In this document: positions 1 through 64,000 of the stretch, piece by piece
Numbering within the stretch: position 1 is the first letter of the stretch
How the letters are laid out: every line of letters starts with the position of its first letter
IMG/VR virus record: IMGVR_UViG_3300033463_000010
Coordinates: 32,001-96,000 of that record
DNA: 64,000 bases
From: a virus
Taxonomy: Duplodnaviria; Caudoviricetes
Direction: 5' to 3' (one strand)
Made by a program: the position numbers and the translations under genes
Notes under the pieces: generated by a model
Told to the model about the DNA's origin: nothing
The model's input: the letters and a program-made list of their open reading frames with translations, nothing else
Database searches by the model: none

Positions 1-291
1 ATGAATGCTTACGCTAACAAACTGCTTGCAAGAGCCGAGGGTATTTGGCACAATCTAGGGCTGTCGCTCAATGGGAAGAACTCCCAGGAACACGACGGCT
101 ATACGTCCCTTGAATTGATTTTCCAGGATATTACCCCCGCCCAGGCTGAAATGCTTGTATCACAAATGAGCAAGGCTTTTAGGCGGGCGAATATCTATTG
201 GAAATCAGCAGAAATCGGGAAGAAGATTTGCGTTGAAATCCCGCCTATGGGTTCGGGGACCCCCGTTCCTATGAAACGCAGTTGCAGGTAG
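1..291 (+). CDS. Hypothetical protein, possibly 5'-truncated
   Basis: Open frame from base 1; no recognised motif. Confidence 0.5.
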   Translation: MNAYANKLLARAEGIWHNLGLSLNGKNSQEHDGYTSLELIFQDITPAQAEMLVSQMSKAFRRANIYWKSAEIGKKICVEIPPMGSGTPVPMKRSCR

Positions 292-312
292 TAACCACTT
301 TGTTTATATTTT

Positions 313-449
313 GGGAGCAGGACGGTTTGTAGCCATTCCGTCCTGTTACTTCCATAAGGGTGGAATAGCCCTACGTCGCTACTTTGGTAGCAGGCTCATT
401 GGCGTGGGGCGGGGCAGCGTAGTTCTCGGTTTTCTACGCTGCCTTTTTC
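313..449 (+). ncRNA. Candidate structured small RNA ending in an intrinsic terminator
   Basis: TATATT at 305-310; hairpins GCAGGACGG/CCGTCCTGT and GCCCTACGTC/GGCGTGGGGC; terminator GGCAGCGTAG/CTACGCTGCC-TTTTT. Confidence 0.3.
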
Positions 450-478
450 TTGACAGCCACCAGGTAATTTGTTATATT
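450..478 (+). promoter_or_regulatory. Repeated phage sigma70-type promoter
   Basis: TTGACA-17bp-TATATT with GGTAATTTGT spacer motif. Confidence 0.8.
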
Positions 479-504
479 TAAGGGACCTAAACAAGAGGTT
501 CAAA

Positions 505-1203
505 ATGCCCATTACGATTATCAGTGTTACCGAAAACCCGCTCCAACTCATAGGTGAGTCCGCAGGTATTTGTTGGAATGCACCCGTTGACGACCCGCAG
601 AAGAATATCCTTCGTGCGATTTCCTGCATTGAAGCGGACCACGGGCGTGTCCTGGAATATCCCGATATTACGATTGTGATTGACGGTAAGTCTGCCCGTG
701 CGTTCCGTGAACTCTATACGCACATTGGCGGTGGACCTACCCGCCTGCAATCGTCCACCCGATATGTTGACGAAAGCAACTTTAAGTATTATACGCCCCC
801 GTCCTGCCAAAAGGACGGTGTGCGTGAAGTTTACGAAAAGGGTATGAAGCAGGTTGCGGAATTTTACGGGGAGCTTATTGAACTAGGTGTTCCCCGTGAA
901 GACGCAGCTAACGCCCTGCCGTTGGGTATGGATTCAAAGGTGGTGTGGAAGATTAACCTGCGTTCCCTTGTGAACTTTATGAACAAGCGTCTTTGCAGCC
1001 GTGCCCTTTTGGAAATCCGTCAGTTCGCAAACGAACTTCGCACCCTGCTTATGAAGATTAACGTAGAATGGGAATGGATAGGCGAAAACCTTTTCGTGCC
1101 GTCTTGTGAACGCTACAAGTTCCTTAACAAGTCTATGTGCTTCTGCATTGAGAAGAAGGGTTGCGGTCGCCACAAGTATATCAAGGATTGCACTCTTGAC
1201 TGA
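505..1203 (+). CDS. thyX: FAD-dependent thymidylate synthase ThyX
   Basis: HGRVLEY, RELYTH, QSSTRY, REDAANALP, NLRSLVNF..KRL..RA..EIR motifs; ATG 505 follows GAGG; the RHR signature is divergent (THI). Confidence 0.88.
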   Translation: MPITIISVTENPLQLIGESAGICWNAPVDDPQKNILRAISCIEADHGRVLEYPDITIVIDGKSARAFRELYTHIGGGPTRLQSSTRYVDESNFKYYTPPSCQKDGVREVYEKGMKQVAEFYGELIELGVPREDAANALPLGMDSKVVWKINLRSLVNFMNKRLCSRALLEIRQFANELRTLLMKINVEWEWIGENLFVPSCERYKFLNKSMCFCIEKKGCGRHKYIKDCTLD

Positions 1204-1537
1204 AAAGATTGATTGGAAAGAAGTTCGGTCCCGTATCTTGGAAACTCCCGTGGTGGTTCCACCGAAGAAGCCGTCACGCAAGGTGGACTCCGAAAAGTCC
1301 AGGGAAAAGGGGAAGCGGTTCTATGACGCTCATAAGGACGACCCCGTTTTCAAGGAAAAGAAGTCCGTAAGCAATAAGGCTTATAAGGACGCACACAAGG
1401 ACGACCCCGAATACAAGGCGAATAAGTCCGAATATAACAAATTATACAAGTTGGCTCATAAGGACGACCCTGTTTTCAAGGCGAAAAGAGCCGAGGCGTG
1501 TAGGCGTTATAGGGCAAAAAAGCGTCTTGCAGCCTAA
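1196..1537 (+). CDS. Basic helical-repeat protein (three AHKDDP repeats)
   Basis: TTG start overlapping thyX stop, AAGGA upstream; 21-aa periodicity. Confidence 0.65.
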   Translation: MTEKIDWKEVRSRILETPVVVPPKKPSRKVDSEKSREKGKRFYDAHKDDPVFKEKKSVSNKAYKDAHKDDPEYKANKSEYNKLYKLAHKDDPVFKAKRAEACRRYRAKKRLAA

Positions 1538-1547
1538 TCAGCGATTT

Positions 1548-1574
1548 ACCCCGATACCACGTATCGGGGTTTTT
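1548..1574 (+). terminator. Intrinsic terminator
   Basis: ACCCCGATAC-cac-GTATCGGGGT-TTTT. Confidence 0.8.
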
Positions 1575-1609
1575 AATTATATTTAGGTTGAATAAGAGGA
1601 TATTGACTT

Positions 1610-2038
1610 ATGGCAAAGAGAATACCCGCAAAACAAGTAGTCCGTGCAGGGACAGAATCCGATTTGCGTGAGAAACTTATTGACCGTGAATTGGGCTTCT
1701 GTGATACGGAAAAATCCCTGTATATTATGCGTGACGGTATTTTGCACCCCCTGTCTAGGGTATTCACTGCGGTTTACGGTGTAACTACCCGTGTGCAAAT
1801 ACAGGAAGCTATAGACGCAGGGGCTTTGGTAGTTTTGCGAGGGTTGAGCATCTACGGTAACACTGTGGATGTTTATATGGTGCTATCGTCTGTGCAAAAA
1901 TCTACTTCGGGGTATGATACTTACACGTTTGGTTCCTCATTGGATATTCAAGGGGATAATGCTGTGTTTTATTGGGCTAAACTGACAGGCTCTAGTTGGT
2001 CTAACGGAGCTAGGACTGTGACGGGTAGTTCTGTATAA
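1610..2038 (+). CDS. Hypothetical, possible virion fibre/decoration protein
   Basis: GAGG RBS; RELGFCDTEKSLYI resembles N-terminal motifs of phage fibre proteins. Confidence 0.55.
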   Translation: MAKRIPAKQVVRAGTESDLREKLIDRELGFCDTEKSLYIMRDGILHPLSRVFTAVYGVTTRVQIQEAIDAGALVVLRGLSIYGNTVDVYMVLSSVQKSTSGYDTYTFGSSLDIQGDNAVFYWAKLTGSSWSNGARTVTGSSV

Positions 2039-2052
2039 GTTGAGGTAGGACT

Positions 2053-2826
2053 ATGCGTATAACGAAAGTAAATCAAAGAATTTCACGACTTGACGAACAG
2101 TTGAGCAAACTGCTCTATTTGAAAGAACACCCGAAGCGTCGTCTTCACGAATCCTTGTCCGATTGGGCAGACCGTGAAGTGCAAATTGCCTGTAAGGGTG
2201 CGGACGGCTATGGTGCAGGCTGCTATCAGTCGGCATTGAAAGCGTTCCGTTCTCTTATGGACGACGGGCATAGTGGATTTTCTATCGGCTGCACGAAAGC
2301 AATCTTGAACAGATTGATTGACGGCAAGCCCCTTACGCCTATCAATGACGTGGACGACGAATGGAATAGTGAATCCGATTTTTATGGGGAAGATGGGCAT
2401 TATCAGCACAAACGTGCGTCGTCTGTATTTAAGACGGTGAACCCCGACGGCTCCGTGGAATATAGCGACGTTGACAGAACCGTGTTGGTTGAAGTTGCCG
2501 ACGACGGCACAGAAACAACGTGGCATAGCGGGTTAGCGTCCAAACTTGTAAATGAAATTGTAGGACCGATAACGTTCCCGTATTACCCTAGTGCTAAACC
2601 CTACAAGGTTTATGCCCACCAATTTGATTCTGTGAATGCAGAAGTAGGTTGTTTTGATACGTCGCATATCTTGAAAATCGTGGACCCCGACGGAAACGAA
2701 ATTGATTGTGAACGTTTCTATGTTGAAAGTGGGGACAGGGGCTTCCAGGAAGTAGGACGTGAAGAATACGCTGCACGTGTTTTGTCATACAGAAATGCCC
2801 TCAAATCCCGTGTAGCAAATAAATAA
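2053..2826 (+). CDS. Phage hypothetical protein with N-terminal extension ending RRLHES
   Basis: 257-aa ORF with RBS; GHSGFS...KPLTPI core. Confidence 0.75.
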   Translation: MRITKVNQRISRLDEQLSKLLYLKEHPKRRLHESLSDWADREVQIACKGADGYGAGCYQSALKAFRSLMDDGHSGFSIGCTKAILNRLIDGKPLTPINDVDDEWNSESDFYGEDGHYQHKRASSVFKTVNPDGSVEYSDVDRTVLVEVADDGTETTWHSGLASKLVNEIVGPITFPYYPSAKPYKVYAHQFDSVNAEVGCFDTSHILKIVDPDGNEIDCERFYVESGDRGFQEVGREEYAARVLSYRNALKSRVANK

Positions 2827-2870
2827 TTTTACTTTGTTTGTGAATTTATTATATTGGCGAGGATAAAACT

Positions 2871-3131
2871 ATGGAGCAATTTGTGGAAATTCTAACAGGA
2901 TTATCTAGCATTATCGGTGTTCCCGCAACATTATGCCTTGCTTGGGCAGTTTTTGTGATAAAGGACCACGCCAAAAGAATTAAGCAACTTGAAGACGACC
3001 TAAAAGAAGCGGACAAGAACCGTGCAGGTGAATTGAACGCTATCTACGACCGCATTAACCAAATGGCTTCGGACGTTTCCTTTATCAAGGGTGCCTTGTC
3101 CGAACGCTACACAAAGGACGGTATGAAATGA
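2871..3131 (+). CDS. Holin-like membrane protein
   Basis: One N-terminal hydrophobic segment plus coiled coil; upstream of a cell-wall peptidase. Confidence 0.5.
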   Translation: MEQFVEILTGLSSIIGVPATLCLAWAVFVIKDHAKRIKQLEDDLKEADKNRAGELNAIYDRINQMASDVSFIKGALSERYTKDGMK

Positions 3132-3598
3132 ACGTCTATTCCATAACTATGAACAAGCCGTGTCTTGCTGTGACACCGTTAGGCGACAGGTATTACAAGT
3201 TATCCCAGGACACCGATATTATGGTCCATACCGATATTGGTTGCCTGGAAATGTCTATCAAGGCGGGGTTCGTCACGAATTTCCGCAGTGGTGGCAGATT
3301 TGTTGACGGGTTCGTTGACCAGGTGGGCGACGAAAAGAAATCGCTTATTTATCTAATCCACGATTTGTTCTATACCCCCTGTGACGATTGCAACGGGGAA
3401 CACCCCGTAACCCGTGAGTTCGCAGACGAATTTCTGCGTGACGGGCTTGAATGGGCAGGTATGGGTAAGTTCAAGCGTAATGTGGTTTATTACTCCGTCC
3501 GTGTGTTCGGGAAGAAGGCTTACGAAGAAGACGACCACTTGACCGACACTAACAGGGTCCTGTTCACATTCAAGTGGTCCGCAAAGGAAGCGGGGTAG
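3128..3598 (+). CDS. DUF1353-like protein
   Basis: GFVTN..S, IHDLFY, R..ADEF, YYSVRVFG pattern. Confidence 0.65.
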   Translation: MNVYSITMNKPCLAVTPLGDRYYKLSQDTDIMVHTDIGCLEMSIKAGFVTNFRSGGRFVDGFVDQVGDEKKSLIYLIHDLFYTPCDDCNGEHPVTREFADEFLRDGLEWAGMGKFKRNVVYYSVRVFGKKAYEEDDHLTDTNRVLFTFKWSAKEAG

Positions 3599-3602
3599 TT
3601 GT

Positions 3603-4016
3603 ATGACGCTCACTGAATACTTGAAGCACTTTATCGGTCGCCCGTATATTTGGTCGGGGGACGGAACGGGAAAGTCACAGAACGGCTTTGATTGCAGCGG
3701 ACTTGTCCTGGAGGGTCTTTGGGCTTTGGGGCTTTATACGGGTTCGGATGTGACCGCCCAGGGACTTTACAATTTTCTTACAAAGCAGGCTAATTGGCGG
3801 GAGGGCAACATAGACCACGCCAATGACTGCGATATTCTGTTCTTTGGTAAGTCCACCGAAAAGATTACCCACGTTGCAGTCGCTCTTGGGGACGGCTTAA
3901 TGCTTGAAGCGGGCGGTGGCGGGTCGTCCTGTAAGACCGCTGCTGCTTCTACGGGATTTGTCCGTGTAAGACCTATCCGCAAGGACGTGGTGGCTTGCGT
4001 CTATTTGAAAAAGTAG
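3603..4016 (+). CDS. NlpC/P60 cell-wall peptidase (endolysin candidate)
   Basis: GRPYIWSG, GFDCSGLV, DILFF, HVAVALG. Confidence 0.9.
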   Translation: MTLTEYLKHFIGRPYIWSGDGTGKSQNGFDCSGLVLEGLWALGLYTGSDVTAQGLYNFLTKQANWREGNIDHANDCDILFFGKSTEKITHVAVALGDGLMLEAGGGGSSCKTAAASTGFVRVRPIRKDVVACVYLKK

Positions 4017-4049
4017 CCATTGTGCTATATAAATAGGGAGGGACTATCT

Positions 4050-4382
4050 ATGGAATTGCTGTTTCAATTAACGTCCATCGGCTTGTCTGTGTGCCTGCTT
4101 CTATCCTGTGTGTATATGGTGAAGCAGGTCCGCAAGGCTATGGAGCAGTTCCAAAAGTTTGAGAAGTTGTTTAGGGCTTTGCGGGAAGCGAATACAAAGG
4201 CTCGCTTTATGGCAACGTCCGTAAAAGACAAGGTGACGTTCCTGGAAACTACCTTACAGGACTTGCAATCCCAAATAGATATTCTCTTACATACACCGAA
4301 TAACCCGCCTAAAACCGAGGTAAACAATGGCAACAACGACGTTAGTTCTTCTAATTCTGTTGATTCTGTCGGTAATCACTAA
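4050..4382 (+). CDS. Membrane-anchored coiled-coil protein (i-spanin-like)
   Basis: N-terminal TM helix then heptad repeats; lysis-cassette position; GGAGG RBS. Confidence 0.45.
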   Translation: MELLFQLTSIGLSVCLLLSCVYMVKQVRKAMEQFQKFEKLFRALREANTKARFMATSVKDKVTFLETTLQDLQSQIDILLHTPNNPPKTEVNNGNNDVSSSNSVDSVGNH

Positions 4383-4530
4383 CATTTTGCTTGCAATCCG
4401 TGTGGTTGTGCTGCGAAATTATTTACATTTATTTGAAGCGAAGATAGGCGAAATTGAATTGCGTCTGTCCCCTAAACACATTCAAAAGGAACTGAAAAAT
4501 GAACAAGAACAAAAAACTGTCCGCACTTGA
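4327..4530 (+). CDS. Small membrane protein
   Basis: CCGAGG RBS; strongly hydrophobic N-terminus. Confidence 0.55.
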   Translation: MATTTLVLLILLILSVITNILLAIRVVVLRNYLHLFEAKIGEIELRLSPKHIQKELKNEQEQKTVRT

Positions 4531-4885
4531 AGCCTTAATCAGCAAGCGTCGTTCCCGCCTGCAGGCTGCACAGAATAAGTCTGTGCAGAAGAAAGTGGAA
4601 CAGCCGAAAGTTGAAGCCCCCAAGGTAGAACAGCCCAAGGTTGAAGAAGTCGCTGAAACCCCGACTGCTCCGATTGTTGAAGAAGTCGCTGAAACCCCGA
4701 CCGCTCCGATTGTTGAAGAAGTCGCTGAAACCCCGACCGCTCCGATTGTTGAAGAAGTCGCTGAAACCCCGACCGCAGAACCGCAGGACGAAGCACCGAC
4801 CGCAGAAGAACCTGTTGAGGTCGTGGAAGCCGAAGTCAAGCCGAAGCGTCGCAACCGCAAGAATCGTGAGGTTGAAAATGGCTAA
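4499..4885 (+). CDS. Low-complexity protein with VEEVAETPTAPI repeats
   Basis: Basic termini, acidic Pro-rich repeat core. Confidence 0.7.
   Translation: MNKNKKLSALEALISKRRSRLQAAQNKSVQKKVEQPKVEAPKVEQPKVEEVAETPTAPIVEEVAETPTAPIVEEVAETPTAPIVEEVAETPTAEPQDEAPTAEEPVEVVEAEVKPKRRNRKNREVENG
4640..4776 (+). repeat. 36-bp coding tandem repeat, about 3.8 copies
   Basis: Unit GTTGAAGAAGTCGCTGAAACCCCGACYGCTCCGATT, no spacers. Confidence 0.95.
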
Positions 4886-5012
4886 ACAGAAAGTTGACGA
4901 AGTAATCGTCAAGGTCCCGCAGGGGACCAAAACCGTGAAGATTGAATTTGGGAATGCCCCGTCTAACGAAAACGTTGGCGGTAAGGGTTCCCGAAAGAAA
5001 ATCTGCGATTAA
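4878..5012 (+). CDS. Small hypothetical protein (44 aa)
   Basis: GAGG RBS then MAKQKVDEVIVKVP. Confidence 0.6.
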   Translation: MAKQKVDEVIVKVPQGTKTVKIEFGNAPSNENVGGKGSRKKICD

Positions 5013-5030
5013 CCGATAAACCGACACCCT

Positions 5031-5930
5031 ATGGATATTCTAATACCGTTCGTTGAATCTAACGACGACGCTTGGCTTGACGTATTCCTAAAAGCCAAGA
5101 ATTTGCACCCGAAGAACGAAAAGGCACGACAGATTTTCTTTGTGCCGTTTCGTCGTCGTTATTCTAGTCACGGGTTGTTTAAGTATTGGTGGCGAGCCTT
5201 GGAACAGAACTACAAGTCCTTGGGCAAAGTCCACTTGCTGCTTATGCAGCCGTCGCAGTTCCCGTCTTTCTTGAACAAGGACGACCCCCGAATTGTGGTT
5301 CACTATCATAATGAGTTCATTCCCGAAAAGCACCGCCCGTGCTTTAATAGTGCAACTATTGAGTTGTGTGCTATCAAGGAATTGGATTTGAAGGGCAATT
5401 TCATATTGGCAAATGACGATATGTATGCCAACGCTCCTGTGGACGATACCTGCTTTGAGCAGGACGGCAAGCCGTTAATGTTCATTGAGGGTCGTGACGC
5501 TTATGGGGCGTTCAATCAGTTCCGAAAGACGCTTACCAACGGGCATAAGTTGGTTATGGACCATTACTGCAAGCCCCTGCCTTATTACCATTGGCACCAT
5601 TTGTTCCAGGTCTATAACGCTGAATTTTGCAAGTCGTTCTTGAATGACGAATGGGAGCGTATTTCAAAGGGATTGGGTAAGTGGCGACGGGACCACGACT
5701 ATAACCATATGCTGCTAATGATGGCACAGAACATTAGCGGTATGGCGGTCCACAGCGACAAGTTCCCGCATATCGGTTATTTTGAAATGCCTACGTTCTC
5801 GCCCCAGGTTTATGCGGAAGCCGACACCCGCCAGGTTGTCTGCTTTAATGACACTACGGGCAAGAATGACAAGACCACCCGTGAGTATTTGGCAAGAAAA
5901 TATCCGAACAAGAGTTCTTTTGAAGTTTGA
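5031..5930 (+). CDS. Stealth-family sugar-phosphate transferase
   Basis: CR1-like MDILIPFVESNDDAW; CR2-like FNSATIE and FILANDDMY; CR4-like VCFND. Confidence 0.8.
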   Translation: MDILIPFVESNDDAWLDVFLKAKNLHPKNEKARQIFFVPFRRRYSSHGLFKYWWRALEQNYKSLGKVHLLLMQPSQFPSFLNKDDPRIVVHYHNEFIPEKHRPCFNSATIELCAIKELDLKGNFILANDDMYANAPVDDTCFEQDGKPLMFIEGRDAYGAFNQFRKTLTNGHKLVMDHYCKPLPYYHWHHLFQVYNAEFCKSFLNDEWERISKGLGKWRRDHDYNHMLLMMAQNISGMAVHSDKFPHIGYFEMPTFSPQVYAEADTRQVVCFNDTTGKNDKTTREYLARKYPNKSSFEV

Positions 5931-5960
5931 CGCTCCCTAGAATTATATATATTTAGGGAT

Positions 5961-6302
5961 ATGGATTTTAACCACGATTATGACGGCACTAACGAATTGC
6001 TCGTTGTGGGCAGTCGTGAACGCTTGCAGGCTTGCAAGTGCGTGATTTTGGCGTTTGGGGATTTGGGTTATACGGACCCGCCCCTGCCCGATTTGAGTGA
6101 AGCTATCGGTGACTTTACGGATTACGACGGGCAGACCGCTGTAAAGAATAAAATCCGTGAAATCCTAATCCGCTCGCAGGTAGTCCGTGACGACGAAATC
6201 CTGGGCATTGATATAATTTCACAGGTTGGCGACGAAAGGTTCACCGTGGACTTGCAACTAACGTTCGGTAATGAAACTTTTGACGTAAACGGGATAGTGT
6301 AG
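5961..6302 (+). CDS. Baseplate gp25/W-like protein
   Basis: Size and position at the start of the baseplate operon; weak motif match. Confidence 0.45.
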   Translation: MDFNHDYDGTNELLVVGSRERLQACKCVILAFGDLGYTDPPLPDLSEAIGDFTDYDGQTAVKNKIREILIRSQVVRDDEILGIDIISQVGDERFTVDLQLTFGNETFDVNGIV

Positions 6303-6312
6303 AGGTTAAAGT

Positions 6313-8316
6313 ATGGCTCAACAGTTCTATGACCATTTTGCATTAGCGAACCTGTCCATACAGGAACGCTTGGGGCGTTCCGCAGCCACGCTTAATAAGG
6401 ACTCCGCAGTATTTGGGCAGCAGACCCGTTCGTTCTTGCAGATGCTTATGTATGGGCTTGACGCTATCACAGCCCGTTCCGCTTCGCACCTGCTCAATAT
6501 GGACGTGCTGTATAGCAACGACGCTTACTTGCTGAAACTTGCGGAAGGCATTCTGCTTAACAGCGTTGAGTCTATCACTCCCCCGAAGATTAACGCTGCA
6601 ACTCCGTTCCGCTTTTGGTCGGAACGCTCTTACACCCGTTGGAGTTCGCTAGGGACGATTTCGCTGAAAGACGGGACGAAGACGAACCTTATTGTGTTCA
6701 AGATTGACGCAACAGGTCACGTAGAAGGCTCCGACCTGGGGACTGAATACGAAGCCCTTTACTGTGCGGGCGACTACGTGCAGCAGACTATTGACAGCGG
6801 TTTTGACGGTTACACTCCTGGTATTTTTGCACCCGTGCTTATTCCCGAAACCTACAAGTCCGTATGGTCGGAGTCCGTTGAAGTTAAGTTGGAAATGGAT
6901 AGCGACGAAGACCCTATTTATCCGAAACTTGCCTGGTCCCTGGACGAACTTTTGTCTATGCCGAACGCAGACGACGCAGCCTTGATTCAGCATACCGCCC
7001 GTGGTATGACGCTGACCCTGGGTGACGGGGAAATCTTTGGCAAGGCTTATAACGGTGGCAGCGGTAAGGCTCATATTAAGCAGGTCATTGTGACCTACGT
7101 TAAGTGTGAAAGCCTTGCCCCTGTGGACCATTCTTCCATAAAGTTCAATTCGGACATTACGGAAATGTTCCTTAAAGGTGAAAGCACTCCGTTGCTTTCG
7201 CCTATGAACACGGGTGACACCCCGACTTCTTTGCGTTCCCGTGCCATAGCGGAATTTTTCGCTGCAAGCAAGATTACGGACGAACGTGACCTTGTGACCG
7301 AGGTTAGTAAGATACCGTTCGTGAAGTCCTGCTATGGACGCAGGGAGTATAATTGGTCTTCCTGGGTTACGGTATCTATGCTGTTAAAGGGCTATAACGA
7401 TTCTAAATACGGTCGTAACACAAAAGAACGACTGTTCTTTAACCGTTATAAGTATAGCAACTACCGTCGTTACAATCCTGGTGAAATGGTAGTCTATGGG
7501 ACGAACCTTTATGTTTGCTCCGACCCGAACCACAGGGGTGTTCCGTCGGCAAAGAACGGTTGGGCGTTCTATATGTCCTTGACGGACGGCAACAAACTTT
7601 CGCAGATTTACCAACGCTATTACCCGTCGTCCTGTGTGTATGACAATGCCACAATCGTGCTTTCGGGTCTAGTGTTGAAGAACCGCAGGTATTGGAGCGA
7701 AAACGGTATTTACTACCAGGGTGACGTTGTTTATCATTCAAAGACGAAGCAGCTTTGGCTTGCGTTGCGTGACGGTGGGCAGACTGTTGAACCTGGTAGC
7801 GAAGACGACGTGTCGCTGTATAGCGAAAACAGATTTTGGGCTACCCGTGAAGAAGCCGTTGAACTTGACGACGACAGTTCTACGGAGCAGGTCTATAACC
7901 TGTCTTACAAGTTTGACGACTACGAACAACTGACACAGGCTATCTTTGAATCCGAAATCAAGGGTTATTTCAACATAGCGGGCAAGTTGGGATTTACGTC
8001 TGTTGTGGTTGAACCGCTTGGGCAGGTTGGCGTAAGCGTTGACATTCAATACACCGCCCCTTATACGATGCAGCAGCAGGTCCGAAAGGCTATTGAAGAC
8101 TATGTTTGCTATCACGTAGGTAAGACCCTGGAAGCCGATACGCTCAACTCTATGCTTACTGAAAATTTCAACTTGTCGTCCGTCTATGTGACGATTAAGT
8201 TGGACTCTGTGGATAACTCGCAGAACGGTATTGAGTTGGTCTTGCCGTCGGCTACCTATGTGCCACCTAGCCTGCTCAATGTATCACTTAAAGAATATCT
8301 TGGAACGAGGAAGTAA
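6313..8316 (+). CDS. Baseplate wedge protein (gp6/J-like) with inserted CBM5/12-like motifs
   Basis: LTLGDGEIFGK, SLRSRA...ITDERD pattern; YxxGxxVxY repeats. Confidence 0.6.
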   Translation: MAQQFYDHFALANLSIQERLGRSAATLNKDSAVFGQQTRSFLQMLMYGLDAITARSASHLLNMDVLYSNDAYLLKLAEGILLNSVESITPPKINAATPFRFWSERSYTRWSSLGTISLKDGTKTNLIVFKIDATGHVEGSDLGTEYEALYCAGDYVQQTIDSGFDGYTPGIFAPVLIPETYKSVWSESVEVKLEMDSDEDPIYPKLAWSLDELLSMPNADDAALIQHTARGMTLTLGDGEIFGKAYNGGSGKAHIKQVIVTYVKCESLAPVDHSSIKFNSDITEMFLKGESTPLLSPMNTGDTPTSLRSRAIAEFFAASKITDERDLVTEVSKIPFVKSCYGRREYNWSSWVTVSMLLKGYNDSKYGRNTKERLFFNRYKYSNYRRYNPGEMVVYGTNLYVCSDPNHRGVPSAKNGWAFYMSLTDGNKLSQIYQRYYPSSCVYDNATIVLSGLVLKNRRYWSENGIYYQGDVVYHSKTKQLWLALRDGGQTVEPGSEDDVSLYSENRFWATREEAVELDDDSSTEQVYNLSYKFDDYEQLTQAIFESEIKGYFNIAGKLGFTSVVVEPLGQVGVSVDIQYTAPYTMQQQVRKAIEDYVCYHVGKTLEADTLNSMLTENFNLSSVYVTIKLDSVDNSQNGIELVLPSATYVPPSLLNVSLKEYLGTRK

Positions 8317-8319
8317 CCT

Positions 8320-9087
8320 ATGGAACAAATGCCTGCTGCTATCGTTGATTTCGCTGCTGCTTTGAAGTTGCTTGGGCAGTCCCAAAGCGACGTTGCCGAA
8401 ATCGTAACAAAGTGGGACTTAATCTGTAATACCGACACGCCCCGCACTGTTGAAATTCAGTTGTCTAACGGGGTTCATAAGGTAGATAACCTCGCTAAAA
8501 TCCGCAACGATTTGATTAAGGGTTTGTCCCTTGATGAACCGAAAGTAAAGTCTGTGCAGTTTTCGGCATACCGTGTGAGCGGTAGAATTTCCGCTACGGA
8601 CCGCATATCTAATGCGTGGCACGAAGCAGAGGAAGACCCGTATGAACCGACACGGGTGGGTTGGGAAACTTCGGCACGTTTTGGCAATTCGGATATTGAA
8701 TCCGTGTGTATGCCTACTACGTCCAACATTACCGTGCGTATGAGTGCCTTACGCCCCGTTATCTTTGTCGGTTGGGCTACGGGGACGGACGGCAACCCGA
8801 TTACGACGTTTGACATTCACATAAAGTCTATGCAATCTGCGTGGTCTAGTTCCTTGTATAGCGAAAAGCAGTATTATACCAGGACTACGTTTGTGAATAC
8901 GAACCCTAACGGTGACGACGTTACGATTAGACTTTGGTATGACGATACTAACCCGAATGGCTATTTTACCCGTGTGCTGCCTGTTCGTAAGAGTTTCACT
9001 GTTCTTGTTTGGGCTGCTCTTGGGCAAAACCTGGTGAACATCTTTGAACTTAAAGAAGATATTGAGGGGGAACTGACTAATGGCTAG
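8320..9087 (+). CDS. Putative baseplate/fibre protein
   Basis: Operon context; beta-rich. Confidence 0.5.
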   Translation: MEQMPAAIVDFAAALKLLGQSQSDVAEIVTKWDLICNTDTPRTVEIQLSNGVHKVDNLAKIRNDLIKGLSLDEPKVKSVQFSAYRVSGRISATDRISNAWHEAEEDPYEPTRVGWETSARFGNSDIESVCMPTTSNITVRMSALRPVIFVGWATGTDGNPITTFDIHIKSMQSAWSSSLYSEKQYYTRTTFVNTNPNGDDVTIRLWYDDTNPNGYFTRVLPVRKSFTVLVWAALGQNLVNIFELKEDIEGELTNG

Positions 9088-10312
9088 TATTGCAGATAGC
9101 TCTACTTCTCTTGAAGCTATGAAGTCTGCCAACGACGACTTCGTTGAACTCATTTTGAAGTTGAAGTCCCTGCTTAATGGCAAGGAACCCGTCACGTTCA
9201 ATATGGGTAAATACAGTATAACCGTGCAGTCCGTCCTGGATTTGATTTCTAACTACAAGGACGGCAAGTTTGACGAACTGTATTTGGGCGGTCAAGGCGT
9301 TGGGAAGAAAGTCAAGTTGTCCGTTGACGCTAACGGTAATTTGTGCGTCACCGATACCGACGGCTACAAGGTTTCCGTATCGTGCAGCAAGATAATTTCT
9401 GCGACCATTCAGCAGTGCTACGCAAAGTATGTCACTGCAAAAGACGTGCGTATAAGTTCGCTTGAAGGCAGGACTTCTGTTAAGGGTGGTTCCGTCAAAT
9501 TCTCTAATATGTCTTTTGAGAATTTGAAAGTCAACAACCTGGAAGCACAGAAAGTCAAGACTAACGTTTTGAACGTTGAGTCTGCCCTTAACTGCGACGG
9601 CATTCTTCTTACGGGTGTTCGTAAGTTTGCTCCGCAGCTTGTTCGTAGAATGTTCTATCGTGACAACAGCCCGATAGACAATGCAGCGAACTCGGTAGTT
9701 ATTGAAAACAACGTGTGGAATATGAACGCAGGTGGCGGTAAACTTTCCCCGCTTGATTTTGGGTTCTCGGAGGCAGAAAACCCGACGCAGTTGCAGGCTA
9801 CTTCTGCGGTGCCCGACATTATTCAAATTTGTGGGAATAATAAGTTTAGTGATTTCACGACACGGAGTCAAGTTTTCTTTAAGACATACAAGCAAGCTAT
9901 GACCGTCCCTGGGAATGTTGCTGCGTATGTGTCTGCTCCGAACAGCGATAGCTACTATGATATAGCGTTTGAGGGCAGTAACTATTCGTTTGCTGCTTTA
10001 ATGGCATTCCCTACGGGTGGTTTTTCTTCTACGCTTACAGAAAAGGGTGCGTTATACCTTACGTCGTTCTCTGCCAACGATATTGGTAAGGAAATCTATT
10101 ATCAAACCTATGACCAGGATTGGTATATTTACAGGACGATGATTTTGGCGTATTCGTCTGCAACTGCAAAGATACCCGCTGTTGGTTTCGGTGCTTACAC
10201 GAAAATTCCTAAATACTCTTGTGTTCGGTTTATCGTGGGTTGCACGGACGAAACCAAAACCGAGGGTTCGTCTTCTTCAAGAACTGTAACTTACTCTTTG
10301 GATTTATCGTAG
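9080..10312 (+). CDS. Putative tail fibre/spike protein
   Basis: Operon context; beta-helix-like 5-residue periodic segment (ENLKVNNLEAQKVKTNVLNV). Confidence 0.5.
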   Translation: MASIADSSTSLEAMKSANDDFVELILKLKSLLNGKEPVTFNMGKYSITVQSVLDLISNYKDGKFDELYLGGQGVGKKVKLSVDANGNLCVTDTDGYKVSVSCSKIISATIQQCYAKYVTAKDVRISSLEGRTSVKGGSVKFSNMSFENLKVNNLEAQKVKTNVLNVESALNCDGILLTGVRKFAPQLVRRMFYRDNSPIDNAANSVVIENNVWNMNAGGGKLSPLDFGFSEAENPTQLQATSAVPDIIQICGNNKFSDFTTRSQVFFKTYKQAMTVPGNVAAYVSAPNSDSYYDIAFEGSNYSFAALMAFPTGGFSSTLTEKGALYLTSFSANDIGKEIYYQTYDQDWYIYRTMILAYSSATAKIPAVGFGAYTKIPKYSCVRFIVGCTDETKTEGSSSSRTVTYSLDLS

Positions 10313-10315
10313 CTT

Positions 10316-11698
10316 ATGTTGAACGCTCATACTGCCATACGGACTTTTAGGGAACTTCAATTTGACGTAAGGGCTTTCCTTTACGCCCTGTATGACATTT
10401 ATCCCGCAGAGGGTCACGAAGACAAGGGCGTTGTTGAAATCAAGTGGTCCGACGGCTCCGTTGACGTTGTTCCGACCTTTGAGTTTGTTCGGGGTATGTG
10501 CAACGCAACGTTCTTGAAAGTTATTGTTGGCGGGTTAGCAGAACTAATCCCCGAAATTACTACAATCCCTATCCAGGGCGGTAAGTATCAAAAGACTACG
10601 CTCAACCTGGACATTAAGGGTGCCCCGCTCAAGGCTAACTTCCCCGAAATCGGTGATACCGATACGGATTTGACGGTTGACGGTGGAACGATTGTAAAGC
10701 TAGTCGCAGACACCGTTGAACTTCCGTATGACGCAGTTATTTCAAAGGTGGAAGCTACCGAAGAACTTTATTCTACTAATGCCGACGCTACGTCCGCTGA
10801 AATCGGGCAGCTTTATCTTGAAAACGGCAGCATACTGACACGGGGCGACTCCCCGTATTCCTACCCGTTTACGCTTGACTTGTCAAAGGTTGCGTGGAAC
10901 CAGGCTTTGCAGTTGGGGACCAGGTTTAGAGGTTCGTATGACTTATCCTGCTACACGCAGACGCAATACAGCGGGAATGCCGTAGGGTTGTTTAAGGTTA
11001 CGGGTTATTTCCGCTACGATACCGTAGGCTATGCCGAATACGCAGGTCATTTCAAGCGTTATCACGCAGGTGTTATCGTTGAAATTCCTGTGTTCAAAAG
11101 CATATCCTATGGCGGTTCTGCAAGGGGTGGTAGTTACACTAACATAGAGTTTGAAACTTACCCTATGCCAAAGGTGAATTACCCCGATTATAGTATGACC
11201 GAGGAAATGCCCGTTTCGGAAATTCCGAACATAGTTATGCTCTATCCGTTCAAGGAAACACGAACAAAGGACCATTGGTATGGCACCTGTTATATGACGC
11301 TGCGTGAGCCTACCGAGGACGAACAGGATAGGATTGTGACTGTCCGCAACCCGACTTCAAAGACGCTTAAACTTTGCAACGCTTGGGCGTTTTCTGTTGC
11401 GAATAAAAGGCGTGAAACTGTAAGGGGCGGTTCTAATTGGATTAGCTCTGCTGTAAGAGCAGCCACGGATATTGCTATCGGGTTTAGTAGCCCATTCTTG
11501 GGTGCAGCCGTAGTAGGCGGTGCTTCTACGACTACACAGGACGATACGGTTTACGGCTCCGTTGAAGATTTGAACTATATTGAAATCCCCCCGTTTTCGG
11601 CAATAGATTTCCTGTTCCAATGGGAAATTAAGGGTGGACTTCTGTATGCGTATATGCTCCCAATGTTTATGCCGTTGACGGGCGACGGTAACGATTAA
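10316..11698 (+). CDS. Putative tail fibre/spike protein
   Basis: Operon context; architecture similar to the two preceding ORFs. Confidence 0.5.
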   Translation: MLNAHTAIRTFRELQFDVRAFLYALYDIYPAEGHEDKGVVEIKWSDGSVDVVPTFEFVRGMCNATFLKVIVGGLAELIPEITTIPIQGGKYQKTTLNLDIKGAPLKANFPEIGDTDTDLTVDGGTIVKLVADTVELPYDAVISKVEATEELYSTNADATSAEIGQLYLENGSILTRGDSPYSYPFTLDLSKVAWNQALQLGTRFRGSYDLSCYTQTQYSGNAVGLFKVTGYFRYDTVGYAEYAGHFKRYHAGVIVEIPVFKSISYGGSARGGSYTNIEFETYPMPKVNYPDYSMTEEMPVSEIPNIVMLYPFKETRTKDHWYGTCYMTLREPTEDEQDRIVTVRNPTSKTLKLCNAWAFSVANKRRETVRGGSNWISSAVRAATDIAIGFSSPFLGAAVVGGASTTTQDDTVYGSVEDLNYIEIPPFSAIDFLFQWEIKGGLLYAYMLPMFMPLTGDGND

Positions 11699-11703
11699 GG
11701 GGT

Positions 11704-14691
11704 TTGCTAATGAACGATTTCATTGATACAAGTTACAAGCGTTCCTACATTGTAGTGTCTGCGTCCGCAGACGGTGTTGTTCTGCGTCCTGTTGAAGACG
11801 AAACCTTGCTGTCCTATTGGCGTGAATTTTTGTCGGGTTACATTACTGACCCGCTGCCCGAAGACGTGACACCGATAATCACGCTCACGCAGTTGCCTAT
11901 TGAAGTTTTGAAAGTTGACGCTTATGTGGATTACGTCGTGGAATATCCCCGTGTGTCCGTGTCTTATGGCAGCTATTCCGTTGACGTATCGGATAGGGTT
12001 TCGGTGAATCACCCGAACCCCGAAACGCCTGGGTTGTATGCCCTGGACTTCACGATTTCAGTGAGTGGCGAAAAGACTACACCGATTTGGCGTTCCTGGG
12101 TTTCTATTGAGGAACCTCCGCTGCTCCGACATATTGTGACCCCGTGGAACCGCTCTAACAAGGCTCTTGCGGACTTGAACCGTCTTGTCATTGAGCCACA
12201 GTTTAACGAGGCTCTTTACGAAGCAGGTGTGCCCATTTACAACTTCCAACAGGCTAACGCTCCCGCAGCGGTCAGTCAGTTTGCTGCGTTGAAGTATAAG
12301 GATGCCCGTGCTATCGTGATTGACAACCGCCTGTTTATTTCGGGTCCACGTCTGCCTGTTGGAACCGAAGTGACCGTGAACGGTATGACCCGTATGTTGG
12401 GTGTTACACTTGTTTGCCCGCAGTTCTCTAACCAGGACGTTTACACAAAGGGCGACGTGGTTAGCTACTGTGGTTCGGACTACTACGCACTTGACGACGT
12501 TCCGACAAGAAAATACCCCGACCCGAACGACGAAACGAAGACTATAACGGGTAGCGTCTTGCCGACGGCTACTTTTTCCGAAGATGGGGTGGACCGCACG
12601 TATTGGCTGCGGGGTTGCTATTATTCCGTTGCTCCGATGTATTTGCCCGACGGTGAGTATGAACTAACGTCGCTTTGGGCGGTCCTGGACGTGAGCGGGT
12701 ATATGTTCAAAATGGACCTGCTCCGTGCGTTCCCCGTCCGTCACTATTGGGGTCATTACGACAGAAAGTATTTCCTGGATTACGCAGCGGGCGACCTGGT
12801 GTCGGTTGTTGACGACAACGTAATTACGCTCTATCAGCGTAACGAAACGTCCATAGCCGAAGACGGTATTGAAGAAGCCTACCGCCCTGGTCACTATTTG
12901 AACCCGCATTGGACGGAAGTGTATTCTGCGTCCAATAATTCTATGCTGCGGGACCCGATTATCAAGCCTTACACTAATTCCACGAATGCGGTAATTAGTA
13001 AGACGTGCCCCGCCCGTGAAGAAGCATTCCGTATTTATGCGAAGTTGGTTGACATTCCGTTCGCACTTGTGGACGCATTGGGTTCAAAATACAGCGTCCT
13101 GTTATGGGCGTTGCTTTACAGGACCCGTGAAACGTTCCCAGGCATTAAGGCTGCGATGAACGCTATCGGTATGGAATTATCCAACCTGCGTAGGGCTAGT
13201 CCGTCCGTTGTCTATTCGCAGTATAGCGAGGGCGGTATTCAGTCCGAAATCAAGGACGTTTATACCGAAATCGGAAAAGTCAAGGAAATCGCAAAGTCCG
13301 TAAAGGCTGACAAGGTTTGGACCGAGGGGCGTTCCTTGCTGTATAAGGACGACCCCGACGTTGACGTTCCGTGGATTAGGTATTCGCAGGAAGGCGAAGA
13401 CCCCGACACCGTTTGGATTTACAAGCGTAACAGCGGAACGTCGGACGCAGGTAGTTGGGAAAAGTTCTATTCGTTTGTCCATATCGGTAGCGATAGGGAT
13501 ATTTCGGAATATGACTACTCCGTGAACAACCGCTATTACAGGGCAGACGCAAGCCTGTTGGACCGTTTGGCAGAAGACGGTGTTATTGATATGGGCGACG
13601 GCTTGCAGTGGATTGACGACGACACCTTTGTGGGCTTGTCGCTCGCACTCACTACGCTGCTTTCCTACGAAATCCCGATTTACATTTATTTCCGTTTGAA
13701 GGTCCGTCTTGCGACCGTCGGTCACACCCGTCTGCGTGGGATTTCAAAGCCTGTGTTCTTGCAGGATTCCTGGGGCGGTCCTATCGGTCTTAAACTGTTC
13801 CCTGGCAAGTATTTTGATTTTGTAACTATGGAAGTCGTAGAATGCTATCCGACTGTGTTCTATGTCTATGCGGACGACCCCGAAGACAAGCCGTCAAGTG
13901 ATAGCCCCGACACGGATTGGACGAAGTGCGTTGAGTTCGTGGATATGGGCACCTACCGTTATTACCCGTTTGACAGGGCTGTTTACTTGCGTATAAAATA
14001 TACGGGTGACAACGCTTCGCTTATTTACAGGGTAGCCCGTGGCATTGACTACGACGATAGAGAAGAGGGCGTAACCCGTTTCAAGTGGTGTTGGACTTCC
14101 CGTTACACAATCGGCTGTCTAGGCAACTCCGAATCGCCAGGAACAGACGATTACAAGGTTCGTCCAGGCGACCACGGTTTTGACGGCTTTGAAGACGCTA
14201 CTCAAATGAACCCGACGGACAACGACCGCCACGGCTCCGATATTTACTTGTGCAAGGGTATCGCTGCAATTACGCTGCGTATCGCTACGGACAACTTGAA
14301 AGTTACCGCAGAAGCTATGCAGTGGCAGTATATTTTCAATGACCCCGAATGGACTATGGGTGATACGGAGGACGCTTTGCGGTTTGCGGGTTGGCACCCA
14401 CTTGACGGTGTGAAAATGATAGGCTGTTGGGTTGGTGACGTTGCGTCCTTTAAGAGTATGATTTACAGGGTTACGTCACCCGAAGTAAGCAATTTGGAAT
14501 GTCAGTGGGACACCGACGAACCTACCTTAAAAGTCCGTGGTGGCATTCCACGCTTCCTGTATCTGTGGGACCGCCAGGGGTTCATTAGGGGTATGCTTAT
14601 CGTCCCGTTCACGGACCGTTTGGTTGACAAGATAGACAATCCAGGCGAGGACGATTGGCAGTTCAAGTTTACGTTTGATGTAAGTGAATAG
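11704..14691 (+). CDS. Large baseplate wedge-type protein (gp7/I-like candidate)
   Basis: 995 aa; LYRTRETFPGIKAAM resembles the wedge motif; CBM5/12-like insertions. Confidence 0.5.
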   Translation: MLMNDFIDTSYKRSYIVVSASADGVVLRPVEDETLLSYWREFLSGYITDPLPEDVTPIITLTQLPIEVLKVDAYVDYVVEYPRVSVSYGSYSVDVSDRVSVNHPNPETPGLYALDFTISVSGEKTTPIWRSWVSIEEPPLLRHIVTPWNRSNKALADLNRLVIEPQFNEALYEAGVPIYNFQQANAPAAVSQFAALKYKDARAIVIDNRLFISGPRLPVGTEVTVNGMTRMLGVTLVCPQFSNQDVYTKGDVVSYCGSDYYALDDVPTRKYPDPNDETKTITGSVLPTATFSEDGVDRTYWLRGCYYSVAPMYLPDGEYELTSLWAVLDVSGYMFKMDLLRAFPVRHYWGHYDRKYFLDYAAGDLVSVVDDNVITLYQRNETSIAEDGIEEAYRPGHYLNPHWTEVYSASNNSMLRDPIIKPYTNSTNAVISKTCPAREEAFRIYAKLVDIPFALVDALGSKYSVLLWALLYRTRETFPGIKAAMNAIGMELSNLRRASPSVVYSQYSEGGIQSEIKDVYTEIGKVKEIAKSVKADKVWTEGRSLLYKDDPDVDVPWIRYSQEGEDPDTVWIYKRNSGTSDAGSWEKFYSFVHIGSDRDISEYDYSVNNRYYRADASLLDRLAEDGVIDMGDGLQWIDDDTFVGLSLALTTLLSYEIPIYIYFRLKVRLATVGHTRLRGISKPVFLQDSWGGPIGLKLFPGKYFDFVTMEVVECYPTVFYVYADDPEDKPSSDSPDTDWTKCVEFVDMGTYRYYPFDRAVYLRIKYTGDNASLIYRVARGIDYDDREEGVTRFKWCWTSRYTIGCLGNSESPGTDDYKVRPGDHGFDGFEDATQMNPTDNDRHGSDIYLCKGIAAITLRIATDNLKVTAEAMQWQYIFNDPEWTMGDTEDALRFAGWHPLDGVKMIGCWVGDVASFKSMIYRVTSPEVSNLECQWDTDEPTLKVRGGIPRFLYLWDRQGFIRGMLIVPFTDRLVDKIDNPGEDDWQFKFTFDVSE

Positions 14692-14708
14692 TAGTCCTTA
14701 AATAAAAG

Positions 14709-14850
14709 TTGCATTTATAACTAAATAAATGTATATTTAGTGTAAAGATTGTTAGAAAGTTACGGTTCTAATAATAGGAAGAATTTTTAAGAAAGCCTGC
14801 AAAGGCTTAATCCTGTCATTACCGTAACTAATGGCAGGATTTTTTGTTTT
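14709..14850 (+). promoter_or_regulatory. Promoter and structured leader of tnpB-1
   Basis: TTGCAT-17-TATATT; three hairpins, the last followed by a T-run. Confidence 0.6.
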
Positions 14851-16089
14851 ATGGTAATCACAAAAGGCATAGAGTTACGGTTAGACCCTACGAAGGCACA
14901 GAAGATATACTTCAATAAGTGTATCGGTTCCGAACGTGTAGCCTATAACGCTATGCTGAATACGAAGATTACATTGTATCGTAATTATGGTGTTAAGAAT
15001 TTTAGCCCTAATTGGAGTTCATTAAAGGACTTCTATCCGTGGATGAAGGACGTAGATAGTCGTTGCCTTAATTATGCTAAAATAGAAGTGGAAACGGCTT
15101 TTAAGAATTGGTTTAGGTCTTTGAAAAACGGAGGAAATGTAGGTTTTCCAAAATTCAAGAAAAAGGCACACGCAGGAAAGTATCATAACACTTCAATGCC
15201 TAGCACACCCGACAGATTGTTCAAGGGTAACAGGATATTCATACCTGTAATCAAGTGGGTTAAGTTTAGGGGCTATAAGAATTTAGACCTTAAACATATC
15301 AAGAAAATCCGCAACTTAACTATTAAGCGGACGAACACAAATAAGTATTTTGTGTCTGTATGCTGCGATGTAGAAGTTCAAGAATACGAACATACAGGTA
15401 GTTGCGTAGGACTTGACTTGGGTGTTAAGGATTTAATCATCACTTCAAGTGGTGAAAAGTTTGAAAACAAGCACTTATTGAAGAACTCCGAAAAGCGTAT
15501 AAAGCATTTACAAAGAATTTTATCTAAAAAGAAGAAAGGCAGCAAGAACCGTGAGAAAGCACGGCTTAAACTTGCTACCGCCTATGAGAAACTAGGCAAC
15601 AAGAGAAAAGATTACCTTCATAAACTGACAACGAAAATTGTTCGTGAGAACGACATAATCTGCATAGAGGACTTGAATGTTCGTGGTATGCTCAAAAACC
15701 ATAAACTAGCAAAGTCTATATCCGATTGTTCGTTCTCAATGATACGGTTTATGCTGTCATACAAGTGCGGTTGGTATGGACGAAAACTTGTCGTGATAGA
15801 CAGGTGGAGTCCGACTAGCAAGTGCTGTTCCTGTTGCGGACACGTTATCCCCGTTATTGGCTTGGGTGTGCGGGAGTGGGTCTGCCCTAAATGTGGTGTT
15901 TGCCACGATAGGGACGTAAACGCAGCAAAGAACATACTTGATGAAGGTTTAAGACTTTTAGATGTAGGGTGCGTTCCACCCGAATTTAAGCCTGGGGAGA
16001 ACCCGCCTATGGATGACCGTCTAGCGATAGACCTAAAAAGTAGTGGTTCTGCGAAGCAGGAATCCTGCACGGCATTAAAGTGCGGGTAG
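14851..16089 (+). CDS. tnpB: TnpB RNA-guided endonuclease, IS200/IS605 type (tnpB-1)
   Basis: LRLDPT N-terminus, GLDLG, IEDLNV, CSCCG/CPKCG zinc ribbon, DRDVNAAKNI; element ends in GGGTAGTTCAC at 16094. Confidence 0.93.
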   Translation: MVITKGIELRLDPTKAQKIYFNKCIGSERVAYNAMLNTKITLYRNYGVKNFSPNWSSLKDFYPWMKDVDSRCLNYAKIEVETAFKNWFRSLKNGGNVGFPKFKKKAHAGKYHNTSMPSTPDRLFKGNRIFIPVIKWVKFRGYKNLDLKHIKKIRNLTIKRTNTNKYFVSVCCDVEVQEYEHTGSCVGLDLGVKDLIITSSGEKFENKHLLKNSEKRIKHLQRILSKKKKGSKNREKARLKLATAYEKLGNKRKDYLHKLTTKIVRENDIICIEDLNVRGMLKNHKLAKSISDCSFSMIRFMLSYKCGWYGRKLVVIDRWSPTSKCCSCCGHVIPVIGLGVREWVCPKCGVCHDRDVNAAKNILDEGLRLLDVGCVPPEFKPGENPPMDDRLAIDLKSSGSAKQESCTALKCG

Positions 16090-16189
16090 TTCACGCAATA
16101 TACCAACAGGATTATATTTGTTAGTCGTAGTATAATATATTATATTTAGACTGTATGTTAAGGAACAAAGCCCTGGAGGAATTTTAGCT

Positions 16190-16996
16190 ATGGCGACCAA
16201 ATATGATATGCTCACTAACGAGGGTAGCCTTGCGTTAGCCCGTGCCGTTTCTACGGGAGCTAAACTTGTAATCCGTGGGGCGACGCTCTGTAATGTTTCT
16301 AGCGGTATGGCTTCGGTGGACGAAGTGGCTGCACTTAAATGGTCCGATATTTCGTCGTTTGCTCTTGAAGACGCAGACTTGCCCTGCACAAGCTACCTGC
16401 CGTGTATGTATGACAGCCAGGGTGCCGAAACGGGAAAGCCTATTGCTGCCCTGGATATTGAGTTTACGTTTATGCCGTCGGGTGACGTTGAATACAACGT
16501 TATAGCTGTTTTGGCAGACCTTTACTATATGTTCGCCCCGTTCGCAAAGAACGGCAACTACAAGACGGGTGACACCGTTTGGTATTTGGGCAACAACGAC
16601 GTGTATGAGTATTACCGCTGTATTGAATCCGTGGATAGCTCCGATTACCCGCAGAACGATACGACCCATTGGGAGTCGGTTACGGTTTACAACCAACTTG
16701 ACACGTCCGTGTATAACGGCAATCTGCAATACAAGACAATCAGCGACGAACCTATCTTGCTGTATGTTTCAAAGACGGCAGGCGTTGTCAATATCGGTCC
16801 CGAAATTGAAATTGACTACAAGGTTCGTTTGTATCTTGAAGGTGTCAAGAACGCTGCGGACGTTAAGGAATACGTTGTCTTTGATACGTTGGGTCCCGAA
16901 TTTATGGCTTCCACACAGATGGTGCTTTTGGCTGAATTTGCCGACGCTATGAAGCATATCCGTGACGTAGCCGTTGAACGGGCGGGGAGGTCCTAA
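16190..16996 (+). CDS. Putative baseplate/tail-fibre attachment protein
   Basis: LTNEG..ALA N-terminus typical of fibre-attachment proteins; YKTGDTVWY motif. Confidence 0.55.
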   Translation: MATKYDMLTNEGSLALARAVSTGAKLVIRGATLCNVSSGMASVDEVAALKWSDISSFALEDADLPCTSYLPCMYDSQGAETGKPIAALDIEFTFMPSGDVEYNVIAVLADLYYMFAPFAKNGNYKTGDTVWYLGNNDVYEYYRCIESVDSSDYPQNDTTHWESVTVYNQLDTSVYNGNLQYKTISDEPILLYVSKTAGVVNIGPEIEIDYKVRLYLEGVKNAADVKEYVVFDTLGPEFMASTQMVLLAEFADAMKHIRDVAVERAGRS

Positions 16997-17587
16997 ATGG
17001 CTGTTAGTCTGCGTGACGTTCTTGACGAAGAACTTAACATTGAAACCGAAGAACTCATTACGGACGAAGTTATCCTTCGTATGTATCGTAAGGCGGTTCA
17101 TTGGTATCGTAAATACCGTCTGTTCCCCCGCACGAACACCTACAACTATTCCATTGAAAGCAGTGACTACGTTCCCGACATTCTTATGGACCAGGTTGTT
17201 ACCGTTGACGGTAAGACGGGTAAGTTGTCGGAGTTCGTTGAAACCAGGACCAGGGTGTTTAACGGGACGGGGACAATTATTGTCACTATCGCCTTGAATG
17301 CGAATAACGCTTATTTGGCGGGTCTTCCCGAAGAATTGGAAAACCTGTTCGTGTCGCACTGCAAGGTCGTGATAGGTCAACGCTTGAAGTTCTCTAAATA
17401 CCCGTCGCAGCCGATTGAGTTGGACGGTCCAGGTATGTTTGCCGAGGGGACTGAGGGCGTTGAGTATTGGAAGAACTTTATTATGATTAACCGTGACTGC
17501 GACCCCGAAAACATTACGGACTTGCGTAACGAAGCCTACACGGGCATTCCAAAGCCGTATTTCTATTCGGGCAGACGGGTTTGGTAA
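16997..17587 (+). CDS. Neck/head-completion protein (T4 gp13-like)
   Basis: CKVVIGQRLKF...IELDG..MFAEG matches the gp13 C-terminal pattern. Confidence 0.6.
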   Translation: MAVSLRDVLDEELNIETEELITDEVILRMYRKAVHWYRKYRLFPRTNTYNYSIESSDYVPDILMDQVVTVDGKTGKLSEFVETRTRVFNGTGTIIVTIALNANNAYLAGLPEELENLFVSHCKVVIGQRLKFSKYPSQPIELDGPGMFAEGTEGVEYWKNFIMINRDCDPENITDLRNEAYTGIPKPYFYSGRRVW

Positions 17588-17598
17588 AAGGGGATTTT

Positions 17599-19347
17599 AT
17601 GGCTAATGTCACTAGGGGCACACTGCTTGCCACTTTAAAGGAATTGAGAAAACATAAACGACCGAAGACTTCAACGGCTGCTGTGTCTGTGCAGGCTATT
17701 TGCCCGAAGCAGGTGGTTACGGCTGACAGAAACGCTGAATTGAAGGCATCCATTGAAAGACGTAGGGCTGTTTTGAATGGGGGGTTGAACAAACCCTTTT
17801 ATGTTTTATCCATTGACGATATTTCATTACTGAATAGGTTGGTCACTTTACACGATTACAGAACTCCATATAACGGTGAACAGTATGGGGAATTGTTCAT
17901 TCATTGGTTTTATCGTAATAGGTCAAGGGATTGCTTGTCTAGGTGCGAAATTTTCCATTTGAATATGTTGCAGTATTTCAATGCGGTGGACAAGGTGAAA
18001 GTAATCCACGTTCGTTGTGCGTCTATGCTCCCTATGACGGGTGCTATGCAGAAGGCTGTTGAAATTTTGTCTTGTGGCAGGGCTACGGTTGATTTTAAGA
18101 TTGTCCAACAGAAGTCATCGTGGGAGTATGATACTTTCAAGGAATGTGTGGAGTATGCTTCTAATTCGGGGGCATTCGTGTATTATACTCATTTTAAGGG
18201 GGTTTCCCGAATAGGGGACGATACATTAGGTATGGACCGTAAATATGTGCAAGATAGCACCGATTTGGATGTTTTGTATTGGTGCTACTTGCTGTATATG
18301 GGTCTTTTTGGTAATAAGGTTACAGCAAATGCAGTAGGACCTATACGAACAAACAATCACAGATTATTAAAAGTATATTCCGATAATGATTGGACCCGAA
18401 ATATCAAAGATAATCAAGACTTTTTTTATAGGGGTAGTTTTCAAGGTTTTTCGGGAATAGCCTTAAACGAAAACTTAAAAGAATTAGGGGTTTCTTTGGA
18501 AAAAACATTACCCGTGGGGACACATACAGTTGAGTTGTGGTTAAGTGCTGTTTTTAAAGAGAAAGAAATATACTCCATACCTTTTACAAGCCTTTCTATG
18601 AATACCCCTGGTTATCACGAATATGCAAAGAACGTATTTCCGTTGCATAAGAATTTGTTTAAGGCTGCTTATACTGTGGTAGATAAATTAGTATTGTCTA
18701 GGATTGTGGTATCTATGACATCTTGGAAAGCACGTATAGGTAATGTATATGCAGTTATCCAAAGTCTATTGAATCAATGCCGTGTCCCTAATTCTATTGA
18801 GTTAAATTTGGCTATTGTGGAATTTCCTAATAAAGAAAAAGACTTACCCATAGACTTACAAAATCTTGTGAATGATTCCAATTTAGTTCATATAAATTGG
18901 GTTAAAAAAGATACTAATGTGTTTAAGAAAATAATACCTACTTTACAGAAGTATATTGGCGAAGATTACATTATGTTATCTGTGGACGACGATATTATTT
19001 ATGATTCGGCATATATCACACAAATGCTTTGTTTATTGGGTAGTGCTGATGTGGCTTGTGCCGATATAGGGTATGTAGGCTTTAAGTCTATATGCCGTTC
19101 AAGTGTGTTTGGTCCCGATTTTTGGGAATTACTGACAAATGACGTGGTTAATTGTAGAGTGGATGATGCCTATATTTCGGAATACCTTAATCGTAAAAAA
19201 GCGGTATGCGTATATGAGCCTCGCAAGGAAATACTTTCATTGCTGCACGATTATAACCCTGTATCGCCTAATAGTTCTTTTTTGGAAGGGTATTCAGCAG
19301 AAAAACTTAAAAAGGCTCATTTGGCTGTTATGGAAGCCTTAAAGTAA
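17599..19347 (+). CDS. Two-domain glycosyltransferase
   Basis: N-domain YYTHFKGVS; C-domain IVVSMTSWKARI, KKIIPTL, SVDDDIIY (GT-A DxD). Confidence 0.75.
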   Translation: MANVTRGTLLATLKELRKHKRPKTSTAAVSVQAICPKQVVTADRNAELKASIERRRAVLNGGLNKPFYVLSIDDISLLNRLVTLHDYRTPYNGEQYGELFIHWFYRNRSRDCLSRCEIFHLNMLQYFNAVDKVKVIHVRCASMLPMTGAMQKAVEILSCGRATVDFKIVQQKSSWEYDTFKECVEYASNSGAFVYYTHFKGVSRIGDDTLGMDRKYVQDSTDLDVLYWCYLLYMGLFGNKVTANAVGPIRTNNHRLLKVYSDNDWTRNIKDNQDFFYRGSFQGFSGIALNENLKELGVSLEKTLPVGTHTVELWLSAVFKEKEIYSIPFTSLSMNTPGYHEYAKNVFPLHKNLFKAAYTVVDKLVLSRIVVSMTSWKARIGNVYAVIQSLLNQCRVPNSIELNLAIVEFPNKEKDLPIDLQNLVNDSNLVHINWVKKDTNVFKKIIPTLQKYIGEDYIMLSVDDDIIYDSAYITQMLCLLGSADVACADIGYVGFKSICRSSVFGPDFWELLTNDVVNCRVDDAYISEYLNRKKAVCVYEPRKEILSLLHDYNPVSPNSSFLEGYSAEKLKKAHLAVMEALK

Positions 19348-19366
19348 TAGATTTTTTAATAGGGGC

Positions 19367-19396
19367 TTGACCCCCTGTTGGGTATTTTGTTATATT
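19367..19396 (+). promoter_or_regulatory. Repeated phage promoter (variant)
   Basis: TTGACC-18-TATATT with GGTATTTTGT. Confidence 0.6.
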
Positions 19397-19415
19397 AACT
19401 CCGCAGGAGTTATTT

Positions 19416-19736
19416 ATGATTACGTCTATCCCCGAAAAAGAATTACCTCAAAACAATTCAGCAGTGTCCCGTTTGATGGATATAAACAAAACACATTTTA
19501 ATAACGCAGGTGTTTATTACTATCAAGTGAAGACGGTTTTTAGTGGTAGGACATTACCCGAACATTTCATATACGAATTGTATGCCCCGTATAAGCATAC
19601 AAACGGTAATGGGGATATTGTTACCGATTGGTTTATTTTTGGTTCGGATGATTCCGATGAAGACATAGCCTCGGAACTTAAAGCGTATCACGAACATATT
19701 ACTATGGCGTGTGTTAGCCAAAAGTTTAATAATTGA
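19416..19736 (+). CDS. Hypothetical protein
   Basis: AGGAG RBS, promoter upstream, low GC. Confidence 0.65.
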   Translation: MITSIPEKELPQNNSAVSRLMDINKTHFNNAGVYYYQVKTVFSGRTLPEHFIYELYAPYKHTNGNGDIVTDWFIFGSDDSDEDIASELKAYHEHITMACVSQKFNN

Positions 19737-19749
19737 TAGTTACGGGTTG

Positions 19750-20805
19750 TCAGTCCCAAACTCTAACCCCATTAACAAGTTTCCAATGCCTGCCTAGTTT
19801 TAAGCCCCGCATTTTCGCTTTAGATTCTTCGGACATTTTACGACCTTTTAGGGCTTCACTAATTTTTCGTCTATGTTCTTCGGAAAATTTTAGGGTTCCG
19901 TTTCTTTTTTTTGTTTCAAGCATTTTATTTGTTACACTAGGGTCCCGTTTACGTCCTGTTAGTGCTTTTGATAATTTGTCACGTTGTTGTTTTGATATTA
20001 CACGACCTTTAGCACTCTCACTTAATTTCTTTTTATGTTCGTCGGAAAATTTTCTGCCTTTTAATACTTGCGACAGATGCAATTTTTGTTCTGCGGTTAA
20101 TGGTTTACGGGGTCCACTATGTTTTCCTTTTTGGGACTCACTCATTTTCTTTCGGGTTTCTTCTGTTACAGTTGTCCCTAGTTTATTAAGTCTGTTGCTT
20201 ATTCTTATGCGTTCCCGACCTTCATCTGTTAAGTAATCGGGATGCCCTTTACGGATAGCTGACAGGTTTGTTTTTTGTTCTGCTGACCATTTATGTCCCT
20301 TGTGGGCTTCACCATTCTTACGCCTAGATTCTTCGCTAACAGAATGACCTTTTAGTGTGTTTGATATACGTTGGCGTTGTTCTAGGCTTACAGGCTTTCC
20401 TTTGCGGATTTTGGAGGAATACTCGTTTGCTAGTATGACTGCGTTTTGATATTCTAGGGCTAGGTCATCTATGGTTTCTTGTGTTATTTCTTTTATGTCT
20501 TGTTTTGTGGTATCTATCATATACTTAAAAGCAAGAGCCATTTTGTATTTGTATGGACTTTTTGCAAGTATGTAGTAGTAATAATGGATAATTAGGTGTT
20601 GTGCAAACGGAAGGCTTATTATGTTATCGGGTTCGTTATCCACAGGCTCATTTAGCATACGGCTAAATGATTTTGGGAATTTGTGATGATAGGCACGGTT
20701 GCGAACACGCTTTTTAGGGTATTTATCATATTGGGCAAAGATTTCTAAAACTTTTTGCCATTCGGGTTTATCCGTGTAGAATACTTGTGTGTAATCGTGA
20801 GTCAT
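19750..20805 (-). CDS. Free-standing HNH homing endonuclease with NUMOD3 repeats
   Basis: HHKFPKS...NEPDNIISL...H...H, then many (S/T)EExRxK(I/M)SxxxKG repeats; antisense, low GC. Confidence 0.88.
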   Translation of the reverse strand: MTHDYTQVFYTDKPEWQKVLEIFAQYDKYPKKRVRNRAYHHKFPKSFSRMLNEPVDNEPDNIISLPFAQHLIIHYYYYILAKSPYKYKMALAFKYMIDTTKQDIKEITQETIDDLALEYQNAVILANEYSSKIRKGKPVSLEQRQRISNTLKGHSVSEESRRKNGEAHKGHKWSAEQKTNLSAIRKGHPDYLTDEGRERIRISNRLNKLGTTVTEETRKKMSESQKGKHSGPRKPLTAEQKLHLSQVLKGRKFSDEHKKKLSESAKGRVISKQQRDKLSKALTGRKRDPSVTNKMLETKKRNGTLKFSEEHRRKISEALKGRKMSEESKAKMRGLKLGRHWKLVNGVRVWD

Positions 20806-20906
20806 AGGTATTTCTAAATATAATAAAATTGCAGTGTTAGCGACATACTGACTTACTAATTATTAAAGTATTTCATAAAATTTTTCAAAAATTTTAACAA
20901 AACCTG

Positions 20907-20935
20907 TTGACAATAGGCAGGTAATTTGTTATATT
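20907..20935 (+). promoter_or_regulatory. Repeated phage promoter
   Basis: TTGACA-17-TATATT with CAGGTAATTTGT. Confidence 0.85.
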
Positions 20936-20979
20936 TATATCGTAAAGAGAAAACAATCACTTCAACCGAGGACAGCCCT

Positions 20980-21384
20980 ATGAAATACCTGTTAATCCTT
21001 GCAGCCCTTTTGTTCACCGCCTGTGCAGAAAACCCGTCCGCACCGTCCACATACGCCAGGGAATGCACCCACAGGTTTGAATCAGCGGAACCGCTCACAA
21101 TCCTGTCCGACTCCACCTACGCAATCGGCTCCCACGAATACGTCGCCCCGCCCGACACCCCTATGGGCAACTTCCTTTATACCCGTTCGGGATTTATGCG
21201 GAAGATTGAATCCTGCTACAATGACGGCTTGACCGTCCGTGGTGAAATGACAAGTGACGAAGTAGCCGAACACGTCCTTAACCTTTGTATTACACCCGAA
21301 GACGAAATGGCAGCGTTTATGGCGGGGTATGAACTCCCGAAGCCCATAAACGTGACTTACCTGGGTGCAGATTGCAGGGAATAA
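20980..21384 (+). CDS. Lipoprotein
   Basis: MKYLLILAALLFTA-C signal peptide II; ACCGAGGA RBS. Confidence 0.75.
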   Translation: MKYLLILAALLFTACAENPSAPSTYARECTHRFESAEPLTILSDSTYAIGSHEYVAPPDTPMGNFLYTRSGFMRKIESCYNDGLTVRGEMTSDEVAEHVLNLCITPEDEMAAFMAGYELPKPINVTYLGADCRE

Positions 21385-21421
21385 TGTATATTTAAGGTGT
21401 TAAACTTTAATCGGTTCTTGA

Positions 21422-21958
21422 ATGGCTTACAACTTTGACTTGGGAACAGCAGCGTTACGTCGGGCGTTAAGCCCAAGGACTTACACCTTGCGGTGTAAGA
21501 TTCTTGAAATTGGACCCTTCTACAAGGTCCAATGCACAATGAACGCCAAGGAAGAAGTCCACCTGGACTTTTGGGCGAAACCGCTGCTTTCCCTGTCATA
21601 CTCTTACGAAGTTGACGACGAAGTTATAGTTGAAGTCCGTTCCCTGTGCGAAGCCTATATCCTGGGTCTAGTCAAGGAACTAGCCGAAACGAACACCGCA
21701 GAAGAATTTTATTTCCGCTTCGGCAAGAATATCGCAAAGGGACGCAAGGACGGCACCACGTTTGAGTTCAAGGGTGGCGACGACGGGTTCCGTGTGGAAC
21801 ACTCGCCCGCAGGGACCACCGTTGAAACGAAGGGTGTTCTTTCGCTCACGGGCGATATGGTTATGATTGGCGACGGTATGGGTCTTGGGCTGAATTGTAA
21901 TACAGCCTGTCCGCTTATGGGTATGCACGTCCCGACGCAGCAGAAAACATTATTTTAG
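21422..21958 (+). CDS. Baseplate central spike (gp5/gpV-like)
   Basis: OB-fold-like N-terminus, beta repeats, C-terminal metal-tip-like CPLMGMH. Confidence 0.6.
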   Translation: MAYNFDLGTAALRRALSPRTYTLRCKILEIGPFYKVQCTMNAKEEVHLDFWAKPLLSLSYSYEVDDEVIVEVRSLCEAYILGLVKELAETNTAEEFYFRFGKNIAKGRKDGTTFEFKGGDDGFRVEHSPAGTTVETKGVLSLTGDMVMIGDGMGLGLNCNTACPLMGMHVPTQQKTLF

Positions 21959-21971
21959 CCAGGAGGAACTT

Positions 21972-22358
21972 ATGCAGATGAACATTAAGGTTCACGAAGC
22001 GTCCAACAAATACAAGTTTTCCTATGGGGAAGAAATAGGAATTAAGACTTTTACTTCTAATTCCGCTATGCCCCTAGTGTCTTATGACAAGCAGATGGCG
22101 AAGTTCCGTAATGGTATTGACAATGTTCGTGTTTATCCTAACGGAACGGGTGATGGGATTTCGGTGCAGATTTTTTGTAGTTCCGATGAAGCCAGGTTTG
22201 CTACGCCCGATATTACGTCTATGAATATCAAGTATGTGGGCGATAGTAATAACTATGCTCAAATGATTCAAACGGCACTTTGCTATGTCGCTGACATTCT
22301 TGACTATCGTAAGTCTATCGTAGAAACGCTCAAGGCTTCGGGTGTTATTAACGGTTAG
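21972..22358 (+). CDS. Leader-bearing protein (MNIKVHEA), putative internal head protein
   Basis: AGGAGG RBS; class I leader. Confidence 0.65.
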   Translation: MQMNIKVHEASNKYKFSYGEEIGIKTFTSNSAMPLVSYDKQMAKFRNGIDNVRVYPNGTGDGISVQIFCSSDEARFATPDITSMNIKYVGDSNNYAQMIQTALCYVADILDYRKSIVETLKASGVING

Positions 22359-22373
22359 TAGAGGTTCGTCCTT

Positions 22374-23150
22374 ATGATGCAGTCCATAGCCATACAAGCC
22401 TATTTCGCTCAAATGCGGAATTTCTTTACCAGGCAGGGCTTTGACGGTTCTATGAAAGTCTGCTATGGTTCGGACGCAGAGGGTCCGCAGCGTATTTTGG
22501 ACCAGGACCTAGCCGACAAGAAAATGGAACGCAAGTCCGAAACCAACCGTGAGAATGTCCGTGAAGCCCCGTATTCCTACCTGTTTTGGACCAGGGATTC
22601 CTTGAAGAACATTGTCCGTCGTTCCATACGCCTGCAAGACGGAGTGGCACCCGACGGGCGGTTGAAGTTCAAGAAGACCGTTTCGGCAGAATTTGGTATG
22701 GGTTGCGTCCTGGTGTCTAACAAAATGGAATTGATTGAGGATTTCGCAGAAGCGTTCGCAGCGGAATACCAAAACGTTCATAACGTCCCGATTAACTTGA
22801 AGTTCGCCTATGAAACCCGCACAAGCACAGCAGAGGGCGGTTATGATACGGCAGGCTTGAACGCAACGATTATCCAGGACCTTGGGACCGAGGAACCTAT
22901 TTCGTTCCGACAGGGTGACTTGTTTTCGTATAGTTGGAACGTCCGTTTCCTGTTGCAGTTCGTGAGCGAATTTGCCGATTGGAAGACAGCCCCGTTGCGT
23001 TCCGTTGTCGTTGACCTGTATAACAAGCGTGGCATTCCTCTCGCTTCTATGGATTTCAACGGACAGCCCGAATGGAAAGAATATGTCGCAAAGGACGGCA
23101 CAAAGGTAATCGTTCCCAAGGACGCTTACGTTGAAGTTGAGAAACCCTAG
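22374..23150 (+). CDS. Putative tail terminator/neck protein
   Basis: Size and structural-module context only. Confidence 0.4.
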   Translation: MMQSIAIQAYFAQMRNFFTRQGFDGSMKVCYGSDAEGPQRILDQDLADKKMERKSETNRENVREAPYSYLFWTRDSLKNIVRRSIRLQDGVAPDGRLKFKKTVSAEFGMGCVLVSNKMELIEDFAEAFAAEYQNVHNVPINLKFAYETRTSTAEGGYDTAGLNATIIQDLGTEEPISFRQGDLFSYSWNVRFLLQFVSEFADWKTAPLRSVVVDLYNKRGIPLASMDFNGQPEWKEYVAKDGTKVIVPKDAYVEVEKP

Positions 23151-23275
23151 TAGGTAATTTGTTATATACTATGGTTGTGCCCGAAGTAATGCTCATTTTG
23201 CGTGTTCCCCTGTTGCACGACGGGGGAATTTGTTGTTATTTTTAAGAACGTAAAAACTAAACCAGGAGTTTATTT

Positions 23276-23899
23276 ATGCAGTATGTCGTTGACGAATCCT
23301 TAACCAACTTCAAGTTTTGGAGTGGTGCTGCTGACAACGCCAAACTTTTAGAATACAGCGAATTGCAGGAATTGGATGATGTTCTTCCCGAATACTTTAA
23401 TACGGGCGACGGGAACCTCCCGACTGCAACTGAAATCAACGATATGTTTTGGTTTGATTTCGCCACTGTCTGCGAAGCCATCGGCTTGCAGTATGACGAA
23501 GAAAAGGGCGAAATTATCCGTGACAACGACGAAAGCCGTAAGAAGCGTTCCGAAGCCAACGGCAACGACAAGGTGGGTAAGCAGAACTTCACCTATGCAG
23601 AACTTGAAGATGCCTGGAACAAACTCAACGCCCGCATTCAGCGTGACCCGTTTGACAAGGACAATCCCCCGTCGGGTGGTTATGACATTCGCAACGGATA
23701 TGCCTGTGGCGAACGTGATTGGAACGATTGGCACATTGACTTTTCCCTTGACGCTGTTAAGAAAGCCCTTGAAGAAGTGGCTGAACCGATTAAGGAAGGC
23801 GACCTTGAAGTTTACTACAATGACAAGGACAATAATCAAGCCGATTCCGACAATCACGGTATCTTTATCATTGACGGCAAGATTGACACCATTTACTAA
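23276..23899 (+). CDS. Acidic two-domain protein with ESRKKRSE linker
   Basis: FWSGA...TEINDMFWFD domain, linker, second acidic domain. Confidence 0.7.
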   Translation: MQYVVDESLTNFKFWSGAADNAKLLEYSELQELDDVLPEYFNTGDGNLPTATEINDMFWFDFATVCEAIGLQYDEEKGEIIRDNDESRKKRSEANGNDKVGKQNFTYAELEDAWNKLNARIQRDPFDKDNPPSGGYDIRNGYACGERDWNDWHIDFSLDAVKKALEEVAEPIKEGDLEVYYNDKDNNQADSDNHGIFIIDGKIDTIY

Positions 23900-23919
23900 T
23901 TGCAAAGGGGTTCTTGGAT

Positions 23920-24933
23920 ATGGCTAATTGGTCTATCAGTTATACAGACGTTTTTGGTAAGAAGAAAGTTGAATCGTTCACTAGCCAGGGTGCTGCCCAG
24001 GCTCGCTATGAAGAACTCATTCCCCGCACTTACGGGGATTTGGGCGACCTTGTGAACGTGACCGCACCTATCCGTTCCGCTGTGAAAGTTTCGGAAGGTA
24101 TCTTTTACGGGTCTGCCGACAAGAAAGACCCGAACCGCTATGCCGACGGCAAGGAAGAATGGGACGATTTCAAGGACGTGGTTCGTAAGTTGCTTGCTGA
24201 ATTTGACGACCGTGCTGAAACAAAGTTCTTCAAGGTTGTCCCGATTGGTAATGACAACTACGAAATCTATTTCAAGGGCGACGGGGACAAGTTGTCCGAC
24301 CTGCTCTTTATGAGCATTTATCAAAGTGCGATGGGCGAGCCGACTTTTAACGTTATCAAGGGCGACGTTAGCGACGCTGTGTTTGACGACGCTTATGACA
24401 TTGTTGAGCCGTATATCGCAGACGTGTTCCGTATGGCTTATGACGACGGCAACACGGGTATTGTCCGCAAGTTCTATTCTAGCGATGACTTCCACAAGTC
24501 GTTGAAAGAAGATTGTGGGGGTGCGTCTGCTGCGTCGCTTGGAGCAGTCCCGACCGCCACCGTCCGTCCGTCTAACAAGCGTGAGTCTGTGACTTATGAT
24601 AAAGCGAAGACTATGGACGACTGCTATGCAGCGGTAAATTCTACCATTATGGATGACCCTGCTGTTACGTCGTTAGGTCTTTATGTTATTAAGGACGAAC
24701 ACGCTAGTCCGTCGTGTAGTGCGGTATGTATCTATGACTCCGCAGACAAGAACCCCAATAAAGACCCGATTCTTGGGTTTGAGTTCTATGACAACGGGAT
24801 ATACCACGTTGTTTGGTATGAAGACAATGAAGACATTTCCGAAGGTCCTATTAGCAAGTATGGTTCCGCTGCTAAACTTGTGGATTTCTATAAGAATGAT
24901 ATTGTGGAATACTTGCAGCGTTCTAAAAGTTAA
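23920..24933 (+). CDS. Acidic multi-domain protein, putative internal head protein
   Basis: KKKVES, KVSEG, KRES candidate boundaries; precedes the protease. Confidence 0.65.
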   Translation: MANWSISYTDVFGKKKVESFTSQGAAQARYEELIPRTYGDLGDLVNVTAPIRSAVKVSEGIFYGSADKKDPNRYADGKEEWDDFKDVVRKLLAEFDDRAETKFFKVVPIGNDNYEIYFKGDGDKLSDLLFMSIYQSAMGEPTFNVIKGDVSDAVFDDAYDIVEPYIADVFRMAYDDGNTGIVRKFYSSDDFHKSLKEDCGGASAASLGAVPTATVRPSNKRESVTYDKAKTMDDCYAAVNSTIMDDPAVTSLGLYVIKDEHASPSCSAVCIYDSADKNPNKDPILGFEFYDNGIYHVVWYEDNEDISEGPISKYGSAAKLVDFYKNDIVEYLQRSKS

Positions 24934-24960
24934 ACTAAAACCAACCGAGGCAAAAACACT

Positions 24961-26004
24961 ATGCAGATTGCAGAAGACTATATTCCGTTTAAGTGTGAGT
25001 TCATTGACGACATTTCCCGTGTTGACGAATCCGCACAATCCGAAGTTGCTAAAAGTGGTGGCACCATTCTCGCCATTGTCAAGGGTCAGCATTTCTGCCC
25101 TGGCAAGGTAAGCCGTAACCACCGCCTTTATACTCCCGAACTTTGGGAAGAAGCAGGTAAGGACGAAGACGTGCAGCGTAAGTTGACCAACGGACAAATG
25201 TTCGGTCGTATCGGTCACGAAGCCGAAATTACCGACGAAGATATTGCCGACGGCAAGTTTAGCCACATTACCCGCAACATTGATTGGAAGACGGGTATCG
25301 CTGAATCTGTTATCTACAATACGGATATGGGTAAGACGCTTTACACTATCCTTCGTGCGGGCACTACTATGTTTGTCAGTTCCCGTGCCGATGGCGACTA
25401 CGAAGGTAAGGACGAAGACGGCAACGATATTCTTGACCCGAAGACCTACAAACTTGAACGCTTTGACTTTGTGCAGGACCCTGGGTTCCTGGACGCAAAG
25501 CCGAAGATGATTTCCGAAAGCAAGCAGAATGAAAAGATTGAAGAAACCGTCAAGGAACGTGTCGCAGAATCCCTGCTTTCGCTTGCAAAGGAACTTGGGG
25601 CACCCGTTGAACTTGACGGCAGCACCTACGTCGTAGAAAGCCTGGAAAAGAACACTGTTGAAATGACAGATTGTGACAAGGGCACAGGCGACACTTACAA
25701 GTTTGAAGACTTTACCGAAGTGACCGAAGACATTAAGCAGTCTATCGTGAAGTTCGTTGAAGGCTTGCAGGAAGAAGTGAAGCAGTCCGCAGACACTATC
25801 CGTGACTTGAAATTCGCTAACAAGAATGGCTTGAACGAAGCCTACGTGACCGAACGTCGTCGTGCAGGTGCTACTTACGAAGCGATTGAACGTGAGCAGC
25901 CCGAAACGCAGACCTTTAAGGTCCTGGAAGCAAAGGCACCCGCCCGTGAAGCCGAAGACAACGACGGGTCCTTGATTGGTTATATTCTCGGCAGCAAACG
26001 TTAA
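24961..26004 (+). CDS. Prohead maturation protease (T4 gp21-like)
   Basis: RNHRLY, FGRIGHE, FSHI, TDMGK, VSSRADG, FDFVQDPGF..A.P motifs. Confidence 0.9.
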   Translation: MQIAEDYIPFKCEFIDDISRVDESAQSEVAKSGGTILAIVKGQHFCPGKVSRNHRLYTPELWEEAGKDEDVQRKLTNGQMFGRIGHEAEITDEDIADGKFSHITRNIDWKTGIAESVIYNTDMGKTLYTILRAGTTMFVSSRADGDYEGKDEDGNDILDPKTYKLERFDFVQDPGFLDAKPKMISESKQNEKIEETVKERVAESLLSLAKELGAPVELDGSTYVVESLEKNTVEMTDCDKGTGDTYKFEDFTEVTEDIKQSIVKFVEGLQEEVKQSADTIRDLKFANKNGLNEAYVTERRRAGATYEAIEREQPETQTFKVLEAKAPAREAEDNDGSLIGYILGSKR

Positions 26005-26016
26005 GGATGGCTCATT

Positions 26017-26337
26017 ATGGCTAAAATGAAAATCAAGGTTCACGAAAGCAGTAAAAACGAAGAAAAAAGTGTCGTAGATTTGCTTGCGGTTATGGACACT
26101 CCAAAGTATAAGCAGGACTTTGAAAAGATTAAGGCTGCTTACGATAACTTTGAAAAACTTGCAGACAGCCTGGGCTATCGTATTGCGGTGGACCCCGATG
26201 AAGAATATCAAGCCGTCCTGCTTCCCAAGAGTATCGTGAATGACGTGTATTTGGACCAACACGCCAACGCTAAATTTTTGGATGGGACAAAGCCGTTGTC
26301 TAGCATAGTCCCTGTCGTATTAACGTATCATAAGTAG
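26017..26337 (+). CDS. Leader-bearing protein (MKIKVHES)
   Basis: Class I leader. Confidence 0.7.
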   Translation: MAKMKIKVHESSKNEEKSVVDLLAVMDTPKYKQDFEKIKAAYDNFEKLADSLGYRIAVDPDEEYQAVLLPKSIVNDVYLDQHANAKFLDGTKPLSSIVPVVLTYHK

Positions 26338-26347
26338 AGGGCTGTCT

Positions 26348-26614
26348 ATGCCAAAGTTGAAGATTATGGTCCACGAAGCCAAGTCCGACCTTGAAAAGCA
26401 GATTACGAAAGAATGTGTCCGTCTTGGATTGGACCGCCTGGTTAATCGTGGCTATTCTTCACGGATAGTCCCGACTTACGGCAATTACATTGAAAAACAC
26501 AAGGATGAACCTGTTGAACAAATCGCAAAGTATATCTACGACACGGAACAGCGTGAGTGGTTCAAAATGCGTGGCGGTTTCAATATGTTCGGTCTTTTTG
26601 GCAACAGAGGTTAA
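26348..26614 (+). CDS. Leader-bearing protein (LKIMVHEA)
   Basis: Class I leader. Confidence 0.7.
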   Translation: MPKLKIMVHEAKSDLEKQITKECVRLGLDRLVNRGYSSRIVPTYGNYIEKHKDEPVEQIAKYIYDTEQREWFKMRGGFNMFGLFGNRG

Positions 26615-26619
26615 GCACT

Positions 26620-27237
26620 ATGGCACTCCGAATTAACATACACGAAAGCAAGAAGACAGAAGCCCAGGGTCTTGTGTTTCTGCCCGATGGCTTGAAATCC
26701 GACATTGAATACGAACTCCCGTCGCTTTACAGGGCTAACGGACTTGCTGTGTTCAAGGGTAAGGAAGAAGTTGAACCCGACGCAGCCTGGGACGTAGAAG
26801 ATATGTCCTGGGACGTTGACGAAGCCACCGTGTGCGACGATTACCTTATGGTCGCTTTCAAGGACAATCCTGGTGCCGAAAAGGTCAAGTCCATTATGGC
26901 TGACGAATACAAAAAGGCTGTTCTGCCCGAAGCCCTGGAACTTGTCGGCTACATTGACGTGGGTGCCCTGCGTGACGCTTACGCCAAGCAGATTGTGGAC
27001 GCTACAAAGGGCAAGGAATTTGAACTAGGCTACTACCTGGGCGATATTAACGATATGGGTGACGTTCCTGGTGGAATTGACAATGCCTATACCGAAGACG
27101 GGGAAGTTAGTTGTATGGTCGGTGCTTTCGGTTTCGTCGTTGCCGAGGCTGCTAACGGCAGCGAAATCAAGGACACGCAGTCCGCAGACGAAGCCTTGAA
27201 GTTGGTTGAAGAAATGTATAACAAATACAAGGCGTAG
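26620..27237 (+). CDS. Leader-bearing acidic protein (LRINIHESKKTE)
   Basis: GAGG RBS; class I leader. Confidence 0.7.
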   Translation: MALRINIHESKKTEAQGLVFLPDGLKSDIEYELPSLYRANGLAVFKGKEEVEPDAAWDVEDMSWDVDEATVCDDYLMVAFKDNPGAEKVKSIMADEYKKAVLPEALELVGYIDVGALRDAYAKQIVDATKGKEFELGYYLGDINDMGDVPGGIDNAYTEDGEVSCMVGAFGFVVAEAANGSEIKDTQSADEALKLVEEMYNKYKA

Positions 27238-27245
27238 GGCTGTCT

Positions 27246-27635
27246 ATGGGCTTGAAGATTAAAATGCAAGAAGCGTCCAGGAATGACGAAATCCTGGGCT
27301 TGCTTTCGGAAAAGGGTTTTACCGTGGACCAGGAAGCAAGCGATAGGGAGGACCGCCTGGTAGCCTATAAGCAATATAAGGCTCACGGCTACTGCGTCGG
27401 GGATGTTACGTTAGTTGTCAAGTATGACGCATACGTGAACCGCAGCCTGTTTATGAACGTGCTGTCTAATAGTTATGCTAACATTAGACTTAAACGTTCC
27501 GATAGTATCTTTGAAACGTCTATCGTGGATAATCGGGATATGGTTAATCTTGAAGAAGCCCGTCGCTGTATCGGTAATGCCGAACGTGCGGTAAATATGT
27601 ATATTTCAGCATTAGAAACAATTTACGAGGTATAA
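27246..27635 (+). CDS. Leader-bearing protein (LKIKMQEA)
   Basis: Class I leader variant. Confidence 0.7.
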   Translation: MGLKIKMQEASRNDEILGLLSEKGFTVDQEASDREDRLVAYKQYKAHGYCVGDVTLVVKYDAYVNRSLFMNVLSNSYANIRLKRSDSIFETSIVDNRDMVNLEEARRCIGNAERAVNMYISALETIYEV

Positions 27636-27637
27636 CT

Positions 27638-28675
27638 ATGTTTAACTGCTCTATGCAAAAGAAGAAAGAAAGCCTTGCCAAGCAAAATGAATACAAGCGT
27701 GGCGAACTTGATTTTAGGGGTGGCTTTGACTTTAACGGTAAGCCGAAGAAGTCCGTTATTTCCAAGATTAGCAAAGCCCTTGATAAAGCGGGCATTTCCG
27801 CAGTCGTGGACCCGTCGGGGGAACGCTTGGAAGTTCCCTTTGGCGATGATGCTGTGTATATGACGGCTATGAGCCAAAGTTATGGTTCTAGCAAGTGCAG
27901 TTATGTCAATGTTCGCCAAAAGAGCGACCGTAGCACTGACGTGGGTGTTTATAACGTTGGGGATGCCGTGAGTGTCGTGCAGGAAATTACACAGGGGCTA
28001 GACGCTCCCAATGAATCCAAGAAATCCGAATCCGCAGCAGGTCGTTCGTTCTATGACGAATTTATTGCCGAACGTGCCCGTGATATTCTTGAAGAATACG
28101 ACGTGAACGAAGCCCAGGGCGGTATGTGCGATTATTGGTATAACATTGGCGACGGTGTTGAAGATATGGAGCGTGACGACCGCAGTGGCTTTTTCTCTTA
28201 TAACGATGGTGGTGTTCAAAAGACTTGGATGACTACCCCGTTTATGCTTGCGGGCGGTGGCTACCTTGACCCGAAGACGAAACCCGAATATGACCGCCTC
28301 CGTAAGAACTGCGAAGACGACTATCGTGAAGAATGCGAAAAGAATGGGGTTGAGTGCGATTTCAGTTCCGAAGAATACTATGAATTTGAAGACACCTGGT
28401 CCCAGGAAGGTCTTGAAATTTTCGCTTATGCGGAAATTATGCTTTATAGCCGTAATTCCGACCGTGACGAATATACGCTTATTGCCCGTATCAGCCGTAG
28501 TTTTGACTATACCTACGGACGTAACCCGCAGGACGATTTGAACATTGAAATGGATTTGACTTCGGAACAATTCACGAAGGAAAACGCAGACAAGTTCTTC
28601 GCTGCTGTTGAAGAAGCATTCGCCAACTATTCGTTTGACGATGGCGACAAGGAAATTAACGTTAAGGCAGATTAA
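27638..28675 (+). CDS. Leader-bearing polyprotein-like protein (CSMQKKKESL; NESKKSES linker)
   Basis: Class II leader; very acidic second domain. Confidence 0.7.
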   Translation: MFNCSMQKKKESLAKQNEYKRGELDFRGGFDFNGKPKKSVISKISKALDKAGISAVVDPSGERLEVPFGDDAVYMTAMSQSYGSSKCSYVNVRQKSDRSTDVGVYNVGDAVSVVQEITQGLDAPNESKKSESAAGRSFYDEFIAERARDILEEYDVNEAQGGMCDYWYNIGDGVEDMERDDRSGFFSYNDGGVQKTWMTTPFMLAGGGYLDPKTKPEYDRLRKNCEDDYREECEKNGVECDFSSEEYYEFEDTWSQEGLEIFAYAEIMLYSRNSDRDEYTLIARISRSFDYTYGRNPQDDLNIEMDLTSEQFTKENADKFFAAVEEAFANYSFDDGDKEINVKAD

Positions 28676-28699
28676 GTCTGCAAAGGAAAAGGTAAATCT

Positions 28700-29473
28700 A
28701 TGGCATACAAATGCTCTATGCAGAAGAAAAAGGAAAGCCTTAACACGAAGGCTGAATCCGCTAACTCCAACTATTATTTCAGTATATGGACTGAAAATTA
28801 TCCCAAAAATGGCAAAGAACCCACACGTTATATTAACGTGTATGAGCCTTCGTCTTGTAAGGGTTGGTATGACGTTACAAAGGAATATGACGACGCTTAC
28901 GAAGAAGAAATGGAACTCCGTAATGGTAATGTAAATTACACCTATATCGCCAAGAAAGTTATTGATAAAATTATTTCGGGTGCCATTAAGCCTTGTGATG
29001 ACCCGTATGACACTATCCCTAACTTTTCTAGGTGGTTCAAGGAATATCCGTTTAACATAAGTGAACACACCCAGGATTTCCTGGACGGGAAGTATGGTTC
29101 TCGCAGCGAATCCAAGAAGCACACTTGTTCTATGCAGAAGAAAAAAGAAAGTCTTGCTGCGAAGAAGTCCAAGAAGTGCGAAGGCTTTATGGATGACCTG
29201 CCGTATGACGCACCCGTAGCCATTGAAACCCTGTGTTCCGAAATTATGAGCCACACCGAAGAATTTACCATTGAAGACGCAGCCGTGGCTGAAATGTGCG
29301 GTAAGTGGTATATTCGTGATTACGCAAATGGTTCTACCGCAGCACAGAACGAAGACGAATTTGTTGACGAAATCCTTGCAGGTCTTTCGGGCAGTCCTTT
29401 GGACGGCTCCCCGTTCGGTGCAGCCGAAGCCGAAGAATACGCCAGGAAGATTTACAACGAAGTCGTTGCTTAA
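28700..29473 (+). CDS. Leader-bearing protein with two CSMQKKKESL copies
   Basis: Class II motif at the N-terminus and internally. Confidence 0.7.
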   Translation: MAYKCSMQKKKESLNTKAESANSNYYFSIWTENYPKNGKEPTRYINVYEPSSCKGWYDVTKEYDDAYEEEMELRNGNVNYTYIAKKVIDKIISGAIKPCDDPYDTIPNFSRWFKEYPFNISEHTQDFLDGKYGSRSESKKHTCSMQKKKESLAAKKSKKCEGFMDDLPYDAPVAIETLCSEIMSHTEEFTIEDAAVAEMCGKWYIRDYANGSTAAQNEDEFVDEILAGLSGSPLDGSPFGAAEAEEYARKIYNEVVA

Positions 29474-29496
29474 AGAAATCCTACGACAAAATCATC

Positions 29497-29526
29497 AAGG
29501 TGCCCCGATTGTTCGGGGCACTTTTT
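29497..29526 (+). terminator. Intrinsic terminator
   Basis: GGTGCCCCGA-ttgt-TCGGGGCACT-TTTT. Confidence 0.85.
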
Positions 29527-29576
29527 GTATGCCCATTTTCTTTCGTATAAATTAAATATAATAGATTACCTAATTT

Positions 29577-29621
29577 ATATAACAAATTACCTACAACTTA
29601 TAACTAGGTAATTTGTTATAT
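29577..29621. repeat. Perfect 17-bp inverted repeat of the promoter motif with 11-bp spacer
   Basis: ATATAACAAATTACCTA-N11-TAGGTAATTTGTTATAT. Confidence 0.9.
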
Positions 29622-29822
29622 TTGACATTTTTTGACATTTTATTCAAAACTTTTTCAAAATCGCACAAAAATTTTATTATATTCTGTTGTCAAAGGGAGG
29701 GCAATTTCCCTGCCAATACTTGTCGGCAATTCTTATTACTGACAAATTCCCTTGTAGGAGGGTGGCTTTCGTAGAGCCATCTCTAACTAACAAAAAACAA
29801 CCCTATCAAGGAGAGCATTATT

Positions 29823-30320
29823 ATGCTTAAATTCCGCAAGAAACTCCGTGAAGAAGACAGCATCGTGGAAGTTGGCGACGTTAAGTTGGATGCCAAGGAA
29901 ACCGAAGTTGTTTTCGCTGACGAAGAAAAGGACATCCAGGTTGTCGTTTCCCCCGACCCCGAAAACGAAAACTCTGTGACCGTCGCAGTTCTTACTAACT
30001 CCAAGGAAGACGTGGAAGAAGAAGAAGTTCTTGGTTCTGCTTCCGTTGAAGGTAGTGAAGATAAAGGTGCTGAAGAATCCCGCAAGGCTGCTCGTCGTGA
30101 GGCATTCCGTAAGCGTCTTGAAGCCCGTCGTTCTGCAAAGAAGCAGACCGCACCCGCCCGCAACGAGGCTCGTGCCGAAGCGTTCCGCAAGCGACTTGAA
30201 GCCCGTCGTGCTGCAAAGAAAGCAGAAGCCAAAACTTCTACTTCCACTGCCGAAGCCCGTAAGAAGGCAATCGGTGAAGCACGTGCGAAGTTCCGTTCCA
30301 AAATTGGCAAGAAAGCCTAA
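29823..30320 (+). CDS. Prohead scaffold/core protein
   Basis: Immediately upstream of capsid; acidic N-half, basic helical repeat EAFRKRLEARR x2. Confidence 0.6.
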   Translation: MLKFRKKLREEDSIVEVGDVKLDAKETEVVFADEEKDIQVVVSPDPENENSVTVAVLTNSKEDVEEEEVLGSASVEGSEDKGAEESRKAARREAFRKRLEARRSAKKQTAPARNEARAEAFRKRLEARRAAKKAEAKTSTSTAEARKKAIGEARAKFRSKIGKKA

Positions 30321-30338
30321 CCCAAAGGAGAAGACATT

Positions 30339-31988
30339 ATGAAGACTTCCGTTGAAGAAATGTCTAATCAGAAATACAACCGCCTCGTAGAATCCTACGA
30401 AGCCCGCTATGGCAAGCAGTTTGAAGCCCTTGCCAAGTCCCCGTCGTTCAAGGGCACCTTGTCCAAGAACGCTATGTTCAACCTTGGTCAGCAGATGGAC
30501 AACTACAAGCGTTACGAAAGTTTCGTGAACGAAAATTCCTCGGCTTCTAGCCTTGGTGTGTTGCCCCGTGTTGCTCTTGACCTTATTTCTGCTACCTACG
30601 CACTTTCTATTGCTCCGCAGTTGGCAAGTGTGCAGACGCTTGAAGAATCCCAGGGTCTTATCTACTTCAAGAAGACCTTTACCCACGGCTATCCGCTGAC
30701 TGCCCAGGAAGGACTTCCGTCCCTGCCCGAAGACAGGTGGATGGGTGCCGACGGTAAGTTTGAAGGCGACAAGACTTTCGCAGGTGCCTGGAAGAAGTGG
30801 CTTGACACCCGTGGTCGTCCCGTTGCAGGTCCCGACACCGAACTGACTGCCGAACAACTCGCAGCCAAGAACTTTGACGCTATCACTTTCAACGCCCTCA
30901 AGGGTTGGCAGGCTTCCCCGACGCAGTATATGAGCGAACGTCAGTTTGCTATCGCTGCCGACGGTTCCGCTACCATTAAGTATGGCGTGGGCAACCTCCG
31001 TTGGAACACCCCGATTAACGTCCGTCTTGTTGACAAGAACGGCAACGTTGAAGACGTGGTTGGTGTTTGCGGTGGTCCTGGTCAGTTGCCGACTTTCTAT
31101 GGTAAGGTTTCCGTGACCGCTGCTGCTGTTGGTCCCGACCTTGTTCTTACCATTCCGACGGGCTACCAGGGTGGCGTGACTTATGACGTTGACTTTGAAA
31201 AGGCTCCCGACGTTCCTGCTATTGAATACGCTCTTGACAACAAGGTTGTCAGTGCCGAAATCATTGGCTTGAAGGAAATGATGGGCACGTTCAAGTCTTT
31301 CCAATTCAACAAGCGTTTTGGTAAGGCTGCGTCCGACGAAGTTCTTGCTGACCTTACGGGTCATATGGCTATGGCTGAATCCGAAAAGATTCTTGCTGCC
31401 TATGTCCGTTGTGCTAACAAGTGGAAGCCGATTACCTGGAATCTCAACAAGACCGCAGGTATCAGCGAATTTGAACACCGTCAGTCTTTCCTGTATGCTA
31501 TCCAGGCTGCTTCTGCTGCTATCGGTAGCCGTGCAGGTAAGGGTCACGCTAACAAGATTGTTGCGGGCTACGTCGCTTGTCAGTATATTGCGTCCCTCCC
31601 TGGTTTCCGTCTTGCTCCGCAGACCAACCTTGTGGGTCCGCACGTGTATGGCACTCTTGAAAACGAAGGTATCACGGTTATCCGTTCCAACACCATCGTT
31701 GCCCCGAACGAAGTTATCTGTGCTTACAGCAGCGATAACAGCCCGTTTGAAGCACCTGTTGTGTGTGCAACGTATATGCCTGTGTTCCTCACCGACACTA
31801 TGCCTGTTGCCGACAACCCGTTCCAAACGCAGCGAGCAATCGCTTCTTGGAAGGCTATTGAACCTGTGGTTGCCGAATTTGTGCAGCGTATCGTCATCAC
31901 AAATGATGCCGAAGCACCTGCCGACGTGAACGTGTTCCTTACTACCACCCCGAACGGTGGCAGCGGTAGCGGTTCTAGCAACGGCTAA
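30339..31988 (+). CDS. Major capsid protein (T4 gp23-like)
   Basis: LDLI..TY..SIA..LASVQTL...QGLIY; GHANKIVAG; GTL; V.ATYMPV pattern; strong codon bias. Confidence 0.9.
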   Translation: MKTSVEEMSNQKYNRLVESYEARYGKQFEALAKSPSFKGTLSKNAMFNLGQQMDNYKRYESFVNENSSASSLGVLPRVALDLISATYALSIAPQLASVQTLEESQGLIYFKKTFTHGYPLTAQEGLPSLPEDRWMGADGKFEGDKTFAGAWKKWLDTRGRPVAGPDTELTAEQLAAKNFDAITFNALKGWQASPTQYMSERQFAIAADGSATIKYGVGNLRWNTPINVRLVDKNGNVEDVVGVCGGPGQLPTFYGKVSVTAAAVGPDLVLTIPTGYQGGVTYDVDFEKAPDVPAIEYALDNKVVSAEIIGLKEMMGTFKSFQFNKRFGKAASDEVLADLTGHMAMAESEKILAAYVRCANKWKPITWNLNKTAGISEFEHRQSFLYAIQAASAAIGSRAGKGHANKIVAGYVACQYIASLPGFRLAPQTNLVGPHVYGTLENEGITVIRSNTIVAPNEVICAYSSDNSPFEAPVVCATYMPVFLTDTMPVADNPFQTQRAIASWKAIEPVVAEFVQRIVITNDAEAPADVNVFLTTTPNGGSGSGSSNG

Positions 31989-32010
31989 TTGCTTAACTCC
32001 CTGTTGAGTG

Positions 32011-32043
32011 AAGACACCCCTGCGTAAAGCGGGGGTGTTTTTT
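32011..32043 (+). terminator. Intrinsic terminator after the capsid gene
   Basis: GACACCCC.GC...GCGGGGGTGTT-TTTT. Confidence 0.8.
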
Positions 32044-32116
32044 ATAGGGTGGTTGTCCGAAGTTGAAAAAATTTTATTATTTTTATTGACGATAAACTTC
32101 AAATGGGGTAATGCTT

Positions 32117-32248
32117 ATGGCAGAAGAAACCACCGCACCCGATTCTTATTCTTACCTGGCTTACATTTTGGCTATGTATGCCGACGAAGAACAGCGTGAC
32201 GAAACCCTGTGGACGGGAAACTTCACAGGCGACGTGTTGCCGTATTAG
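32117..32248 (+). CDS. Small hypothetical protein (43 aa, not in the ORF track)
   Basis: MAEETTAPDSYSYLAYILAMYADEEQRDETLWTGNFTGDVLPY; typical codon usage. Confidence 0.5.
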   Translation: MAEETTAPDSYSYLAYILAMYADEEQRDETLWTGNFTGDVLPY

Positions 32249-32281
32249 CGTCTAACAATTTTCCAAACAAGGGACACCCGT

Positions 32282-33289
32282 ATGTCTAACAAGCATTTCA
32301 AGATAGTTGTTAAAGAAGCAAAGAAGAATGAAAGTAAGTCCGACGGTGAACGTGCCGTGGACGACTATGATACCCTTATTGACGGTCTAAAAGAATTGGG
32401 ATTTGAGCCGTCGTCCAATGTTCGTAACGGTAAGATTTATCCGTATAGAACAAGGTTCACTGCGACCAAAGACGGCATTAAGTATGGCTTTACTCTTAAT
32501 GAAGACCTCACAGGCGAATATCTTGAATCCATTGAAGTCGTTGGTGGAAGCATTTACACGGGCGACCCAAATGACAAGGACGCTAGGGTGTTTAAGTCCG
32601 TCGGTGAAGTCCTTGACGCTTTGAAGCAGGTTGACGGTAAGAAGTCCGAGGCTATGGATATGTCTAGGGCGAAGCAGATTGTAATGGGTGACACTCGCCA
32701 CAACCCTAAAACGGTTGCTGAGGAAATTGCGTGGTCTGCGTGGGTTGAAAGCGACGGGCACCCTAAAGCATTATTGCGTAAGGCTGCTAGGGATTACTAT
32801 AATAGCGGGCTATTGGCTTCTGCTGAAAGGGCACGTTATTTGTTGGACACCTATACAGACGAAATGCGTGAACTTTATAAGGAATTTACGTCGTCGGTTG
32901 AACCTGCTGAAGTTGCGTCCACAGGTGAAGTTATCCCGTGGAGTTCTTTTGAAGATATGTCTTCTAAAAATGAAGCTGACGCAGAAGCCTTTATTCAGTG
33001 GATTACTGAAAATGTTGCACGTAAGTTGGTTCGCTATGCTAGTGAGTCAATGAAGTCCGAAAGCCTTTCGCTCAAACAGAAAGAACTTAAAGATATGGCA
33101 CGTTATGGCGAAGCCGAAGACATTACTACCATATCCGACGCAGAAGCAAAGGAACTTCGCAAGAAGGGCGTTGAAACGGTGGGTGTTAGCCGTGGGACCT
33201 ACGGAATGAACGGTGCCTTGCTCCGTGACAAGGACGGCAATAAATACGTGATTACCGCCCGCAGCTCTAACCTGTTCTACTTTGTATAA
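32282..33289 (+). CDS. Leader-bearing three-domain polyprotein-like protein
   Basis: FKIVVKEAKKNES leader; KKSEA and SESMKSES linkers. Confidence 0.7.
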   Translation: MSNKHFKIVVKEAKKNESKSDGERAVDDYDTLIDGLKELGFEPSSNVRNGKIYPYRTRFTATKDGIKYGFTLNEDLTGEYLESIEVVGGSIYTGDPNDKDARVFKSVGEVLDALKQVDGKKSEAMDMSRAKQIVMGDTRHNPKTVAEEIAWSAWVESDGHPKALLRKAARDYYNSGLLASAERARYLLDTYTDEMRELYKEFTSSVEPAEVASTGEVIPWSSFEDMSSKNEADAEAFIQWITENVARKLVRYASESMKSESLSLKQKELKDMARYGEAEDITTISDAEAKELRKKGVETVGVSRGTYGMNGALLRDKDGNKYVITARSSNLFYFV

Positions 33290-33315
33290 AATTTTTTAAA
33301 TAAAGGAAAACTCTT

Positions 33316-34650
33316 ATGAATAAAACATTCACCTGCTCTATGCAGAAAAAGAAAGAAAGCTTTGCGAAGAAGTCCGAAGCAAAGACTTGCGAAGCCACGT
33401 TTAAGCAGGGCGTGGACGACTTTATCAGTTGTGCCCCGTCGGGTGGTTGGTCCGACTATTGGGCTATGCAGCAGGATTGGGAAGCGTTTAAGGACGGTCT
33501 TTGCCGTGACGGTGTGATTACACAGAAGCAGGCAGATTCTTGGAGTAACCCTTGTACCCCCGAAACTTTTGCTCGCTGGCAGAAGCGTAACGGCTTGGTT
33601 AGCCGTGGTTACGAATCCAAGAAGTCCGAAGACACCTATGACCGTCCTGTGACCTTGTATGCTTCTACTCGTTATGATGACGCAGAAGAAGCACAGAAGT
33701 TCCTTGATAGCATTAGCGGTGGTGAAGTAAAGGTGTCCAAGGAACGCAATGGTGATACCTTGTCTGTGAGCATTGAAGGTGACGATGATGCTATTGACAC
33801 ATTCCTTGCAGTCTATAAGGATAACTATGATACCCTTGAAAAAGATTGCGATGCAGATGTTAATGGTTGGACGGACCCCGTGGATTTGAAGTATTATACG
33901 GTACAGGGTCGTAAGGAACTCACAGGTGAATCCGAAAGCAAGCAGAACGAAAAGAGTAAGGCTGTCTGTGCTGTTTGTGGGGAACCTACAGATGACCCTG
34001 TTTTTGACTATGACCATACTTTCTGTAAGGATTGTTACGGTGACGGTGGGGACGTTTGGAAGGGTGATAAGGCGAATGCTAATGCTAAATTTGTTGTTGG
34101 GACAATGATTAGTCTTGACGGTGTTAAGCAATATATTCGGGAATTTAGACCTCGTACTTTCGTAGCTCAAAACGTAGACACAGGTAAGGAAGTTACTTTG
34201 CCCCGCTCTAGTCTTAATCGTGCTTTCGCTTTATATGACCCTAGAAAGTCGGATTACGACGACAGGGGTAATTTAAAAAACCGTGAATCAAATAAAAAAG
34301 GCGAATCCAAGAAGTCCGAAGGCATTGGCGACCGAATCAAGATGGGCATAGACTACAATATGTTTATGCGTATGTGTGGTTCCGCAGCCTACCTTGATGA
34401 CAATGAAGACTATTGGGATGCACTGTGGGAATACTACTCCGAAATGGGCGAAATTGAAGACGCTTGCGAGTTCTTTGACAACTTGTTCCAATACACCGCT
34501 TGGTGCGATGCAGACGAGGTGTACGATGAATACTTGGACGATAAGTTCAAGGACGAGTCCAAGAGCAAGGAAGAATGTATTGAGGCTGCTGTTGACGCAG
34601 GCGACCTTGACGTTTTCAAGACGGACAAGGGCTATCTTGTAATTCAGTAA
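33316..34650 (+). CDS. Leader-bearing four-module polyprotein-like protein
   Basis: CSMQKKKESF leader; YESKKSED, ESESKQNE, GESKKSEG linkers; CxxC..CxxC module. Confidence 0.75.
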   Translation: MNKTFTCSMQKKKESFAKKSEAKTCEATFKQGVDDFISCAPSGGWSDYWAMQQDWEAFKDGLCRDGVITQKQADSWSNPCTPETFARWQKRNGLVSRGYESKKSEDTYDRPVTLYASTRYDDAEEAQKFLDSISGGEVKVSKERNGDTLSVSIEGDDDAIDTFLAVYKDNYDTLEKDCDADVNGWTDPVDLKYYTVQGRKELTGESESKQNEKSKAVCAVCGEPTDDPVFDYDHTFCKDCYGDGGDVWKGDKANANAKFVVGTMISLDGVKQYIREFRPRTFVAQNVDTGKEVTLPRSSLNRAFALYDPRKSDYDDRGNLKNRESNKKGESKKSEGIGDRIKMGIDYNMFMRMCGSAAYLDDNEDYWDALWEYYSEMGEIEDACEFFDNLFQYTAWCDADEVYDEYLDDKFKDESKSKEECIEAAVDAGDLDVFKTDKGYLVIQ

Positions 34651-34667
34651 CAACCCGTGAAATGCAG

Positions 34668-34694
34668 AAGCACCCCTTAATTGGGGTGCTTTTT
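34668..34694 (+). terminator. Intrinsic terminator
   Basis: AAGCACCCC-ttaatt-GGGGTGCTT-TTT. Confidence 0.8.
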
Positions 34695-34766
34695 ACCTTA
34701 TTGATGTTTTTTAAATGCTTGAACCCGACATTGAACTATCCTCACACTAAAGATGTGTAGGATTCC

Positions 34767-35969
34767 CTAACTTACAGCAACATTCGTCGCTGATGGTTTC
34801 GGGCATTCTCGGTTTTGAAGCCGAGCATTGTTTAAGACTTCGGCAGGTCCCCCGCCTAGTGTCTTCTTAACTCCAAGATACAGAATGTTCCGTGCAGCGT
34901 TTACGTCCCTGTCGTGTTCGGCATTACATACAGGGCATACCCACCGCTTCACGCCTAGCACGACTTCGGGGTTTACGTTCCCGCACACATTACAAGTCTT
35001 GCTTGTATATTGTGCGGGGACTTTGACCAGGTTCGTCTTGTAGGACAGGTATTGCCGAAGCAACCCGAACCCCTGGTCACTGACAACTTTCCCGTGTTCT
35101 TCTTCGGATGACATCTTCTGTAAATTTATGTCTTCCACGAACACGTATTGGTATCTGTCAGCCAGGTCACGGCTTACCTTGTGCAGCCAATCCCTGCGTT
35201 GGTTGACTACCTTTTCGTGCAGCCGTGCAACTTTGGACTTGGCACGGTAATACCTCTTGGACTGCACGTCCTTGCCCTTTACGAACCTGCGGGATTGGAC
35301 CTGTTGGTATTTCTCCAACTGCCGTTCTTTCCTTGTCAAGAAGCGAGGGCACTTGACTTTCGTGCCGTCGCTCAAAGTGAGGAACGAATCGTCGGAGCAG
35401 TTCCAATCTATCCCGACCGCCTTTCCGTTCTGTATTTTAGTTTGTTCTTCTTTAAGTTCTACGCAAATCTTGACATACCATTTCCCGCTTGCAGACCGCT
35501 TGAACGTTATGTTCTTCCACTTGCCCTTGCAGAACTGCGATGATGCGTGGATAGGTATGTAGCCTAATTTTCGTGTGACGTATAAACCTTTTTTTGAAAG
35601 ATACGCTGAATTATTCTGTATGTGATACCGAAACGATACTTTTTCGTTTCGTTTACATTTATATGTCGGTTGGTGTGAAAATGTAGAAGGTTTGTTGCTT
35701 TTTAATGATTTGTAGAAATTAGAATACGCCCCACGTATATCCATCCAAGTTTGTGTTAGTGGTATGGTATCTATTTCTTTAACCCATTCAAGTGCTTCGG
35801 GTTTAAATTTTGTAAATGTCGGTTTGTAACCCTCTATAAGAATTTTGTGATTTTCGTTTTTATTTTTAACAATAATGTTGTAGTATAATCGGCATAGACC
35901 TAGTGTCTTGTTAAAAATAGACACTTGTTCTTTAGTAGGATAGATTCTATATTCGTATGCCTTAAACAT
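34767..35969 (-). CDS. tnpB: TnpB RNA-guided endonuclease, IS200/IS605 type (tnpB-2)
   Basis: KAYEYRIYPT, GIDWN, VEDINL, CNVCG/CPVC, DRDVNAARNI; end GATAGTTCAA at 34731; promoter TTGACG-17-TATATT at 36028-36000. Confidence 0.92.
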   Translation of the reverse strand: MFKAYEYRIYPTKEQVSIFNKTLGLCRLYYNIIVKNKNENHKILIEGYKPTFTKFKPEALEWVKEIDTIPLTQTWMDIRGAYSNFYKSLKSNKPSTFSHQPTYKCKRNEKVSFRYHIQNNSAYLSKKGLYVTRKLGYIPIHASSQFCKGKWKNITFKRSASGKWYVKICVELKEEQTKIQNGKAVGIDWNCSDDSFLTLSDGTKVKCPRFLTRKERQLEKYQQVQSRRFVKGKDVQSKRYYRAKSKVARLHEKVVNQRRDWLHKVSRDLADRYQYVFVEDINLQKMSSEEEHGKVVSDQGFGLLRQYLSYKTNLVKVPAQYTSKTCNVCGNVNPEVVLGVKRWVCPVCNAEHDRDVNAARNILYLGVKKTLGGGPAEVLNNARLQNRECPKPSATNVAVS

Positions 35970-36127
35970 AAATTTGATAGTATAGTATGTTCAGCTATAA
36001 ATATACAATCAAAATTTAAAAACGTCAAGGGTTTTATGGGTATGCTGTAATATATGGCTATTCTATACGGTATAAAGCTGTCAAAGCGTATTAAATTTAT
36101 TATATTGGTTGTAACTATGGTGGTTAT

Positions 36128-36847
36128 ATGCTGAAACCTGGTAATCAAAAAGTTTATTTCATAGAGAACGACGACTTGTCTAAACTCTATCCCGACGCAG
36201 AAGACGCACAGGACAAAGCCCTGGGCGTTCTTGAAGGCGAGCAGTCCTTTATTATCGTGGACGGTGAACAGCTCCCCATAGGCTACGATAGCGAAAAGGA
36301 TGCTATCCTGGTGGAAGACAGCAGCACTTCCGATAGCGTGATTAAAAAGGCTCGCAAGCTGCTTGACCTGTTCGTGAAGAATGAACTGTTCGGGACCCGT
36401 GAAATTGAAAATGAAAACGGGTTTATGCCCGACGACGATTACCCTATGTCCGTGAATGTCACGGACGGTAATTCGTATCGCACGGTTTCTTATTACCCGT
36501 CTATGCAGCAAATGGCGAATGCACAGGTCCATTTGTGGACGGGAAGCGGGTATAGCACCCACGTATTCTATGTGAACGTCCACAATGGCGACCGCAACCC
36601 CGAAGAAGCCCTGGAAACGGCTGTGGTCCTTGCCGAAAAGATTGACAAGTCCGTATTGTTAGACGTTGCCGAAACCGAACAGGCTATGGCAGACGACGGT
36701 CATTACGACAAGGATAGCGGTGAGGGCGACGCTGTTTTTGAAGAAACATACATTTACGTTGACGCTACAATGTTGGGGGCTTCGCAGCCTTACTACGTGT
36801 ATGCAGAAAATTTCGGAGTGCTGCCCAATAAGGGCGAACTCGCATAA
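36128..36847 (+). CDS. Acidic hypothetical protein
   Basis: 239-aa ORF, typical codon usage. Confidence 0.7.
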   Translation: MLKPGNQKVYFIENDDLSKLYPDAEDAQDKALGVLEGEQSFIIVDGEQLPIGYDSEKDAILVEDSSTSDSVIKKARKLLDLFVKNELFGTREIENENGFMPDDDYPMSVNVTDGNSYRTVSYYPSMQQMANAQVHLWTGSGYSTHVFYVNVHNGDRNPEEALETAVVLAEKIDKSVLLDVAETEQAMADDGHYDKDSGEGDAVFEETYIYVDATMLGASQPYYVYAENFGVLPNKGELA

Positions 36848-36861
36848 AAGAGAGGTAGGCT

Positions 36862-37677
36862 ATGTCTAAAATGAAAATCAAGGTCCACGAAAGAAATTCC
36901 GATAATGACCCGCAGCGTTTCTACGATAAATTGAACCCTGCTGAAAAGCGTCGTTTTGACGGGCTTGCCGACACGGTTGAAGCCCTGGTTGGTGTGTTTG
37001 ACGAAAACGGAAAATTGTCTAAACCGCAGCAAGACCAACTCAAGGAAGCCAGGGACACGATTTACGTGTTTGGCTATGCAGCCAGGGGCTATGTAAGTCT
37101 TGCCGACGAAGTTCTTGCCAACTATGGCGTGGAACCTTTGCTTGACCCGAACGAACCTGTCTTTGGCGAATCCAAAAAGAACGAAGACACCGACGACGCA
37201 GCCGAAGCACTCGCAAAGGAACTAGGGGTTTCTGTTGACAAGGTTTCGGATAGCTCCCAGGACTATGACTATTATGAACTCGATTACACGTATGACGTTG
37301 AATTGACGGACGGCACGACTGCTACTTACCTTGTGTATGATAATCAGCAGTCTGCTATTGACGCTGCTGCGGACGATTTGGGTGAACGTTTCCACGACGA
37401 CAGTAGCATACTTGGGGCAGCTATTGAATACTTCGGCTTCGGGACGCTTTCCGATTATTTGAACGGATATGACGACGAAATGGCTGACCTTGAAAGTCTT
37501 TGTGACGACGTGAGTTCCGAAGAATTTGCACGTATGTTGCAGCAGCGGGGCGGTTTGGATTACCGTGGGTTTGCTGAATACAACATAGGTGAACTTGGGG
37601 CTGCTTGGCACCTTTCCAATTATGACGGCAAAGAAGTTGAACTTGAAAACGGTATGCTCGCATATCGTGTAGATTAA
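36862..37677 (+). CDS. Leader-bearing two-domain protein (MKIKVHER; GESKKNED linker)
   Basis: Class I leader; very acidic C-domain ending HLSNYDGKE...YRVD. Confidence 0.72.
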   Translation: MSKMKIKVHERNSDNDPQRFYDKLNPAEKRRFDGLADTVEALVGVFDENGKLSKPQQDQLKEARDTIYVFGYAARGYVSLADEVLANYGVEPLLDPNEPVFGESKKNEDTDDAAEALAKELGVSVDKVSDSSQDYDYYELDYTYDVELTDGTTATYLVYDNQQSAIDAAADDLGERFHDDSSILGAAIEYFGFGTLSDYLNGYDDEMADLESLCDDVSSEEFARMLQQRGGLDYRGFAEYNIGELGAAWHLSNYDGKEVELENGMLAYRVD

Positions 37678-37689
37678 GGGAGTAAGTAT

Positions 37690-39195
37690 ATGTCTTTGAA
37701 AATCAAAACACATAAGTTTGAAAGCCGTGTAGCTCCCGCTGCACAGCGTCGTCCGTTTGGTCGTATGGCTGAATCCAAAAAGTCCGAAGCTACAAGTTTC
37801 GGTGCGGGAATGTCTAAACGCACGGACCTGTCCAAAATGCGTAATTTGGGTGAAGTCATAGACGTTCTTGAAGAACACAAAAAACTTATGGAAAATAAGG
37901 CAAAGGATTTGTCGCAAAGCAAGGAAGACTTGCAGGCTGCGATTAAGTCCCTTAACGAATTTTCCAAACACGTCCTGTTCTTGAAGCAGCAGTCCGTAAA
38001 GGGTATCAAGGACGCACTCACGTTCAACAAGTCCCCCGAAGTCAAGGCTGCTGCCGATATTGAAAAGCACTTGAAGAATGCTCTTAAAATCCTTTACTCC
38101 GATTATGAGAACATTCCCGACGTTACTCAACTGCTGACAGTTGTTGACAGTCGGTATGCTACCCGTGGTGACAAGGTTGTGACCGCCTGGGTTGACAATG
38201 CGACCCGTGCTATTGAAGTGGACGCAAAGACGATTAAGGACAGCATCGCTGCGGGCGATATGTCCGAAGACGACGTTGTGAAACTTGTGACGGTTACTTA
38301 TGCTACCCACGGTGTCAAGAACAAGGACACCGTTGAAAAGGTAACGCCTGTCCTTGAACGTATGAACGCCTTGCTTGCTTCGGCTCCGAAGATTGAAGAA
38401 GCGGTCATTGACCCGAAGGAATTTAAGGAACTCCGTGACCTTGTGGAACAGATTGTTAAGGAAGCGTCCGAACCGACGCTTACTGTCAAGACTGCTATCA
38501 CTACGCTTTCAAAGGGCGAACTCGCAACCGTCCCGTCCGAAGCGTTTGTGTCCGAGGGTCTGCTTGACAAACTCAAAGACCTTGTGGCTTCTCTCAAGGA
38601 CAAGATTTCGTCCCTGTGGAACTCGTTTACTTCCCTGTTCTTCAACCTGGAAGACGAAGCCCTTGAATCGGCTGAAACGTTTGCCGAAGTTGAAGAAGGC
38701 TTTGCCATTATGGGCATTGTCGTTGAATCCTACGTTGCAAAGAGTGTTCCGCTCGGCAAGCAGTTTGAAGTCCTTACGAAGTCCGTGCTTCACTGCTGCG
38801 ATAAACTTGTCAAGGACGCTTCCCTTGCGGGCGAATTTGACGACGAAGTGATTTACGCAGAAGAAGCCGTCAATAATGCCGTTGAGTCGTTCCAGGCTCT
38901 CGGTGAAGCCTGCAAGACTTTGAAGAACGCATTGTCGTATCACAAAAACGAAGACAATATGAACGTTATCGGTATTCTTGCGGACGCTATCACGCAGATT
39001 GTGAACGACGACAATGGCAGTGCCGATACGGAAGGTGGCGACGACTCCGAAGACGACGAAAATTCTGTAATCCGTGACGTTGAAAAGGAATATAGCCCCG
39101 CAGGTGGCGAGGGCGGTGAAGAAGGTCCCGAAGCGAACGGTGGCGAGAACGAAGCCCCGAACCCCGCTGAAATGGGCGAACCCGAAACGTTCTAG
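37690..39195 (+). CDS. Leader-bearing helical protein, putative prohead core/inner-body protein
   Basis: MSLKIKTHKFES, MAESKKSEA; coiled-coil rich. Confidence 0.65.
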   Translation: MSLKIKTHKFESRVAPAAQRRPFGRMAESKKSEATSFGAGMSKRTDLSKMRNLGEVIDVLEEHKKLMENKAKDLSQSKEDLQAAIKSLNEFSKHVLFLKQQSVKGIKDALTFNKSPEVKAAADIEKHLKNALKILYSDYENIPDVTQLLTVVDSRYATRGDKVVTAWVDNATRAIEVDAKTIKDSIAAGDMSEDDVVKLVTVTYATHGVKNKDTVEKVTPVLERMNALLASAPKIEEAVIDPKEFKELRDLVEQIVKEASEPTLTVKTAITTLSKGELATVPSEAFVSEGLLDKLKDLVASLKDKISSLWNSFTSLFFNLEDEALESAETFAEVEEGFAIMGIVVESYVAKSVPLGKQFEVLTKSVLHCCDKLVKDASLAGEFDDEVIYAEEAVNNAVESFQALGEACKTLKNALSYHKNEDNMNVIGILADAITQIVNDDNGSADTEGGDDSEDDENSVIRDVEKEYSPAGGEGGEEGPEANGGENEAPNPAEMGEPETF

Positions 39196-39312
39196 TCAAC
39201 GCCTGGTCCGCTGAAAAGTATAGTTGCCGAGGAATACTCGGCAACTTTCATTTTTGACGCTGCGTGACTATATTTCATATAGGACAACCACGGCATACAA
39301 AAAGGAAACTGT

Positions 39313-39477
39313 ATGACGCTAGACGAAAAAGTAAAAGAACTGTATGACACGCTGAAGCCGATATGCAAGGAAAAGAAATTGAACCTTGCGTGGGAAGTCC
39401 ATAAGGCGTTGAAGAAATTCCGCAGCGAACACCCCGACCTTGACGAACAGTGGTCCATTGAAGCCTTGAAGTGCTGA
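39313..39477 (+). CDS. Small hypothetical protein (54 aa, not in the ORF track)
   Basis: AAGGA RBS; MTLDEKVKELYDTLKPICKEKKLNLAWEVHKALKKFR... Confidence 0.65.
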   Translation: MTLDEKVKELYDTLKPICKEKKLNLAWEVHKALKKFRSEHPDLDEQWSIEALKC

Positions 39478-39498
39478 CCGTTTTTGACAGGCACTTTG

Positions 39499-39560
39499 TA
39501 GGTATTCTGTTATATTCATTAGGTAATTTGTTAGATTATTAGGTAATTTGTTATATTTAT
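39499..39560 (+). repeat. Three tandem copies of the TAGGTAATTTGTTA motif
   Basis: TAGGTATTCTGTTATATTCAT / TAGGTAATTTGTTAGATTAT / TAGGTAATTTGTTATATTTA, period 20-21 bp. Confidence 0.85.
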
Positions 39561-39669
39561 TTTGTATAAAATAAATCTTTCCCCATTAACTGAAATTCTG
39601 CGGTAATGCTCCGCAGAATTTTTATTATTTTTAGAATGTTGCAACAATAAAATTAGGAGTATTCCTCAA

Positions 39670-40833
39670 ATGAATTTTACCGAAAATGCAAAGACTAAAT
39701 TTTGGGCTGACCTTTCCGCAGGTGTAAAGTCCACGTTTGGACATTCTCTCGGTGAAGCGTTCCACATTGACCAATACAAAAGTGGTCGCTTCTCGTTTAC
39801 CGAATCCGTGACGGGCGGTCCTGGTGCTGTCACACGGCTTATGGACTCTTTAAAGGCTTCCTCGCCTGTCATTGAGTCGGTTCGTATGACACCGATTTCC
39901 AACGGCTACAACGCTACATACAACGTGTCGGTTGAATTTAACCCCGTCAAGGCTGAATCCGTTTACAGCGACGGCAAGGACAACGTTAAGACCTTTGAAA
40001 AGGACGGCAAGACCTACGTCGTCGGTAGCGACGGAAACGCTATTCCTGTTGACGACCCCGACAAGTTTATGGATAATGTAAACAAGACCACGGGTTCTAG
40101 TTACAAGAAAAAGTCCGAAGACGCAGACCAGGTGGATATGGACGGGTTCCCGATTGAACTTGACTCCGTTATCGCTCTCGCAAACGAAGCCCTTGACGGC
40201 ACGGGCGTTACTATCGCTAACGAAGGCGGTAAGCTGCTTGTCCGTGGTGCGTCCGAACTTGTGAAGCCGACCCAGGAATTTGTCCCCGAACCGTATTACG
40301 GTGCCGACTCTATTGACGGTGGCTACGACGAAGAAACGGGCGACCTGGCTCTTACCATTCCCGAATATCCGACGGAATACGAAATTGAACAGCTCCGTTC
40401 GTTCCTTATTTCTGCGGTCAACTGCATTATGGACCACGCCCTGTGCAAGACTGCCGATTGCTCCGACGACGATTGGTGCAACGCTATGGCAGAAGCAGAA
40501 CCGTGCGAAAGCTACGTTCACAAGTATGGCTACCTGGGCGAAGCATTTGTCGGTAATGACAAGAAACAGGTTGCTATCCTGGTGAAGTCGCTATTGCAGG
40601 AAAACCGCCTGGAAGACGCAAAGAAAGTCGCCACGAAGCATATGGGTGCTGAAATGGCAGAAGGCTTCACCCGCAAGTATGCACCCGAAAAGGTGGAAGA
40701 AAAACATCAAGCGGTCATTACAGACGAAATGGCTCTGCTTGACAGAATGCACGAATCCGCTATGAACCGTGCCCCCGAAAAGGTGGTGGAAATGGATTCC
40801 CTCGTCGCCAAAAATTTAACACAGGAGAAGTAA
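39670..40833 (+). CDS. Acidic protein with many xES sites, putative head core protein
   Basis: AGGAG RBS; FTES, VIES, KAES, KKSED, PCES, MHES; first gene of the sheath operon. Confidence 0.6.
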   Translation: MNFTENAKTKFWADLSAGVKSTFGHSLGEAFHIDQYKSGRFSFTESVTGGPGAVTRLMDSLKASSPVIESVRMTPISNGYNATYNVSVEFNPVKAESVYSDGKDNVKTFEKDGKTYVVGSDGNAIPVDDPDKFMDNVNKTTGSSYKKKSEDADQVDMDGFPIELDSVIALANEALDGTGVTIANEGGKLLVRGASELVKPTQEFVPEPYYGADSIDGGYDEETGDLALTIPEYPTEYEIEQLRSFLISAVNCIMDHALCKTADCSDDDWCNAMAEAEPCESYVHKYGYLGEAFVGNDKKQVAILVKSLLQENRLEDAKKVATKHMGAEMAEGFTRKYAPEKVEEKHQAVITDEMALLDRMHESAMNRAPEKVVEMDSLVAKNLTQEK

Positions 40834-40836
40834 ACT

Positions 40837-43125
40837 ATGCCGATAAATGATAGTGCAGGTGTAGGTGTTTACCTTATTGACAAGTCGCAGCGTTCTTCTG
40901 TCGCTATCGGTTTCCGTTCTGCGGGTGCCATTGAAGCAGACAGGGGACTTTGTAACACGCCAACCTTGATTTCTAGCGAAGACGACTACGTTAAGGCGTT
41001 TGGCACTCCGTCTATGGAGCGTCACGGTCTTGCTGCTATGGAAGCATATTTGCTTGCACAGCGTAAGGTCCCGCAGGTTCTCGTCCGTGCAAAGGACCCG
41101 ACAATGCTCCCGTCGGACACTCCGTTCGGGGCTATGAAGTTTACCGTGGAAGACGGCAAGTTGGTCGTGAACACGATGCTTCCCGCTATTGCGATTGCTT
41201 CCCCTGGTGAAGACAATGAAGCTATGCTCTATTTCAAGGGCGAAGGCGACTACTGTTCCAAAGAACGCAAGAACGTTGTCGTGCGTTTGAGCCAACCTGT
41301 CACGCAGTCTGCTTACGCAAAGGAAGGTCGTTCCGTCCGTGTGCAGTTGTTTGACTTCAACGGTTCCAACCATATTGACGAAGACGTTCCCGCAGAACTC
41401 GCATTCAACCCCGACGTTGCTAACTTGATTTCCGCTACGGGCGATTTCAAGTTGGACGGCTTCCTGGTTGGTTCCGCTGCGGGCAGCGACGCAGGTGCTT
41501 CGGGCGAACACCCCGTAAAGATTACCGCTTTCGTGAACGGTCGTGTTTATAATCTGCCCGACTTTGACTACTCGTCTTTGTTTGACGGCTCCGATTGGGG
41601 TATGTTTGATAAGTTCGCCCAGGCTGCGAAGGGTGCTACCTACGCAGACGGCAAGCCTGTCATTAAGCCGTCCAAAGAAGAAGCCCAGGGTTCCGACGAC
41701 TATTGGGACCTTTCCCTGCTTTACAGCCCTGGTGAAAACGGTGACGGTTCGGGTTCCGACGCTAACGAAAAGTATGGCGTGTATTACCTGTATTCGGGTA
41801 AGGACGGTGGACCGCAGGAACTCAACTGCTTTGGTCTTTCCATTTCGCTTACGGCTACCGTGGAACTCCCGATTGCCGAAGACCCGACTTCTACCCGTAA
41901 ACTCGCCCCTGGCTTCTACGGCTATCCGTGCGGTAGCGTGACGGTTGCGAAGAAGGGTGACGGTTACGTTGCGAAGTTCAACATTAGCACGAACCTTTAC
42001 CTCAAGAACCGCAGCACCTATATGTTTATGGGTGAACAGAATGAGTATTGGGCTTCCTACTACAAGACCTACTGCGTGAATGACTTCGTGGTGTCTATGT
42101 CTTACGACGACTTTGATTCCAACTACGTGTCTATGCAGATGGACGCTGTAATGGGCGGTTCCAAATACCTTGTTCCGAAGTCTAGCGAAATCTTTGGTGA
42201 CTATACCATTGATTACGAACACGACGACATTACGAACAAGCTGCACTACTTTGAGGGTATGATTAAGGCTAACACCATTCCTATGCAGAACAAGTCCTAC
42301 GCTTACTCGCAGGCACTTCAAGTTTTGCTTGGGGACAACCTTACCCGTTGGCGTTGCTTGGCTACTCCGAACTTGGGTGACGTTATGAACCCTGCGGATT
42401 ACATTTCCGCTATCACGGCTTCTAATGAAGCAACTCTCGGCTTGTCTAACATTGGTCGTGCTGCTGCTACGGACGTGTTCGGAAATCTTACGGGTCGCCA
42501 CGGCAACCGCTTTATTGCCGACTACTGTCAGTATGCTTACCGCACTCTTGCGGGAAAGCGGACCGCAGTCACTATGGCTTGCCTTGTCGCAGACTTGCTC
42601 AATAGCCATTACAACGAAGGTATTGAAGCACGTCCCCCGTTTGGCTACAACTATGGTCAAATTGCCTGCTTGTCCTTGTCGCAGCAGTTTAGCGGTCCCG
42701 AACGCAATATGCTTGCAAGACAGCTCAAGATTAACCCTGTTGTTGAAGACGGTGGTTACTACATTTGGGAAGAACGCACGTCGCAGCTTACCGACACGTC
42801 CTTGTCCGACGTTCATTGTATCATATCGTTTCTGTGGATGAAGTTCGCTATCTATGACGCTATGAAGTCTTTCGTGGCTGAATACAACGACCAATCTACT
42901 GTGAACCGTGGTCTTGCAGTTCTCGGTCAGTTGAACCAAAACTTCATTGACAAGAACTACATTGAAGAAGGCATTGTAAGTGCCGACAAGAACGTTATCG
43001 GTGACGAAGTGCTTCGCTTTGACTACGCAATCCGCTTCAAGGGCGTTGCCCGTTTCGTGGACGTTTATATCACCGCATACAGTCAAACGCAGACTTTGGC
43101 TGTGTCGCTCGCACAGGAGGCTTAA
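40837..43125 (+). CDS. Tail sheath protein
   Basis: GVYLIDKS, LISSEDDYVKAFGTP, RPPFGYNYG, ERNML...INPV, IWEERT, L.DVH, EYND..T. Confidence 0.9.
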   Translation: MPINDSAGVGVYLIDKSQRSSVAIGFRSAGAIEADRGLCNTPTLISSEDDYVKAFGTPSMERHGLAAMEAYLLAQRKVPQVLVRAKDPTMLPSDTPFGAMKFTVEDGKLVVNTMLPAIAIASPGEDNEAMLYFKGEGDYCSKERKNVVVRLSQPVTQSAYAKEGRSVRVQLFDFNGSNHIDEDVPAELAFNPDVANLISATGDFKLDGFLVGSAAGSDAGASGEHPVKITAFVNGRVYNLPDFDYSSLFDGSDWGMFDKFAQAAKGATYADGKPVIKPSKEEAQGSDDYWDLSLLYSPGENGDGSGSDANEKYGVYYLYSGKDGGPQELNCFGLSISLTATVELPIAEDPTSTRKLAPGFYGYPCGSVTVAKKGDGYVAKFNISTNLYLKNRSTYMFMGEQNEYWASYYKTYCVNDFVVSMSYDDFDSNYVSMQMDAVMGGSKYLVPKSSEIFGDYTIDYEHDDITNKLHYFEGMIKANTIPMQNKSYAYSQALQVLLGDNLTRWRCLATPNLGDVMNPADYISAITASNEATLGLSNIGRAAATDVFGNLTGRHGNRFIADYCQYAYRTLAGKRTAVTMACLVADLLNSHYNEGIEARPPFGYNYGQIACLSLSQQFSGPERNMLARQLKINPVVEDGGYYIWEERTSQLTDTSLSDVHCIISFLWMKFAIYDAMKSFVAEYNDQSTVNRGLAVLGQLNQNFIDKNYIEEGIVSADKNVIGDEVLRFDYAIRFKGVARFVDVYITAYSQTQTLAVSLAQEA

Positions 43126-43128
43126 TCT

Positions 43129-43731
43129 ATGCCACAGAATATCAAGATTAACGAACTGCTTGGCGATGACTTCAAAGAGTATAACTACGCAGTTACGTCT
43201 AATTGGCGTATTGACTTTTCGGGCAGTAATGAGTTCAAGAAACTGCTTGAAGGTGCCCCTGGTGACGACGGGCACCCTGCGGTGTTGAAGCAACTGTCTT
43301 TTGCGTGTCATTCGGATTTTCAGTTTGAAGCCGACGTTGAATACGCAGAAGCCGAAATCAAGGGCATTCACATTTCGCAGGCTGCTTGGCAGGACCGCTT
43401 CATTGACTCGCTGCCGATTGACGTGTATGAAAATATGGACCATAGGGTGTTCAAGGCTCTCGTCCAGGCTGCTAACAAGACTGCGGGCTACTTTAAGCAC
43501 CGTGATATTGCTGCGAAGACGGAATACACCTTTGACGGTATCACGCTTACCGCTTTGGGCAACACCGTTGACGGTTCCGAACCGTCTAACGCAATCGTGT
43601 ATCACTTGAAGGGTGTGCAGATTAAAAAGGTGCAGTCCCCGAACTACACCTCCGACGCTGCCGAAATCGGCTCCGTGCAACTTGAACTCAAGGCACACGG
43701 TTGGACGATTGGCGACGACGGCACGACCTAA
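43129..43731 (+). CDS. Tail tube protein
   Basis: 200 aa directly after sheath; YHLKGV...V.SPNY..DAAEI..V.LEL pattern. Confidence 0.75.
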   Translation: MPQNIKINELLGDDFKEYNYAVTSNWRIDFSGSNEFKKLLEGAPGDDGHPAVLKQLSFACHSDFQFEADVEYAEAEIKGIHISQAAWQDRFIDSLPIDVYENMDHRVFKALVQAANKTAGYFKHRDIAAKTEYTFDGITLTALGNTVDGSEPSNAIVYHLKGVQIKKVQSPNYTSDAAEIGSVQLELKAHGWTIGDDGTT

Positions 43732-43751
43732 TCGCCCCGTGTAATTGTTGC

Positions 43752-43788
43752 AAAATGCCCCGCTCATTTCGTATGGGTGGGGCATTTT
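43752..43788 (+). terminator. Intrinsic terminator
   Basis: AAAATGCCCCGCTCAT/ATGGGTGGGGCATTTT. Confidence 0.8.
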
Positions 43789-43815
43789 CTATGCAGAATA
43801 ATGTATATTTAGGCT

Positions 43816-45111
43816 ATGAAGACGTTGAAACTAGCCATAACGAATAACCCCGACCTGTCGGATGTTATAAGAGTGTATAGCAGTATGTTCCGTATGGCTT
43901 ACAATCGTCTTCAAGAGGGTTGTTCCGAGAATACTACGTGGCACAAAATTAAAGAAATTTTCGGTGTAAACTGTTGGCTTGCCTCGTCTGCTGCAAAGGA
44001 AGCACACGGGGTAGTTACGCTTAACAAGGGTAAGAAAGTCTTGTTTGGGGGTAAGTGGAACTTAAAGCAATACCTTAAAGGCTTGATTACCAAAGAGCAG
44101 TTTAAGCATAAGCGGTTGGTGCCCTTATGCAGTATAGGGGAAAAACAATATGCAGGGAACCGCCTGTTTGACTTTGACTTTAATAATCGGACTGTTGTGT
44201 TCAAGCCTGGTAACGGTGTCCGTAAGGAAATACAGTTCTGCCCCGTTAAGAAGAAACTAGCACAAGAGTTAGCCAAAGTTCAAGAGTTAGCCGAACAGAA
44301 GAAAATGCCCGTGACCGTGAAGTTCACGGACAAGCATTTATACCTTACTTACGACGAATCCTTGATTTATAACGAAGCATACAAGAACTTAAAGCACAAC
44401 CGTGTTTTGGGAATAGATATGAACCCCAATTATGTCGGGGTTTCCGTTATTGAGTTTGATAAGAACGACGAATTTAAAATACTGCACAAGGTAGTGTTTG
44501 ACCTAACCGCACTTACGAAGCCTAGCGGTAAGGCAAGCACGGATAAGAAATCCAAATACTTTACGAACAAGCTGAAGCACGAAACTATCGCTATTGCTCA
44601 CAAGATTAACAAGTTGGTGGACTATTGGAAGTGTAGTAAACTAGCCATTGAAGACCTGTCTATAAAACCGAAAGACCAAAATAAGGGCAGGACGTTTAAT
44701 CGCTTGTGTAATAACAGGTGGGAACGTCAACTGTTCGTGAACAAGCTGAAAATGTTGGCTAATATCCACAGGTATGAGCTAGTTGAAGTCAATCCTGCCT
44801 ATTCTTCAATCGTGGGCAACTTTGCATACGGTAGTCCCGATACTCCCGATATGGTTGCGTCCTCTATTGAAATAGCACGTAGGGCTTACAAGAAATTTGA
44901 GAAGGGATGGTTCTATCCCGGGTTTAACGTTGAACGAACAGACGAGCAATGGAAGCAAACGCTGTCGGGAGTGAAAACCTGGAAAGAACTGTTCCGAAAA
45001 GTCAAAGAAACGGGACTCAAATACCGTTTCCTGCTATCCGACTATGTTGGAAATGTAGTCTTGAGTATCTTCTATAGTAAACAGAAGTGGAAATTACTAC
45101 TTTTTAATTAA
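43816..45111 (+). CDS. TnpB-related RuvC nuclease lacking a zinc ribbon (tnpB-3)
   Basis: LGIDMNP, IEDLS, VNPAYSS, PDMVASSIEIARR; paralogue of 51882-53177. Confidence 0.82.
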   Translation: MKTLKLAITNNPDLSDVIRVYSSMFRMAYNRLQEGCSENTTWHKIKEIFGVNCWLASSAAKEAHGVVTLNKGKKVLFGGKWNLKQYLKGLITKEQFKHKRLVPLCSIGEKQYAGNRLFDFDFNNRTVVFKPGNGVRKEIQFCPVKKKLAQELAKVQELAEQKKMPVTVKFTDKHLYLTYDESLIYNEAYKNLKHNRVLGIDMNPNYVGVSVIEFDKNDEFKILHKVVFDLTALTKPSGKASTDKKSKYFTNKLKHETIAIAHKINKLVDYWKCSKLAIEDLSIKPKDQNKGRTFNRLCNNRWERQLFVNKLKMLANIHRYELVEVNPAYSSIVGNFAYGSPDTPDMVASSIEIARRAYKKFEKGWFYPGFNVERTDEQWKQTLSGVKTWKELFRKVKETGLKYRFLLSDYVGNVVLSIFYSKQKWKLLLFN

Positions 45112-45123
45112 AGGAGATATACT

Positions 45124-45546
45124 TTGGCATTTAACGTAAGAAACGGACTGTCAATCCAATCTGCGATTGATACGACATTTTTAGACACGGCACATTTTGA
45201 CGCAGAATGTGAGTTCCCCCGTGGTTTTGACGAACTGAATAAGTTGGCAATATCCACGGTTGGGGGTCTTCGCCCGTTCATTCTTGAAGACGGTCAGTTA
45301 AAGACCCAGGAATTTACCGTTGAAGCCTACGTGTCTAATAAACAAGATATGCTGCTGCGTTCGCTTTATACGGCAACCGCCCACCCAGGCTACATAGATT
45401 TACGGTTGCCCATAACGCTAATGTGGGGTCACGAAGACAACCCTATGCAGCTAAAATGCTATCTTGCTAAATATGAACCACCCGAATCGGTGTCCTACAA
45501 GGACGCTGAAATCCTGGACGTAAAACTTACGCTACGGGCAATTTAA
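45124..45546 (+). CDS. Tail tube-like/initiator protein candidate
   Basis: AAGGAG RBS, TTG start; tail operon context. Confidence 0.5.
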   Translation: MAFNVRNGLSIQSAIDTTFLDTAHFDAECEFPRGFDELNKLAISTVGGLRPFILEDGQLKTQEFTVEAYVSNKQDMLLRSLYTATAHPGYIDLRLPITLMWGHEDNPMQLKCYLAKYEPPESVSYKDAEILDVKLTLRAI

Positions 45547-45561
45547 CAACCGAGGTAACAA

Positions 45562-46308
45562 ATGCTAATTCCTGTAAACTCCCTGCCGTCCAACTTCAAG
45601 CCTTACAAATTCAAGTCTTTCAAAATGAAAGCTATGAGTTTGCAGCAGGCGATTGATTTGGGCAAGAACCCGTCTTTGAAAGACATTGTGAAACTCTTGC
45701 AGACGCTTGTGGGCGACGAAATTGACGCAAGCGTTCTCGTCCCTGTGGACGTTAAGTATCTTGTAGCTATGCTTGCGTTCCACGCATACCCGAAGCAGAA
45801 GTGGGACCTGGAACTTACTTGCCCGCACTGTAAGGAAAAACACAAGCGGGCTATCACTATGAGCGATTTCCCGCCTGTTCCTAGCCTTGCAGCGGACGAC
45901 CCCTATCCGCTCACCATTGACGACGGGAAGCACGTTTGGGAATTGGGCTATGCGTCCGTTGACGCTTGGGAAGAAATGGTTAGTAAGTTGGGTATCACAA
46001 AGGACACCGACCTGGACGATTTGGACCCTGCACAGTATATTGACATTGTGGCTCCGTATATCCTGTCTGTTGACGGCAAGAATGAACGGACCCGTGAAAC
46101 GCTTTTGGAAATTGACGACTTCGGCATTTTGAACCTTATGCTTGAAGCTATCAAAACCTACTTCCTGGATGACACGCAGGCTGAATTTGAATGCCCGAAG
46201 TGCAAGAAAAAGTATAGCGTGTCGTTGAGTGCGGTTGAGGTCACTCAATACACCCCGTTTCTTGACAAGACAGCGGTTAGCAAGTATAAGACTAATTTTA
46301 GGCTTTGA
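45562..46308 (+). CDS. Baseplate hub assembly/tail chaperone (T4 gp26-like)
   Basis: LPS, D.KYL, CPHC and CPKC pairs; upstream of tape measure. Confidence 0.7.
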   Translation: MLIPVNSLPSNFKPYKFKSFKMKAMSLQQAIDLGKNPSLKDIVKLLQTLVGDEIDASVLVPVDVKYLVAMLAFHAYPKQKWDLELTCPHCKEKHKRAITMSDFPPVPSLAADDPYPLTIDDGKHVWELGYASVDAWEEMVSKLGITKDTDLDDLDPAQYIDIVAPYILSVDGKNERTRETLLEIDDFGILNLMLEAIKTYFLDDTQAEFECPKCKKKYSVSLSAVEVTQYTPFLDKTAVSKYKTNFRL

Positions 46309-46420
46309 CCTTGATATGAGCAAGTCCGTAGCCGAAGTGGAAGACTACTTGCGGGCTAGGGAAGAAATGCTTGAAAAGGAAAAGAAGCAGGCGAAAGAAA
46401 AGAAACCTATGAGGCGGTAA
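46309..46420 (+). CDS. Short +1-frame extension of the chaperone, or a 34-aa ORF from ATG 46316
   Basis: DLDMSKSVAEVEDYLRAREEMLEKEKKQ... fills the gap to the tape measure gene. Confidence 0.55.
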
Positions 46421-46425
46421 CTGTT

Positions 46426-48411
46426 ATGGCGACCTTGTTTGAAAAAATGGTGGAGTTGAAAGAAAAGCGGGAAAGCCTTTCTAATCAAGGTGGACCGTTC
46501 GCTAAAACTTTGGATAAAACCATAGCGGGTATGAAGACAGTTGCTTCTGCCGTGGATAGGTTGCAGCTTGCCGTAAAGGACCAAATCGCTGCTAATGCCC
46601 TGGCAAAGAAGACAGGCGAAGCTACGGACGTTCAACAGTCTATCCGTGATTTCTTACAAAGGAAAATCGCAGAAGACGATATTGAACGGGAACGCCACAA
46701 GCGTATGATGGATATGGCTGAAAGCCTTGTCCCGAAAGTAAACGACGAACAACTGAAAGCGTTCCGCTTGCAGCAGTTGGTCGCCCGTGAGCATAAGAAG
46801 ACGCTTGAAGCTACCGTTGAAATTGAGAAGAAGAAATACGACCTGCAAAAGAAATCTGCCGAAGAAATGCAGAAGCGTCGTATCAAGGCGATAGAAGCGG
46901 AACGTGCCGAAGCTAATTTTGCCATTAAGGACAAATACGGGACGATTGAATCTGCTATCGCAGGTCTAGGTAATTCGGGCGGGGATTCTCTCGGCAAGTT
47001 CCTTGTGGCGGGTCTAGGTCGCTACGTCAAGGAACGTAAAGAAACCCCGATTGAGGAAGCTACCAAAGAAAAATACGACGCTCTTGTAAATCAGCAGAAC
47101 CGTATTGCCGAGGGCAAAAAGGCTTTGGCTGACAAGGAATTTGGCGTAAAGCAGGCAGACATTACCGAAGACTTCGCTATCCGTGCTGCAAAGCAGGGAA
47201 TAGCGGACCCTGGTTCCGCAGCCAGGTTGTATGCAGAACGGGCACAGAACGTCAAGGCTATCGCAGGTGAGGGCGAGAACCTTGAGAAACAGTTGATTTC
47301 GGGTAAGCCAAAGTTCAATGCCCCTGGAATTGAAAAGGCTGTGCGTGAAGTAGCCCAGGCTGTGAACAAGCCGAAGGAAGTATTGCCCGCAGAAGCCCCG
47401 ACGCTTACACGCAGGGGTATTGAAGCAAACGTGGAACAGGCTACGGCTCCGCAAGCCGAAGTCACGAAGCCCGCTCCGAAAGCCGAAGTGACGAAGCCTG
47501 CCGAACCTGCACCCAGGGTCGTTCCCGAAGAACGCCCCGAAATTGCGTCCACGCTTAAATCGGAAATCCCGAAGAAGGCTCCCGAAGCTAAACCTGCTCC
47601 GAAGAACGCCAGGTTCACGAAAGCCCCTAGACAAAGTTCACCGTTGCTTACTCCCGTCGTAAGGCGTAACGCAGCACCGCAGGCTACCGTGACTAATCCC
47701 GCTTCTACGGGTGTGTTCGGCAGCAAATCGGGTGCCGTGAACTTCAGCGGTATCGGCAAGTCGTTGGGCGGTATCGTTTCAAAGTTGGGGACTATCGCCA
47801 CGTCCGCTGTAAAGTTCCTGGGTCCCTGGGCGTTGGTAGCTAATGCCATTATGTCTTTTGACAGGCTTGTTCCCGTGGTGAGCGGGTTGGCAAGTTCTGT
47901 TATGGATATGACAAAGCTAATAATGCCCTTGATAGTGTCGTCCATAATTGAATCGGGGGCACAGATACTAGGTGGCATTAACGGCTTGATTGAGCTGTTT
48001 GACCACAGCCGTCTGTTTGGTCGTGGTTGGTATAAGGACAACGAAGTTCAATCTATGATTTCGGAAAAGTCCGCAGCGGTTGAAAAAGAAAAGGAAATGC
48101 AGCGTAAGACCAGGCGTGAAGTCACGAACGGTCCAGGCTTCATAGATACTACGTCCGCAAATACCCGTGGGGTCCGTGCTACCGTTATCCGCAGGGAAAC
48201 CGCTCTCACGTCCCCGACCGAAGCTAACGCTATTATGGAACAGTCCAGGGCTGCACAGGCACCCGCACAGCCCGATTACCAGGTTGCCGATTGGCGTAAT
48301 CAGCGTGAACAGAACGAAGCCTTGCGTGACGCTGTTAGGGAGTCTGCAAAGAACCCTGGCACTACTCCGATTATGGTTGCTAACCCTGCTATGGCTCCGT
48401 GGTTTGCCTAA
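46426..48411 (+). CDS. Tape measure/baseplate hub protein
   Basis: Long helical Ala/Lys/Glu-rich region, hydrophobic Gly-rich segment; canonical position. Confidence 0.7.
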   Translation: MATLFEKMVELKEKRESLSNQGGPFAKTLDKTIAGMKTVASAVDRLQLAVKDQIAANALAKKTGEATDVQQSIRDFLQRKIAEDDIERERHKRMMDMAESLVPKVNDEQLKAFRLQQLVAREHKKTLEATVEIEKKKYDLQKKSAEEMQKRRIKAIEAERAEANFAIKDKYGTIESAIAGLGNSGGDSLGKFLVAGLGRYVKERKETPIEEATKEKYDALVNQQNRIAEGKKALADKEFGVKQADITEDFAIRAAKQGIADPGSAARLYAERAQNVKAIAGEGENLEKQLISGKPKFNAPGIEKAVREVAQAVNKPKEVLPAEAPTLTRRGIEANVEQATAPQAEVTKPAPKAEVTKPAEPAPRVVPEERPEIASTLKSEIPKKAPEAKPAPKNARFTKAPRQSSPLLTPVVRRNAAPQATVTNPASTGVFGSKSGAVNFSGIGKSLGGIVSKLGTIATSAVKFLGPWALVANAIMSFDRLVPVVSGLASSVMDMTKLIMPLIVSSIIESGAQILGGINGLIELFDHSRLFGRGWYKDNEVQSMISEKSAAVEKEKEMQRKTRREVTNGPGFIDTTSANTRGVRATVIRRETALTSPTEANAIMEQSRAAQAPAQPDYQVADWRNQREQNEALRDAVRESAKNPGTTPIMVANPAMAPWFA

Positions 48412-48423
48412 TGAGGTTGTGTA

Positions 48424-49347
48424 ATGGAACAGACTATTGAATCACAGGAATTTCGTAGGCTCGCCCGTGCGAACTGCTATCGCTACGGGTGCCTCTATAT
48501 TTACTCCGACAAGTATGTTTCACTTGACGAACACAACTTCCCGAACTACCAATGCAGGGAAGGCACGGGTTCTATTGAGAAGTTTCTTACCTTGATACAA
48601 AGCCTGGGTGCGAACGCAGGCGGTAACGACCCGAAAAGCAAGCTATCAAAACCGCTGCCAGGTGTTCAATGGCAGGGCGACAGGTTGGAGCTGTCTATCA
48701 GCCTTGACGGTGTAATGTATTTCACGGACTACCGTGACTATACCACGGTTAAGAAAAACCTGCGTTCCGAAATGTTGGCACAGGGTTGGAAGCAGTTTAC
48801 TTCTAGCAGCCAACTCTTGAATATGAGTTTGGCTTCCTACAAGCCCGCCCGTGGTGGCGACGACGCTCTTTACAACGACGACCCTATGGACGCTGCGGGA
48901 ATGGCTATGATGACTTCGGCTATGCAGCACACGTCCGCACAGGCACAGATTACCGTTGGCTATGCCACAGGCAACAAAGAAATGTATGCCGAGGGCAAGG
49001 CACGTTCGGGGGCTTCTATGTCGGGTCAGTCCGCAGGCGTTCCCGTTATCGGTGGGGCTATCGGCATTGGTGCGAATATGCAGGCGGGTTTGGAAGCTAT
49101 GGGTTCCAATATGAACAGCGGTGTGGCGGGCAAGTGGATGACCGCAGGGCACCCCGTAGAACTTATTATTGAGGGGCAGGTCGCCCGTCAAAGCGTGAAC
49201 GGGGTCCTCACGTCCGCAAAGTTCACGGAAAAGGATTACGTGGTGGACGACACGTCGGGCGGTAATGTCTATCCTACCGCTATGGACGTGAGCATTACCA
49301 TTACGAATATGTATGGCTCTTTGTATAACACTTCTTCTAGCGGGTAA
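48424..49347 (+). CDS. Baseplate/tail-tube initiator candidate
   Basis: Post-tape-measure position; GVLTS...YPTAMDVSITI C-terminus. Confidence 0.5.
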   Translation: MEQTIESQEFRRLARANCYRYGCLYIYSDKYVSLDEHNFPNYQCREGTGSIEKFLTLIQSLGANAGGNDPKSKLSKPLPGVQWQGDRLELSISLDGVMYFTDYRDYTTVKKNLRSEMLAQGWKQFTSSSQLLNMSLASYKPARGGDDALYNDDPMDAAGMAMMTSAMQHTSAQAQITVGYATGNKEMYAEGKARSGASMSGQSAGVPVIGGAIGIGANMQAGLEAMGSNMNSGVAGKWMTAGHPVELIIEGQVARQSVNGVLTSAKFTEKDYVVDDTSGGNVYPTAMDVSITITNMYGSLYNTSSSG

Positions 49348-49350
49348 TGT

Positions 49351-49617
49351 ATGGCAGACTCTAAAACGATTGAACGGTTCCTGGATAACAACAGCGGAAT
49401 GAACCCGCAGTGCGTTATGGGTTACGTCGTGGTGGCTGACTTGAAGACACGCTACCGTCCCGACAAGTTGTTCCCCAGGGACCAATACTTAAAATGGGAT
49501 ATGATTTACAACGGTATAGACACCCCGCACCGTTTGGCTAGGGGTGCTGCCGTTGCACCTGTTGACAGGACGTGGCTTGCCACGGAATTGAACGAACAAA
49601 AGGATTTCAAGATATAA
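49351..49617 (+). CDS. LysM-like small baseplate protein (gp53/X-like)
   Basis: YRPDKL...YNGIDTP..L..G. Confidence 0.55.
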   Translation: MADSKTIERFLDNNSGMNPQCVMGYVVVADLKTRYRPDKLFPRDQYLKWDMIYNGIDTPHRLARGAAVAPVDRTWLATELNEQKDFKI

Positions 49618-50420
49618 TGATTGGTTGCGACCTCGGAAACATTGACGAAGTTATAGTCCGCAGGGCTTTGTCGGGCTACACCTTTGCGGAATTTGCCGTC
49701 CCTATGGCTTCTTACTCCGATTCACCGAAGTTCACGCTTACGATTGACGACGTGAAAAAGGAATACAAGGTGGCGGGCAGCGAAGTGTATATGCACGTTG
49801 GCGAGAAGACCCAGGTCAAGATTTCTGCCCTGCTAGGTTCCCAGGAAAAGTGGATGCAGTCTTCGCCTATGTCCGTTGAAAGTGCCGAAGCTGCCGAAAT
49901 TCTAAAAGGTCTAGGTATTGCCGACGGACCTAAAATCCCGATTACGTTCTTGAACCTGTTTTTGAATAACGGGCAGTTGGCTATCCTGCTTGCGAATATG
50001 TCCCCGAAATTTGCTTTCGTGGACTTTGAAAAGGAAAAGGTAGTTTACTATTCCGACCTGTATAAGCAGAAGCCCGTCCAGGTCCAGGTCCCGTTCCGTC
50101 GCCTTTACGGGCGTTCCCCGATTGCGGGGTTTATCGGTTGGGAAGAATCGGTCACGGGTTCCTATCCCGACGACGCACAGACTATTCTGCCGTTCGGACA
50201 GTTCACGAATACGGACCAGGCTGTTATGAGTAACGTGGTGAACAACTGCAACGAAATCGCAAAGCTGTTTAGCGATATGCAGATTTTCACATACTCGCAG
50301 CTTTTGGAAATCGGGTCCACGGTCGTTAGTTCCTTGACTTACGACAAGAAAGTAATCGTTGCGTCCGAAGAACACTACGACAAGAACAGCAACGTTTCGG
50401 CAGTCTATTACTGTATGTAA
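49617..50420 (+). CDS. Baseplate hub protein candidate
   Basis: ATG overlapping the previous stop; position in the tail operon. Confidence 0.45.
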   Translation: MIGCDLGNIDEVIVRRALSGYTFAEFAVPMASYSDSPKFTLTIDDVKKEYKVAGSEVYMHVGEKTQVKISALLGSQEKWMQSSPMSVESAEAAEILKGLGIADGPKIPITFLNLFLNNGQLAILLANMSPKFAFVDFEKEKVVYYSDLYKQKPVQVQVPFRRLYGRSPIAGFIGWEESVTGSYPDDAQTILPFGQFTNTDQAVMSNVVNNCNEIAKLFSDMQIFTYSQLLEIGSTVVSSLTYDKKVIVASEEHYDKNSNVSAVYYCM

Positions 50421-50453
50421 TAAAAATATAACATTTATTTTTGAGAATACCTG

Positions 50454-50482
50454 TTGACGTATAGTAGGTAATTTGTTATATT
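50454..50482 (+). promoter_or_regulatory. Repeated phage promoter
   Basis: TTGACG-17-TATATT with TAGGTAATTTGT. Confidence 0.85.
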
Positions 50483-50515
50483 ATGGTTTTGGATAACCAA
50501 CCGAGGAAAATCATT

Positions 50516-50830
50516 ATGGCAAAATACACTACATTCTCTTTTACCGTGGACGACCTGTTTAACGGTTTGAACAACTCCGACAACTTCACGTCCGTCCAGG
50601 TTCGGACCAGGGATTACAGCGACGGGTATAACCGCATTATGGCTGCTGCAAAGGCACAGTTCGCAGAGGGGACTACGCTTCGCTATGACGTGACGGAAGG
50701 CTGCGTTGATGATTCCAGGTTCGTAATGGACGGTTCCCGTTATACGGTCGTGCAGAGCAAGGACTTTTTCAAACGCCCGCTTCCTGCTACCCTTGAAGAA
50801 TACCGAAACGCAGACAAGAACGACGGCTAG
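50516..50830 (+). CDS. Hypothetical early protein
   Basis: ACCGAGGA RBS after promoter. Confidence 0.7.
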   Translation: MAKYTTFSFTVDDLFNGLNNSDNFTSVQVRTRDYSDGYNRIMAAAKAQFAEGTTLRYDVTEGCVDDSRFVMDGSRYTVVQSKDFFKRPLPATLEEYRNADKNDG

Positions 50831-50977
50831 TAATGGCTTAATCACAGTCTGCACAGTTTATTCACAGTTGTTAATATACTATATTTGAAATAGGGTGCCC
50901 CAAATGTTCTATTGGGTTTAACGTGTTACCTCTTGTTAATGGGGCACCCCAAAATTTTTTACTAGGAGTGACCGCCT

Positions 50978-51718
50978 ATGTCTTTGAAGATACGACTTCA
51001 CGAATCAAGCGTGACCCGCATTATGTCACACTTGAAGAACTACGACTGCGGGACCATTACTGCGTTCCGTGGAACCTGTGCAAACGCTACGGACAACACC
51101 CTGGATTCCGTCAAGGAATACGAGGGTAAGTCTATCCCGCTTTCTGTAAAGAAGCAGTGGAACCGTGACTTGAAAGCAGCCCTGCTCAAGTTGGGCTACG
51201 GTGTGACCGCTATCAAGGGTCGCTACCGTGAAGACGGTTGGGACACCGCTTCGGACGAAGAATCGTTCTTTGTCGTGAACCTTACCGACGACCCCGACTT
51301 TATCAAGAATATGGCTCGCCTGGGCGAAGCCTACAACCAGGACAGTATCTTGATTAAGGAAAAGGGCAGTGACAACGCCTACCTGTTGGGAACCAACACT
51401 AGCGAGGGTGACTTTGACCCCGCCCTGGGCGAAACGCAGGACATTGGTAAGCTGCACGTAAATATCCCGTTGGACTACCTGGGTGCTTCGTCCGTTATCG
51501 GTAACAAGGCATTCATTTTCAAGGGTGACGACGAAAGCAAGAACGAAGCCAACGGCAATCCGTTTTCGCTTGACACGTTCTTTGCTTACGGCAATTACAG
51601 CAAGAGCGGTATTGCCCAACGTGCGAAGCCCGTGTTGGAAGCCCTGGGTCTGCCGACAAGTCGTCCGATAGCTGCATACAAGCAGGCGTTGGAAAATGCG
51701 GTTTCTTTTAATAAGTAA
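50978..51718 (+). CDS. Putative SAM lyase (T3 SAMase-like) with class I leader
   Basis: LKIRLHES leader; ITAFR, GRYRE, EE, ARL, QDSIL in the order recalled for T3 SAMase. Confidence 0.6.
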   Translation: MSLKIRLHESSVTRIMSHLKNYDCGTITAFRGTCANATDNTLDSVKEYEGKSIPLSVKKQWNRDLKAALLKLGYGVTAIKGRYREDGWDTASDEESFFVVNLTDDPDFIKNMARLGEAYNQDSILIKEKGSDNAYLLGTNTSEGDFDPALGETQDIGKLHVNIPLDYLGASSVIGNKAFIFKGDDESKNEANGNPFSLDTFFAYGNYSKSGIAQRAKPVLEALGLPTSRPIAAYKQALENAVSFNK

Positions 51719-51881
51719 CGCATAGTATTATTAGATTTAATAAGCACCCCATAGACAGGAGCTTTTTATTGACGGAACATATTATTTTAATAGCAGCACT
51801 GCGTTAATTTAAGTTGCCACAGATACACACATAGAAAGCATTTTAGTGGGAACGCTTCCTTTGAAATATAGACGTAAGCAT

Positions 51882-53177
51882 TTATGCAAAAAGGTAACGT
51901 TCCCATTTTTGCGAATGATTGCGTTTACTCAAGACTGCATTTCCGATATAGTCGGATAGCAGGAATCTATATTTCAGTTTAGACTCTTTAATTTTAAGGA
52001 ATAGACTCTTCCAGGTTTTCACTCCCGACAGCGTTTGCTTCCATTGCTCGTCTGTTCGTTCAACGTTAAACTTTGGATAGAACCATCCCTTTTCAAACTT
52101 CTTGTATGCCCTACGTGCTATTTCAATGCTCGCTGCCACCATATCGGGAGTTGTAGGGCTACCGTATGCAAAATTCCCAACGATTGAAGAATAGGCAGGA
52201 TTTACTTCAACTAACTCATACTTGTGTATTCCTGCGAGCATCTTCAACTTGTTTATGAATAACTGTTTTTCCCACTTGTTGTTGCATAAACGATTGAATG
52301 TCTTGCCTTTCTTTTGGTCTTTGGGCTTAATACTTAAATCTTCTACTGCAAGTTTACTGCACTTCCAATAATCTACAAGTCTGTTAATCTTGTGGGCTAT
52401 GGCTAGGGTTTCGTGCTTCAACTTATTCGTATAGTATTTAGACTTTGTATCGGTGCTTGCCATACCACTAGGTTTTGTAAGACGTGAGAGGTCATATACT
52501 TCCTTGTGAAGCACTCTAAATTCGTCGTGGTTGTCAAACTCAATAACAGATACACCTATGTAGTTAGGGTTCATATCTATGCCCAAGACACGATTGTGCT
52601 TCAATCCCTTGTAGGCTTCGTTGTAAATCAAGGATTCATCGTAGGTAAGGAACAGGTGCTTGTCCGTGAACTTCACGGTTACGGGCATCTTCTTTTGGTC
52701 TGTAAGTTCTTGAACTTTTGCTAGTTCGTCGGCTAACTTCTTTTTTACAGGACAGAATTGTATTTCTTTATGGATGCTGCTAGAGGGCTTATACTCTATG
52801 CGGTTGTGGGTTAAATCAAAGTTTATGAGTCTGTTGCCCTTATGGTTTTTGCACCCTACGCTGCAAACAGGGTTCATTCGGTTATAAGTGTATTGTTCCC
52901 TGGTTATGTGCTTTGTTAAGTATTGTTTAAGATTATGTATTCCCCCAAAAACGATATGCCTGCTTTTTACGGAATCAAATAAGTTGTGTGCTTCTTTTGT
53001 TGCTGAAAGTATTATCCAACAGTTCACTTGGAAATGCTTTGATACCCGTGCATATACTTCTGTTTCGGGCATTCCGTCTTGAAAGCGATTAAACGCCATA
53101 CGAACCGCACTGCTAAATACACGCATATCATTTAGCACGTCGGGTCTGTTTATTATTTTTAGTTTTACCGTTCTCAC
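51882..53177 (-). CDS. TnpB-related RuvC nuclease lacking a zinc ribbon (tnpB-4)
   Basis: LGIDMNP, VEDLS, VNPAYSS, PDMVAASIEIARR; C-terminal two thirds highly similar to tnpB-3. Confidence 0.82.
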   Translation of the reverse strand: MRTVKLKIINRPDVLNDMRVFSSAVRMAFNRFQDGMPETEVYARVSKHFQVNCWIILSATKEAHNLFDSVKSRHIVFGGIHNLKQYLTKHITREQYTYNRMNPVCSVGCKNHKGNRLINFDLTHNRIEYKPSSSIHKEIQFCPVKKKLADELAKVQELTDQKKMPVTVKFTDKHLFLTYDESLIYNEAYKGLKHNRVLGIDMNPNYIGVSVIEFDNHDEFRVLHKEVYDLSRLTKPSGMASTDTKSKYYTNKLKHETLAIAHKINRLVDYWKCSKLAVEDLSIKPKDQKKGKTFNRLCNNKWEKQLFINKLKMLAGIHKYELVEVNPAYSSIVGNFAYGSPTTPDMVAASIEIARRAYKKFEKGWFYPKFNVERTDEQWKQTLSGVKTWKSLFLKIKESKLKYRFLLSDYIGNAVLSKRNHSQKWERYLFA

Positions 53178-53296
53178 ATCTTAAATATACATTATTCTAT
53201 AACATACAGTATGAGTTATCTTGATAATTTTTTTATTTTTGACGGCATCCTGCTATATATGTAGTAGGTTATTATTTCTATGATAGAGGTCCTAAT

Positions 53297-53689
53297 ATGT
53301 CAAAAAACCACGGGTCAAAAGTGACACCCATATCGGCAAAACTTTTCTATGAAAAAGCAATAGCCGACAAAGCCAAGAATTATGCCGAGTTGTTTAGGGA
53401 GGCGTTTCCTACCGAATCTTCTTTGCTTATTGCCCTTGACAATGCCGCGAGGTTCCTGTCAACGTCCTATTTGGCTTTGAACGGCAACGTGACCGCAGAT
53501 TACTTCTGCCTGCACAGCCCGCTTGCGAACTATCCCGACCAACTGCTTTCCTTGATGGTCCTGTTCGTGGACTGCGGTGTGTTTGTCCCGACGGACGAAA
53601 ACCACTTGACGTTCTCACTTGCCTGTGCGAACACCTGGAAGTTCGTAGGTTTTCAAGCGGACGCACCGCAGGGGGAAGTCAGTAAGTGA
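53297..53689 (+). CDS. Hypothetical protein
   Basis: GAGG RBS. Confidence 0.65.
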   Translation: MSKNHGSKVTPISAKLFYEKAIADKAKNYAELFREAFPTESSLLIALDNAARFLSTSYLALNGNVTADYFCLHSPLANYPDQLLSLMVLFVDCGVFVPTDENHLTFSLACANTWKFVGFQADAPQGEVSK

Positions 53690-53862
53690 GCCGTCATAAG
53701 AAATACCCTGTAAGCACTCACGAAGATTCCGATATGGTGACAGTCCCGAAATGGGAATATGACACCCTGCGTGAAATCGCCAAACTTCACACAGACCTGT
53801 TGGAGCGGGTCCGTGTAAAGCTGCCCACGGTCTATACCGATTTCAAGAAAGCCCACGGGTAG
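53686..53862 (+). CDS. Small hypothetical protein (58 aa, not in the ORF track)
   Basis: GTGA overlap; MSRHKKYPVSTHEDSDMVTVPKWEYDTLRE... Confidence 0.6.
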   Translation: MSRHKKYPVSTHEDSDMVTVPKWEYDTLREIAKLHTDLLERVRVKLPTVYTDFKKAHG

Positions 53863-53888
53863 CCGTCAAAAAAAAATCAAAAAATTTA

Positions 53889-53927
53889 AAAATACCTGTT
53901 GACAAGCAGCAGGTATTTTGTTATATT
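53889..53927 (+). promoter_or_regulatory. Repeated promoter with perfect palindrome around -35
   Basis: AAAATACCTG-TTGACAAGCAG-CAGGTATTTT-GT-TATATT. Confidence 0.9.
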
Positions 53928-53971
53928 TACAGTGTAAAGAGAAAGACAACCACCCACACCGAGGTTCCAAA

Positions 53972-54589
53972 ATGGCGATTAAGTTCTACGACGGCACTGA
54001 AAAGTATAACGGCTGCGTCCTGTATTTGGGCGAAACCAACTATATTGACTCCACCTACTTCTATGCCTTCGTCTATGACAAGGACCAGGACACCTTTATC
54101 AAGGTGGATTACGACTCCGACGCTTTCGCAGGTGGCGGTTCTGCCGAAGTGGACGCTACCCAGGAAGTCATTGACCTTTACAGGGCACGTTCCCAGGCTG
54201 CTATCGCAAAGCTGAATTACGAAACAGCCTGCAAGCTGCACCAATACCGCCTGGACTTCTGCCACTACGCAGGCGTTACTTTCAGCGAAGCCAACCGCCT
54301 GTTCAATTCCTGCGGTAAGACCACCGACACTATCGTGATTATCGGTAAGCTGCTCCACACGAAGACTTTCAAGAGCGACTTTAGAAAGAAAATGGCAGAA
54401 CAGGTCCGTGCGTGGCTCCACGAAGACACCCCGAAGTTCAAGACCCCGCTTTCTATCAATCAGTTGCAGTGCTGCAAAAGCCCCGTCTTCAAGGGCGACA
54501 GCATTTACAAGGCACCCTGGAACAAGGGCGAATACGTTACGCACCTGGATAACGTGGAACGCTTCTTCAAGGGCTACCGCTCCGTCTAA
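53972..54589 (+). CDS. Hypothetical early protein
   Basis: CCGAGG RBS after promoter. Confidence 0.75.
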   Translation: MAIKFYDGTEKYNGCVLYLGETNYIDSTYFYAFVYDKDQDTFIKVDYDSDAFAGGGSAEVDATQEVIDLYRARSQAAIAKLNYETACKLHQYRLDFCHYAGVTFSEANRLFNSCGKTTDTIVIIGKLLHTKTFKSDFRKKMAEQVRAWLHEDTPKFKTPLSINQLQCCKSPVFKGDSIYKAPWNKGEYVTHLDNVERFFKGYRSV

Positions 54590-54596
54590 CTTTTTT

Positions 54597-54636
54597 CAAA
54601 TTACCTGTTGACAACACGCAGGTAATTTGTTATATT
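54597..54636 (+). promoter_or_regulatory. Repeated promoter with perfect palindrome around -35
   Basis: CAAATTACCTG-TTGACAACACG-CAGGTAATTTG-T-TATATT. Confidence 0.9.
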
Positions 54637-54677
54637 CTATGCAGAAACCACGACAACCATTTACCGAGGATAGCACC

Positions 54678-55790
54678 TTGTCAAAGCATAAGAACAAGCC
54701 GAAGAAAATCAATAAGCCCGTTGAAGAGGCGGTGAACCCTATCGTGTTCAACTGCAACGCCCTTTCCGACAAGTTCCTGGAAGACTGCTATTCATCGGCA
54801 GTGGCTAATATCGGTGATAGCACCGACGGTATGCGTGAATGGTGGGAAGACAATATGATGCGTCCTATCCGTGACACGAAATCTGCCACACGCCTGCGTC
54901 GCCTTAAAGTCCTGCCGTTCACCGTCCACGCCTACGAAGAACGCCTGGGTGTCAAGGTGGATATGAACCCGCCCGTAAAGGGCTATCAGCGTTACGTGAG
55001 TAACGGGGGCATTAACGAATTTCTGTGCAACGCCTACATTAAGCCTAGCCCGACCTGCAAGGTCCGCAAGGTGTCCGAACGTGCTATGAAGTTCCTGCTT
55101 TCCCTGGGTGCCCCTGCCGACGAACTGCGTAAGGAATACCGTGAATATCTTTACAACACGGCAGCACAGCAGCCTACTGAATTTGTTTCGGACTGCATAA
55201 ACGGGAAGTTCTATGAGGAACTTTTGGAACTCCCGATTAACGGTCACACAGACTATATCTACCTGGTAGCTTCTACGGAAATGTGCCATATCCTGCACCG
55301 TCGTGACCCGAAGGTGGGCGAGAACGAATACTTCAACATTCCGCTGCACCCGTCCGTCCGTGACAGTGCCTTGCGTGGTGCCACGTTTGAATACGACGAA
55401 CAGTATGATAATTGGTCCACGGGTAACGTGTTTGATGTTGAAGCCCTGCTTACGAACCTGTGGATTGCTGAATCGCTCCGCACCTGCGAAATCTGTTCGG
55501 AACCCGACTACTCCCGCCACGCTTCGGACCGCCCTGTTATCCTGGCGGGTAAGAAGCCGTTGAAGCATTCCCAGGCTTACCGCTATATCCACATTACAGA
55601 CGAAACCTGGAAGAAGTATGAAAGTGCTTCGCAGTGCGTCCGTGAACAAAAGAACTTCAACGTGGCTAGTTGGTATGTTCGGGCACATTACGCCCGTATG
55701 CACGGCAAGACCGTTCTTGTCAAGGCACACTACGCATACCGTCGCAAGGGCGTAGTCACAGAAAATAACGCAGTGGACTATATCGTTTAG
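54678..55790 (+). CDS. Hypothetical protein with C-terminal VRAHY..GK.V.VK motif
   Basis: TTG start after ACCGAGGA. Confidence 0.7.
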   Translation: MSKHKNKPKKINKPVEEAVNPIVFNCNALSDKFLEDCYSSAVANIGDSTDGMREWWEDNMMRPIRDTKSATRLRRLKVLPFTVHAYEERLGVKVDMNPPVKGYQRYVSNGGINEFLCNAYIKPSPTCKVRKVSERAMKFLLSLGAPADELRKEYREYLYNTAAQQPTEFVSDCINGKFYEELLELPINGHTDYIYLVASTEMCHILHRRDPKVGENEYFNIPLHPSVRDSALRGATFEYDEQYDNWSTGNVFDVEALLTNLWIAESLRTCEICSEPDYSRHASDRPVILAGKKPLKHSQAYRYIHITDETWKKYESASQCVREQKNFNVASWYVRAHYARMHGKTVLVKAHYAYRRKGVVTENNAVDYIV

Positions 55791-55810
55791 GTTTTTAATC
55801 CGAGGTATCT

Positions 55811-56110
55811 ATGAAAGACAACCGCTTTATGGTGGCACACAGTATGCTGACCAATACTATCTACGCAGGGACCACGAACAAGGACGGGACCCTGTGGGTG
55901 TCAAAGTCCGAAGTTACACAGCAGGCGATTGAAGCCGTGCGTGACTATTGTGTGCAGGACCTAACCGACACTTATTACAGGGAAACAAAAGGTAATCCCG
56001 ATTACCCGAAGCCTACAACGAAGTCCTACGAATGGAAGCGTAAGGACGGGGCTATCGTTACTTTGAGCGTATCGGTAAAGTTCCCTAACAAAGAAAACAA
56101 AGCCGAATAA
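55811..56110 (+). CDS. Phage hypothetical protein
   Basis: CCGAGG RBS; S.LTNTIYAG motif. Confidence 0.7.
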   Translation: MKDNRFMVAHSMLTNTIYAGTTNKDGTLWVSKSEVTQQAIEAVRDYCVQDLTDTYYRETKGNPDYPKPTTKSYEWKRKDGAIVTLSVSVKFPNKENKAE

Positions 56111-56124
56111 CCTGGAGGACCCCT

Positions 56125-56574
56125 ATGGACATTCAGCAACTTCAAGAAATCCAAAAGTCTTACCGCAGCAAGAAAGTATTAGGCGAGCAGGCACAGAAGA
56201 CCCTTGACGCTTGCAAGCGTGGAATGACCGACGATGCCTACGCATTCAGCGAGGGCTTGACGAAATACCTTAACGAAAACTTCAAGCGTAAGTGGATTAG
56301 GTGGAAAAACCCGCTTAACCCCGAAACGGAATTTTTCAAGTTCGCTATCTGCTTTGAGCAAAGCGGGCGTAACGTGTCCGTTCTGTGTTCGCAGGAATTG
56401 GACGTGTCCTACAAGGGCGACGTTCCCAGGGTAAAGCATTTCCGTTATTCGGAATGCTTCCCGATGACTATGGACTGCAAGGACTGTTCCCTTACGGATT
56501 TCAGCACGGAACCCGTGGACGAAAAAAAGATTAACGCATTCATTAAACTTGCAAAGCAAGTTTCGGAGGAATAA
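56125..56574 (+). CDS. Hypothetical protein
   Basis: GGAGG RBS. Confidence 0.7.
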   Translation: MDIQQLQEIQKSYRSKKVLGEQAQKTLDACKRGMTDDAYAFSEGLTKYLNENFKRKWIRWKNPLNPETEFFKFAICFEQSGRNVSVLCSQELDVSYKGDVPRVKHFRYSECFPMTMDCKDCSLTDFSTEPVDEKKINAFIKLAKQVSEE

Positions 56575-56576
56575 TT

Positions 56577-57272
56577 ATGAGCAAGTTCAACGATATTGCA
56601 AACAAGCTCCCGAAGACCTACACGTTCGGTCGTGACAAGTGGTTTACTGTGACGGACGTTTTGAATCTTGTCACTGAATTGCAGAACGCCCACGAAGAAG
56701 AAATCCAGGAAATCCAGGCAGCACACAAGCACACGCTTGACCGCATTAACTATGAACGCCTGGAACAGTCAAAGACCCTGGTTACGATTGCGGAATGCTC
56801 CCGCTCCGTCCTGGATAGCCTGGTGAACTTCGTTGACCCCCGTCGTGAAATCCAGGAACTCTTGAAGAAGCATAGCGTCACGGAAGCCGAAAGCGTGAAG
56901 CGTCTTGCTGCGAGCGGTGCCCTTGACGGGGTGTTCACCCGTGACGAACTTCAGCGTATCTATGCAGAATGCGACGGTATCGCCCAGGAAAACAGGGGGG
57001 ATTGTATGAGCGGGCAGCGGACCAAAGTTGACGACGTTCTTGACGTAGTTGCCCGTTACAATGAACTGTGCGTCACGTTGCAGAAAGTGATTTACGACCG
57101 TGACGCTATGTCCGTTGACTGCCCCGCAATTTCCCAGGTAATCCCGAACGTGAACCCCTACGAACCGTCACAGAACACGTTGACCCTGGGTTACTTTCCG
57201 CACCGTGGTTCACGCACGGAACGCTTTGTCACTATCCACCGTGACGAATTAGAAAAACTTTTCAACCACTAA
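56577..57272 (+). CDS. Hypothetical coiled-coil protein
   Basis: GGAG RBS, operon packing. Confidence 0.7.
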   Translation: MSKFNDIANKLPKTYTFGRDKWFTVTDVLNLVTELQNAHEEEIQEIQAAHKHTLDRINYERLEQSKTLVTIAECSRSVLDSLVNFVDPRREIQELLKKHSVTEAESVKRLAASGALDGVFTRDELQRIYAECDGIAQENRGDCMSGQRTKVDDVLDVVARYNELCVTLQKVIYDRDAMSVDCPAISQVIPNVNPYEPSQNTLTLGYFPHRGSRTERFVTIHRDELEKLFNH

Positions 57273-57289
57273 CCAAAGAGGAATGCACA

Positions 57290-57625
57290 ATGAAACCCGA
57301 AATCATTATTGTAGATGGCACCGACTTCACGTCGGGAACCAATCGCTTCTATGGAATCCAGGCTACCGTGAGGAAGTTCCTGTTCTTTAAGAAGAAAGTT
57401 ATTGCCTTGAACCCGTTCTGCTACAACACCCCGAAGAAAGCACTTGCAGCAGTTATGGAGCGTTTGACCCACGAAGAACGCAATAAGGCAACTTACTAGG
57501 CGTTCATACAGACCGTTGAAGTTTACGGGTGGTGCAACGGGAAGCCCCTCGCAAAGTATGGCGAGCCGTCCTGGTGGAAAAAGTGGGACTTCACCACGCT
57601 TGCAGAAAAAGCAAAGAATTGGTAA
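57290..57625 (+). pseudogene. 111-codon gene interrupted by an in-frame TAG at 57497-57499
   Basis: The frame stays open with coding-like codons for 41 residues after the TAG. Confidence 0.5.
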
Positions 57626-57642
57626 AATTTTTAAGTTACCTA

Positions 57643-57671
57643 TTGACAGCTACCTGGTAATTTGTTATATT
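57643..57671 (+). promoter_or_regulatory. Repeated phage promoter
   Basis: TTGACA-17-TATATT with GGTAATTTGT. Confidence 0.85.
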
Positions 57672-57702
57672 CATAACGGACCAAACCACAACCGAGGATA
57701 TT

Positions 57703-58185
57703 ATGAACGTAAAACTGTTCAAGAAAATCTGCGAAGAAGAAGGCTTTATTTTCCACGGTGCCATTGTCGGCATTGTGGAATACTCCGTAGCGAACCCCGT
57801 GTTCCCACAGTCCCTTATGAAAGCTGTGGAACTTTCGTGTGAATATGACGACGACGGGGAGCCTACCGACGAACCCTGCATTGACATTTTCATTTCGGAT
57901 GCGTTCTTCCCGTTCTGCAAGGGCTTCAATCGCCACGTCCACTTAAAGGGTCACTACTGCACCGAAGCAAACTTGCGGGACCACTTGAAGCGTGTCCAGG
58001 AAGCCTACAAGCAAATCAAGGAAAACCTCAAGGTGCAGACTACCTTGACCGTGGACCAATTCTGCGATATGCTCCGTGACACGGACGTTAGCATTCACAT
58101 TGACAGTCGTAAGGCTATGACGAAGACGAAGATTACGCTTGACAAGCCTGTTGCAGAATTTTTGAAGGGGTTTAAGAACAAATGA
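57703..58185 (+). CDS. Hypothetical early protein
   Basis: ACCGAGGA RBS. Confidence 0.7.
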   Translation: MNVKLFKKICEEEGFIFHGAIVGIVEYSVANPVFPQSLMKAVELSCEYDDDGEPTDEPCIDIFISDAFFPFCKGFNRHVHLKGHYCTEANLRDHLKRVQEAYKQIKENLKVQTTLTVDQFCDMLRDTDVSIHIDSRKAMTKTKITLDKPVAEFLKGFKNK

Positions 58186-58227
58186 CTTTCAGCAAAGACG
58201 TTGAACTTGCTCTAAAAGGAGGCTCCA

Positions 58228-58662
58228 ATGCTTGACACCGAATACGAAGACAAGCCGATTAAGACAGCCGAAGATTGGATAGAATACATTAAGCGTTACA
58301 AGCAGCGTAACGGCAGCAAGCTACCCGTAGCTATTGCCGTCCCGACAAAAGATTTCCTGGCTCTTGTGAACGACTTCAAGCAGGTGTGCGACTCCAATAA
58401 TAGCCGTCGTGCAAAAATCGCTCCCCTTGAAAGCAAGCTGTATCACGACGTATGGAATTTTGCCGTGTGCAAGGCGAAGCGTTGTGTGAAGTCCGAGGGC
58501 TGTCGCTGCTATTGCAGGCTCCGCTATTCCTGTAAGCACAGCGAATGGGCTTACCGCAGGGGTAACGTTCCGACGGAAGATTTCTTTGAAAAGTTTAAGG
58601 GACCGACAAATCACCACGGGGACTATTGGACCCGCAGACAGGAGGAACCCGCCAATGACTAA
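58228..58662 (+). CDS. Hypothetical Cys-containing protein
   Basis: AGGAGG RBS. Confidence 0.65.
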   Translation: MLDTEYEDKPIKTAEDWIEYIKRYKQRNGSKLPVAIAVPTKDFLALVNDFKQVCDSNNSRRAKIAPLESKLYHDVWNFAVCKAKRCVKSEGCRCYCRLRYSCKHSEWAYRRGNVPTEDFFEKFKGPTNHHGDYWTRRQEEPAND

Positions 58663-58840
58663 AGACGAACCGTTAAAGTTCTTTAAGCCCGCTAACGGTG
58701 TTGCGACTATCCGCATTATCGGGGATTTGGTTAAGGATTGCCCGATGTATAACTTTTGGAAATCCGACGACCACGGGTGCCTTGACCGCAAGCAGAAACT
58801 TGCGAATGCCGAACCCGTTGAATGCGAAGTCTTGGAATAG
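58655..58840 (+). CDS. Small hypothetical protein
   Basis: AGGAGG RBS, overlap with previous gene. Confidence 0.6.
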   Translation: MTKDEPLKFFKPANGVATIRIIGDLVKDCPMYNFWKSDDHGCLDRKQKLANAEPVECEVLE

Positions 58841-58850
58841 GTGGCTGACT

Positions 58851-59033
58851 ATGCAGGCTGAATATAACTTGAAGCTGACCTGGGACGAAATAAATTGGCT
58901 GCGAAACGTGGTCCGTGAGAAGCGTGATTTCTACAAGAATGCGTCCCACATAAACTACAAGGTTGAAACGGAACGCTCAAAGTCCGTTTCGGCTAAAATT
59001 GAAAATACAATGTATCCGTGTTTCGGGGATTAG
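58851..59033 (+). CDS. Small hypothetical protein
   Basis: MQAEYNLKLTWDE; operon packing. Confidence 0.55.
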   Translation: MQAEYNLKLTWDEINWLRNVVREKRDFYKNASHINYKVETERSKSVSAKIENTMYPCFGD

Positions 59034-59036
59034 TCT

Positions 59037-59285
59037 ATGGAAAAGAATTTTAGGACATTTGGTTGGGAGTCCCGTTGGGACGACAAGTGCTTTGAATATC
59101 TCAAGGACGCTAACGTGTCGTTCCATAAGTGGTGGCAGGATGAATTTGAGGAACCCGCAGAACCGCAGGAACGCCAGGAACCGCAGACCGCCAGGGAAAA
59201 GTTGGAACAGGCAGAAGTAGCCGAATACGAAGTCCTGGACGATTCGTCTATGGGCTGCTCTGCATTACTTTGTTTTGGGAACTAA
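59037..59285 (+). CDS. Small hypothetical protein
   Basis: Operon packing. Confidence 0.6.
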   Translation: MEKNFRTFGWESRWDDKCFEYLKDANVSFHKWWQDEFEEPAEPQERQEPQTAREKLEQAEVAEYEVLDDSSMGCSALLCFGN

Positions 59286-59288
59286 TTT

Positions 59289-59909
59289 ATGAACAGACCG
59301 ATTTACAAGAACGACGCTTCGGGTTCCTACGAAGTCACGAACATTCTGTTTTACTCGCCCGAAAAGTATTCAGTTTGGAACCTCGCTAACCTGGCTAACT
59401 ACATATACGACCTGCATTTTTCTCACGGGTGCGTTGGCGGGTATTGCCGTTTTACGTTCTACAACGCTACTGACTTTATCCTGGACGAACTGTATCTAGG
59501 CAAGACGGCAGTTATGCAGGTTGTCTTGTCTAACGGTAAGGTTGACGAATACAACTTGTCGCTGCACCACAATCGCACGTATAGGACTACCGACGGTAAG
59601 CTATCCTTTACTGCTTTGGAATGCAGCTATTCGCCAAAGGACCCGAAGACGAAATCCGCTATGCCGAAAGTCCCTACCGTCCTGCTTTCCGCAGACGATT
59701 GCAGCAGGACGTATAAGATCCTGGAAGACATTACCGTTCCTGTGGACGCAGAAAAGGCTATGCAGCCCGTTACAAAGAAGTTGTCAACGTTGGATTTCGC
59801 TATGGCGTATGCGAAGTCTGCACTGCAAGCCTATACGTGGGCAAAGGTTGAAGTCGCCCCGATTGACGAACCGCTTTTCAAATACGCTGTAACGATTTCT
59901 AAAAAGTGA
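59289..59909 (+). CDS. Hypothetical protein
   Basis: Operon packing. Confidence 0.65.
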   Translation: MNRPIYKNDASGSYEVTNILFYSPEKYSVWNLANLANYIYDLHFSHGCVGGYCRFTFYNATDFILDELYLGKTAVMQVVLSNGKVDEYNLSLHHNRTYRTTDGKLSFTALECSYSPKDPKTKSAMPKVPTVLLSADDCSRTYKILEDITVPVDAEKAMQPVTKKLSTLDFAMAYAKSALQAYTWAKVEVAPIDEPLFKYAVTISKK

Positions 59910-59916
59910 GGACTGT

Positions 59917-60180
59917 ATGGCATTCCCGAAAGGATATGGATTTTACGGCTCTTGTGCGTTTTGTCCCTGTAACAAGGAATGCGACCAGGGTAGGCACTGC
60001 AAGATTTTTACGAAAGCCAATCCCGACAAGTTAAACAAGCCTCGAACTCTGCATTATGTTTTAAGGACCGACAAGGAAAACTACACGGTTACGGACTTGC
60101 TTTTGCGGGGCGTGGTGTGGACCCTGCGTTTTGCTATCGGTGCCTTGATTGCTTACTTTATTTACGATAGAACAAAGTAA
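59917..60180 (+). CDS. Small Cys-rich protein with C-terminal TM helix
   Basis: CAFCPC..ECD...C; hydrophobic C-terminus. Confidence 0.6.
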   Translation: MAFPKGYGFYGSCAFCPCNKECDQGRHCKIFTKANPDKLNKPRTLHYVLRTDKENYTVTDLLLRGVVWTLRFAIGALIAYFIYDRTK

Positions 60181-60189
60181 AGGATTTTT

Positions 60190-60963
60190 ATGGACGAACT
60201 TGAAAAAGAAACTGAAGGTATGGGGGCGAAGAACGTCCCCGAAGTAGGGAAAGTTTACCACGTATTTGACGACGGCAAGATTACGCTTATGCGTCATTTC
60301 CTGGTGAAGTGCAAGGAAGTAATCCCGTTTAAGAAACTTTCAACGGACCCGAACTACAAGAAACTCTACGAAAGTTGGCAGGAAACCGTAAAGGAAATTG
60401 ATTGGGTATTCAGCCCCGAAACCGATTACGTCGCCTGGTGTGAACTGTTTGACGAAGACACGAACGAAGTCGTCCCGAACGAAGAACCGCTTTATTACGC
60501 ACGGACAAAGTATTGGGAGTGGTTCGGCTTCGGGACTATGCTTGACGACGGCAGGGTGAAACTGTTGGAAGCCCACGCCAGGACCTTGCAGGACACCGTG
60601 AACAGCCTGCAAGCAGACCTGGAACAAGCCCGCATTTTTATCAAGGCTTTGGACGTTAAGAAGTTGGTTGCGGAACGTGACAGCCTATCCAGGCAGAATG
60701 AAGAACTAATCGCAGAAGTTGAAGACTACAAAGAGAAGTATTGCAAGTGGCACAACTTTACGCAGGATATTTGCACAGTGTTCGGGGACTCAACCTACAC
60801 CTACGTGGCTATGGAGGGTTGGTTGAAGAAAATGTGCGATGCCGACGTTTTGGACCGCTACCTGGCTTTGGCTGACGACGTATGCAAACGTCTGCTGAAA
60901 GTCAAGCCCCACGAATGGGAAGACCCCGTTTGCAAAAAGAGCAAGAGCCTGTGTAGCTTTTGA
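60190..60963 (+). CDS. Hypothetical protein, apparent two-part fusion
   Basis: PEVGKVYHVFDDGK domain followed abruptly by a coiled coil. Confidence 0.65.
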   Translation: MDELEKETEGMGAKNVPEVGKVYHVFDDGKITLMRHFLVKCKEVIPFKKLSTDPNYKKLYESWQETVKEIDWVFSPETDYVAWCELFDEDTNEVVPNEEPLYYARTKYWEWFGFGTMLDDGRVKLLEAHARTLQDTVNSLQADLEQARIFIKALDVKKLVAERDSLSRQNEELIAEVEDYKEKYCKWHNFTQDICTVFGDSTYTYVAMEGWLKKMCDADVLDRYLALADDVCKRLLKVKPHEWEDPVCKKSKSLCSF

Positions 60964-60982
60964 CGAAAAATAAACTATATTT

Positions 60983-61116
60983 GTAGTCAAGTGTTTAAGC
61001 CTGCGGGTGACTTCGCTAGTGTAGGCACCCTTGTCCACCTGCCTAGCGGACATACCCCGTATAGCACACTACCTTACGCAACGCCCCTGCGGACTAACAC
61101 ACCGCAGGGGTATTTT
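60983..61116 (+). ncRNA. Candidate structured small RNA with terminator
   Basis: TATATT upstream; CGCTAG/CTAGCG stem; terminator CCCCTGCGG/CCGCAGGGG-TATTTT. Confidence 0.3.
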
Positions 61117-61136
61117 AATTATTTTACAATTTGCTA

Positions 61137-61165
61137 TTGACAACTATCGGGTAATTTGTTATATT
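61137..61165 (+). promoter_or_regulatory. Repeated phage promoter
   Basis: TTGACA-17-TATATT with GGTAATTTGT. Confidence 0.85.
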
Positions 61166-61199
61166 TGGGGTAGAAACCACTTAAACCGAGGATAGCTGA

Positions 61200-61394
61200 A
61201 TGAACCCACACGAACACGCCTTTGAATTTTGCCTGTATATCCAACAGTGCGGACGTGCCGTCCCTGCACGTTTCTTTACAGTAAAGGGCGAAGACTCCGA
61301 AGACGCTGCTATCACTGCCGAAGAAAAGGGGCAGCGTATCTGTAAGCGTAACAAGTGGAACTACGGGGGCGTGGAATGCTGTGGTTTGGCGTAG
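61200..61394 (+). CDS. Small early protein
   Basis: ACCGAGGA RBS. Confidence 0.65.
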   Translation: MNPHEHAFEFCLYIQQCGRAVPARFFTVKGEDSEDAAITAEEKGQRICKRNKWNYGGVECCGLA

Positions 61395-61457
61395 TCGCCA
61401 GGTAACGCACCCGCTGAAAATAATCTATATTCCGATAAACAACAAAATGGAGTTTTT

Positions 61458-61592
61458 ATGCAGAAGTGTTCTATGCAGAAGAAGATTGAAAGCCTTCGCA
61501 AGAAAAGCGAAACGGTTGATGACGAAGGGCTGACCTTTTCGTATGATGGCGTGAACGTTATGGTCCACGAAGGTCATTACACCCGTAAGTAG
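61458..61592 (+). CDS. 44-aa ORF carrying a class II leader (not in the ORF track)
   Basis: GGAG RBS; MQKCSMQKKIESLRKKSETVDDEG... Confidence 0.6.
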   Translation: MQKCSMQKKIESLRKKSETVDDEGLTFSYDGVNVMVHEGHYTRK

Positions 61593-61609
61593 TTGCAGTG
61601 GGCACGGCT

Positions 61610-62167
61610 ATGAGTTACTTTTCAAAAGATGCCTACGACCGCAAGCGGGAATACGCTTACAGAACGTCTGCCGACGGTGTTGAGCGGATTGCGTCCTACA
61701 TTGTAGCCAATACGATGCAGCCCGACGACCCCGACGCAGAACAGCGTATGGACGAACTTGTGGAAGAATTGCAGCCCATCGCAGAACTGTCGCATAAGCG
61801 TCACGAAATCCATTCCACGAACCCGCAGCACTTCGCCAACGACATATCGTTGCTTACCGAGGTGGGCAATGAATACTCCGACGGGTGCTTGATTGATACC
61901 GTGGAAGAACTCAACCGCAAATACTCCCTGGTTCCCGAAGGCATTCCCTACATAGGGGATGTTCTTGTTTCTCCCGAATCGGACACCACCGAAGAAATCC
62001 TGGATTACTACGGCAAGGAACCTACGGGCGACGAAGATGCCGACCGCAACACTGCCGTGGACCTGGTTGTTGAGGATTGGTCCAACGTCATAAACACCTG
62101 GAGTTCTGCCGTCCGTGCGTGGTTCGGGAAACTGAATCGGAAGGTCGGCTCCGACTTCCCCGACTAA
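61610..62167 (+). CDS. Acidic hypothetical protein
   Basis: MSYFSKDAYDRKREYA; followed by a terminator at about 62191-62216. Confidence 0.7.
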   Translation: MSYFSKDAYDRKREYAYRTSADGVERIASYIVANTMQPDDPDAEQRMDELVEELQPIAELSHKRHEIHSTNPQHFANDISLLTEVGNEYSDGCLIDTVEELNRKYSLVPEGIPYIGDVLVSPESDTTEEILDYYGKEPTGDEDADRNTAVDLVVEDWSNVINTWSSAVRAWFGKLNRKVGSDFPD

Positions 62168-62233
62168 TCAGCCGAATCCTGCGAACTTTAAGCCCCGACC
62201 GCCCGTCGGGGTTTTTGTTATACAAAAATTTTT

Positions 62234-62273
62234 CAAATTACCTATTGACAACTATTAGGTAATTTGTTATATT
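62234..62273 (+). promoter_or_regulatory. Repeated promoter with perfect palindrome around -35
   Basis: CAAATTACCTA-TTGACAACTAT-TAGGTAATTTG-T-TATATT. Confidence 0.9.
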
Positions 62274-62309
62274 TACCACAGAACCACATAAAACCGAGGA
62301 TAGTTTCCT

Positions 62310-62657
62310 ATGTGCAAGTATTGTGAGAAGTCCACGGACTTCATTGTTGACCCGTCCTACTACGACGACCTTGAAGACAATCCGTCTATCACTCCCGAAG
62401 ACAGGCAGAAGATTACGGGCTGCTACCCGCTCATAAAGGACGGGGACCCTGGACCGCTGTTCAATCCTCCGCTAGGGACAATGCTCCGTCGTATGGGCAG
62501 CAGCGACGAAGACGGCAGACCCCTGGAAGAAAAGGACCGTGTTGTTTGGCTAGACGGTAACAAACTCTATGCAGAAACTAGCCGTCGTGAGTATGGCGAA
62601 CGCTGCGTTGAAATCAAGTTTTGCCCTATGTGTGGCAAGGAACTCAAAAAGGAATGA
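62310..62657 (+). CDS. Small zinc-binding protein
   Basis: CKYC...IKFCPMCGKEL. Confidence 0.75.
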   Translation: MCKYCEKSTDFIVDPSYYDDLEDNPSITPEDRQKITGCYPLIKDGDPGPLFNPPLGTMLRRMGSSDEDGRPLEEKDRVVWLDGNKLYAETSRREYGERCVEIKFCPMCGKELKKE

Positions 62658-62660
62658 CCT

Positions 62661-62921
62661 ATGACCGATAAATTTCAAAGAGTATCTACACTTAAAGAAG
62701 CGAAAGCCCTGGGTTGCTTAATTCAAAGATTCTACCTGGACCGCAAGCCCGACAAGAAGGGTCGTCTGCGTTACGTGTATCACTTCTGCACTGAAAAAGG
62801 AACACTCCTGGGAATATCAAAAATCGTCACGCAGAAAGCCTCGTCCCTTATTTGGCGTAACGACCGTGCATACTATCTAGGGACCGACGGGAAGCTGCAC
62901 GGGATTGTCCGTAGCCGTTAA
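62661..62921 (+). CDS. Small basic hypothetical protein
   Basis: Operon packing. Confidence 0.6.
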   Translation: MTDKFQRVSTLKEAKALGCLIQRFYLDRKPDKKGRLRYVYHFCTEKGTLLGISKIVTQKASSLIWRNDRAYYLGTDGKLHGIVRSR

Positions 62922-63408
62922 AACCAGGTTCTTTCCGCAGCCCCTTATATTCACGCCTATTCACAAGGTTACTATGAAACTCACTACAAAGAAATTCTCA
63001 AAGGAAACGATTAAGAAATACACCGTCCAAAGCAAGTTACCGCTGTCAAGCCTACAGACTTTGGATTGGAACCCGAACCTTAACAAGACGCAGCGTAAGG
63101 CTGTCGTGAAAGAAGTCAAGCGTTTGTTGGCAGGCTCCGTCGTGTATTTTAGCGAAGCCCTGCTCCCCGACAAGACCACAGGCGTTGCCTACCTTACGCC
63201 CTTTAACGTATTTTGGCAGGGTAACAGCCTGTGCGTTTCGGGTGAGTTTATCTTTATCCATAAGGACAAAGCTGTGCTGTCCGTATTCAAGACCTGCGAA
63301 ACTAACTATGTCATTCCCGAAATCGTGGTCCACACGGTTACTTACCAGGACTTCACCGATATGCTAGGGAAGCGTTACAAGCAACTCACACCGAAGGCAA
63401 AGTTCTAA
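62905..63408 (+). CDS. Hypothetical protein, start uncertain
   Basis: Open frame; alternative ATG at 62974. Confidence 0.6.
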   Translation: MSVAVKTRFFPQPLIFTPIHKVTMKLTTKKFSKETIKKYTVQSKLPLSSLQTLDWNPNLNKTQRKAVVKEVKRLLAGSVVYFSEALLPDKTTGVAYLTPFNVFWQGNSLCVSGEFIFIHKDKAVLSVFKTCETNYVIPEIVVHTVTYQDFTDMLGKRYKQLTPKAKF

Positions 63409-63854
63409 TGGCTAAACGCACCTGGACCGACGAAGAAATCGCCCTGCTAGCACAGCACAAGGTCCCGCAGGGACGTTCCCTTAACGCTGCCCGCATTAAG
63501 GCGTGGGAGCTGCATATACCGTTCCGTCCGAACGACCCAAACGCAGAACCCACGGTCCCGCCACGGAACCCGATACAGGTCCCGACCTGGACCGACGACG
63601 ACCTGTCTATGCTTCAAGAAAAGGTGCTGCCCCCGAACCGAACATTGAGTGCTGCATACAGCAAGGCTAACCGTATGCACGTCCCGTTCAACCGAATCCG
63701 AAAGCAGAAGACCCCGCAGAAAGAAAAGGTGGCACTGCTCAAGGAACAGATAGTCCAGGAACTTAAAACCGAACACAGCATACGTTCAACCGCCCACAAG
63801 TTCGGATTGGCGTTCACGGCTGTCCGTAACATAGCCCAGGAACTTAAATCTTAA
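63408..63854 (+). CDS. Putative DNA-binding protein (two Myb-like WTxE/D repeats plus HTH)
   Basis: WTDEEIALL, WTDDDLSML, SIRSTAHKFGLAFTAVRNI. Confidence 0.65.
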   Translation: MAKRTWTDEEIALLAQHKVPQGRSLNAARIKAWELHIPFRPNDPNAEPTVPPRNPIQVPTWTDDDLSMLQEKVLPPNRTLSAAYSKANRMHVPFNRIRKQKTPQKEKVALLKEQIVQELKTEHSIRSTAHKFGLAFTAVRNIAQELKS

Positions 63855-64000
63855 AGGAACCTATCAATGCAATACACAGAAACAATCTCTATCCCGTGGC
63901 ACACCTTTGCGGACGAAAAGCCCCGTTCCAACAAGGATATTGTAGTTAAGCCTTACGGGGCTAATACGTTCTTTGCACCCAAAGACATTATTCACGCAGA

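What the first reader, a model, noticed from the sequence alone, without database searches (positions are those of the whole stretch)
50978..51718. A T3 SAMase-like SAM lyase carrying the virion-loading tag
Seen: after MSLKIRLHES the protein has ITAFR, GRYRE, EE, ARL and QDSIL. From memory of T3 gp0.3 (SAFR, GCYRE, EE, ARL, QDCVL), the motifs match in order; no alignment was run. Established: T3 SAM lyase depletes SAM and counters type I R-M and BREX, but it is made after entry. Inference: here it may be pre-packaged and co-injected, giving immediate anti-defence activity. It is the one cargo with a recognisable function and so anchors the payload model.
Basis: partly seen in the sequence, partly recalled or inferred. 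Interest (0 to 1): 0.82.

Follow-up and report, generated by a model that had tools for sequence, protein, structure and literature searches.

The report
Head-tagged SAM lyase of a jumbo phage
A 213-kb uncultured phage encodes a T3-type enzyme that destroys the methyl donor SAM, carrying a nine-residue leader that marks at least 16 of its other proteins and fits its T4-type head protease's cut motif, so the enzyme is probably loaded into the capsid and injected with the DNA to blunt SAM-dependent host defences, though no experiment shows this for this phage.

Summary
ORF 50978-51718 (+) encodes 246 aa, and all five recalled motifs align in register with real T3 gp0.3.

**It is a T3-type SAM lyase.**
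- Pfam PF23780: 46.8 bits against a cutoff of 28.
- Family profile vs T3 gp0.3: E=8e-6.
- Predicted fold: Z=12.1 to T3 SAM lyase, against 5.3 for Svi3-3 and 4.1 for a SAM-AMP lyase.
- The substrate-binding residues are kept.

**The leader MSLKIRLHE is a real peptide-level tag.**
- 15 strict copies sit at ORF starts genome-wide, against 0 in shuffles; about 17 with variants.
- It ends V/I/L-H-E, matching T4 gp21's L/I-X-E rule.
- The phage has a gp21-family protease and a gp23-type capsid protein.
- 8 of 17 tagged ORFs lie in that head module.
- A tag-less relative begins at the predicted cut.

**Packaging is inferred, not shown.** A published virion proteome (cyanophage S-CREM2, 2023) detected a homolog whose junction aligns with this one. 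A Campylobacter phage proteome did not detect its homolog.

**Novelty is moderate.** A virion-borne SAM lyase has precedent, and this scan has flagged leader-tagged SAM lyases on other phage DNA before. This one is a new variant, with a different tag in a rumen-type jumbo phage. Activity, cleavage and delivery are untested.

The parts
50880..50887 (+). TATATTTG promoter-like element, 98 nt upstream of the ATG. It lacks the TTGAC and 'ggtaatttgt' elements of the phage's early-promoter class.
   Evidence: 15 early-type sites share TTGACa...ggtaatttgtTATATTTA, and this site does not. Function not shown.
50893..50949 (+). 10-bp GC-rich stem (50893-50902 pairing with 50940-50949) in the leader, followed by a T-run.
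   Evidence: MFE -25.7 kcal/mol, z=-1.7 against shuffles (not significant). Role unknown.
50964..50968 (+). Shine-Dalgarno AGGAG, 9 nt before the ATG.
   Evidence: Read directly from the sequence. Similar GGAG/AGAGG boxes precede other tagged ORFs.
50978..51004 (+). N-terminal tag MSLKIRLHE (residues 1-9). Putative capsid-targeting propeptide, with a predicted cut after Glu9 (P3 Leu7, P1 Glu9).
   Evidence: recurrence, amino-acid-level conservation; disordered, pLDDT 37; tag-less relative starts MNE|SSITRIM; junction aligned with virion protein S-CREM2 gp6.
51011..51526 (+). T3-type SAM lyase core (residues 12-183): beta-barrel with two outer helices.
   Evidence: PF23780; hhalign to T3 gp0.3; Foldseek 7OCK/8BB1, E=1e-4; VIA Z=12.1, rmsd 3.1 A, 136 residues.
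51218..51226 (+). Codons for G81-R82-Y83, equivalent to T3 G55/Y57 and Svi3-3 G56/Y58 (ribose packing; cation-pi to the sulfonium).
   Evidence: G81 invariant in 39 homologs; alignment; residue roles from PMC7877911.
51257..51262 (+). Codons for E94-E95, equivalent to T3 E67/E68 and Svi3-3 E69 (key substrate-orienting Glu).
   Evidence: E94 at least 90% conserved; alignment; mutant data in PMC7877911 and bioRxiv 10.1101/2023.02.27.530186. Register uncertain by one residue.
51338..51343 (+). Codons for Q121-D122, equivalent to T3 Q94/D95 and Svi3-3 Q104/E105.
   Evidence: Both invariant in 39 homologs; alignment; T3 E68Q/Q94A is catalytically dead.
51530..51550 (+). Hinge DESKNEA (residues 185-191), one copy of the phage's ESK(K)xE linker. 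Possible second processing site.
   Evidence: residues 182-195 have pLDDT below 50; 13 copies against 1-2 expected, 9 in head-module or tagged ORFs. Cleavage is speculative.
51563..51718 (+). C-terminal helical hairpin (residues 196-246) plus stop codon. Absent from T3 gp0.3. Function unknown.
   Evidence: helices 206-223 and 231-245, pLDDT 85-91; amphipathic helix conserved in the long-form subfamily.
24961..26004 (+). Prohead maturation protease, gp21 family. The enzyme proposed to remove the tag.
   Evidence: phrog_207 'head maturation protease', E=3.6e-22. Pfam Peptidase_S77 E=1.4e-4, 21.9 bits (below the cutoff of 27) but covering profile positions 21-197 of 198.
30339..31988 (+). Major capsid protein, T4 gp23 type, with a V63-N64-E65 site.
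   Evidence: PF07068 Gp23, 40.6 bits against a cutoff of 24.4; phrog_138 major head protein. Sequence.
21972..22358 (+). Tagged ORF MQMNIKVHEA..., 128 aa.
   Evidence: no Pfam hit.
26017..27635 (+). Four consecutive tagged ORFs directly after the protease: 26017 MAKMKIKVHES, 26348 MPKLKIMVHEA, 26620 MALRINIHES, 27246 MGLKIKMQEA.
   Evidence: no Pfam hits.
32282..33289 (+). Tagged ORF MSNKHFKIVVKEA..., 335 aa, directly after the capsid gene.
   Evidence: no Pfam or PHROG hit.
36862..39195 (+). Tagged ORF MSKMKIKVHER (271 aa), and a variant-tag ORF MSLKIKTHKFES (501 aa) with an acidic C-terminal tail.
   Evidence: no significant family hits.

Best explanation
The gene encodes a precursor of a T3-type S-adenosylmethionine lyase.

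Shown by computation:
- Residues 12-183 have the T3 SAM lyase fold and keep the residues that bind and orient SAM: G81, Y83, E94/E95, Q121, D122.
- The first nine residues (MSLKIRLHE) are a separable peptide tag. At least 16 other, mostly unrelated, ORFs of the same 213-kb phage carry it.
- The tag ends in hydrophobic-His-Glu.
- The phage encodes a gp21-family prohead protease and a gp23-type capsid protein.

Inferred:
- As with the T4 capsid-targeting sequence on the internal proteins and Alt, the tag takes the precursor into the assembling prohead core.
- The protease cuts after Glu9. The mature enzyme then starts SSVTRIM..., which is where a natural tag-less relative starts.
- There may be a second cut in the DESKNEA hinge.
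- Tens to hundreds of copies stay in the head and leave with the DNA.
- In the new host the enzyme cleaves SAM to methylthioadenosine and homoserine lactone before any phage gene is expressed. This weakens SAM-dependent defences such as type I/III restriction and BREX.
For: Enzyme identity:
- PF23780 at 46.8 bits against a cutoff of 28.
- All 67 database homologs carry PF23780.
- hhalign to T3 gp0.3: E=8e-6, motifs in register.
- Foldseek top five hits are all T3 SAM lyase chains.
- VIA-align Z=12.1 over 136 of 147 residues; the next unrelated hit scores 5.6.
- R31, G81, E85, S96, Q121 and D122 are invariant in 39 homologs.
- Residue roles come from PMC7877911 and bioRxiv 10.1101/2023.02.27.530186.

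The tag is real and acts as a peptide:
- 15 strict copies at ORF starts against 0 in 20 shuffles.
- The invariant Ile uses its three codons 5/6/5, Leu uses six codons, and Ser uses both codon families.

Link to the head:
- P3 is V/I/L and P1 is Glu. This fits gp21's L/I-X-E rule and the 10-residue CTS (PMC9026906; PMC8442874).
- Protease: phrog_207, E=3.6e-22.
- MCP: Pfam Gp23.
- 8 of 17 tagged ORFs lie in the 17-kb head module, P=2e-5. Four of them directly follow the protease.

Modularity:
- Relatives at 45% identity keep the tag in three different gene contexts.
- Three relatives carry the tag five residues upstream of the family junction.
- Tag-less P0012 (62% identity) starts MNE|SSITRIM and is nested inside the tagged clade, supports 0.989 and 0.933.
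- The tag is disordered in the model.

Precedent:
- S-CREM2 gp6 'SAM hydrolase' was found in CsCl-purified virions by MS (PMC10665884).
- It belongs to the same subfamily (hhalign E=2.2e-17). Its LEE|SSLSR aligns with LHE|SSVTR here.
- Across homologs the junction has Glu at P1 (57 cases) and L/I/V/M at P3 (58 cases).

Timing and dose:
- The gene lacks the phage's early-promoter signature and follows the baseplate block.
- At 200 copies and 9.5 per second, a 0.1-0.4 mM SAM pool would clear in 30-130 s without resynthesis.
Against: - No virion proteome, cleavage map, activity assay or expression data exist for this phage.
- Pfam Peptidase_S77 is below its curated cutoff. The protease's specificity is assumed from T4.
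- The tag does not resemble the T4 CTS in sequence, so it is an analogue at best.
- The conserved Glu-Ser junction also occurs in homologs with leaders of only 2-5 residues (MNE, MKLQE, MKILE). Its conservation may therefore be partly structural.
- The Campylobacter phage IBB_35 homolog (gene 5-9) was not among 38 virion proteins found by MS.
- Homologs in Alishewanella and Paraglaciecola phages sit among small, early-looking genes.
- Late timing of this gene is only suggested.
- Host MetK could refill the pool: about 7000 copies per E. coli cell are cited in bioRxiv 10.1101/2023.02.27.530186. An injected dose may give only a head start.
Confidence: 0.55

Rival explanations
1. The protein is an ordinary intracellular SAM lyase made during infection. 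The shared N-terminal tag serves something other than capsid loading, for example localisation, regulated turnover (an N-terminal degron), or co-translational control of a gene class.
For: - No direct evidence of packaging.
- The tag is unlike the T4 CTS in sequence.
- 9 of 17 tagged ORFs lie outside the head module.
- The gene has its own promoter-like element and structured leader.
- Homologs in other phages lie among early-looking genes.
- The IBB_35 homolog was not detected in virions.
Against: - The tag ends in the gp21-type motif, and four tagged ORFs directly follow the protease gene.
- Clustering in the head module has P=2e-5.
- A subfamily member with an aligned junction is a virion protein.
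- The tag has no hydrophobic stretch that would suggest secretion or membrane targeting (sequence).
- The gene lacks the early-promoter signature.
Confidence: 0.2
2. The tag does take the protein into the prohead and is cut. However, the protein acts there or in the producer cell, as a core or scaffold-associated component or a late-acting SAM sink. It is degraded or retained rather than delivered as an active enzyme.
For: - In T4, gp22, gp67 and gp68 are also gp21 substrates but are degraded (PMC9958956).
- The protein has a second candidate site in its hinge.
- Several tagged ORFs next to the protease are small and could be core proteins.
Against: - An intact, conserved catalytic core under selection is not expected of a disposable scaffold.
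- T4 cargo that is cut only at the leader (IPs, Alt, CTS fusions) stays in the head and is delivered (PMC9026906).
- No further V/I/L-x-E-rich degradation pattern was examined.
Confidence: 0.12
3. The enzyme's physiological substrate is not SAM. It may be a SAM derivative such as the type III CRISPR signal SAM-AMP, which would make it an anti-CRISPR rather than an anti-restriction or anti-BREX factor.
For: - Phage SAM-lyase-family proteins with extra N-terminal parts can be SAM-AMP-specific (AcrIIIB4; PMC12255297).
- SAM-AMP signalling was found in Bacteroides fragilis. The phage's closest database relatives are Prevotella megaphages.
- The conserved Glu and Gln are shared by both enzyme types.
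Against: - The fold is far closer to T3 SAM lyase (Z=12.1) than to C. botulinum SAM-AMP lyase (Z=4.1) or to trimeric Svi3-3 (Z=5.3).
- The characterised SAM-AMP lyases are trimeric PII-like proteins, whereas T3-type enzymes are monomeric barrels.
- Pfam places the protein in the T3 family.
Confidence: 0.1

Closest known systems
Bacteriophage T3 SAM lyase (SAMase, gp0.3; PDB 7OCK, 8BB1; Pfam PF23780)
   Same: - Same Pfam family, above threshold.
- Same beta-barrel fold (Z=12.1, 136 of 147 residues).
- Same motif order, with G/Y, E-E and Q-D substrate-binding residues.
- Expected chemistry: SAM to MTA plus homoserine lactone. Expected role against SAM-dependent restriction and BREX.
   Different: - T3 gp0.3 is 152 aa, has no leader, and is the first early gene made after entry.
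- This protein is 246 aa. It adds a 9-residue shared tag, a 28-residue insertion after the first strand, and a 50-residue C-terminal helical hairpin.
- It lies next to structural genes.
- Only 13-19% identity in structural alignments.
- MetK binding through the T3 N-terminal tail is unknown here.
T4 capsid-targeting sequence cargo: internal proteins IPI/II/III and Alt, cut by gp21
   Same: - A short N-terminal leader of about 10 residues shared by unrelated proteins.
- The leader ends in hydrophobic-X-Glu.
- The phage has a gp21-family protease and a gp23-type capsid.
- Cargo includes an anti-defence function, as with IPI* against GmrSD.
   Different: - The tag sequence (h-K-I-K/R-h-H-E) is unrelated to MKTYQEFIAE.
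- About 17 carriers, against a handful in T4.
- The cargo is a metabolite-degrading enzyme.
- Loading and cleavage are not demonstrated.
Synechococcus phage S-CREM2 gp6 'SAM hydrolase' (virion protein by MS; PMC10665884)
   Same: - Same long-form PF23780 subfamily (hhalign E=2.2e-17).
- A leader followed by the same junction: LEE|SSLSR there, LHE|SSVTR here.
- Encoded by a phage with T4-type head genes.
   Different: - gp6 is 414 aa with a T4-CTS-like leader (MKDFDSFLEE...) and a long Lys-rich C-terminal extension.
- Its host is a cyanobacterium.
- It is 28% identical over 131 residues.
- The paper reports presence in virions but gives no loading mechanism.
Svi3-3-type trimeric SAM lyases and C. 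botulinum / phage SAM-AMP lyases (PDB 6ZM9, 9GAD)
   Same: Distantly related ferredoxin-like/PII-like core, with a conserved Glu and Gln contacting the methionine moiety.
   Different: - Weak structural match (Z=5.3 and 4.1).
- Those enzymes are trimers with active sites between subunits.
- The T3 type is a monomeric nine-stranded barrel.

Membership tests
T3-type SAM lyase (Pfam PF23780 S-AdoMet_lyase) | Sequence match to the family model above the curated threshold | tested here: met
   46.8 bits against a cutoff of 28, E=3.6e-12; hhalign to T3 gp0.3, E=8e-6 over 114 columns.
T3-type SAM lyase (Pfam PF23780 S-AdoMet_lyase) | T3 SAM lyase fold (beta-barrel with two outer helices) | tested here: met
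   Foldseek top five hits are T3 SAM lyase chains (E=1e-4 to 3e-3). VIA Z=12.1, rmsd 3.1 A, 136 of 147 residues. This is a predicted model (pLDDT 77.9).
T3-type SAM lyase (Pfam PF23780 S-AdoMet_lyase) | Conserved substrate-binding residues (T3 G55, Y57, E68, Q94, D95; Svi3-3 G56, Y58, E69, Q104, E105) | tested here: met
   G81, Y83, E94/E95, Q121 and D122 are present and aligned. The register of the Glu pair is uncertain by one residue. Residue roles.
T3-type SAM lyase (Pfam PF23780 S-AdoMet_lyase) | Cleaves SAM to MTA plus homoserine lactone | not testable with these tools
   Needs an enzyme assay.
T3-type SAM lyase (Pfam PF23780 S-AdoMet_lyase) | Binds and inhibits host MetK through its N-terminal tail (T3-specific second function) | not tested
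   Host unknown. The N-terminal region differs from T3 residues 1-9.
T4-type capsid-targeted cargo (CTS proteins) | Short N-terminal leader shared by otherwise unrelated proteins of one phage | tested here: met
   15 strict copies against 0 in shuffles, about 17 with variants. Conservation is at the amino-acid level.
T4-type capsid-targeted cargo (CTS proteins) | Leader ends in the prohead protease motif (hydrophobic-X-Glu) | tested here: met
   P3 is V/I/L/M in 14 of 16, P1 is Glu in 16 of 16, P1' is Ser/Ala in 13 of 16. The rule is taken from PMC9026906.
T4-type capsid-targeted cargo (CTS proteins) | Phage encodes a gp21-family protease and a gp23-type capsid protein | tested here: met
   phrog_207, E=3.6e-22. 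PF03420 at 21.9 bits, below the cutoff of 27. PF07068 at 40.6 bits against 24.4.
T4-type capsid-targeted cargo (CTS proteins) | Sequence similarity of the leader to the T4 CTS (MKTYQEFIAE) | tested here: not met
   The consensus h-K-I-K/R-h-H-E shares only the final hydrophobic-X-Glu with the T4 CTS. It works like a CTS at best and is not a homologous tag.
T4-type capsid-targeted cargo (CTS proteins) | Leader removed by the protease; mature protein present in virions and delivered to the host | not testable with these tools
   There is indirect precedent only: S-CREM2 gp6 in virions. The IBB_35 homolog was not detected.
T4-type capsid-targeted cargo (CTS proteins) | Late expression together with head genes | tested here: inconclusive
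   the early-promoter signature is absent and only a bare TATATTTG is present; the gene follows the baseplate block.
SAM-AMP lyase (C. botulinum type; phage AcrIIIB4) | Trimeric PII-like fold with a T-loop adapted to the AMP moiety | tested here: inconclusive
   Z=4.1 to 9GAD, against 12.1 to T3 SAM lyase. Substrate preference cannot be read from a model.

The most novel reading that the evidence does not exclude
The whole long-form PF23780 subfamily may be a widespread class of capsid-delivered SAM lyases. These are the proteins whose core starts at the conserved hydrophobic-X-Glu|Ser-Ser-Leu-Ser-Arg junction. On this reading the junction is a universal gp21-type cut site. Each phage lineage (T4-like cyanophages, marine myoviruses, Lak megaphages, this rumen jumbo clade) has attached its own address leader in front of it. 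The same anti-defence enzyme would then move between phages by swapping or dropping a tag of about 10 residues.
Probability: 0.3. Interest if true: 0.72.

Novelty: new variant of a known kind. Interest (0 to 1): 0.56.

Why it matters
If confirmed, this phage delivers a metabolite-destroying enzyme with its DNA, so SAM-dependent defences are attacked before any phage gene is transcribed. T3 achieves the same end only through early expression and slow genome entry.

The finding also supplies a natural set of comparisons:
- tagged versions;
- a tag-displaced version, with the tag five residues upstream of the junction;
- a tag-less version of one enzyme.

Together these delimit a short, portable capsid-loading tag in an uncultured jumbo-phage clade. 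That is the only functional foothold for interpreting the other tagged proteins (at least 16), none of which has a recognisable enzymatic function. It could also guide cargo-loading designs beyond T4.

Novelty is tempered. A homolog has already been seen in cyanophage virions (2023), and the T4 CTS concept is decades old.

Tried and rejected
- phmmer of the single protein against PDB sequences found nothing. The family profile found only T3 SAM lyase, at a marginal E=0.05. The fold search then settled the question.
- The genome search with PF03420 on the phage genome found no candidate, and its controls rang nowhere. This was uninformative. hmmscan on the ORF itself later found the protease.
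- PHROGs on ten large structural-looking ORFs gave no hits. The phage is very divergent.
- megablast of 8 kb against GenBank phages gave no match.
- A viral-contig scan for M-x-x-K-I-K-V-H-E found only 4 scattered hits.
- Lak-C1 has zero copies of the tag pattern, so the tag is not shared with Lak megaphages.
- mRNA-level explanation of the tag: rejected, because synonymous codons vary freely at conserved residues. The invariant CAC-GAA is largely explained by codon bias: GAA 87%, CAC 66%.
- Stop-codon recoding as in Lak phages: a crude ORF-length comparison gave no sign that any one stop is read through. The ORF itself contains no in-frame stop.
- Trimer prediction (complex prediction): not run. 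T3-type SAM lyase is a monomeric barrel, so a trimer test would address the wrong family. No complex job was sent.
- Family-wide packaging: not supported as a rule. The IBB_35 homolog is absent from a 38-protein virion list, and some homologs have leaders of only 2-5 residues.
- The treekit run returned no answer. It was replaced by MAFFT plus FastTree on 24 sequences, with leaders removed and a midpoint root. The remaining homologs were left out for speed.
- The 5' leader hairpin is not significant against shuffles (z=-1.7).
Full report
**The observation**

Window 50978-51718 (+) is an ATG-to-TAA ORF of 246 aa. An AGGAG box sits 9 nt upstream, and an in-frame stop lies two codons before the ATG. 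The N-terminus MSLKIRLHES is therefore not an annotation choice.

I took the real T3 gp0.3 from NC_003298. It has VSAFR, GCYRE, EE, ARL and QDCVL in the same order. hhalign of a 39-sequence family profile against it aligns all five in register (E=8e-6, 114 columns).

**What the protein is**

| Test | Result |
|---|---|
| Pfam PF23780 (S-AdoMet lyase) | 46.8 bits, cutoff 28, E=3.6e-12 |
| Large protein database | all 67 homologs carry PF23780 |
| AlphaFold2 model from the alignment | pLDDT 77.9, pTM 0.77 |
| Foldseek vs PDB | top five hits are T3 SAM lyase chains |
| VIA-align, T3 SAM lyase | Z=12.1, rmsd 3.1 Å, 136 of 147 residues, model 12-183 |
| VIA-align, best unrelated chain | Z=5.6 |
| VIA-align, Svi3-3 | Z=5.3 |
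| VIA-align, C. botulinum SAM-AMP lyase | Z=4.1 |

- Validated SAM lyases strictly share only a Gly, a Glu and a Gln, plus a Tyr and an acidic residue (PMC7877911).
- In T3, E68, Q94 and D95 matter, and E68Q/Q94A is catalytically dead (bioRxiv 10.1101/2023.02.27.530186).
- The equivalents here are G81, Y83, E94/E95, Q121 and D122. G81, Q121 and D122 are invariant in 39 homologs and E94 is conserved in at least 90%.
- The register of the Glu pair is uncertain by one residue.
- Membership in the T3-type family is met on every feature I could test. Catalysis itself is untested.

Compared with the 152-aa T3 enzyme, this protein adds four things:
- a nine-residue leader;
- a 28-residue insertion after the first strand;
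- a disordered hinge (182-195);
- a confident C-terminal helical hairpin (196-246), function unknown.

**The tag**

- A motif scan of the whole 213,231-bp genome finds [LMF]-[KR]-I-x-[VIL]-H-E at the start of 15 ORFs of at least 80 aa. Twenty dinucleotide-preserving random genomes gave none.
- Variants (MLKIIPHEA, MSLKIKTHKFES) bring the count to about 17.
- The five other core matches in six frames are weak and not at ORF starts.
- Conservation is at the peptide level. The invariant Ile uses ATA/ATT/ATC 5/6/5 times, Leu uses six codons, and Ser uses both AGC and TCN.
- Consensus around the Glu: P3 is V/I/L, P2 is His (14 of 16), P1 is Glu (16 of 16), P1' is Ser or Ala.
- In the model the first ten residues are disordered.

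**Link to the head**

- ORF 24961-26004 is a head maturation protease: phrog_207, E=3.6e-22. Pfam Peptidase_S77, the T4 gp21 family, scores 21.9 bits. That is below the cutoff of 27 but covers profile positions 21-197 of 198.
- ORF 30339-31988 is a T4 gp23-type major capsid protein (PF07068, 40.6 bits against 24.4). It has V-N-E at residues 63-65. T4 gp23 loses 65 residues (PMC9958956).
- T4 gp21 cuts after L/I-X-E. The first 10 residues of IPIII are a sufficient capsid-targeting sequence. CTS fusions are packaged at 20-200 copies and delivered into the host (PMC9026906). The CTS sequence is MKTYQEFIAE (PMC8442874).
- The tag here has the same length and the same terminal rule, but an unrelated sequence.
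- Four tagged ORFs directly follow the protease gene. Eight of 17 lie in the 17-kb head module, which is 8% of the genome (binomial P=2e-5).
- None of the tagged proteins I scanned has a significant family hit, apart from an Lcl_C domain protein outside the window. The SAM lyase is therefore the only tagged protein with a recognisable enzymatic function.

**The tag is a separable module**

- Relatives at about 45% identity keep it (MPLTIRLHE, MTIKIKVNE, MSLKIKVNE...). They do so in three different gene contexts: after the baseplate block, between helicase genes, and after an intein-bearing gene.
- One of those contigs also has a tagged Fib_succ_major-domain protein, MLKIRVHERLNE.... It resembles the tagged ORF at genome position 23403.
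- In three relatives the tag sits five residues upstream of the family's conserved Glu-Ser junction.
- P0012, at 62% identity, has a clean SD and ATG and an upstream stop. It starts MNE|SSITRIM, exactly at the predicted cut in this protein (LHE|SSVTRIM). It lies among methylase and other early-looking genes, with no tagged neighbours.
- In a FastTree of 24 cores with leaders removed, P0012 is nested inside the tagged clade (supports 0.989 and 0.933, midpoint root). The tag was probably ancestral to the clade and later lost, and the enzyme does not need it.

**The wider family**

- Almost all homologs have a leader of variable length (median about 13 residues). It ends in L/I/V/M-X-Glu just before a conserved SSLSR helix.
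- Several leaders look like the T4 CTS: MKTFSEFLGE in Paraglaciecola GD virus 1, and MQFKQYILGE in Microcystis phage Mel-JY01.
CsCl-purified virions of the T4-like cyanophage S-CREM2 contain a 'SAM hydrolase (ORF6)' by MS (PMC10665884).
- That protein is in this subfamily (hhalign E=2.2e-17; BLASTP E=2e-9). It starts MKDFDSFLEEFDRDQESLEE|SSLSR, and its junction aligns residue for residue with LHE|SSVTR.
- Against a family-wide rule:
  - the Campylobacter phage IBB_35 homolog (gene 5-9) is not among 38 virion proteins, though three of its neighbours are;
  - some leaders are only 2-5 residues long;
  - homologs in Alishewanella and Paraglaciecola phages sit among small, early-looking genes.
- The Lak megaphage homolog has a 31-residue leader ending LNE|KSLNR, and its genome has no KIKVHE tags.

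**Timing and dose**

- The phage has a sharp early-promoter class, TTGACa...ggtaatttgtTATATTTA, 40-50 nt before small ORFs, at 15 sites.
- The SAM lyase gene lacks it and has only a bare TATATTTG at -98. It also follows the baseplate block (PF12322 neighbour).
- This suggests non-early expression but does not prove it.
- With the Svi3-3 turnover of 9.5 per second, 200 injected copies would clear a 0.1-0.4 mM SAM pool in a 1 fL cell in 30-130 s if nothing refilled it. The pool size and cell volume are my own assumptions.
- MetK resynthesis would compete, so the injected dose is best seen as a head start.

**A possible second site**

The hinge DESKNEA (185-191) is one of 13 ESK(K)xE motifs, against 1-2 expected. 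Nine lie in head-module or tagged ORFs. In ORF 26620 the tag's Glu is the motif's first Glu. Its residues do not fit the hydrophobic-P3 rule, so cleavage there is speculative.

**Verdict**

- That this is a T3-type SAM lyase homolog is near certain.
- That it is active on SAM is likely. SAM-AMP is a minor rival, given Z=12.1 against 4.1.
- That the tag is a capsid-loading, protease-removed leader is the best explanation but is inferred.
- Delivery and early anti-defence action are one step further removed.
- Against the literature this is a new variant of known kinds: T3 SAM lyase, T4 CTS cargo, and one published virion-borne homolog.
- This scan has noted leader-tagged SAM lyases on other phage DNA before.

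Noticed in passing
window 14851-16089 (+), 34767-35969 (-), 43816-45111 (+), 51882-53177 (-); L006:8680-9876; L004:10905-12122: Four TnpB/IS605-OrfB-like ORFs lie in the window, one immediately downstream of the SAM lyase gene on the opposite strand. Among contigs that encode the identical SAM lyase, the insertions differ: a 398-aa TnpB just upstream in L006, a 405-aa ORF downstream in L004, and none upstream in L004 or L005. The flanks of this gene are therefore a hot spot for these elements.
   Followed up: partly
window 27638, 28700 (also internal, near residue 155) and 33316: A second recurring N-terminal motif, (T)CSMQKKKES(L/F)A, heads three head-module ORFs and recurs inside one of them. 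It may be a second leader or processing module, distinct from the KIKVHE tag.
   Followed up: no
genome-wide; in the window at 26644, 28013, 33613, 34303, 37168, 37771, 51533: The ESK(K)xE linker motif occurs 13 times against 1-2 expected. It is concentrated in head-module and tagged ORFs, often at apparent domain boundaries.
   Followed up: partly
genome C1, e.g. 93160, 94268, 132491(-), 135271(-), 145616(-), 153184(-): There are 15 near-identical promoter-like sites (aattacctaTTGACa-N9-ggtaatttgtTATATTTAgggt), each 40-50 nt before a small ORF. This looks like a strong early-promoter class. A separate 'aataatgTATATTTAgg' class sits 12 nt before the TnpB-like ORFs and a few other ORFs.
   Followed up: partly
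window 30339-31988: The gp23-type major capsid protein has V-N-E at residues 63-65, the same distance from the N-terminus as the T4 gp23 maturation cut. It also has L-V-E at residues 16-18.
   Followed up: no
genome C1:23403-23783 (L007:404-781); L018:431-964: A tagged 126-aa protein with an Lcl_C/DUF1566-type domain (PF07603, E=1.4e-10). A tagged Fib_succ_major-domain protein with a near-identical leader (MLKIRVHERLNE) occurs in a distant relative's contig.
   Followed up: partly
L024:2450-3691 (S-CREM2 gp6): The virion-detected cyanophage homolog carries a C-terminal extension of about 230 residues that is very Lys-rich, reminiscent of the highly basic T4 internal proteins. It lies next to a DNA adenine methylase and an EcoRI-like endonuclease gene.
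   Followed up: no
window 50893-50949: A perfect 10-bp GC-rich stem with a 37-nt loop, followed by a T-run, lies between the promoter-like TATATTTG and the SD of the SAM lyase gene. It could be the upstream operon's terminator or a regulatory leader. It is not significant against shuffles.
   Followed up: partly
L011:1417-2286 (Prevotella phage Lak-C1): Lak megaphages encode a 289-aa member of the same SAM lyase subfamily, with a 31-residue leader ending LNE|KSLNR. It is unannotated in GenBank.
   Followed up: partly
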